Part shown: one piece after another, positions 1-32,000 of the stretch
Layout of the letters: every line of letters starts with the position of its first letter
Position numbering within the stretch: position 1 is the first letter of the stretch
Source: Micavibrio aeruginosavorus
Lineage (GTDB): Bacteria; Pseudomonadota; Alphaproteobacteria; Micavibrionales; Micavibrionaceae
Length of the DNA: 32,000 nt
Direction of reading: 5' to 3'
Assembly (NCBI RefSeq): GCF_051245535.1
Contig: NZ_CP195303.1
Span: 64,656-96,655, forward strand
Position numbers and translations under genes: made by a program
Notes under the pieces: model-generated
The model's input: only the letters and a program-made list of their open reading frames with translations
Told to the model about the DNA's origin: nothing
Database searches by the model: none

Positions 1-168
1 AACGACCCGAATAAATATCCGCGCGAAGTGTCGTACGAATTGTTCCGCCGTGGATTGATGGTGCGGTATACGGGGCCGAATTTGTATCTGTCCCCGCCAC
101 TGATCATCAACGAAAACCACATGGACCAGATTGTGACAACGATCAAGGATGTGTTGAAGACGTTGTAA
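1..168 (+). CDS. 3' end of a class-III (omega) aminotransferase-like gene; partial, 5' end lies outside the window
   Basis: Frame 1 is open from base 1 to TAA at 166-168. It translates to ...YELFRRGLMVRYTGPNLYLSPPLIINENHMDQIVTTIKDVLKTL, which resembles the C-terminal LSPPL(I/V)I... segment of PLP aminotransferases. A hairpin terminator follows. Confidence 0.5.
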   Translation, partial: NDPNKYPREVSYELFRRGLMVRYTGPNLYLSPPLIINENHMDQIVTTIKDVLKTL

Positions 169-184
169 TTCATTTTAAAAAGAA

Positions 185-225
185 ACCCGCGCAACAGGCC
201 ATGCTTCCTGTGCGCGGGTTTTTTT
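185..225. terminator. Bidirectional rho-independent terminator between convergent genes
   Basis: Stem ACCCGCGCA (185-193) pairs with TGCGCGGGT (211-219). It has an A-run upstream and a T-run downstream. It lies between the stop at 166-168 (+) and the stop of the minus-strand ORF ending at 242. Confidence 0.7.
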
Positions 226-241
226 ATTCAAGGCTGGAACC

Positions 242-562
242 TTATGGGCCGCTGCCCGGTGTGGGCGGTGTTGGGGCCGTGGCGCCGAACATTTGTTCGT
301 TATCGGCTTTGTATTTATACGGAACTGTTTCATCCCCTTTGGGGGCCAGTCCGCCGCCCGGCGTGGCGCGGATAACGGCCCCGGCGGCCCGTGTTTCAAT
401 GGCGGCTGTAATCAAATCCACATGACCGTGCTGCAGCCCGTGCCCAATGCGGTTGGCAAGGACGTCGATTTGTTCCGTTGGCTTGCCGACGACGGTGGCG
501 GTGGCGGCCCCTGTCTCTGCAATCTGGCCTGCGGCTGCGCCGCTAAAATGATGTCTACCCAT
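242..562 (-). CDS. Hypothetical protein (106 aa), Gly/Ala-rich
   Basis: ORF-track entry. AGGAGG Shine-Dalgarno just upstream of the ATG (reverse complement of 563-580). Sits 12 nt downstream of the stop of the 85-aa ORF, so probably an operon. No family recognised. Confidence 0.55.
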   Translation of the reverse strand: MGRHHFSGAAAGQIAETGAATATVVGKPTEQIDVLANRIGHGLQHGHVDLITAAIETRAAGAVIRATPGGGLAPKGDETVPYKYKADNEQMFGATAPTPPTPGSGP

Positions 563-574
563 ATCGTCCTCCTA

Positions 575-832
575 TTAACGGACGTTGATTTCAATGAAGG
601 TCGGCGTTTGGAAGCTGACCGGATATTTTTTCAATTCCTTTGCCGGCAAGTCACGCCCGCTCAGGCCCGCTTTGACCTCAATCCGCACTTTCTCCGGATC
701 GCGCCAGTCATAGACGACGCAGTGGCTTTTGAACTCGCCCGACTGGCGGCATTGTTTGACAACGCGCTTGCCGGGGTACAGCGGTTCATCCAGCCCTGCC
801 TTTTGCAGGATTTCCTGAATGTTGACTTGCAT
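575..832 (-). CDS. Hypothetical protein (85 aa)
   Basis: ORF-track entry. GAGGTG SD-like motif upstream of the ATG on the minus strand. The overlapping 206-aa plus-strand ORF (293-913) translates to implausible sequence. Confidence 0.55.
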   Translation of the reverse strand: MQVNIQEILQKAGLDEPLYPGKRVVKQCRQSGEFKSHCVVYDWRDPEKVRIEVKAGLSGRDLPAKELKKYPVSFQTPTFIEINVR

Positions 833-1063
833 GGTGACACCTCTTCTTCTTTTACCATGGCCCTTATTTATGGCCGTTTTCCGTTCTGGTTCCCGGATTA
901 TTTTCCGGAATGATTGAGCCTATAATGTCCTCAAAGGCTTAAAAGGGGGTTAACATAACGACAATCTTTGGAGAGGGGCGTTTTTCCGCCTTTTTTATGC
1001 ATTTCCATGTGGGGGAATTTCCATCCCGGCGCCCGTGCTGATATAATCGGGATGCAGGTTTTT

Positions 1064-1693
1064 ATGAGGGGATTATCCATGGCGGCGTGCGCATCGAATT
1101 ATCGTTTTTTCGTGACGGCTCTGGTTGTGGCGGTGTTGACCGCCACCGGCCCGGTCTGGGCCCAAACGGCCAAGAACAGCGGCACCACCAGCAGCGGTGC
1201 CGTTTATAACAGCACCAAGTCCAGCGGTGACACCGCGGCCCCGACGGGCGGCGTTTATAATTCGTCGAAAAAAGAAAGCGCGGCGACGCCGTTATTTACC
1301 AAGCGCGAAACGGCGGGGGCTTTGCCGCCGGGTATGCCGACCGGAAAATCTTACGGCATGAAGGGCACGCAGGTGACCAAGCCCACAGACCCCGATAAAC
1401 TGTACAAGGATAATCAGGCCGCGAAAGCCGCACAGGCCCAGCAGAACGCGAGTGAGCGCAGCGCGCGGGCCGCACAGATTAAAGCCCAGTTTGAAGCGCA
1501 AATGAAACAGGCGCAAAAAAAGGCGGAGCAAGCCGGTGCCAGCGCGGGCGGTGCAACGGCAACCACAGCGCAGGCCCAGGCGCAAACCAATCCGGCGGAC
1601 CCGTATAACGGGGCCAATGTGGTTTTCACCAACCCCCGGGCGGAGAAGGACAAGGCCGACGCGCCGCGCAAATTGTTCAATTCATCGCGCTGA
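1064..1693 (+). CDS. Secreted low-complexity protein (Ala/Gln/Lys-rich)
   Basis: ORF 968-1693. Internal ATGs at 1064/1079 precede a signal-peptide-like segment, FFVTALVVAVLTATGPVWA|Q. The rest is repetitive: SSGAVYNS.. / TGGVYNS.. and AQ/KA-rich stretches. Start codon is uncertain. Confidence 0.5.
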   Translation: MRGLSMAACASNYRFFVTALVVAVLTATGPVWAQTAKNSGTTSSGAVYNSTKSSGDTAAPTGGVYNSSKKESAATPLFTKRETAGALPPGMPTGKSYGMKGTQVTKPTDPDKLYKDNQAAKAAQAQQNASERSARAAQIKAQFEAQMKQAQKKAEQAGASAGGATATTAQAQAQTNPADPYNGANVVFTNPRAEKDKADAPRKLFNSSR

Positions 1694-1711
1694 TCCGTTT
1701 GCATTCTTTCT

Positions 1712-2542
1712 GTGTCGATTGATCCTTCATTGTTGATGGTTTGGGGACCGCTCTTGGCGCTGCTGGGGGCGGTTTCCGGTTTTCTGGCCGGGCTGTTGGG
1801 CATTGGCGGGGGCATCGTTCTGGTGCCGGGGTTGTATTTCATGTTTGCGGCGTTGGGGTTTGCGCCGGACCATTTGATGCATGTCGCGGTGGGCACATCG
1901 CTGGCCGTGATTATTCCGACGGGTCTGTCATCCGTTCGCGCCCATGCGCGGCGGGGCGGTGTGCGGATCGATCTGGTCAAATCGATCGGCGTCGGAATTG
2001 TGGTTGGTGTTTTGATCGGCACCGTGATTGCGGATTATATATCCGGCCAATCGTTGAAAATGGTTTTTGCTTTTGCACTGGCCGTTCTGGCCATGATCAT
2101 GCTTGTCGATCCGCGCCGGACCACGGTGTGGAATGATGTGCCGGGCCAGCCGTGGCGCACATTGGCGGGGGCTGTGATCGGGTGCTTATCAACCTTGATG
2201 GGCATTGGCGGCGCAACGGTCAGCGTGCCCTTTATGACCATGGGGCGTGTGGATATGCGCCAAGCGGTGGGAACGGCATCGGCGTTGGGGCTGGTGATTG
2301 CAATTCCGGCGATGGTGGGGTTCATCCTGATCGGCTGGGCCGCGCCGGACCGCCCACCGTTCAGCTTTGGATACGTGAATATGCTGGCCGCTATTCTGAT
2401 CATTCCGATGGCGGTCGCCTTTGCGCCATTGGGTGCGCGTGTGGCGCATGCCATTCCAACCGATATGTTGCGGCGGGTTTTTGCCGTGTTCCTGATAATC
2501 GTGGCCGCCCGGATGATGATGGATGTTTTCAACCTATCGTGA
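1712..2542 (+). CDS. TSUP/TauE-SafE (DUF81) family anion-export permease
   Basis: 276 aa, polytopic. Both halves carry the GxxxGxLGIGGG motif typical of the family (GFLAGLLGIGGGIVLVP and LSTLMGIGGATVSVP). Confidence 0.85.
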   Translation: MSIDPSLLMVWGPLLALLGAVSGFLAGLLGIGGGIVLVPGLYFMFAALGFAPDHLMHVAVGTSLAVIIPTGLSSVRAHARRGGVRIDLVKSIGVGIVVGVLIGTVIADYISGQSLKMVFAFALAVLAMIMLVDPRRTTVWNDVPGQPWRTLAGAVIGCLSTLMGIGGATVSVPFMTMGRVDMRQAVGTASALGLVIAIPAMVGFILIGWAAPDRPPFSFGYVNMLAAILIIPMAVAFAPLGARVAHAIPTDMLRRVFAVFLIIVAARMMMDVFNLS

Positions 2543-3800
2543 TGTGCAATGCGCGGCGTTGTGCGCCGCCATTCTGGTCTACGCCCTGTGGGGCGAGCCA
2601 ACGCCGCCCGTTTTTGGCTGGACGGAGATGGTGGTGGGCGTGTTGCTGGCCGTGGCGGTTGGGTTTCGGTCCTTTGCGCGGGCGGTTACGCCCGTGCGCG
2701 GTGATCCGCACCCCTTCTGGTTTCGGGCGGGGCAAATCTTCCTTCTGTATGGATTAAGCGTGCCGTTGGTGGGCGCGGTGATGGTTGGGGCCAGCCCCGG
2801 GAATATCGTGCGCGATGTGGTACCGTTCCTGTTTATGCTGTTGCCCGTGTTTATGATTGATGTCGTACGCGACCGCGTGCGGTGGCATTTTATTGTTACG
2901 GCCTGTGTTGTCGCGCTTGGTGTTCTCTTTGCCGCGCGTGTTGTCGCGCCTTTGGTTCTGGCCAATGCTGGCATCGATCACGCGGCGCAACTGGGCCTGA
3001 ATATGAGCGGGCAGGACCCGCGCCGTCTGGCCAACGCGCCGAGCGTTTTGTTCGCCGCGATGGCCATGCTGGGCGTTGCGGGTGTGATGATCACCCGGCG
3101 GGTCAATGTGAACAGCGTGATCGTCGCCGCGACGCTGGCGGCTCTGGCCTTGGTTCCGCTGGCGGCCATGGCGCTGGTGTTGCAACGGGCGTCATTGGGC
3201 TTGCTGGCGCTGGGTGTGGTTTTCTGGATCGGCATTGGCATCGTCAAAAAACCGCGCCGCATGGTGGTGCCGTTGCTGGGGCTGGCGGTGTTGTGTCTGG
3301 CGGTGTGGGCCCCCTTATCCGATGTGGTGGCCGGGCTGGCCCACAAAAATGTGATGGTTGGGGCCAATATGCGGTGGCAGGAAGCCGCCGCCGTGCGGGA
3401 CGCCTTGCATGGAATTGGGGCCGTCCTGTTCGGGAACGGGTGGGGGGCGACCGTTCAATCCCCGGCGGTGGGGGACAGCGTCGTTACATTTACCCACAAC
3501 CTTGGCACGACGTTATGGCTCAAATCCGGGCTGATCGGGGTCGGGCTGGGGCTGGCCTATTTTGGGGGCTTGGCCCTTGCTTTGATACGGTTTTTGCCGG
3601 TTCATCCGATTTTGGCCGTGGCGCTGGGCGCGCCCATGGTGATCGACTATCTGCTCTATGCCAGCTTTAAGTCATTGGATTTCGGTCTTATTTTGCTTCT
3701 GGCCGCGCTGTACAGCGCCCGGACCGCAGCCGCGGCCCCCGGTGGACAGCCCGGCAATCCTGTTGTATTCAAAACCATACCCAATAACGCAGATTTTTAA
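2523..3800 (+). CDS. Polytopic membrane protein, O-antigen ligase/polymerase (Wzy)-like
   Basis: 425 aa with about 10 or more hydrophobic segments and one larger loop (RWQEAAAVRDALHG..). Sits in a glycosyltransferase/export cluster. Start is uncertain: ATG 2523 overlaps the upstream gene by 20 nt, and GTG 2544 or ATG 2628 are alternatives. Confidence 0.55.
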   Translation: MFSTYRDVQCAALCAAILVYALWGEPTPPVFGWTEMVVGVLLAVAVGFRSFARAVTPVRGDPHPFWFRAGQIFLLYGLSVPLVGAVMVGASPGNIVRDVVPFLFMLLPVFMIDVVRDRVRWHFIVTACVVALGVLFAARVVAPLVLANAGIDHAAQLGLNMSGQDPRRLANAPSVLFAAMAMLGVAGVMITRRVNVNSVIVAATLAALALVPLAAMALVLQRASLGLLALGVVFWIGIGIVKKPRRMVVPLLGLAVLCLAVWAPLSDVVAGLAHKNVMVGANMRWQEAAAVRDALHGIGAVLFGNGWGATVQSPAVGDSVVTFTHNLGTTLWLKSGLIGVGLGLAYFGGLALALIRFLPVHPILAVALGAPMVIDYLLYASFKSLDFGLILLLAALYSARTAAAAPGGQPGNPVVFKTIPNNADF

Positions 3801-3810
3801 TGATTTCGGT

Positions 3811-5142
3811 ATGAGCAGACCGTCCGTCATATTTTTCAACCGTGTGTACCCCTCGGACCGGGGGGCGACGGGTCGTGTCCTGCGCGATCTGGCGCGGGCG
3901 ATGGCGCGTGATGGGTGGGCGGTAACGGTGGTGACGACCGCCGCCGTGGCGCGCGAAGACCGCGACGGCGATGTGCGTGTGATCCGTCTGAAATCGAATA
4001 CAAAATCCCGCAATCTGTTCACTTATGGTGCGGCCTGGGTGCGCATGATGATTGCGGGTTTGAAATTACCGCGCCCCGATTTGATTGTCACCATGACCGA
4101 TCCGCCGATGATGGTGGTTGCGGGTGGCATCATGGCGCGCGTGCGCAAAACCAAACATATTCATTGGTGTCAGGATTTGTATCCTGACCTCCTGCCCTCC
4201 ATCGGCATCCGCCTGCCGGATTTTATGATGAGTGGTTTGAGCGCGCTGTCCTTCCACGCGATGCGCCGCTGTGAAAAAATTATCGTCATTGGGCGATGCA
4301 TGGCGCGACAATTGACCAAGACCGGACTGGATCCGAAACGCATTGCGGTTATTCCCAACTGGCCGGACTATGAATTAACGCGCAATGTGACGGATGCGAT
4401 GAACGAAGCGGCGGTTGAGGCGGATGCGTCCATCCCCGCCAAACCGTTCGAAGAATTGTTTAAGGATGATGGCGCCCCGAAATTCCGCGTTCTGTATGCC
4501 GGAACGATTGGCCGGGCGCACCCGATTCATACCATTGTCGATGCCGCCGCGATTTTACAGCACCAATGCCCGGATATTGAATTTGTGTTCGTGGGTGATG
4601 GCCCGGGGCTGGACCGTCTGGCGCATGAACGGGCGCGTCGGGGCTTGGAAAATATCCGCCTGCTGCCGCGCCAGCCGAACCGCCGCCTGCGCCCGCTGAT
4701 GGAAAGCGGTGATGTTCATATCATTTCAATGAAACATGATGCGGCCGGGTTGCTGGTGCCATCCAAACTTTATTCTGCGCTGGCCGTTGGTCGCCCGTGC
4801 GTGTTCGTCGGCCCGATGAACAGCGAAGTGGCCAAGGTTATTTCCGATTTCCATGCCGGTGCCGTCGTGGCCCAGGGTGAACCGGAAACATTGGCGCAAA
4901 CCATCCTGACCCTGCGCATGGATGGGAACGCATGGCACAATGCCCATGATGGCTCGGCGCAGGCCGGGCGCATTTTCGTCCCGTCCGAATCCATCAATGC
5001 GTGGATCAAACGCGCCCGTGATGTGATTGGCCGCCCGTTAACGCCGCCATCGGCCAAGCCAAAGGTTACCGTGCCCGCAGCCGCGGCGCAGGATAATGCG
5101 GTTCAACAGCCCCCATCCGTGACCATTCACGCAGCCGAGTAA
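3811..5142 (+). CDS. Family 4 (GT-B) glycosyltransferase
   Basis: The in-frame ATG at 3811 gives MSRPSVIFFNRVYPSDRGATGRVLRDLARAMARDGWAVTVVT, a typical GT4 N-terminus. The C-terminal half has the E..G......PSKLYSALA-type nucleotide-sugar-binding region. The ORF extends upstream to 3658, but that part overlaps the preceding gene. Confidence 0.85.
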   Translation: MSRPSVIFFNRVYPSDRGATGRVLRDLARAMARDGWAVTVVTTAAVAREDRDGDVRVIRLKSNTKSRNLFTYGAAWVRMMIAGLKLPRPDLIVTMTDPPMMVVAGGIMARVRKTKHIHWCQDLYPDLLPSIGIRLPDFMMSGLSALSFHAMRRCEKIIVIGRCMARQLTKTGLDPKRIAVIPNWPDYELTRNVTDAMNEAAVEADASIPAKPFEELFKDDGAPKFRVLYAGTIGRAHPIHTIVDAAAILQHQCPDIEFVFVGDGPGLDRLAHERARRGLENIRLLPRQPNRRLRPLMESGDVHIISMKHDAAGLLVPSKLYSALAVGRPCVFVGPMNSEVAKVISDFHAGAVVAQGEPETLAQTILTLRMDGNAWHNAHDGSAQAGRIFVPSESINAWIKRARDVIGRPLTPPSAKPKVTVPAAAAQDNAVQQPPSVTIHAAE

Positions 5143-5145
5143 TTC

Positions 5146-6006
5146 ATGTCCACACACAGCCAGACCATGATTGCCCCGGAACCCGATCTGATCGATCTGT
5201 TGCGCGGGTGGTGGCGTTTGCGCGGATGGATCATGGCGGGCATGGTTGCCGGTTTGCTGGCGGCCTTTGTCTTTCTGGCGCTGGCCGTGCCGCAATACCG
5301 GGTCGGCATGCTGATCGCCCCGGCGGATCGCGGGACGGGCACGGATATCAAGGCCTTGCTGCCCGATAACGCGACCTTTGCCCTGCAATATCTGGCCAGT
5401 TCAATCGGGGCGCAGGATACGACCGATTTCTCCCGGCTGGAAAACATCATGCGCGGGGGTGACGTGGCCGCGATTGTTATGAAGAACAAGGATGTGGCGG
5501 ATGGCGTGCGGGCATCGCGGTCTTTGCGTATTTCCACGGGGGCCGACATTCGTGATCCGGCGGAATTGGCCGATTGGATGGCGCGTGCGATTAAAATTGA
5601 ACCCGTAGGCACCACCACAATGCGCCGTGTTGTTCTGAACCATCCGGACCGGGAATGGGCGACCGGTTTTTTGACTCTGGTGCATGATGCGGCGGACCGT
5701 TTGATCCGCAATGACGTGCGCACACGCGCCGATGCGCGTTCGGCCTATTTACAGGAGGCCCTGCGCCGCACCGATCATCCGGATCATCGCCGGGCGCTGA
5801 CCAATCTGCTGATGGAACAGGAACATGTCCGCATGATGCTGGCGATGGATGAATCCTTTGCCGCTGTCATTGCGGAATCGCCATCGGCCTCCGCCCGCGC
5901 GGTGTGGCCGCGTAAGTCTATTGTCCTGCCCGCTTTTGTCTTTGCGGGGGCTGTGCTCTTCTATTGTCTGGGGCTGATCTTCGGTCGCCGTGAACGCCAT
6001 GCCTGA
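5146..6006 (+). CDS. Wzz-like polysaccharide co-polymerase / chain-length determinant (no kinase domain)
   Basis: 286 aa. One N-terminal TM (WIMAGMVAGLLAAFVFLALAV), a soluble middle region and one C-terminal TM (VLPAFVFAGAVLFYCLGLIFG). This is PCP topology in a polysaccharide cluster. Starts 3 nt after the GT4 stop. Confidence 0.55.
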   Translation: MSTHSQTMIAPEPDLIDLLRGWWRLRGWIMAGMVAGLLAAFVFLALAVPQYRVGMLIAPADRGTGTDIKALLPDNATFALQYLASSIGAQDTTDFSRLENIMRGGDVAAIVMKNKDVADGVRASRSLRISTGADIRDPAELADWMARAIKIEPVGTTTMRRVVLNHPDREWATGFLTLVHDAADRLIRNDVRTRADARSAYLQEALRRTDHPDHRRALTNLLMEQEHVRMMLAMDESFAAVIAESPSASARAVWPRKSIVLPAFVFAGAVLFYCLGLIFGRRERHA

Positions 6007-6844
6007 CCATCCGGTCATTCCCGTCTCCGTTATTATCGTGACCAAGGGCGAGGGGGCCTCCCTATCGTCCACATTGGCCGCACTGGCACCCTTTGGTCAA
6101 ATCATCGTGGTCGATAGCGGCGGGGATGCCGCTACCTTTGCCGTGGCACAATCCTTTGGCGCGGACACGGTGGCCTATACATGGAATGGGGCATACCCGA
6201 AAAAACGGCAATGGTGTCTGGATCACGTGCCGTTGGCCCATGACTGGGTATTCTTTGTCGATGCCGATGAAATCGTAACACCGGAATTGACGCGCGCGAT
6301 TGCCGATCTGTTTTGCCATGAGGGGCCGTGTGCAGATGGGTATTTCGTGCGCGGGCGCTATGTCTGGGGCGGGCGGGTGCTGCGCTTTGGCCTGACCAAC
6401 AACAAGCTGGCGCTGTTTAACCGTCATGTCTTCATGTTCCCGGTTGTCGATGATCTGGGCCTGCCCGGCATGGGGGAGATCGAGGGGCATTACCAGCCCG
6501 TGGCGAAAAAACCGGACGCGCGGATTGGCGTTCTCGCTCCGATGCTGACCCATGACGCAGCGGCGGACCCGGCCCGGTGGTATGAACGGCATGAACGCTA
6601 CGCCCAATGGGAAGCGGGCATGAATGAACGCGGGGCGTGGCCCGCGGACCCTGTGGTCTGGCGGCATCGTTTAAAACGCGTCTTCCGTGCACTGCCCGCC
6701 CGCGGTGCCGTGGCGTTCTTATATTGCTATGTCTGGAAGTGCGGATTTTTGGATGGCTGGGCGGGATTTGATTTTGCCCGCGCCCGTGGCTGGTATTATC
6801 GCCGTATCGCGGCGTTATCGCGTCGGGCTTTCAACGCCCAATAA
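5999..6844 (+). CDS. Family 2 glycosyltransferase
   Basis: VSVIIVTKGEGASLSSTLAAL...IIVVDSGGDA...FFVDADE carries GT2 Rossmann-like and DxD signatures. ATG 5999 overlaps the upstream stop (6004-6006). The ORF-track start at 5990 is GTG. Confidence 0.8.
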   Translation: MPDHPVIPVSVIIVTKGEGASLSSTLAALAPFGQIIVVDSGGDAATFAVAQSFGADTVAYTWNGAYPKKRQWCLDHVPLAHDWVFFVDADEIVTPELTRAIADLFCHEGPCADGYFVRGRYVWGGRVLRFGLTNNKLALFNRHVFMFPVVDDLGLPGMGEIEGHYQPVAKKPDARIGVLAPMLTHDAAADPARWYERHERYAQWEAGMNERGAWPADPVVWRHRLKRVFRALPARGAVAFLYCYVWKCGFLDGWAGFDFARARGWYYRRIAALSRRAFNAQ

Positions 6845-7665
6845 AAAGACGGGCAGATCCGGCGGACGCCCATATTGATCATTTGCAATGTTTTTATGAC
6901 ACGGTTCCTGATGGGGCCAACCACGCCCAATTCGCGACGAATATCAAATTGCTCCCGCCGTCCGAGTGCGGTGCGGGTTTGGGATATGCCGCCATTGGCG
7001 AAAATGCAAAACGGGGCGGGCACATAATAAATCGCCCGTGTGGCCCCGAGCGTTTGTAAGGTCAGTTTATAATCCGCCGCGATTGTATACCGCGTGTCAT
7101 AGCGCATATCGCCGATGATAGCACGGGCATAAACCATGGCCTGATGATGGGTGAACATGCCCAGATCCACCTTGATAAAGGGGCGGGCGGCTTTATAGGC
7201 CATTTGCCCGTCGGGCCGTGTTTCCAGCGCGTCACCGTAAATAAATCCGGGGGGTGTGCTGGCCATGCTGATGAGTTGGGACAGGTTGCTGAGGACATTG
7301 TCATCGGCAAACTGGTCACCCCCATTCATGAAAATGATGTAATCTCCCGTGGCGCGGGCCAGGCCCTTGTTCATCGCGTCATACAGGCCCGCATCGGGTT
7401 CGCTGGTCCAGAGGATTGCATTTCCCCCAGGACCATTTTCTCTCCCCCCACCCAGCCTCCCCCCTTGCAAAGGGGGGAGGGTAGGGTGGGGGGATGAAGG
7501 GGTGTGGGAAGATAGATTTTGCAAATATGCCACCGTGCCATCATCCGATGCGCCGTCAATCACGATCCATTCGTAATCGGTGCAGGTTTGGGATTGAACG
7601 GACTTATGTGTGGCTTGTAACCCGGCCAGATCGTTGCGGGTGATGGTGATGATGCTGAACATCAT
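6796..7665 (-). CDS. Family 2 glycosyltransferase with an in-frame palindromic-repeat insertion
   Basis: FSIITITRNDLAGLQATHKSV...WIVIDGASDDGT...WTSEPDAGLYDAMNKG...IFMNGGD are classic GT2 motifs. The ATG at 7665 overlaps the TGA of the upstream export gene (TGATG). The ORF-track start at 7668 is TTG. Confidence 0.85.
   Translation of the reverse strand: MMFSIITITRNDLAGLQATHKSVQSQTCTDYEWIVIDGASDDGTVAYLQNLSSHTPSSPHPTLPPLQGGRLGGGRENGPGGNAILWTSEPDAGLYDAMNKGLARATGDYIIFMNGGDQFADDNVLSNLSQLISMASTPPGFIYGDALETRPDGQMAYKAARPFIKVDLGMFTHHQAMVYARAIIGDMRYDTRYTIAADYKLTLQTLGATRAIYYVPAPFCIFANGGISQTRTALGRREQFDIRRELGVVGPIRNRVIKTLQMINMGVRRICPSFYWALKARRDNAAIRR
7444..7493. repeat. 50-bp GC-rich imperfect palindrome (REP/RPE-like element) inside the GT2 coding sequence
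   Basis: CCCCCCACCC (7444-7453) pairs with GGGTGGGGGG (7484-7493). CCTCCCCCCTT (7456-7466) pairs with AAGGGGGGAGG (7470-7480) around a GCA loop. On the minus strand it encodes ...PTLPPLQGGRLGGG.... Confidence 0.8.
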
Positions 7666-10367
7666 CAATCGTCATCATCCATGATGTCATCAAGGAAGAT
7701 TCCGGTAACGGCCAGATTGGATAAAATCTGGCTGATGTCACGCGCGCTTTCGATAAAATCGAACGGTTTGGGGTCACGCGGCACGACGATGGTGGATCCC
7801 GGCGGGATCATGCTGGCCTTGTGGTTCCATGCGCTGATGAACAAAGGTTGGGCGCTGCCGTCCGGGTACAGGACAAAGGCGCGGTCCTGATCTGCGAAAT
7901 GGCTGGGGCCGCCGGCCTCGGCAATATAATCGCGCGGGTTTTTGCCGTTGCGGAATTGCAGGGCGGCAGGGGATAGAACCTCGCCCTCAACCCGCACGGT
8001 CAACGGGCGGCGCGGCACGTAAATGCGGTCGCCGGGTTCCAGCAGGATATCCAGCTCCGGCTGAACCTCCAGCACGGTGGGGTCGGCCTCCACGGTAATG
8101 CGGCCCACGGCTTCGACATTGCGCAATTCGGCGGCCAGATCCTGCACCATCGCAATCTGGGTCATGTCGGGCGCGTCTTTTTCCTTGTGCATGGCGGTGG
8201 CCAGGGCGCGTTCCATTTCGCGCGCGGCGGCGCGGAAGCGTTCTTCCTCGGCCTTGCGTTCGGATTCGCGGCTGAAAATCGCCCCGTCCGGGTAGGCTTG
8301 ATCGGTAATGCCGCCCGCACGGGCGAACAGGTCGCGCAACGTGTCGCCGGGCACCAGATCGTATTTGCCGGGGTTGTTGACCTCACCAATGATGGTGACG
8401 CTCTGGCCTTCGGCTTTACGGAATTTCTGTTTCACCCGCACGGTGTCGCCGGGGTTGATTGCCACCGTTTTCGGGTCCGTGTCATTCATATTCACGGCGG
8501 TGCGGAACGGGATCGAGCTTTCCGTATCCGGAATGCTGGCGTCATGCGTGCGGGTTACTTCGATATTCGATGTATTGGCTTCCAGGCTCAGCCCTCCGGC
8601 CACGGCCAGAACGGAATCCAGCGTGGTGCCTGTGGCCACGGGCCAGACACCGGAATCGCGCACCGCCCCGCGGACCGAAATTGTGCGCTCCGCCAGAAAG
8701 GCGGACAAGGCCGGATCGCCCGTCACCGTATCTTCCGGATCCATGTCGGTTTCATCAACCGATCCGGCGGCGGGTTCGATGCTTGCTGGATTAAATTTTT
8801 GCTTCTGCAAGGCCATCATCTGTGACCGGGAAAACAGATGGACGATATCGCCGTCCTTCAATTCCTGATCATATTGCCCCTGCGCCACCAAAATGGGCGG
8901 GAAGTCGAGGAAAATGCGCGCCATGCGTTCATCATCCCACCGTTCAATCGCGCCAATCAGCGGGTAAATATCGGCCCCGAACATGGATCGGTCGCTCAGC
9001 AATGCGGCCAGTGTTTTGCTGGAGGATAGCGGGTGCAATCCCGGCTGGCGCGTATGGCCGACCAGTTCGACCAATCCGGCGCGCTTGTCATCGGCGCGTG
9101 CCACCATCAAAATCGATCCGTCATTCAATGCGGGTGTAAAGGGATCGGTGATCGTCTCCACGGTTTCCTGCCCATTGCGGTGCAGGCCCAGTTTCATGAA
9201 ACGGTTATTGCCCGGGCTGACCAAGCCGCCGGCCATGTCCAAGGCTTCCTGCATCGATAGAAATTCGCTGGATTTTTCCGGCGTGTGTTTCATGCCTTTG
9301 AGAGAGGGCAGGATTTCATAGATGCCCGGGCGTTTTACGCCACCGGCCACGGCGATTGTCGGACCCAGCGGCGGAACGATCAACCGATCGCCGTCACGCA
9401 AGGCCAGATCCATGCCGCTGCTGCCATGGATCAGCAGGCCGTACAAATCCACCATCGTCGTGCGGCCATCGCGGACCAGTTTGATCTGGCGCAACGATCC
9501 GTTCTTATCAATGCCGCCCGCCTGCATCAGCGCATCCAGCGCCGTGTGGAAAACGGTCAAGGTCTGGCGGCCCGGTTTGCGGACATTTCCGACCACCAGA
9601 ATATTCACCTGCCGCACGCTTTCCAGCGAGACATATATATCGGTGTTGTACAGACTGTCCGCTGACGCGGCCAGCGCCTCGCGCAATTGGCCGATGGTGC
9701 GCCCGGCGGCGGAGACGGGCGGCAGATCATCAAGGATCAGCAAGCCATCCGTCGTAATCGTGTAAATACCCTGATCGCGCCGTTGACCGCGGAAGGTGAT
9801 GTTCAGGCGGTCGCCCGCGGACAAAACGAAATTGTCCTGAACCGCGCCGGCGGGCAATGCGGCCTGTGGCGCGGGGGATGCTTCACCATCCACCTGTGCG
9901 TCGTGCGCCTGTGTGGCGGGTACGGCAAAATTTTCAAACAGATCATACCCAAACTGCACCAGCGGGTCGGCCACGCGCCCGGCGTAGGATTCTTCGGTCG
10001 CTGACAGGGCGCTCGCGCTGTGGCCCATCATGCGGGCCAGCGTTTCATCGCGCGCCAGCAAATCGGCCAGCAACGGTTCGTAGTCCTGCGGTGTCAGGGG
10101 CGTCAGGTCGTTGGTCTTGCGTGCGGCGGCGGCGCGCGCGGGATCGTTGGGTTGCCCCTGTTGGGCGCCGCCTTGCCATTCCGCTCTGGCGCGGGTGACG
10201 CGGGCGACATTCCGCGTATCCTTGGACCATGGCGCAATCTGCATGGGCAGGAAATCCTGCGCCCGTGCGTTTGACGTGCAAACGGCAAGCCCGGTCAGCA
10301 CCCAGACGGTGCACAGACCGCTCTGCATAAAAAATCGGGTGGGCTTGAATTTCCGGGCGTGGGCCAT
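7665..10367 (-). CDS. Large periplasmic/outer-membrane polysaccharide export protein (Wza-like Poly_export plus multiple SLBB domains)
   Basis: Repeated GD(R/T)(L/V)xVP and (V/R)xxPGxY(E/D)(I/L) motifs are typical of SLBB domains. The N-terminus from M15 of the ORF (ATG 10367), MAHARKFKPTRFFMQSGLCTVWVLTGLAVCTSNARA|Q, looks like a signal peptide. The ORF extends to 10409. Confidence 0.85.
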   Translation of the reverse strand: MAHARKFKPTRFFMQSGLCTVWVLTGLAVCTSNARAQDFLPMQIAPWSKDTRNVARVTRARAEWQGGAQQGQPNDPARAAAARKTNDLTPLTPQDYEPLLADLLARDETLARMMGHSASALSATEESYAGRVADPLVQFGYDLFENFAVPATQAHDAQVDGEASPAPQAALPAGAVQDNFVLSAGDRLNITFRGQRRDQGIYTITTDGLLILDDLPPVSAAGRTIGQLREALAASADSLYNTDIYVSLESVRQVNILVVGNVRKPGRQTLTVFHTALDALMQAGGIDKNGSLRQIKLVRDGRTTMVDLYGLLIHGSSGMDLALRDGDRLIVPPLGPTIAVAGGVKRPGIYEILPSLKGMKHTPEKSSEFLSMQEALDMAGGLVSPGNNRFMKLGLHRNGQETVETITDPFTPALNDGSILMVARADDKRAGLVELVGHTRQPGLHPLSSSKTLAALLSDRSMFGADIYPLIGAIERWDDERMARIFLDFPPILVAQGQYDQELKDGDIVHLFSRSQMMALQKQKFNPASIEPAAGSVDETDMDPEDTVTGDPALSAFLAERTISVRGAVRDSGVWPVATGTTLDSVLAVAGGLSLEANTSNIEVTRTHDASIPDTESSIPFRTAVNMNDTDPKTVAINPGDTVRVKQKFRKAEGQSVTIIGEVNNPGKYDLVPGDTLRDLFARAGGITDQAYPDGAIFSRESERKAEEERFRAAAREMERALATAMHKEKDAPDMTQIAMVQDLAAELRNVEAVGRITVEADPTVLEVQPELDILLEPGDRIYVPRRPLTVRVEGEVLSPAALQFRNGKNPRDYIAEAGGPSHFADQDRAFVLYPDGSAQPLFISAWNHKASMIPPGSTIVVPRDPKPFDFIESARDISQILSNLAVTGIFLDDIMDDDD

Positions 10368-10470
10368 GATATAAGCAGGGTACAAAATGTGTAAAACATA
10401 CAATCGCAACCGTTAGTATAGCCTTGTTGTTTTGCGCTTGTTAATCCCAAACCCGCGATAATCCAGCAAA

Positions 10471-10929
10471 ATGGCCAAAATCATCTCGAATGCCCCCATC
10501 CACACGATCAAGCTGGCCGTCGGCGTGGATGATGTTGGCCACCTGCATGCGCTGCAATCCTCCCGCCTGTTTGATTTTGGTGGCGCGCTGGCCACCTGTG
10601 CGTGGACGCGGCGTAAACCGACCCGGGATGCCGGGTTGCTGAATGGTGGTTCTATATATTGGGTGATTAAAGGCCGCATTCAGGCGCGGCAGGCGTTTCT
10701 GGGCTTTGATATGGAGGAGACGGATGAGGGGCCGTATTGCCGCCTGATCCTCGATCCGGCCCTGATGCTGGTGGCGGCGATGCCGCACCGGGCGTTTCAG
10801 GGGTGGCGCTACCTCGATCCCGTCAAAGCGCCCCCCGATTTGCGGTTCTTTGACCCGGATATGGCCGCCGAAGATGACGAAATGCCCGCCGATCTGGCGG
10901 CACAATTGCGCGATGCGGGATTGATTTAA
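10471..10929 (+). CDS. DUF1489 family protein
   Basis: IHTIKLAVGVDDV..., GGSIYWVIKGRIQARQ, CRLILDPAL and FQGWRYLDPVKAPPDL match the conserved blocks I recall for the alphaproteobacterial DUF1489 family. Confidence 0.75.
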   Translation: MAKIISNAPIHTIKLAVGVDDVGHLHALQSSRLFDFGGALATCAWTRRKPTRDAGLLNGGSIYWVIKGRIQARQAFLGFDMEETDEGPYCRLILDPALMLVAAMPHRAFQGWRYLDPVKAPPDLRFFDPDMAAEDDEMPADLAAQLRDAGLI

Positions 10930-11049
10930 GGGGAAAGGCTGAATTTTCTTGTAATATTCTGGAAAATAAGGCTTTCCTTTCCTGTGCTTTCTGTCCTAAA
11001 TCGCAGGCCATAAGAAAAAGCAAAAAAGAATACGCAGGGATAAATAGAT

Positions 11050-11709
11050 ATGGATTGGAAAAATCTGGGCGGAAAACTCCGCCGCGCCTTTGGTTTTCAA
11101 GCTCAGGCAACGCCCGAGCCGCTTCCTCCAGCGACGGATCGCTTTTTAAGCGCGCGGGAATTAAAAATTCTGTCCGAATGCGTTCAGCATATAAAAGATA
11201 TCACCCAGACCAATGCGCTCGCCCTGAAATCCATGTCGCAGGCCACGCCACGCCCGTTGGGCGATGAAGAGCGTGCCGGGCAGGATGCTTTGTGTGACCA
11301 ACTCCGCTCTCTTGGCGGAACATCGCTGCAAAGCTCTCAAACGGCTCTTGGAACCTGTGTCATGTGGCTTGGGCAACTGGACAGCGCGCACAAGACGGCT
11401 GTACGGCTTGAAGCCATCGTTCCGCCCAATCCGGCTCTGCCCGTTAAAAGCGACGCCCGTAAGTCTGTTGCGGATATTGCCGTTATGGCGCGCGGGGCCT
11501 CCACGATCATGGGCAGCGTTTGCCGAAGTCTGGCCGTGGCATCACCACATTTGGATGTTCCGAATATGCAGCGCATTCACGAAGAATATCGCGAGCATGG
11601 CGCTATCATGAACGAGGTGCTTGGAAAGCTGACCACGCTTCTGATTGAAGCCACATACGGTGTGCGCGATTCATCCCCTAAGCAAACGCTGTCTTTGAAA
11701 AAGAAATAA
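11050..11709 (+). CDS. Hypothetical protein (219 aa)
   Basis: ORF-track entry. The stop TAA at 11707-11709 is followed immediately by the ATG of the next gene at 11710. No family recognised. Confidence 0.5.
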   Translation: MDWKNLGGKLRRAFGFQAQATPEPLPPATDRFLSARELKILSECVQHIKDITQTNALALKSMSQATPRPLGDEERAGQDALCDQLRSLGGTSLQSSQTALGTCVMWLGQLDSAHKTAVRLEAIVPPNPALPVKSDARKSVADIAVMARGASTIMGSVCRSLAVASPHLDVPNMQRIHEEYREHGAIMNEVLGKLTTLLIEATYGVRDSSPKQTLSLKKK

Positions 11710-12240
11710 ATGATTCTCGATACGTTGCGCAAACAGTTTACCAAAGCGTTGTACGGCTGGGTGCCCGCACTGAACCGTGCGGTCGTCCGGGAGAACGCGC
11801 AGGTCAATGAACTGCTGCGCCAGATCAATGACATTCGTGGGCTCTATGCGATTCCCCTCGCGCGGAATTTTCAAACCCTTCCCGATTACACCGCGCAATA
11901 TGACTGGATGTGTTTGCTGGCGGATCGCGTCGGTGAACCGGCGGGCGTGCGAACCATGTTCCGTCTGCGCTGGGCCAATGGCTGGGCCACGCAACGTCTG
12001 GGCTGTGCGCCCTATGGTCAGCTCGGCGATCCGGGATATACGGAGCTGGGCATTGTCCTGCCGCTGGAAAAAATATTTCCCGTGATGGTCGCGTTGCAGG
12101 AAGAGCGTCGCCGCGTTTTCGGTGTGGGTCCCTGCACGATGACATTCGAACGCGCCACGGTGGAAGACGCACAGCGCCTTGTCAGTGAGTATCGCGCATT
12201 GCGTCCGGTGAAAAAAGATTTTCTCACGCTCGTGAAGTAA
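11710..12240 (+). CDS. Hypothetical protein (176 aa), paralog A of a tandem pair
   Basis: Shares blocks with the next gene: DRVGEPAGVRTMFRLRW vs ERIGKPAGVRTLFVLRR, and the C-termini (..VSEYRALRPVKKDFLTLVK vs ..VGAYRAQNPRKTGHLTLVPK). Confidence 0.6.
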   Translation: MILDTLRKQFTKALYGWVPALNRAVVRENAQVNELLRQINDIRGLYAIPLARNFQTLPDYTAQYDWMCLLADRVGEPAGVRTMFRLRWANGWATQRLGCAPYGQLGDPGYTELGIVLPLEKIFPVMVALQEERRRVFGVGPCTMTFERATVEDAQRLVSEYRALRPVKKDFLTLVK

Positions 12241-12314
12241 CACGCGCGCTCTTCTGCATTCCTGCGTAACCATCGTTCTTCTTTGTATCTGATTGTGACG
12301 GAGTGCATGCACCG

Positions 12315-12854
12315 ATGTTTGGCTACGACAATTTACGAAAACTTTTCGCATCACTTGCGGCGCGCTGTACGCGGCCCGCGCAAGCCTCTGTGTGCGATGC
12401 GCCTGTTGATCTGGACGACATCGTTCGGCGGCTGGATTCTGTGTGCGCCTTTAACACCGTTCCGGTCGGGCGCGGCTTTAGCATTAGCGGATCTGGATAT
12501 ATGCAGCGGGAATGGGAGTGCCTGTTCGCGGAACGTATTGGAAAGCCCGCAGGTGTACGGACATTGTTTGTACTGCGTCGCGTGAGCGGTTTTACGGAAG
12601 AGCGGGGGCATCGCATCGAGCATGTCATGACGGGCGGGGTTTCCGCCCCTGTGTTGGACCGCCCAATGGCGCTGGAGGCCTTAATTCCGCAGATGGACGC
12701 CCATTTGGCGGTCATGCGGCGGGGTGTTCCGGGATGCTTTCTGGATCAGGTGCATTTTAACCAGCCGACTCTGGCCGAAATGCGGGCTTTGGTCGGGGCG
12801 TACCGGGCGCAGAACCCGCGCAAAACGGGTCATTTGACCCTGGTGCCCAAGTGA
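12315..12854 (+). CDS. Hypothetical protein (~179 aa), paralog B of a tandem pair
   Basis: Same conserved blocks as 11710-12240. The ORF opens at GTG 12303; ATG 12315 has a GGAG-like motif upstream. Start is uncertain. Confidence 0.6.
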   Translation: MFGYDNLRKLFASLAARCTRPAQASVCDAPVDLDDIVRRLDSVCAFNTVPVGRGFSISGSGYMQREWECLFAERIGKPAGVRTLFVLRRVSGFTEERGHRIEHVMTGGVSAPVLDRPMALEALIPQMDAHLAVMRRGVPGCFLDQVHFNQPTLAEMRALVGAYRAQNPRKTGHLTLVPK

Positions 12855-12922
12855 AAAAATGGCTGATTTCTGCGGGGTTTACGATTTTTTAAAGTTTTTT
12901 GTAAAAAATCGCCAAATTCCCT

Positions 12923-12951
12923 TTGACAGGGTTAGGGACCCTCTGTATAAG
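12923..12951 (+). promoter_or_regulatory. rRNA operon promoter P1 (sigma70-type)
   Basis: TTGACA at 12923-12928, exactly 17 nt of spacer, then TATAAG at 12946-12951. An A/T-rich UP-like tract lies upstream (12860-12920). Confidence 0.65.
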
Positions 12952-13022
12952 GGGCGACCTCGGCAGACGGCAACGTCCGCCAGCATCTTCGGAAAGCTTT
13001 GAAAAAAGATTGAAAAAGATGA

Positions 13023-13051
13023 TTGACAACGGAGTGAGTACCGACTAAATA
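13023..13051 (+). promoter_or_regulatory. rRNA operon promoter P2 (sigma70-type)
   Basis: TTGACA at 13023-13028, 17-nt spacer, TAAATA at 13046-13051. Preceded by the A-tract GAAAAAAGATTGAAAAAGA. Confidence 0.65.
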
Positions 13052-13122
13052 CTCGCTCCCTCGGCAGGCGGCAACGCAGGCCAGCGTCCTTGGAAACTTT
13101 GAAAAAAGATTGAAAAAGACGG

Positions 13123-13151
13123 TTGACAACGGAGTGAGTAACGACTAAATA
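13123..13151 (+). promoter_or_regulatory. rRNA operon promoter P3 (sigma70-type)
   Basis: TTGACA at 13123-13128, 17-nt spacer, TAAATA at 13146-13151. It is a duplicate of P2 exactly 100 bp downstream. Confidence 0.65.
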
Positions 13152-13392
13152 CTCGCTCCACAGTCAACGAAGACGTCGGGTTCGCCCGGCTTTTTTATGA
13201 ACGGACACAAAACGCTTCGGCGGTGTCCGGCTGTAAGAAAACGGTTCTTGTACATCGTGAATGAAGGAAGAGATGCGCAGGCAGCAGTGCTTGGTGGTCG
13301 TGTTGAACACGTTACACACAAGCCTGCTTAATGATGTCTGCGTGTCTATTCGACGCACATGACGCATAATATATAAGCAGGTTCTCGAACTT

Positions 13393-13407
13393 TGCTGTTT
13401 TTTAACA
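13393..13407 (+). promoter_or_regulatory. Possible boxA-like antitermination element in the rRNA leader
   Basis: TGCTGTTTTTTAACA resembles the boxA consensus TGCTCTTTAACA and lies ~15 nt upstream of the 16S 5' end. Confidence 0.3.
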
Positions 13408-13419
13408 GTGATGGATTCA

Positions 13420-14911
<1,492 letters not shown>

Positions 14912-15057
14912 GTGTTTGGCATAACCTTCATCGTAAGATGAAAGCCTCGCACTGCTGCCGGCGTATCTCTTCCTTCAGATAAGAACCACTTCATAGCGAC
15001 TGGGCTAGCCCTGGTTGTTGTGAATACCGAACGTGAGAGTTTGGTTTTTGCAAACGG

Positions 15058-15134
<77 letters not shown>

Positions 15135-15147
15135 TTTTTCAAAAGAT

Positions 15148-15223
15148 GGGCCCATAGCTCAGCTGGGAGAGCGCCTGATTTGCATTCAGGAGGTCAGGAG
15201 TTCGATCCTCCTTGGGTCCACCA
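15148..15223 (+). tRNA. tRNA-Ala (anticodon TGC)
   Basis: GGGCCCATAGCTCAGCTGGGAGAGCGCCTGATTTGCATTCAGGAGGTCAGGAGTTCGATCCTCCTTGGGTCCACCA. It has the G3:U70 Ala identity pair, and the CCA end is encoded. Confidence 0.95.
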
Positions 15224-15404
15224 TTTATCTCTCTCTTCCTTCCAATTTTCTCTCCAGTTTCTGTGTAAACGGAAATTGCAGTGAAGATTGAAAGATCTTC
15301 GGTTCTTTGACATCGTAAATAGGTATGACATCAATATCCAAAATGTCTAACAAAATGCTGAGTATATAAGCCAGCGTAGCGGACTTGTCCCTGCGCGTGG
15401 TTTG

Positions 15405-18149
<2,745 letters not shown>

Positions 18150-18282
18150 CTCCATGTCGTATGGTTTACTCCATCGATATGAAACATCACGCGCAGCGGC
18201 AAGCTCGTTGCGGTTGGCTTATAGGCCAGCGTTTTGAAAGACAAATGCGGATATTGATTGTTTAATACAGGCGGTTTTGGAT

Positions 18283-18400
18283 GACCTGGTGATTCTAGCG
18301 AGTGCGCAACACCCCATCCCATACCGAACTGGACCGTGAAAAGCCTCAGCGCCAATGGTACTTCGTCTTAAGACGCGGGAGAGTAGGTCGTTGCCAGGTC
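18283..18400 (+). rRNA. rrf: 5S ribosomal RNA
   Basis: GACCTGGTG...CCCATCCCATACCGAACTGGACCGTGAAA...AGCGCCAATGGTACTTCGTCTTAAGACGCGGGAGAGTAGGTCGTTGCCAGGTC is a typical alphaproteobacterial 5S sequence. Confidence 0.9.
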
Positions 18401-18465
18401 TTCCAAGCCCGCTTGGATTAAACAATCGTTGTTGTCATACCTATTTTCGATGATCAAATTATTCA

Positions 18466-18489
18466 ACGCGCCCTTGGCGCGTTTTTTTG
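18466..18489 (+). terminator. rRNA operon rho-independent terminator
   Basis: ACGCGCC (18466-18472) pairs with GGCGCGT (18476-18482) around a CTT loop, followed by a run of 7 T. Confidence 0.75.
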
Positions 18490-18540
18490 TATCCAATTTC
18501 TCCCGTCTTTATAAAAACCCCATCACAAAGGCTTGTAAAA

Positions 18541-18894
18541 ATGAGTCTCTCAATCCCTGTTCCCTTCGCCACCATCGGCTTGCTGCTCGCCTCCAATATT
18601 TTCATGACATTCGCCTGGTATGGCCATTTGAAGTTTAAAACAACCCCGCTTCTGATCGTCATTCTGGTGAGCTGGGGTATAGCCTTCTTCGAATACTGCC
18701 TGCAGGTTCCGGCCAATCGCATGGGCCATTCCGTTTTCAATGCGGCTCAACTCAAAACCATTCAAGAATGCCTGACTCTATTGGTGTTTATGGGCTTCTC
18801 AATCTGGTATCTGAAAGAACCGATTCAGTGGAATCACCTTCTCGGTTTCGGCTTGATTGTGCTTGCGGCGTGGGTGATTTTTAAAAAATGGTGA
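18541..18894 (+). CDS. Small DMT-superfamily membrane protein (DUF486-like, ~117 aa)
   Basis: From ATG 18541: MSLSIPVPFATIGLLLASNIFMTFAWYGHLKF...WGIAFFEYCLQVPANRMGH...QLKTIQE...IVLAAWVIFKKW. It has four predicted TM helices, the pattern of the conserved DUF486/DMT family. The ORF opens at 18487. Confidence 0.7.
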   Translation: MSLSIPVPFATIGLLLASNIFMTFAWYGHLKFKTTPLLIVILVSWGIAFFEYCLQVPANRMGHSVFNAAQLKTIQECLTLLVFMGFSIWYLKEPIQWNHLLGFGLIVLAAWVIFKKW

Positions 18895-19038
18895 CGCGCA
18901 TTTGCGCGCGTTGCCGTGCGAAAGATTTATAGGATTTATGACGAATAAGGTTTGCGTTCTTGAATTGAACGGTCTATAACCCCATATCGCTTGCGCGCCC
19001 CGCATTTCTAACCGGTTGGGGCCGCCATTTCTCGGTGA

Positions 19039-19115
<77 letters not shown>

Positions 19116-19146
19116 ATTTTCCCAATAAAATCAATGACTTAAGAAG

Positions 19147-19167
19147 AAGCCCCGCAAGGGGCTTTTC
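19147..19167 (+). terminator. Rho-independent terminator after tRNA-fMet
   Basis: AAGCCCC-GCAA-GGGGCTT hairpin followed by TTTC. Confidence 0.55.
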
Positions 19168-19199
19168 TGATTTTTGCTCCGTGGGGACCTGGTGGGGAA
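19168..19199 (+). repeat. Left copy of an imperfect inverted repeat (partner at 22401-22437)
   Basis: TGATTTTT-GCTCCGTGGGGACCTGGTGGGGAA compared with the reverse complement of 22401-22437, TGATTTTTAACCTGCTCCGTGGGGAACTGATGGGGTA. There is a 12-nt perfect core, 21/24 matches over the core block, and a shared TGATTTTT. Confidence 0.5.
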
Positions 19200-19367
19200 C
19201 TTGAAAAAAAGAAATGACAACAAACCGCCGCATATCACGACAATTTTTTACGATGATATTTTGCAGCTTGGTTTTATTGGACGCGATGCAATTTGATGCA
19301 TTTTTGTACTCAAAAATTGTCCAAATTTTCGTCTCTGAATCGATCAAAATCAGAAAAAGTGTCCCAA

Positions 19368-19382
19368 AACCTGAAGGTCGTA
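19368..19382 (+). repeat. 15-nt exact direct copy of an internal tRNA-fMet segment (possible att core remnant)
   Basis: AACCTGAAGGTCGTA at 19368-19382 is identical to tRNA positions 19076-19090 (anticodon-stem 3' side, variable loop, T-stem 5' side). The flanks do not match the tRNA. Confidence 0.55.
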
Positions 19383-19400
19383 TAGCGATTGATTGCAGCG

Positions 19401-20138
19401 ATGGTAGTTGATATCATTGGATACATGTCAAGATGCACAGCACCAACAAGAGGCCATCGCACAGCTAGCGCTGCGGCCGACTGCCCCGCATGTGGTGGCC
19501 GCTCTCGCGGCTACGGCGGTTATAGGTCGCACTCGTCTCCATCCTATTCGTCGCCCTACTCCTCCTCGGAGAGCAGCTGGGGAGGTCGGAGCAGTGGTGG
19601 TGGGTCAACGGGCGGTAGCGCAAAGCCACGGTGGTCGCGATCCGGTTCGTCCGTAGCGTATACGCCCACCGAGGTATTAGCGCTCACCCCAATCCGCAAC
19701 AGCGTCGAGAGCCTAGCGAAGCAGCCTGATCTTCGGGACGTCTTCCTATGCCATGCGTGGGATGACCGACAAGGGGCCGCTAAGGAGCTTCATGATCTTC
19801 TAGAATCAATTGGAGTCCGGGTCTGGTTCAGCGAGAAGGATGTTGGACTTGGCGTACCATTGCTCCGTGCCATCGATAAGGGCTTAGCAAACTCGAAAGT
19901 AGGAATTGTGCTGGTGACTCCTGCGCTACTGCGTCGCCTTCCAACAGAGGGAATTGCTGATAAGGAGCTTTCGGCACTCCTCGCTGGTGAGCGGCTTGTT
20001 CCCATCGTGCACAACACCACCTATGAAGCTCTCCGTGAAGAAAGCCCCCTGCTTGCCTCGCGAAGCGGACTTAGCACTGCAGAAAACACGATGGCACAGG
20101 TTGCGGCTAAGATCGCCGAGCTGGTCTCTGTAGGATAA
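19401..20138 (+). CDS. TIR-domain protein with a Cys-pair / Ser-Gly-Tyr-rich N-terminal region
   Basis: The C-terminal ~140 aa are DVFLCHAWDDRQGAAKELHDLLESIGVRVWFSEKDVGLGVPLLRAIDKGLANSKVGIVLVTPALLRRL...KELSALL...LVPIVHN. This matches the bacterial TIR_2 pattern ((F/L)xSHxxxD, VW(Y/F)(D/S)E, GxSLxxxIxxGLxxS, and the conserved Glu in xELxxL). The N-terminus has C..(14)..CPAC followed by GYGGYRSHSSPSYSSPYSSSESSWGGRSSGGGSTGG. Start is ambiguous: TTG 19389, ATG 19401 or ATG 19425. Confidence 0.8.
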   Translation: MVVDIIGYMSRCTAPTRGHRTASAAADCPACGGRSRGYGGYRSHSSPSYSSPYSSSESSWGGRSSGGGSTGGSAKPRWSRSGSSVAYTPTEVLALTPIRNSVESLAKQPDLRDVFLCHAWDDRQGAAKELHDLLESIGVRVWFSEKDVGLGVPLLRAIDKGLANSKVGIVLVTPALLRRLPTEGIADKELSALLAGERLVPIVHNTTYEALREESPLLASRSGLSTAENTMAQVAAKIAELVSVG

Positions 20139-20196
20139 AAAACGACATTCAGCGCAGAGGATTCAATAGAGCCTGATGGTAACTAATGATCAGTTT

Positions 20197-21015
20197 TTAA
20201 GCTCTTTCCTTGATTTCAAGGCCATATTTATTAGGTAAGCGCGCCGCCTCCTTAAGAACAATCTTTTTACCTGAGTTTTTCAGTAAGTCCGCGATCTGCT
20301 GTTTATATTCTTCAGGCATCAGGCATCCCAAAATAATCGACTTAAGAGAGCCCTCGGGAATCTCAAGTAGGCTGTTCTTCACAATTAGCATCTGATCTGC
20401 AGGTAATTTGGTCGTGTTTTCGAGAGCAATTAACCTGAATTCATCTTCATATGCCCAATGATTAGATTTTGTCGTAAGGATTTTTACGTTCGCTTCTGCG
20501 GAGTCGTCAGTTAATTGGAACGGTGGGTAGTCTTTGTTATATTCCACTTTAAGAGCCGCGCAAAAAACTGGATTTTTTACATCGAACTCTAAACAAAGAC
20601 CCGTATGTTTTGCGGCGTAATGCCCCCACATTAAAGCATTGTCATTCTTTGTGGTTAAGCAGCGCACTCGATATTGACTGCAAATGTCCTCAAATAAACC
20701 ATCTGAAAACTTCTTCATAAATCCTTTTAGCTTTTCGGGATCTTTATCTAGCTGAGAGATAGCATCTTCTATGTTTATTTGGCCGTTAGGTCGTGCCTTT
20801 TTATAGGCAGTTGTGTAATAGCTTATTACTGCTTTTCGTATTTCAGGATCATCTACATCAGAGAAAAAATGAGGTCGGCAGTCCCAAGGATCATTGAAAC
20901 CGACAGGATTAGATAGAAATATAAGGTTGCTTAAAACTGTTTGTTTTAAGTATTCGAATATGTAGGGTTGGTAACTATATAATGACCCTATTTTTAATTC
21001 TGCAGCAGTTTGCAT
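20197..21015 (-). CDS. DUF2971 family protein
   Basis: The N-terminal LYSY...L.Q.VLSNLIFLSNPVGFNDPWD, the central ALMWGHYAAKHTGLCLEFD and then KSNHWAYEDEFRLI are the three blocks I associate with DUF2971. The gene is AT-rich. Confidence 0.75.
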   Translation of the reverse strand: MQTAAELKIGSLYSYQPYIFEYLKQTVLSNLIFLSNPVGFNDPWDCRPHFFSDVDDPEIRKAVISYYTTAYKKARPNGQINIEDAISQLDKDPEKLKGFMKKFSDGLFEDICSQYRVRCLTTKNDNALMWGHYAAKHTGLCLEFDVKNPVFCAALKVEYNKDYPPFQLTDDSAEANVKILTTKSNHWAYEDEFRLIALENTTKLPADQMLIVKNSLLEIPEGSLKSIILGCLMPEEYKQQIADLLKNSGKKIVLKEAARLPNKYGLEIKERA

Positions 21016-21101
21016 TATTTAATCTTTTTATAAATTGGGGCGTAACCCAGCCATATTTAGTTTTAAGAAAGATTTTGAGGCATCAACTTTATCAACGCAA
21101 G

Positions 21102-21302
21102 CTATAGGCCTTCGCGCTTTTTATATGCTTCAACCTCTTCTTGGATTTGAAGCGTGAAAGTTTTAAGCGGATCAGTGGCGCGTTTAATTTCTTCTGGTGT
21201 TAGTCCATCGCTTGCCAGCTTTTTCTGTATGTCTGCAATCCGCTGGTTCTGTCCATCTAATCGATCCAAAGATATTTTGTATTCGGTACTATTTTTGATC
21301 AT
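21102..21302 (-). CDS. Small helical protein (66 aa), third gene of the TA operon
   Basis: Its ATG (21302-21300) overlaps the TGA (21301-21299) of the GNAT gene as ATGA. MIKNSTEYKISLDRLDGQNQRIADIQKKL... resembles the N-terminal helical leader seen in some HTH-type antitoxins, but there is no HTH. Confidence 0.5.
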   Translation of the reverse strand: MIKNSTEYKISLDRLDGQNQRIADIQKKLASDGLTPEEIKRATDPLKTFTLQIQEEVEAYKKREGL

Positions 21303-21802
21303 TTCAAGGCCTCACGCACACTAGCTAAAGGTAGGCAAAGTGTCATGGGCTGGATTGGCGACTCTAAGAAGCCGCGTGACAGATAAAATCTTTTTGCTTC
21401 GTCGGAAAGCGCGTGCACAAGCAAAGCTGCCACGCCAGCAATCTCACCGGCCTTTACACTGCGAAATACAGCGTCTTGCAAAAGCGCTTTGCCTAATCCT
21501 TGGTTTTGATAAGCCTTATCAATCGCCAGTCGTCCCATGATCATAACGGGGATCGGATTGGGCATATTGCGACCGAGCTTCTTGGGGGCTTCTTGTATTG
21601 CAACTGCGCCTGTCGATAGACAATAGTAGCCGACCACACGCTTGCCTTCGCATACTACATATGTTCTGGAAGCCGATGCTTTCTCATTTTTAAGCGCACG
21701 CTTTTGCAGCCACTCATCCAGTGAGGTGACACCAGAATTGAAAGACGCAAGATCATGTTCAGCCTCAATCGGAGCTGGAGCGGTTAGAGATTGAAGGCTC
21801 AT
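21299..21802 (-). CDS. GNAT-family acetyltransferase toxin (TacT/KacT/AtaT-like)
   Basis: HDLASFNSGVTSLDEWLQKRALKNE...RTYVV...VVGYYCLSTGAV...PNPIPVMIMGRLAIDKAYQNQGLGKALLQDA...ALLVHALSDEAKRFYLSRGF is the canonical pattern of DUF1778-associated GNAT toxins. It abuts the upstream antitoxin gene. Confidence 0.9.
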   Translation of the reverse strand: MSLQSLTAPAPIEAEHDLASFNSGVTSLDEWLQKRALKNEKASASRTYVVCEGKRVVGYYCLSTGAVAIQEAPKKLGRNMPNPIPVMIMGRLAIDKAYQNQGLGKALLQDAVFRSVKAGEIAGVAALLVHALSDEAKRFYLSRGFLESPIQPMTLCLPLASVREALK

Positions 21803-22083
21803 TATTTATCCCAGGGCGATTTCTCATTTAAAAAGCGACGCAGTCGATCATTCGATTCTGACGGTGCATCCAGCATAGCCTGAAATTTAGCAAAAGCATC
21901 AGCTTCAAGCGCAAAGAAAGTTTGATCAAGCAATACGTCTTCTGCCTTACTGCACGCAGCTTCCAACATAAAGTCGGAGCGGCTACGACCTTGGCTCTCT
22001 GCGGCCTGATCTATTAAATCTCGCTGCTTAGCTTTGGCTCTAATGTTAATAGAGACTGCTTCGGTTGTTTGTGCTTGTGACAT
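21802..22083 (-). CDS. DUF1778 (RHH) antitoxin (TacA/KacA-like)
   Basis: MSQAQTTEAVSINIRAKAKQRDLIDQAAESQGRSRSDFMLEAA...DQTFFALEADAFAKFQAMLD matches the typical DUF1778 sequence. An AGGAGA SD lies upstream of ATG 22083. The ORF extends to 22116. Confidence 0.9.
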   Translation of the reverse strand: MSQAQTTEAVSINIRAKAKQRDLIDQAAESQGRSRSDFMLEAACSKAEDVLLDQTFFALEADAFAKFQAMLDAPSESNDRLRRFLNEKSPWDK

Positions 22084-22118
22084 GATAAAATCTCCTTCTA
22101 CATATCCAATATACATTA

Positions 22119-22141
22119 TTGTATAGAAGATTTCTATACAA
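22119..22141. promoter_or_regulatory. Perfect palindromic operator candidate upstream of the TA operon
   Basis: TTGTATAGAA (22119-22128), GAT, TTCTATACAA (22132-22141): 10-bp perfect inverted arms ~36 nt upstream of the antitoxin start. This position is typical of RHH antitoxin autoregulation sites. Confidence 0.6.
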
Positions 22142-22400
22142 ATGTTAAATTTATATTTTTGTACAATTAAATCAGTGGCTTATATTCTTCTCATAGCCTG
22201 GTTGGTGATTTCCTACAAAATGTAGCTCAATGTTCCTGGTCGGAATTTTTCTAAGTGGGCATCGGATACAGAAAAACTGCGAGGGGCGGAGCCGCCCCCA
22301 GGGGGTGGATTGGTTTTTAAGAAGGTGGGTCAGGGGGGCTTCTGTTTCAGTGAGGGAATTTGACGTAAGGCACTAAATGGGGGCTGAATTTTTGAGCAAT

Positions 22401-22437
22401 TACCCCATCAGTTCCCCACGGAGCAGGTTAAAAATCA
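22401..22437 (-). repeat. Right copy of the imperfect inverted repeat (partner at 19168-19199)
   Basis: See 19168-19199. It lies ~110 nt upstream of the integrase start. Confidence 0.5.
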
Positions 22438-22489
22438 TATCATATTGTTATAAATAACAAAAAATAATTAAATCATCAGTATTGCAATC

Positions 22490-22519
22490 TGTTGTGCTCT
22501 GTTGTAGCGTGTTGTGATC
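22490..22519 (+). promoter_or_regulatory. Three helically phased TGTTGT direct repeats upstream of the integrase gene (possible arm-type / regulatory sites)
   Basis: TGTTGTGCTC-TGTTGTAGCG-TGTTGTGATC, with an exact 10-bp period, 27 nt upstream of the integrase ATG. Confidence 0.35.
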
Positions 22520-22545
22520 AACCAAAAACACACAGGGGCAGAGCT

Positions 22546-23643
22546 ATGGCTTCTATCGAACAGCGTGTCACCAAGGATGGCGTGACCACATACCGCGTTA
22601 AAGTAAAGCTGCGGGGGCATCCCACAGAAACGGCGACCTTTAAGAGCAAGACGCACGCAAAAAATTGGGGGCAGCAAATTGAGGCTGCAATTCGGGAAGG
22701 GCGGCACTTCAAAACCTCTAAAGCCAAAAAGCATACCCTGGCCGATGCGATTGATCGCTATCACAAAGAAGTACTGGTGCATAAGAAGAGCAATACCTTC
22801 AACCAGGCGCATTACCTGAAATACTGGCGGCAGGAGCTGGGCGCATACAGCATGTTCGATGTAACTTCTTCTTTGATCGTCGAGAAGCGCAATGCTCTTG
22901 TAGGGCAGAAAAACCGCTATGGGCGGGAAATCGGTGCAACAACGGCTAACCGCTATACTCAGGCGCTGGGGCATGTCTTCACCATTGCTATGAACGAATG
23001 GGAATGGGTCGAGACAAACCCTGTCCGTAAAGTTTCTAAGTACAAGGAATCCAGGGGGCGTGTGCGGTTCCTTGATGATGATGAGCGCCAGCGCCTGCTG
23101 CAAGCATGCCGTGAAAGCGATAACCCTCACCTGTATAAAATCGTTGTTCTGGCTCTCAGCACTGGAGCCAGAAAGATGGAAGTGATTGGTCTAAAATGGC
23201 AGGACATTGATTTGGAACGCAAGCTGATCGTGCTGCATGAAACTAAGAACGGGGAGCGGCGTGTTCTGCCGTTGCAAGGCTATGCGCTTTCGCTTATCCA
23301 GGAGCACGCAAAGGCTAAGACGCTAGGTTGCGAGTATGTCTTCCCCAGCAGCAAAGTGATCCGTGATAAAACTGGCGGCAAGGCGCTATATCAGCCTATC
23401 GATATTCGTACCGCCTGGGAAAACGCTCTGACCAAAGCGAAGATTGAGGATTTCAGATTCCATGACCTACGCCACTCTGCGGCTTCATACCTTGCAATGA
23501 ATGGTGCAAGCCTTGCTGAGATTGCCGAAGTCCTGGGACATAAAACACTTCAGATGGTCAAGCGCTATGCGCACTTGTCTGAGGCACACACCTCCACCGT
23601 CGTTGCCAGCATGAATGAGAAGATTTTTGGGAGTGTGCAGTGA
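22546..23643 (+). CDS. int: Tyrosine site-specific integrase
   Basis: The C-terminal catalytic region is ...LALSTGARKMEV...FHDLRHSAASYLAMNGASLAEIAEVLGHKTLQMVKRYAHL (R, HxxR, H and Y residues). The N-terminal arm-type domain is MASIEQRVTKDGVTTYRVKVKLRG. A GGGGCAGAG SD-like motif lies upstream of ATG 22546; the ORF opens at 22492. Confidence 0.9.
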   Translation: MASIEQRVTKDGVTTYRVKVKLRGHPTETATFKSKTHAKNWGQQIEAAIREGRHFKTSKAKKHTLADAIDRYHKEVLVHKKSNTFNQAHYLKYWRQELGAYSMFDVTSSLIVEKRNALVGQKNRYGREIGATTANRYTQALGHVFTIAMNEWEWVETNPVRKVSKYKESRGRVRFLDDDERQRLLQACRESDNPHLYKIVVLALSTGARKMEVIGLKWQDIDLERKLIVLHETKNGERRVLPLQGYALSLIQEHAKAKTLGCEYVFPSSKVIRDKTGGKALYQPIDIRTAWENALTKAKIEDFRFHDLRHSAASYLAMNGASLAEIAEVLGHKTLQMVKRYAHLSEAHTSTVVASMNEKIFGSVQ

Positions 23644-24287
23644 AAACCAAAGAAGAGCATGCGGAGATGATGGCTGATAATTTTAATACCCTCATGAGCC
23701 AATACGAAATGCACGAAATTGACGCTACTGAGACCGTCTTACTTGGGTTGCAGGTATTAAAGAGGTACCTAGAAAGTAGCCACTATATGTACCAAACCCC
23801 ATATTTTAAAATCGTGAGTTTATGCGAAGCTGCTGAAAAAACTGGTAGGAAGTCACGATATAAAACGCTAGATAAATATTTTCTTCAAGGTTGTTTGATT
23901 GAAGGTATCAATAAGTTTTCCGCAAGAAGAATCAAAAGCGAAGCTATTTATAATTTTATAAATGACTACTTGGGAATAGATCGATCAGAATCTGTAAGAT
24001 CCCTCAAGATATTTAAACAATGGTACTATAGTCCAGGTGAAAATCAAGAAGCAGCAGAATTTTCTGAAGAGTGTTGTCATTGGATTGTCGAATTTCTAGC
24101 TTCTCTTAAAAGTAGGGAGGTGCCAAATCAAAAAGAATATCCTGAGGCGCACAACGGATTCATAGATTTAAAAGAATCATGTGAAAAAAATTACGAAGAT
24201 AATAAAAAAATGGCATATTCAGCTCGCCGCATGCGGCCATTTGAGAATGATCTTGAACCGACATTTTCCTATCAAAAGGCAGATTAA
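23640..24287 (+). CDS. Hypothetical protein (215 aa), AT-rich orphan
   Basis: ORF-track entry. GTG 23640 overlaps the integrase TGA (GTGA); alternative ATGs are at 23667/23670. No family recognised. Confidence 0.5.
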   Translation: MKTKEEHAEMMADNFNTLMSQYEMHEIDATETVLLGLQVLKRYLESSHYMYQTPYFKIVSLCEAAEKTGRKSRYKTLDKYFLQGCLIEGINKFSARRIKSEAIYNFINDYLGIDRSESVRSLKIFKQWYYSPGENQEAAEFSEECCHWIVEFLASLKSREVPNQKEYPEAHNGFIDLKESCEKNYEDNKKMAYSARRMRPFENDLEPTFSYQKAD

Positions 24288-24391
24288 GAGAATGGTGAAG
24301 AAAAATTTCACCAGATTTTCTGGGTAGCCTTTGCTTTTCTTACATCACAGCCGGCAATTAAAGGCCGCATTTTGTAAGAAAGGACAAGCAA

Positions 24392-24649
24392 ATGGTAATT
24401 AATAATCTAAAAGGTTTTATATCTGACGGTGATGCAACGCCGGACCAGGATAAAAATTTTTCTTTCCTAACTGTCAAACAGTTCTCAAAGAAACATCCTG
24501 CCTTTCCAGAGGGCGGCATTCGCCACCTCATATTTTACGAAAAAACAAATGGATTCAATCGGGTTATTCGTCGTGTTGGGCGAAGAGTTCTGCTTGATGA
24601 AAATGCCTTTTTTCGCTGGGTCGAAGAAAAGAACACCATTCCTCAGTAA
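24392..24649 (+). CDS. Excisionase/AlpA-like helix-turn-helix DNA-binding protein
   Basis: FLTVKQFSKKHPAFPEGGIRHLIFYEKTNGFNRVIRRVGRRVLLDENAFFRWVEE follows the pattern of MerR-superfamily HTH_17/excisionase proteins ((L/M)T(V/I)xE(A/F)...S...(I/V)xxxxxxG.(L/F)P..(K/R)(I/V)GRR(V/I)L(F/I)....(L/F)..(W/F)(L/I)). A GAAAGGA SD lies upstream. Confidence 0.6.
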   Translation: MVINNLKGFISDGDATPDQDKNFSFLTVKQFSKKHPAFPEGGIRHLIFYEKTNGFNRVIRRVGRRVLLDENAFFRWVEEKNTIPQ

Positions 24650-24699
24650 TCCCCTTAAAAGAAAAGGCCGCTTTGCAGAGCGGCCAGAAGGATAATGCT

Positions 24700-24966
24700 A
24701 TGCGCTATTTTAACAAACTGGATCCCCTAGAGCAAGACGCAGCTACAGATGCGTTGGCAATGCTTAAAAGCAAATACGATATAGGCGAGCAAGAGTATGC
24801 GGCTCATCTGGAAATTTTTGCTCAGGTTTTGCTTCAGATGAGGCGTATACCGCCAGAGTGCGGCCCCGGTACGATGGAGCTTGATTACTCATGTCATGGA
24901 TCGCGCTATTTCATGGAATGGGCTGTCTATGAAAGAACCAAGCAGTTTAGGCACGGAAGAGCCTAA
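24700..24966 (+). CDS. Hypothetical protein (~88 aa)
   Basis: ORF 24673-24966. ATG 24700 is preceded by a GAAGGA SD. The stop lies 1 nt before the next gene's ATG. No family recognised. Confidence 0.4.
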   Translation: MRYFNKLDPLEQDAATDALAMLKSKYDIGEQEYAAHLEIFAQVLLQMRRIPPECGPGTMELDYSCHGSRYFMEWAVYERTKQFRHGRA

Positions 24967-24967
24967 A

Positions 24968-25267
24968 ATGAGCTTCTTCCAAATCGTTAACCAGGCCGCG
25001 CTATGGGCACTGCCCGACATACTCAATAGATGGCTTCCTGGCGGAAAACGCCAGGGAGATGAGTATGTGGTCAAAAATCCCATGCGGGCTGACGACCGAC
25101 CAGGTTCTTTCTCAATAAATCTCAGAACGGGGAAGTGGGCCGATTTTGCAACAGGAGATAGGGGCGGCGACATTATAAGCCTAGCCGCTTATCTATCCGG
25201 GAAAAGCCAAATCGAAGCTGCTCGATCCCTCGCCAAAATGTTAGGAGTTTCAGATGTCAAACGATAA
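24968..25267 (+). CDS. Primase N-terminal (zinc-ribbon-like, Cys-less) domain protein
   Basis: From ATG 24968: ...WLPGGKRQGDEYVVKNPMRADDRPGSFSINLRTGKWADFATGDRGGDIISLAAYL. This resembles the N-terminal module of P4-alpha/plasmid primases (NP.R.D..(A/P)GSF.(I/V)N..TG.W.DFA.G..GGD(V/I)I(S/D)L). It overlaps the next gene by 14 nt. Confidence 0.6.
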   Translation: MSFFQIVNQAALWALPDILNRWLPGGKRQGDEYVVKNPMRADDRPGSFSINLRTGKWADFATGDRGGDIISLAAYLSGKSQIEAARSLAKMLGVSDVKR

Positions 25268-27419
25268 AGGCATGTTCTCGCCAATCCAAAAAAACGATTC
25301 AATCAAGCAAGGTAAAGACGAAGGAGTTGCAATTCCTATTCCGGAGAATGCAGGTAGCGCAGGTGCTCACCCCACGCTCGGCATACCGAAGAAGGGGTGG
25401 GTATATAAGATGGCTGATGGCCAAGCTCTTCTCATTATAGCTCGCTTTGAAAGGCAAGATGGTAGCAAAGAAGATCGCCCCCTAACATTTAGACGTTACC
25501 TTAACAGTGGCGCGCGTTGGGCCTGGAAATCGATACCAGAGCCGCGCATCCTTTATAATCTTGATAAACTATCCACACTCAGCGATAAGCCAATTTTAGT
25601 ATGTGAGGGCGAAAAAGCAGCCGAAGCAGCTGAAAGGCTATTCCCTGAATATGTAGTTACTACAAGCACCAATGGGGCTAGATCGCCGCACAAGACCGAT
25701 TGGTCGCCTGTGAAGGGGCGAGAGGTGATGATTTGGCCAGATAACGATCAAAGCGGTTTTGCTTATGCCGATAGTGTTGCACAGCTTTGTCTGAAGGCTG
25801 GCGCACTGCTGGTGCGTGTTGTGCAAGTGCCTGCTGATTTTAAAGAGGGATGGGATTTAGCAGATCCGTTACCTGACGGAATTAATTTTGAAAATCTGAA
25901 GGTATTGATCAGTGAAGCACGTCAAATAATTGGTGCCTATGAGGAGGCAACCCATGCGGCATATTCATTGTCACCTGATTCTCAGCCACATGAAATCGAG
26001 AAAGCGCTTAAGTTGATCGTTTCACTCTCAGAAATTGAGCAGGAGCGAATAAAAAAAATTATCAGCAAAAACGCCAAAATGCCACTTAGCGTACAGAATA
26101 GGGCGCTAAAAAACTTTAGGCAGACAGTTGCCGACGATGATGATGCTGGAATGGATCATCTTGATCTTGCTCGTTCTCTTATAGATGAAGTAGGGAGAGA
26201 TAATATCTTGTCAACAGCGGCCCATCTTTGGGTATGGCGGAATAATGGCCTCTGGGAGGCACTGCCTGATCTCGATATTAAAAAAACCATCCAGGCCCAT
26301 CTCAATGAGATGGGGCAGAAAGTGACACGCGGCCTTGTCGATGCAGTTTTATCGGTTTTGAAGAACGAAGTGTTTGCCGAGCAGCATCAGTGGGATTTGA
26401 ATCCTGATATTATAAATGTACAAAACGGAGATCTTATATTCTCAGGCCAGTGTTGGATTTTGCAACCTCATAAGCGTGAAAACTTTAGAACCACACAAAT
26501 CCCGCATCCTTACATTCATAATGCAGAATGCCCAAGGTTTCTAAAATATTTGGATGAGATTTTTTTAAGCGATATTGATGGTTTTTTGAAAAAGCAACTA
26601 GTGCTCGAAATGATCGGCTATACGCTTACAAACACAACTAAATATGAGAAATTTGTGATTTTGATAGGATTGGGAGCTAACGGAAAAAGCGTGCTCCTTG
26701 AGATTATAGCAGCGCTTGTCGGACTTAGGAATGTTTCCGCTGTTCAGCCTGCAGAGTTTTCTGATCGATTTAAGAGGGCCCATATGCACCGCAGGCTGGC
26801 TAATCTTGTTACAGAAATAGCTCAAGGCGGCACAATCGCTGATGCAGAGTTAAAGGCTATTTCATCTGGGGAGTTGATCACCGCAGATCATAAGAATCAG
26901 CCGCCTTTCGACTTTAAGCCTTATTGCACCTGCTGGTTCGGAACGAACCACATGCCGCGCACCAAAGACTTTTCAGATGCGCTGTATCGTCGCGCCATAG
27001 TCGTGACATTTAATCGAAAGTTTGAAGGGAAGAGCGTAGACGTAAACTTAAAGAAAACACTTCTTACTGAATTACCGGGGATTATGAGAGCGTCCCTGGA
27101 TGCCTATGCGGGTGTTCTTAAGCGTGGCTCATTCACTGAGCCGCCAAGCTCAATACAAGCGAAGGAAACGTGGCGTAAAGAGGAGGATCATGTATCGCAA
27201 TTTGTTGATGAGTGTTGCGATTTTTTGCCAAATGCAAAAGAATCTTCCAAAGCATTGTACGCAGCCTATCGAAATTGGGCAGAGGAGCAGGGTGTGCGCC
27301 ACATCCTAGATCATAACAGCCTTACATCGCGTCTTGTGACCAAGGGACTTAAGAGACATAGGTTGTCAAAGGGTGTTCGAGCCATAAGCGGTCTGTGCTT
27401 GAGGGCGCAGAGGGAGTGA
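25254..27419 (+). CDS. Toprim-domain primase fused to a D5/P4-family SF3 helicase
   Basis: The Toprim region is ILVCEGEKAAEAA...VMIWPDNDQSG. The D5_N-like middle region is followed by Walker A ILIGLGANGKSVLLEII and the conserved TNHMPRTKDFSDALYRRAIVVTF block of phage/plasmid P4-family primases. Confidence 0.9.
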   Translation: MSNDKGMFSPIQKNDSIKQGKDEGVAIPIPENAGSAGAHPTLGIPKKGWVYKMADGQALLIIARFERQDGSKEDRPLTFRRYLNSGARWAWKSIPEPRILYNLDKLSTLSDKPILVCEGEKAAEAAERLFPEYVVTTSTNGARSPHKTDWSPVKGREVMIWPDNDQSGFAYADSVAQLCLKAGALLVRVVQVPADFKEGWDLADPLPDGINFENLKVLISEARQIIGAYEEATHAAYSLSPDSQPHEIEKALKLIVSLSEIEQERIKKIISKNAKMPLSVQNRALKNFRQTVADDDDAGMDHLDLARSLIDEVGRDNILSTAAHLWVWRNNGLWEALPDLDIKKTIQAHLNEMGQKVTRGLVDAVLSVLKNEVFAEQHQWDLNPDIINVQNGDLIFSGQCWILQPHKRENFRTTQIPHPYIHNAECPRFLKYLDEIFLSDIDGFLKKQLVLEMIGYTLTNTTKYEKFVILIGLGANGKSVLLEIIAALVGLRNVSAVQPAEFSDRFKRAHMHRRLANLVTEIAQGGTIADAELKAISSGELITADHKNQPPFDFKPYCTCWFGTNHMPRTKDFSDALYRRAIVVTFNRKFEGKSVDVNLKKTLLTELPGIMRASLDAYAGVLKRGSFTEPPSSIQAKETWRKEEDHVSQFVDECCDFLPNAKESSKALYAAYRNWAEEQGVRHILDHNSLTSRLVTKGLKRHRLSKGVRAISGLCLRAQRE

Positions 27420-27561
27420 CTTGGGTGACTCACAAAACATATCTCTAAAATCTCCACATCATAGTGATCTTAGAGATAACATTATTTGTATAATCAGCAC
27501 ATTATCTGGTGATTGAATCTGTGTCACCTGTGTCACTCAGGACTTTTTGAGCTTAATAAAG

Positions 27562-28506
27562 TTAGGCTGACGCAGCATCTAACAGCATCTCCCGCTGGTA
27601 TGGTTTTCGTATCAACTTATGTATTATTATGTCTTTATCGTTCGGGCGAACACGAGCCTCTATTTTCAAGGCTTCCCAATGATCAAAATTTGACCCTACC
27701 AAGTGCCCTTCATATTTTTTCCAAAGTGTGTCCCATCCCCTGCTTGGAATCGCAATCATGCGCCGCTCAGTAAATTCATTCGTGGGTGGCATGGTTGGCT
27801 CCCAATCATCGTATTGGCAGTCAAATGGGTATCTCCAAAAAAGGTCTTGCCCCCCTTCCTTGTTTTTTATGTGTTCAACCATATCGGAAACTTTTAGAAA
27901 TCGGCCTGCCAATCTGCGTCTATTGTTTTTTGAATCATTGTAAGACAGCTCCCACCAAGTTATTTGTGTAGGCTCCTCTGGCTCCTCGTTTTTGAACTCT
28001 GGATACTTTGTGAATAAAGCCTCAAATGTTTGCTTTGATTCTAAGTAAACTTCACCGGATATATCGCCCTGGTCACGGAGGGTTTTCAGTGTCCCATACA
28101 GCTGACTAGGTCTTTTTTCAAACAGCGAATATATTATGCTGTATTCGCTTGTCGTATCATCGGTAAGCCAGTCTCCTTCTTCATCGGCATCCACGACTAA
28201 GAAATGGCATATTATTAGGGCCGCAGCCTCATACTTGTTAAGACCGTCTGCATAAGCGTGATTCACAATTTTTAGAGAGTAAGGCTGAAATTTTTCATCT
28301 TGAAAATTGTAGAAATTAAACCAATTGCTGATCTCTTGATAGCGGCTGGCTTCTGCCGCATATGACCTTCTTAAACAAAAAATAGCGGGCTTCCAGCCAA
28401 ATAACAGAGACTGGATGCTGGCAGCTTTTCTGCTGATAAAAAGATCCCGAACAGAATCTCTAAAATGATTTTTCTTAAAATTTTTAAACATAAGCTCATC
28501 TCCCAT
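27562..28506 (-). CDS. Hypothetical protein (314 aa), AT-rich orphan cargo gene
   Basis: Long uninterrupted ORF with plausible amino-acid composition. The start may instead be the second ATG (28491), which is preceded by GGGAGATGAG. No family recognised. Confidence 0.55.
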   Translation of the reverse strand: MGDELMFKNFKKNHFRDSVRDLFISRKAASIQSLLFGWKPAIFCLRRSYAAEASRYQEISNWFNFYNFQDEKFQPYSLKIVNHAYADGLNKYEAAALIICHFLVVDADEEGDWLTDDTTSEYSIIYSLFEKRPSQLYGTLKTLRDQGDISGEVYLESKQTFEALFTKYPEFKNEEPEEPTQITWWELSYNDSKNNRRRLAGRFLKVSDMVEHIKNKEGGQDLFWRYPFDCQYDDWEPTMPPTNEFTERRMIAIPSRGWDTLWKKYEGHLVGSNFDHWEALKIEARVRPNDKDIIIHKLIRKPYQREMLLDAASA

Positions 28507-29063
28507 TTGCGGAAACGGCTTTCCAGATGTCTCTGGAAAGCCGGGGAGTGATTACCGTCCGAGAACGGCCAGCGTATTCACGCTAGGCGCTATTTTATTC
28601 CGCTGCTCCCCGACACAAGGTCGAGAGGCAGCATCATTGGTGACGGCCAGATGCTGTTTGGCCGTCTCGGAGGGGTAATCAGCCCCATCGAGCAGGATTT
28701 ACTGCTCGATGCTGAAAACATTAAACAAATGATCGAAATTTCACAATGCAAATAAGGCGACCTTGTACGGGACAAGATCACTTGTGAGTCCTATCAAGGG
28801 TTTGCGTGCCTTTTGATCGGGTCGATCTTTTTGCATACAAGGTCAAATCCTTTGAAAGCCAGATGTACGCCTCAAAAAAGCGAATCTTTACAAGGCGAAG
28901 GAAAACTTTTGTAGTAGGCGAGACTGCTCTATAGGGCGAAGTTCTTGAAGGTTGAATCCCAGGTGAATCTAAAACCAACGCGCCAGTATTCGGCTTGCTT
29001 CCCTGTCCATTTTCAATTATTTTCTCAATTTATAAATCTAAATGACGAATCAATGGTTTGCCT

Positions 29064-29252
29064 ATGGCTGATGAGATTATGACCATTCGGGAGGTCGCCT
29101 CCTATTTGAAGCTCGCGGAAAAGAGCCTTTACCGCTATGCGCTCGAAGGTAAAGTCCCTGGCTTTCGTGTCGGGGCAGCATGGCGTTTCCGCAAAAGCGA
29201 TATTGATGCTTGGATTAGCAAAAACATCGCTGAACAAAGAAAGGCTGGCTGA
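29064..29252 (+). CDS. Helix-turn-helix (excisionase-family HTH_17) DNA-binding protein
   Basis: MADEIMTIREVASYLKLAEKSLYRYALEGKVPGFRVGAAWRFRKSDIDAWI is a textbook HTH_17 pattern. Its stop TGA (29250-29252) overlaps the hsdR ATG (29252-29254). The ORF opens at TTG 29058. Confidence 0.75.
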   Translation: MADEIMTIREVASYLKLAEKSLYRYALEGKVPGFRVGAAWRFRKSDIDAWISKNIAEQRKAG

Positions 29253-32000
29253 TGCCCTTCACACCCGAACAACTCGCCAGACAGAAAATTGACGCGATCC
29301 TGACAGCCTCTGGCTGGGCCATTCAGGACATGAAAGATTTTAACCGCAATGCTGGGTTAGGTGTTGCCGTGCGTGAATTTCAGCTTCCCGCTGGCCCGTG
29401 CGATTACCTGTTGTTTATCGAGGGCAAAGCCGCTGGCGTTATTGAGGCTAAAAAATCTGGCGTTACACTGAGCGGTGTGGCGGAACAATCCGAAAAATAC
29501 ATGAACGCCCTGCCGGATCATCTGGCGAAGTGGGATACCATCCTGCTTTTTGACTACGAGAGCACCAGTGATGAAACCTTCTTCAGGGATATGCGCGACC
29601 CTCGGCCACGTTCCCGCCGTGTGTTTGCATTCCACAAGCCGGAAACGCTCCATGACTGGCTGAAGCAGCCCAATACCCTGCGTGGTCGCCTGCAATCCAT
29701 GCCGCAGCTCAATGAAAACGGTCTGCGGGATTGCCAGATCGATGCGATCAAAGGGCTTGAGAAATCATTGGGCGAGGACAAGCCGCGCTCTCTAATCCAA
29801 ATGGCGACCGGCGCAGGTAAAACCTTCACTGCATGCACCTTCAGCCACCGGCTTATCAAATACGGCGGCGCTAAGCGCATCCTCTTCCTGGTTGACCGCA
29901 ACAACTTGGGCGATCAGACGCTGAAAGAATTTCAAAATTTCGAGCCGCCAGGTTCTGGCCACCGCTTTACAGACACTTATATCGTCCAGCATCTGCATTC
30001 CAATCGCATTGATCCTGACGCAAAGGTGGTCATCACGACCATTCAGCGCTTGTTCTCTATGCTGAAGGGTGAAGAGCTGGCCGAGGAAGATGAAGAAGAA
30101 TCCAACTTTGAAACCTGGGCGAACAACCAGGGCGAAATTCCGCCTATCGGCTATAACCCGCAAATTCCTATCGAAATGTTTGACTTCATCATTACCGATG
30201 AATGCCACCGCTCGATCTACGGCCTCTGGCGGCAGGTGCTGGAGTATTTTGATGCACATATCATCGGCCTGACCGCCACACCGTCAAAGCATACGCTGGG
30301 CTTTTTCAATCAAAACCTTGTTGCCGAATACCCCTATGAGCGTTCCGTAGCCGATGGTGTCAATGTTGGCTATGAAATCTTCCGTATCCGTACCCGCGTG
30401 ACGGAACAAGGCGGCAAGGTTGAGGGCGCGACGTTCGAGGTGCCCGTGCGTGACCGCCGCACCCGCGCTATCCGCTATACCAAGCTGGATGATGACATGG
30501 AATATACGGCGACTGAGCTGGATCGCTCTGTCACGACCCCCAATCAAATCCGCGCCGTGATCCAATGTTTCAAGGATCGTCTGTTCACTGAACTTTTCCC
30601 CGACCGCACCGGCGAATGGGTGCCCAAAACTCTTGTTTTTGCCAAAGACGATAACCACGCTGAAGAAATCGTCCATATCGTGCGCGAAGTATTTAACGAA
30701 GGAAATAACTTCTGTAAGAAAATTACCTACCGCAACACCGGCGAAGATCCTAAAAGCCTGATTAAGGCTTTTCGCGTTGATCCGCACCCGCGCATCGCTG
30801 TAACCGTGGACATGATTGCTACGGGCACGGATATTAAGCCGGTCGAATGTATTCTCTTTATGCGCGACGTGAAATCAGAAGGTTATTACGAACAGATGAA
30901 AGGGCGCGGCGTGCGCTCAATCAAGGATTCTGACCTTCAGGCGGTTACCCCCGACGCCCAGACCAAGACGCGCTTTATCCTGATCGACGCCGTAGGCGTG
31001 ACCGAAGGCAAAAAGAACGTATCTCAGCCGCTGGAGCGCAAACGCACCATATCGTTTGACAAGCTGATTGATCAAATCGCCCAAGGGCGGCGCGATGAAG
31101 ACGCACTCTCAACCTTGGCCGGACGCCTTGCCGCCCTGGATAAAAAGCTGGAGCGCGAAGACCAGGAACGCATCATCGAGACGAGCGGCGGCAAAGCTCT
31201 GCGTGACCTGTCGAATGACCTCCTGGATGCTATCGATCCTGACAAGATCGAGGCAATGGCCGAGCAGCGCTTCGGCTACGCGCCAGCAGAAGACAAAATC
31301 CTAATTATACAGAATGAACTGATCGAAGTAGCCTGCAAGCCGTTCGATGACCCAAAACTGCGCCAGCTGCTCAAAGATCTGAAGCAAAAATCAGACATCG
31401 TGATCGACGACATCACGACCGATGAGGTCATTGGCGCGGGCTACGACATGAAGCGGGCCGAAGAGCGTGTAAAGACCTTTAAAGATTTTATCGAAAAACA
31501 TAAAGACGAACTTCTTGCGCTCCAAATTCTCTATAACCAGCCTTACGGCAAGCAGAAGCTAACCTACGCCGCGATTAAGGAGCTGACGCAAAAGCTCACC
31601 GACCCACCGCATTATCTGATCACCGCCGATGTCTGGCAGGCATATAAGCGTCTGGACGCCGCCAAAGTGCGCGGTGCGCCGGTTGACCAACAGCTGACCG
31701 AGATCATATCTCTCGTGCGCTATGCTCTGGGCATGGATGATGTGCTGGAGCCGTTCGGCAGCAAGGTTGAACAGCGCTTTAACCTGTGGATCGGAAGGCA
31801 AAAGAAGGCAGGCCGTAACTTTACCGATGATCAAGCCAATTGGCTCAAATCGATTGCGCAGTTTATCGGCGCAAATGCGGAAGTGACCACAGAGGATATG
31901 ATGACCATTCCAGTCTTTGCCGATAAGGGTGGCCTGCTTCAAGCGCGACAACTCTTTGGGCCAGAACTTGACACCCTCATGAATGAGTTGCAAGTGGCAC
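29252..32000 (+). CDS. hsdR: Type I restriction enzyme R subunit (HsdR, EcoEI/IB-like); partial, 3' end lies outside the window
   Basis: I translated the frame by hand and it is open from ATG 29252 to the window end. The N-terminal nuclease-type region is PFTPEQLARQKIDAILTASGW...CDYLLFIEGKAAGVIEAKK. SF2 helicase motifs are present: I (MATGAGKT), II (ITDECHRS), III (GLTATP) and VI (QMKGRGVR). The C-terminal region (LTYAAIKELTQKLTDPP...) resembles the EcoEI R C-terminal domain. It is absent from the ORF track, presumably because no stop falls within the window. Confidence 0.9.
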   Translation, partial: MPFTPEQLARQKIDAILTASGWAIQDMKDFNRNAGLGVAVREFQLPAGPCDYLLFIEGKAAGVIEAKKSGVTLSGVAEQSEKYMNALPDHLAKWDTILLFDYESTSDETFFRDMRDPRPRSRRVFAFHKPETLHDWLKQPNTLRGRLQSMPQLNENGLRDCQIDAIKGLEKSLGEDKPRSLIQMATGAGKTFTACTFSHRLIKYGGAKRILFLVDRNNLGDQTLKEFQNFEPPGSGHRFTDTYIVQHLHSNRIDPDAKVVITTIQRLFSMLKGEELAEEDEEESNFETWANNQGEIPPIGYNPQIPIEMFDFIITDECHRSIYGLWRQVLEYFDAHIIGLTATPSKHTLGFFNQNLVAEYPYERSVADGVNVGYEIFRIRTRVTEQGGKVEGATFEVPVRDRRTRAIRYTKLDDDMEYTATELDRSVTTPNQIRAVIQCFKDRLFTELFPDRTGEWVPKTLVFAKDDNHAEEIVHIVREVFNEGNNFCKKITYRNTGEDPKSLIKAFRVDPHPRIAVTVDMIATGTDIKPVECILFMRDVKSEGYYEQMKGRGVRSIKDSDLQAVTPDAQTKTRFILIDAVGVTEGKKNVSQPLERKRTISFDKLIDQIAQGRRDEDALSTLAGRLAALDKKLEREDQERIIETSGGKALRDLSNDLLDAIDPDKIEAMAEQRFGYAPAEDKILIIQNELIEVACKPFDDPKLRQLLKDLKQKSDIVIDDITTDEVIGAGYDMKRAEERVKTFKDFIEKHKDELLALQILYNQPYGKQKLTYAAIKELTQKLTDPPHYLITADVWQAYKRLDAAKVRGAPVDQQLTEIISLVRYALGMDDVLEPFGSKVEQRFNLWIGRQKKAGRNFTDDQANWLKSIAQFIGANAEVTTEDMMTIPVFADKGGLLQARQLFGPELDTLMNELQVA

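What the first reader, a model, noticed from the sequence alone, without database searches (positions are those of the whole stretch)
19401..20138. TIR-domain protein with a Cys-pair and Ser/Gly/Tyr-rich N-terminus, GC-rich inside an AT-rich island
The C-terminal half is a recognisable bacterial TIR domain and retains the conserved Glu (KELSAL) that NAD+-cleaving TIRs use. The N-terminal ~90 aa fit none of the sensor or effector modules I know from Thoeris ThsB, TIR-STING, TIR-SAVED, TIR-NLR or TIR-pAgo. It has a C-x14-CPAC half zinc-ribbon followed by a prion-like tract (GYGGYRSHSSPSYSSPYSSSESSWGGRSSGGGSTGG). No ThsA (SIR2/Macro-SLOG), CD-NTase, Argonaute or STING partner is present in the window. 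The gene is clearly more GC-rich than everything around it. It begins within ~20-40 nt (depending on which start codon is used) after a 15-nt copy of a tRNA-fMet fragment. It could be a stand-alone or unconventional TIR immune gene in which low-complexity-driven self-assembly gates NADase activity.
Basis: partly seen in the sequence, partly recalled or inferred. Interest (0 to 1): 0.75.

Follow-up and report, generated by a model that had tools for sequence, protein, structure and literature searches.

The report
Stand-alone, ultra-conserved mobile TIR gene
This is an intact single-gene TIR (NAD-cleaving type) immune-like protein with a tiny zinc-knuckle-like tip and a floppy Ser/Gly/Tyr tail. 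It belongs to an uncharacterised family that hops between bacterial phyla on plasmids and islands without any fixed partner gene, yet stays about as conserved as a housekeeping protein.

Summary
Window 19425-20138(+) encodes a 237-aa protein; the start is 19425, not 19401. It has four parts:
- an invariant C4/H11/C20/C23 motif;
- a disordered Ser/Gly/Tyr/Arg tract of variable length;
- a folded linker;
- a TIR domain closest to AbTir/BtpA/PdTIR.

Glu181 (KELSAL) is invariant and aligns with AbTir's catalytic E208. The cyclase-determining aromatic position is Ile/Val, so I predict plain NAD+ hydrolysis rather than signal synthesis.

The family is not new to databases. A PADLOC "ThsB" model covers its full length (E 5e-123), and it occurs in more than 8000 protein clusters, 213 plasmids and 110 of 5426 E. 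coli genomes. No partner is conserved: there is no ThsA in the window or in 80 genomes from 7 phyla, and 142 immediate neighbours fall into 121 Pfam families.

Amino-acid identity stays near 72% (TIR 79%) while synonymous sites are saturated, so purifying selection is very strong despite cross-phylum transfer. In the window and 11 other loci a conserved promoter abuts the ATG, which suggests a leaderless mRNA.

Best reading: an autonomous single-protein TIR abortive-infection NADase, cargo at the tRNA-fMet edge of an integrase island. Gating by the low-complexity tract is untested. Single-protein TIR defences are already known in E. coli.

The parts
19425..20138 (+). TIR protein gene (237 aa plus stop); corrected start
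   Evidence: ORF. It is identical to the NCBI 237-aa Micavibrio aeruginosavorus protein (P0001). The MxRCTAP start is conserved in 80 homologues.
19389..19417 (+). Promoter-like site TTGATT-17 nt-TATCAT (TG-extended), ending 7 nt before the ATG; a leaderless mRNA is inferred
   Evidence: Consensus scan (on its own at chance level). The same block (consensus CTAGCGCTTGAGAGCGGCGATGGTAnCCGGTATCATCGGCCAC-ATG) lies upstream of the gene in 11 other loci, drawn from Alphaproteobacteria, Gemmatimonadota, Acidobacteriota, Verrucomicrobiota and one unclassified Proteobacteria MAG. None of them has a Shine-Dalgarno sequence.
19425..19499 (+). N-terminal residues 1-25: C4-x6-H11-x8-C20-x2-C23 motif, putative zinc knuckle
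   Evidence: C4, H11, C20 and C23 are 80/80 invariant, and T5, A6 and G10 are invariant too. Two divergent members have CPVH in place of CPAC, a Cys-to-His swap. No Pfam or PDB match; Zn_ribbon_19 scores E 0.023, below threshold. AF2 pLDDT 47-57.
19500..19610 (+). Residues 26-62: Ser/Gly/Tyr/Arg-rich low-complexity tract
   Evidence: pLDDT 34-45. Across 74 homologues the length is 25-50 residues (median 41), with S 35%, G 23%, Y 13%, R 10.5%. Mean pairwise identity is only 0.485. There is no DNA tandem repeat.
19611..19724 (+). Residues 63-100: folded linker (PRWS...YTP motif plus helix 81-97) packing on the TIR domain
   Evidence: pLDDT 73-92 and helix 81-97. W70, S71, Y79 and T80 are invariant.
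19725..20135 (+). TIR domain (residues about 101-237)
   Evidence: Pfam TIR_2. Foldseek matches BtpA/TcpB 4c7m/4lqc, PdTIR 3h16, BtTir 7uxr and AbTir 7uwg at E 6e-11 to 9e-8, with target-normalised TM 0.76-0.87.
19965..19967 (+). Codon GAG = Glu181, the catalytic-Glu equivalent (K180-E181-L182)
   Evidence: 80/80 invariant. It aligns with AbTir E208-L209 and the TcpB 'RELDGL' Glu in MAFFT. It lies in predicted helix alphaC, residues 179-186. Pairwise phmmer alignments are shifted here and place AbTir E208 on I177.
19365..19382 (+). 17/18 copy of tRNA-fMet positions 19073-19090; a junction or att-like remnant just left of the conserved TIR promoter
   Evidence: The copy is also present, more decayed, in the related contig L113. 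Homology to the family's promoter block starts at about 19383.
19039..19115 (+). tRNA-Met(CAT), read as initiator tRNA-fMet; anchor of the island
   Evidence: ARAGORN and Rfam. A terminator-like hairpin follows at 19145-19176.

Best explanation
The gene encodes an autonomous, single-protein TIR NAD+ hydrolase of the abortive-infection type. It is carried as cargo at the tRNA-fMet-proximal edge of an integrase/primase island.

Shown:
- The ORF is intact.
- The TIR fold is closest to AbTir/BtpA/PdTIR.
- Glu181 is invariant at the catalytic position.
- The position that must be aromatic in ADPR-cyclising TIRs is Ile or Val.
- The N-terminus carries an invariant C/H/C/C motif, followed by a disordered S/G/Y/R tract and a folded linker.
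- No partner gene is conserved.
- The genomic contexts are mobile elements and defence genes.
- Purifying selection is very strong, with cross-phylum transfer.
- The gene has its own conserved promoter abutting the ATG.

Inferred:
- The protein is kept inactive as a monomer or dimer.
- A trigger acts on the conserved N-terminal module. The trigger could be a conserved phage structural protein, such as the portal proteins that trigger E. coli single-protein TIR systems, or a conserved host or physico-chemical cue.
- The trigger drives TIR-TIR higher-order assembly, as in AbTir filaments.
- Assembly completes the composite active site.
- NAD+ is then hydrolysed to ADPR and nicotinamide, arresting the infected cell.
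- The S/G/Y tract acts as a tether and/or an assembly-promoting element.
- The promoter, probable leaderless mRNA and one ORF together form an expression cassette of about 0.77 kb that works in any host. This would explain the family's spread.
For: - TIR identity.
- Catalytic Glu: E181 and K180 are 80/80 invariant and align to AbTir E208. E208A is inactive in AbTir (paper 10.1101/2022.05.07.491051).
- Non-cyclase prediction: position 177 (E minus 4) is I in 61 and V in 19 sequences, never aromatic. All cyclase TIRs carry an aromatic residue there, and mutating it shifts products to ADPR.
- Stand-alone status: the largest neighbour cluster other than the gene itself covers 10 of 81 loci. The 142 immediate neighbours fall into 121 Pfam families, none of them SIR2, SLOG or Macro. 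No ThsA was found by phmmer within +-10 kb of 80 loci. No conserved small ORF lies within +-500 nt.
- Defence and mobile context, elsewhere: neighbours include M78 peptidase/HTH (RmrA/CapP-like), ThsB, IetS, a TIR plus SLOG-cluster-3 pair, type I Thoeris and a SMODS cluster. The family is on 213 plasmids, in E. coli CP4-like islands, at IMG/VR contig ends, and within 120-330 bp of a tRNA 3' end in 7 of 81 loci.
- Defence and mobile context, in the window: DUF2971/PDC-S31, TacAT, an integrase, a primase-helicase and a type I REase-like gene.
- Selection: mean amino-acid identity is 0.716 (TIR 0.79), against identity of 0.39 at 4-fold sites. Gene GC ranges 0.38-0.68 and tracks the host.
- Precedent: the single-protein E. 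coli TIR systems TIR-V, VI and IX defend against phages, need the TIR active site, and are triggered by portal or tail-fibre proteins (PMC11350192).
- Promoter.
Against: - No activity, toxicity or phage data exist for this family here. I could not map the E. coli orthologue (WP_001389195.1) to the tested or active clusters of PMC11350192, because its supplement is not held. It may have been among the 20 of 32 inactive candidates.
- The WxxxE tryptophan is absent. BB-loop Ser176 of AbTir, whose S176A mutant is nearly inactive, is Pro145 here. Catalysis is therefore not guaranteed.
- Pairwise HMMER alignments do not place E181 on E208.
- Immune sensors usually evolve fast, so extreme conservation is atypical for a phage-protein sensor.
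- Only a minority of immediate neighbours are known defence genes.
- AF2 gives no confident structure or contacts for residues 1-62.
Confidence: 0.5

Rival explanations
1. It is an orphan or auxiliary ThsB: a Thoeris-type sensor that makes a signalling nucleotide for an effector encoded elsewhere in the genome, or next door in some hosts.
For: PADLOC model PDLC00424 'ThsB1|ThsB' matches the full length at E 4.6e-123. PADLOC built such models from clusters of at least 5 proteins drawn from the systems reported by Doron et al. 2018. In two Planctomycetia genomes the gene lies 200 bp from a ThsB_TIR plus SIR2_2/STALD ThsA pair. 5 of 142 immediate neighbours are ThsB_TIR proteins. Thoeris TIRs can be expressed alone and still make signal.
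Against: No ThsA or other recurrent effector is found in the window or within +-10 kb of 80 loci. In the Planctomycetia loci the gene is convergent with the Thoeris operon, not part of it. Pfam ThsB_TIR does not hit; only TIR_2 does. The fold is nearest AbTir/BtpA. The aromatic residue found in all cyclase TIRs is absent. Yirmiya et al. excluded stand-alone TIRs from Thoeris.
Confidence: 0.12
2. It is a selfish or competitive cargo gene of mobile elements rather than an anti-phage gene. Possible roles are plasmid or island maintenance, exclusion of rival elements, or metabolic manipulation through NAD+ turnover.
For: The family sits on 213 plasmids, 102 of them conjugative. In a Klebsiella plasmid it is flanked by two ISNCY transposases next to TacAT. 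It occurs at island and prophage edges. It carries its own promoter. Conservation is extreme for an immune gene. Most immediate neighbours are not known defence genes.
Against: No antitoxin-like partner or conserved small ORF is present, so a classical addiction module is unlikely. Recurrent neighbours, where there are any, are defence-type. Single-protein TIRs in E. coli are proven anti-phage.
Confidence: 0.15
3. It is a catalytically silent TIR acting as a scaffold or regulator, or a Tcp-like host-interference effector as BtpA/TcpC were first described.
For: The closest solved relatives are BtpA/TcpB and PdTIR. The W of WxxxE and the BB-loop Ser of AbTir are replaced. The BB loop carries an invariant-type Pro, as in signalling adaptor TIRs.
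Against: K180-E181-L182 is 80/80 invariant. The hosts are mostly free-living soil and aquatic bacteria from 7 phyla, including Planctomycetota, Acidobacteriota and Paenibacillus, and no secretion signal or conserved partner was noted. A virulence role is therefore implausible. BtpA-type TIRs are themselves NADases (from my own knowledge of Essuman et al. 2018 and the paper read; not tested here).
Confidence: 0.08

Closest known systems
AbTir / BtpA(TcpB) / PdTIR / BtTir (bacterial 'Tcp'-type TIR NADases)
   Same: They are the best sequence and structure matches: E 1e-15, 26-31% identity, target-normalised TM 0.76-0.87. The catalytic Glu is conserved. By analogy with AbTir filaments, activity probably needs TIR self-association.
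   Different: Those proteins have an N-terminal coiled coil. This one has a C/H/C/C motif plus a disordered S/G/Y/R tract. The W204-equivalent residue is Ile/Val, so 2'cADPR production is not expected. There is a 4-residue insertion before the Glu and a 5-residue deletion after it.
[quoted passage not shown] 2024, PMC11350192)
   Same: Each is one short TIR protein cloned with its native promoter. They give anti-phage, abortive-type protection that requires the TIR active site. The E. coli orthologue of this family is present in 110 of 5426 complete genomes. [quoted passage not shown]
   Different: Identity with any of the three could not be checked because the accessions are in a supplement that is not held. 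That paper describes no N-terminal motif or cross-phylum conservation, and it excluded these three systems from its phylogenetic analysis.
Thoeris ThsB (types I to XI)
   Same: It is a TIR protein found in defence islands and named ThsB by a PADLOC model. It sometimes lies beside thsA/thsB.
   Different: There is no cognate effector and no Pfam ThsB_TIR match. The cyclase-associated aromatic residue is absent. ThsB families are diverse (my knowledge), whereas this one is about 72% identical across phyla.
SARM1 and plant TIR-only proteins (from my own knowledge; for SARM1 only the fold match is a tool result, for plant TIR-only proteins nothing here is)
   Same: These are autonomous TIR NADases whose activity rises on oligomerisation or phase transition. 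The local motif around the Glu (x-x-[DH]-K-E-[LI]-x-x-A-L) and an insertion before alphaC resemble SARM1. SARM1 is a weaker Foldseek hit at E 2e-5.
   Different: There are no ARM/SAM domains. The bacterial cargo gene has a different N-terminus. The resemblance is by analogy only.

Membership tests
TIR domain superfamily (Pfam TIR_2, PF13676) | Profile match above the curated threshold | tested here: met
   53.6 bits against a cut-off of 28, E 4e-14.
TIR domain superfamily (Pfam TIR_2, PF13676) | Flavodoxin-like TIR fold | tested here: met
   The AF2 model has residues 63-237 at pLDDT 70-95. Foldseek probability is 1.00 to 21 chains of bacterial TIR structures, rmsd mostly 2.1-3.6 A.
Enzymatic (NADase) TIRs | Conserved catalytic glutamate in alphaC | tested here: met
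   E181 is 80/80 invariant and aligns with AbTir E208 in MAFFT. Caveat: pairwise phmmer alignments are shifted by 4 residues, and no coordinates were available for a 3D check.
Enzymatic (NADase) TIRs | Measured NAD+ cleavage | not testable with these tools
   Needs biochemistry.
ADPR-cyclase / signal-producing TIRs | Aromatic residue at the AbTir W204 position (E minus 4) | tested here: not met
   Position 177 is I (61) or V (19). The rule comes from paper 10.1101/2022.05.07.491051.
Thoeris (ThsB + effector) | TIR protein matching a ThsB model | tested here: inconclusive
   PADLOC PDLC00424 matches the full length at E 4.6e-123. Pfam ThsB_TIR PF08937 gives no hit, and NCBIfam Thoeris models score far below their cut-offs.
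Thoeris (ThsB + effector) | Adjacent cognate effector gene (ThsA SIR2-SLOG, Macro-TM or other Ths effectors) in an operon | tested here: not met
   None in the window. None among 142 immediate neighbours. No ThsA within +-10 kb of 80 loci. The only case seen is two Planctomycetia loci, where the gene is convergent with the Thoeris operon.
Tcp-type CC-TIR proteins (AbTir/BtpA/PdTIR) | N-terminal coiled-coil domain | tested here: not met
   Residues 1-62 are low-confidence and non-helical, and consist of low-complexity S/G/Y/R sequence.
Tcp-type CC-TIR proteins (AbTir/BtpA/PdTIR) | WxxxE motif | tested here: not met
   The motif here is I/V-A-D-K-E.
Rosmer / CapH-CapP-regulated modules | Adjacent M78 (ImmA/IrrE) peptidase with or without an HTH | tested here: not met
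   Absent from the window. Present near the gene in only about 9-10 of 81 loci.
Single-protein TIR anti-phage systems (TIR-V/VI/IX) | One TIR-only protein that is sufficient for defence | not testable with these tools
   The architecture fits: it is stand-alone and has its own promoter. The phenotype and sequence identity to those systems could not be checked.

The most novel reading that the evidence does not exclude
The family is a self-contained sensor-effector. A Zn (or redox-sensitive thiol) knuckle at the extreme N-terminus reads a cue shared by all bacteria. The FUS/CTD-like [S/G]Y[S/G]-SPSYS tract then drives condensation or amyloid-like clustering of the TIR domains, switching on NAD+ hydrolysis. 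This would be a bacterial counterpart of SARM1 phase-transition activation, packaged with a leaderless promoter as a universal plug-and-play immune cassette. The universality of the cue would explain housekeeping-level conservation in a mobile immune gene.
Probability: 0.15. Interest if true: 0.8.

Novelty: new variant of a known kind. Interest (0 to 1): 0.55.

Why it matters
Stand-alone TIR proteins were deliberately set aside in the latest systematic survey of bacterial TIR immunity. Only a few E. coli examples have been tested.

This family is abundant: more than 8000 clusters at 90% identity, at least 379 species genomes, 213 plasmids including 124 from Klebsiella, and 2% of complete E. 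coli genomes. It crosses at least 7 phyla.

It is under selection as strong as for core proteins, which is the opposite of the usual arms-race pattern. Working out what its invariant N-terminal motif senses could reveal a trigger shared by very different bacteria and phages. A native E. coli orthologue makes this directly testable.

Tried and rejected
1. Conserved partner gene. All-vs-all ORF clustering of +-10 kb around 80 homologues, Pfam and PADLOC on 142 immediate neighbours, and phmmer with a real ThsA found none.
2. Hidden small antitoxin. Six-frame pieces of at least 25 aa in the +-500 nt flanks gave only lineage-local matches.
3. DUF2971 neighbour (20197-21015, PADLOC PDC-S31) as the partner. 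It has no homologue next to the TIR gene elsewhere, and the related contig L113 has different cargo at that position.
4. N-terminal module fused to other effectors. Only 212 hits were found among 1.84 billion representatives. These are mostly fragments of the same family. Four long proteins join the N-terminus to non-TIR sequence: TamB (P0187), a beta-propeller (P0202), an alpha/beta-hydrolase (P0184) and an unannotated C-terminus (P0193). They look like mis-assemblies or gene-call fusions.
5. Known domain for the N-terminus. Nothing reached significance in Pfam or the PDB.
6. Phage origin. The family is absent from the phage genome collection, which holds only distant TIRs at 29-32% identity. 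There are 27 loci in IMG/VR, several at or near contig ends.
7. tRNA-fragment repeat as a general signature of the cassette. It is not seen in six other tRNA-adjacent loci. It is shared only with the related contig L113.
8. DNA tandem repeat underlying the low-complexity tract. None found.
9. Recent transfer as the sole cause of conservation. Rejected, because 4-fold sites are near saturation and gene GC follows the host.
Full report
**1. What is at the locus**

- The window carries an rRNA operon at 13419-18399 (16S, tRNA-Ile, tRNA-Ala, 23S, 5S).
- After it come a DMT_6 gene (18487-18894) and tRNA-Met(CAT) at 19039-19115. By its sequence this is the initiator tRNA-fMet.
- A terminator-like hairpin follows the tRNA at 19145-19176.
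- GC then drops from 0.55-0.65 to 0.37-0.51.
- The low-GC segment is a mobile island. It contains:
  - the TIR gene;
  - a convergent DUF2971 gene (20197-21015, PADLOC candidate PDC-S31, E 6e-53);
  - TacT/TacA (21299-22116);
  - a tyrosine integrase (about 22546-23643);
  - a Toprim/D5_N/DUF5906/Pox_D5 primase-helicase (25254-27419);
  - a mad1-like HTH (29064-29249);
  - a type I restriction-enzyme-like ORF running off the window.

**2. Checking the observation**

- The ORF is real, and Pfam TIR_2 hits it at E 4e-14.
- The gene is 0.583 GC against 0.472 in its flanks.
- The tRNA-fragment copy is 17/18 identical, at 19365-19382 against 19073-19090, with none expected by chance.
- Three details need correcting.
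  - The start is ATG 19425. The NCBI protein is 237 aa, and 79 of 80 homologues begin MxRCTAP at an ATG.
  - The motif is C4-x6-H11-x8-C20-x2-C23, with all four residues invariant in 80 genomes. In two divergent members C23 is replaced by His, which is what one would expect of a metal ligand.
  - The architecture is not unknown to databases. PADLOC model PDLC00424 ('ThsB1|ThsB') matches residues 9-244 to profile positions 1-234 of 234 at E 4.6e-123.

**3. The protein**

- AlphaFold2 with a 39-sequence alignment gives residues 1-62 at low confidence (pLDDT 34-57). Residues 63-237 are folded: a helix at 81-97 packs on a TIR domain, and helix alphaC spans 179-186, DKELSALL.
- Foldseek places the fold nearest BtpA/TcpB, PdTIR, BtTir and AbTir (E 6e-11 to 9e-8, target-normalised TM up to 0.87). 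SARM1 and plant TIRs come well behind. Sequence searches agree.
- The position of the catalytic Glu is ambiguous in pairwise HMMER alignments, which put AbTir E208 on I177.
- A MAFFT alignment with AbTir, TcpB and a Klebsiella phage TIR aligns E181-L182 with AbTir E208-L209. It needs a 4-residue insertion before the Glu and a 5-residue deletion after it.
- E181 and K180 are 80/80 invariant. The alternative Glu, E175, is 76/80.
- Four residues before the Glu, where AbTir has W204, the family has Ile (61) or Val (19).
- Manik et al. report that every cyclase TIR has an aromatic residue there, and that mutating it shifts the product to ADPR. I therefore predict a plain NAD+ hydrolase rather than a maker of cyclic-ADPR signals. 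This is an inference.
- The BB-loop Ser176 of AbTir is Pro145 here, so activity is not guaranteed.
- The low-complexity tract is 25-50 residues long (median 41), with S 35%, G 23%, Y 13%, R 10.5%. It has no DNA tandem repeat.
- Neither the tract nor the first 25 residues match any Pfam family or PDB chain.

**4. The family**

- More than 8000 clusters match. The top 120 are 73-100% identical over the full length (89% at most apart from the window's own NCBI record). Those that carry a name come from Planctomycetota, Verrucomicrobiota, Acidobacteriota and Alphaproteobacteria.
- In one genome per species, at least 379 loci encode it. The best 80 come from Alpha-, Beta- and Gammaproteobacteria, Bacteroidota, Bacillota, Verrucomicrobiota, Planctomycetota, Gemmatimonadota and Acidobacteriota, at 63-79% identity over residues 1-236.
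- It lies on 213 plasmids, including 124 from Klebsiella as well as the Bacillus cereus group, rhizobia and Planctomycetes.
- It is in 110 of 5426 complete E. coli genomes, within CP4-like islands.
- It is absent from the phage genome collection. It occurs in 27 IMG/VR contigs, several times at or near contig ends.
- The N-terminal module is essentially exclusive to this family. Only 212 hits were found among 1.84 billion representatives, mostly fragments. Four apparent fusions to non-TIR sequence look chimeric.

**5. Selection and transfer**

| Region | Mean pairwise amino-acid identity (80 genes) |
|---|---|
| Whole protein | 0.716 |
| TIR domain | 0.790 |
| Residues 1-25 | 0.750 |
| Folded linker | 0.603 |
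| Low-complexity tract | 0.485 |

- Identity at 4-fold degenerate sites of identical residues is 0.39, close to saturation.
- Gene GC ranges from 0.38 to 0.68 and follows the host.
- Conservation therefore reflects strong purifying selection over long divergence, not only recent spread.
- Taxonomy barely structures the family. Within-group identity is 0.734 and between-group identity 0.710. 30 of 80 sequences have their nearest relative in another phylum or class; for example, a Gemmatimonadales copy is 94% identical to an alphaproteobacterial one.

**6. Partners**

- All-vs-all clustering of ORFs within +-10 kb shows no conserved neighbour. The largest cluster other than the gene itself is an M78 peptidase, in 10 of 81 loci.
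- The 142 immediate neighbours fall into 121 Pfam families. The top ones are Peptidase_M78 (6), ThsB_TIR (5), HTH_3 (5) and HTH_31 (5). None is SIR2, SLOG or Macro.
- PADLOC gives RmrA/CapP-like (6), ThsB (5) and IetS (3).
- No conserved small ORF lies in the flanks.
- No ThsA homologue lies within +-10 kb of the 80 loci.
- Recurrent local contexts exist, but each is lineage-restricted:
  - M78 peptidase/HTH plus DUF2188 upstream;
  - a TIR-like plus SLOG-cluster-3 pair;
  - an S24/SMODS/unknown/TIR/Metallophos cluster in Acidobacteriota;
  - two ISNCY transposases flanking the gene in a Klebsiella plasmid, with TacAT next door.
- In two Planctomycetia genomes the gene is convergent with a genuine type I Thoeris locus (ThsB_TIR plus SIR2_2/STALD), 200 bp away. 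This probably explains the PADLOC label, since PADLOC built its models from proteins of the systems reported by Doron et al..
- A tRNA gene lies within 120-330 bp of the gene, with its 3' end adjacent, in 7 of 81 loci.

**7. A promoter that travels with the gene**

- The window has TTGATT-17 nt-TATCAT, TG-extended, at 19389-19417, followed by 7 nt and then the ATG.
- Taken alone this match is at chance level. However, the same block of about 45-55 nt lies upstream of the gene in 11 other loci from at least four major lineages, and none of them has a Shine-Dalgarno sequence.
- The spacing implies transcription starting at or next to the A of the ATG, that is, a leaderless mRNA. This is an inference.
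- 50 of 80 loci instead have a Shine-Dalgarno sequence, with their own subfamily-conserved leaders.
- Conservation stops at the stop codon. In the promoter-type loci, the transferred unit is therefore promoter plus ORF, about 0.77 kb.
- In the window, homology to this block starts at about 19383, directly after the tRNA-fragment copy.

**8. The local island**

- A metagenomic contig from a close relative (L113; TIR 89% identical, integrase 91%) has the same order: tRNA-fMet 3' end, terminator, spacer, a more decayed repeat, then TIR.
- DNA homology covers window 19075-20125 and 22403-23644, plus a 64-nt block in the TacA-integrase intergenic region (22244-22307).
- The genes between TIR and the integrase differ. 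The window has DUF2971 plus TacAT; L113 has two unknown genes with no PADLOC hit.
- The TIR gene is thus a stable element at the tRNA-proximal edge, next to a variable cargo slot.
- The repeat is best read as a decayed att-type junction. It is not a general feature of the family.

**9. Comparison with known systems**

- Yirmiya et al. (2025 preprint) removed stand-alone TIRs from their Thoeris survey, alongside TIRs discarded as likely NAD+-depleting effectors.
- Wang et al. (2024) showed that E. coli single-protein TIR systems (TIR-V, VI, IX) protect against phages. Protection requires the TIR active site, and the triggers are portal or tail-fibre proteins.
- The E. coli orthologue of this family should have been within their sampling frame. 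I could not map it because the accession table is not held.
- The kind, single-protein TIR defence, is therefore known. What is not described, as far as I could find, is this family's invariant C/H/C/C plus S/G/Y N-terminus, its cross-phylum conservation and its portable promoter.

**10. Verdict**

Stand-alone status and a retained catalytic Glu hold. Gating by the low-complexity tract is untested.
- Best explanation (confidence 0.5): an autonomous abortive-infection NAD+ hydrolase, activated by assembly after the N-terminal module senses a conserved cue.
- Novelty: a new variant of a known kind.
- Interest: 0.55.

Noticed in passing
window 19389-19424; L001, L003, L012, L015, L025, L028, L029, L035, L057, L060, L068 (about 55 nt upstream of each TIR start): A promoter block, TTGAGA-17 nt-(TG)nTATCAT-7 nt-ATG, is conserved at the DNA level upstream of the TIR gene across at least four major lineages. 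None of these loci has a Shine-Dalgarno sequence, so the mRNA is probably leaderless. Other subfamilies carry different conserved leaders that do contain a Shine-Dalgarno sequence.
   Followed up: partly
window 20139-22402, compared with L113:1056-2788: There is a variable cargo slot between the TIR gene and the integrase. The window carries DUF2971 (PDC-S31) plus TacT/TacA. The related contig carries two unknown genes with no PADLOC hit. The flanks (tRNA to TIR, and the integrase) are 83-87% identical.
   Followed up: partly
window 20197-21015 (-): A 272-aa DUF2971 protein matches the PADLOC candidate single-gene system PDC-S31 over its full length (E 6e-53). It is convergent with the TIR gene, 58 nt away. 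It is not linked to the TIR family in other genomes.
   Followed up: partly
window 21299-22116 (-); L081:3551-4287; L025:12382-12975: A TacT (GNAT) / TacA (DUF1778) toxin-antitoxin pair lies about 1.2 kb from the TIR gene here. The same pair sits next to the TIR gene on Klebsiella plasmid pA708-2, and a GNAT homologue lies near it in L025. This may be coincidence within accessory regions.
   Followed up: no
window 22546-29249: The island backbone looks like a P4-type satellite or integrative mobilisable element. It has a tyrosine integrase, an unknown 215-aa gene, a Toprim/D5_N/DUF5906/Pox_D5 primase-helicase (25254-27419), an unknown 314-aa gene (27562-28506, minus strand) and an AlpA/mad1-like HTH (29064-29249, PADLOC mad1 E 7e-9).
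   Followed up: no
window 29252-32000 (+): A large ORF running off the window matches type I restriction endonuclease models (PADLOC REase_I, E 8e-51) and follows the mad1-like gene. It is probably another defence system on the same island (type I R-M or MADS-like).
   Followed up: no
L114/L115:6001-12708: Two Planctomycetia genomes have different left flanks but share TIR(+), then on the minus strand ThsB_TIR, ThsA (SIR2_2/STALD), SLFN_AlbA_2 and ResIII/RE_endonuc. This is a defence block in which this TIR sits 200 bp from a type I Thoeris locus.
   Followed up: partly
L116-L118 and L019 (about 2.5 kb upstream to 2 kb downstream of the TIR gene): In Acidobacteriota the TIR gene sits in a same-strand cluster: an S24 LexA-like protein, a SMODS-like 333-aa protein (faint Pfam hit), an unknown 281-aa protein, TIR (25-nt gap), then a Metallophos 619-aa protein. 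This may be a lineage-specific multigene system that has recruited this TIR.
   Followed up: no
P0251 (236 aa): This divergent family member keeps the N-terminal C/H/C/C motif and the linker but has lost FLCHAWDD and both Glu residues (RNAIHTLL in place of DKELSALL). It is likely a catalytically dead paralogue.
   Followed up: no
L081:4498-8316 (Klebsiella plasmid pA708-2): The TIR gene is bracketed by two ISNCY-family transposase genes in the same orientation, a composite-transposon-like arrangement. Klebsiella accounts for 124 of the 213 plasmid hits.
   Followed up: no
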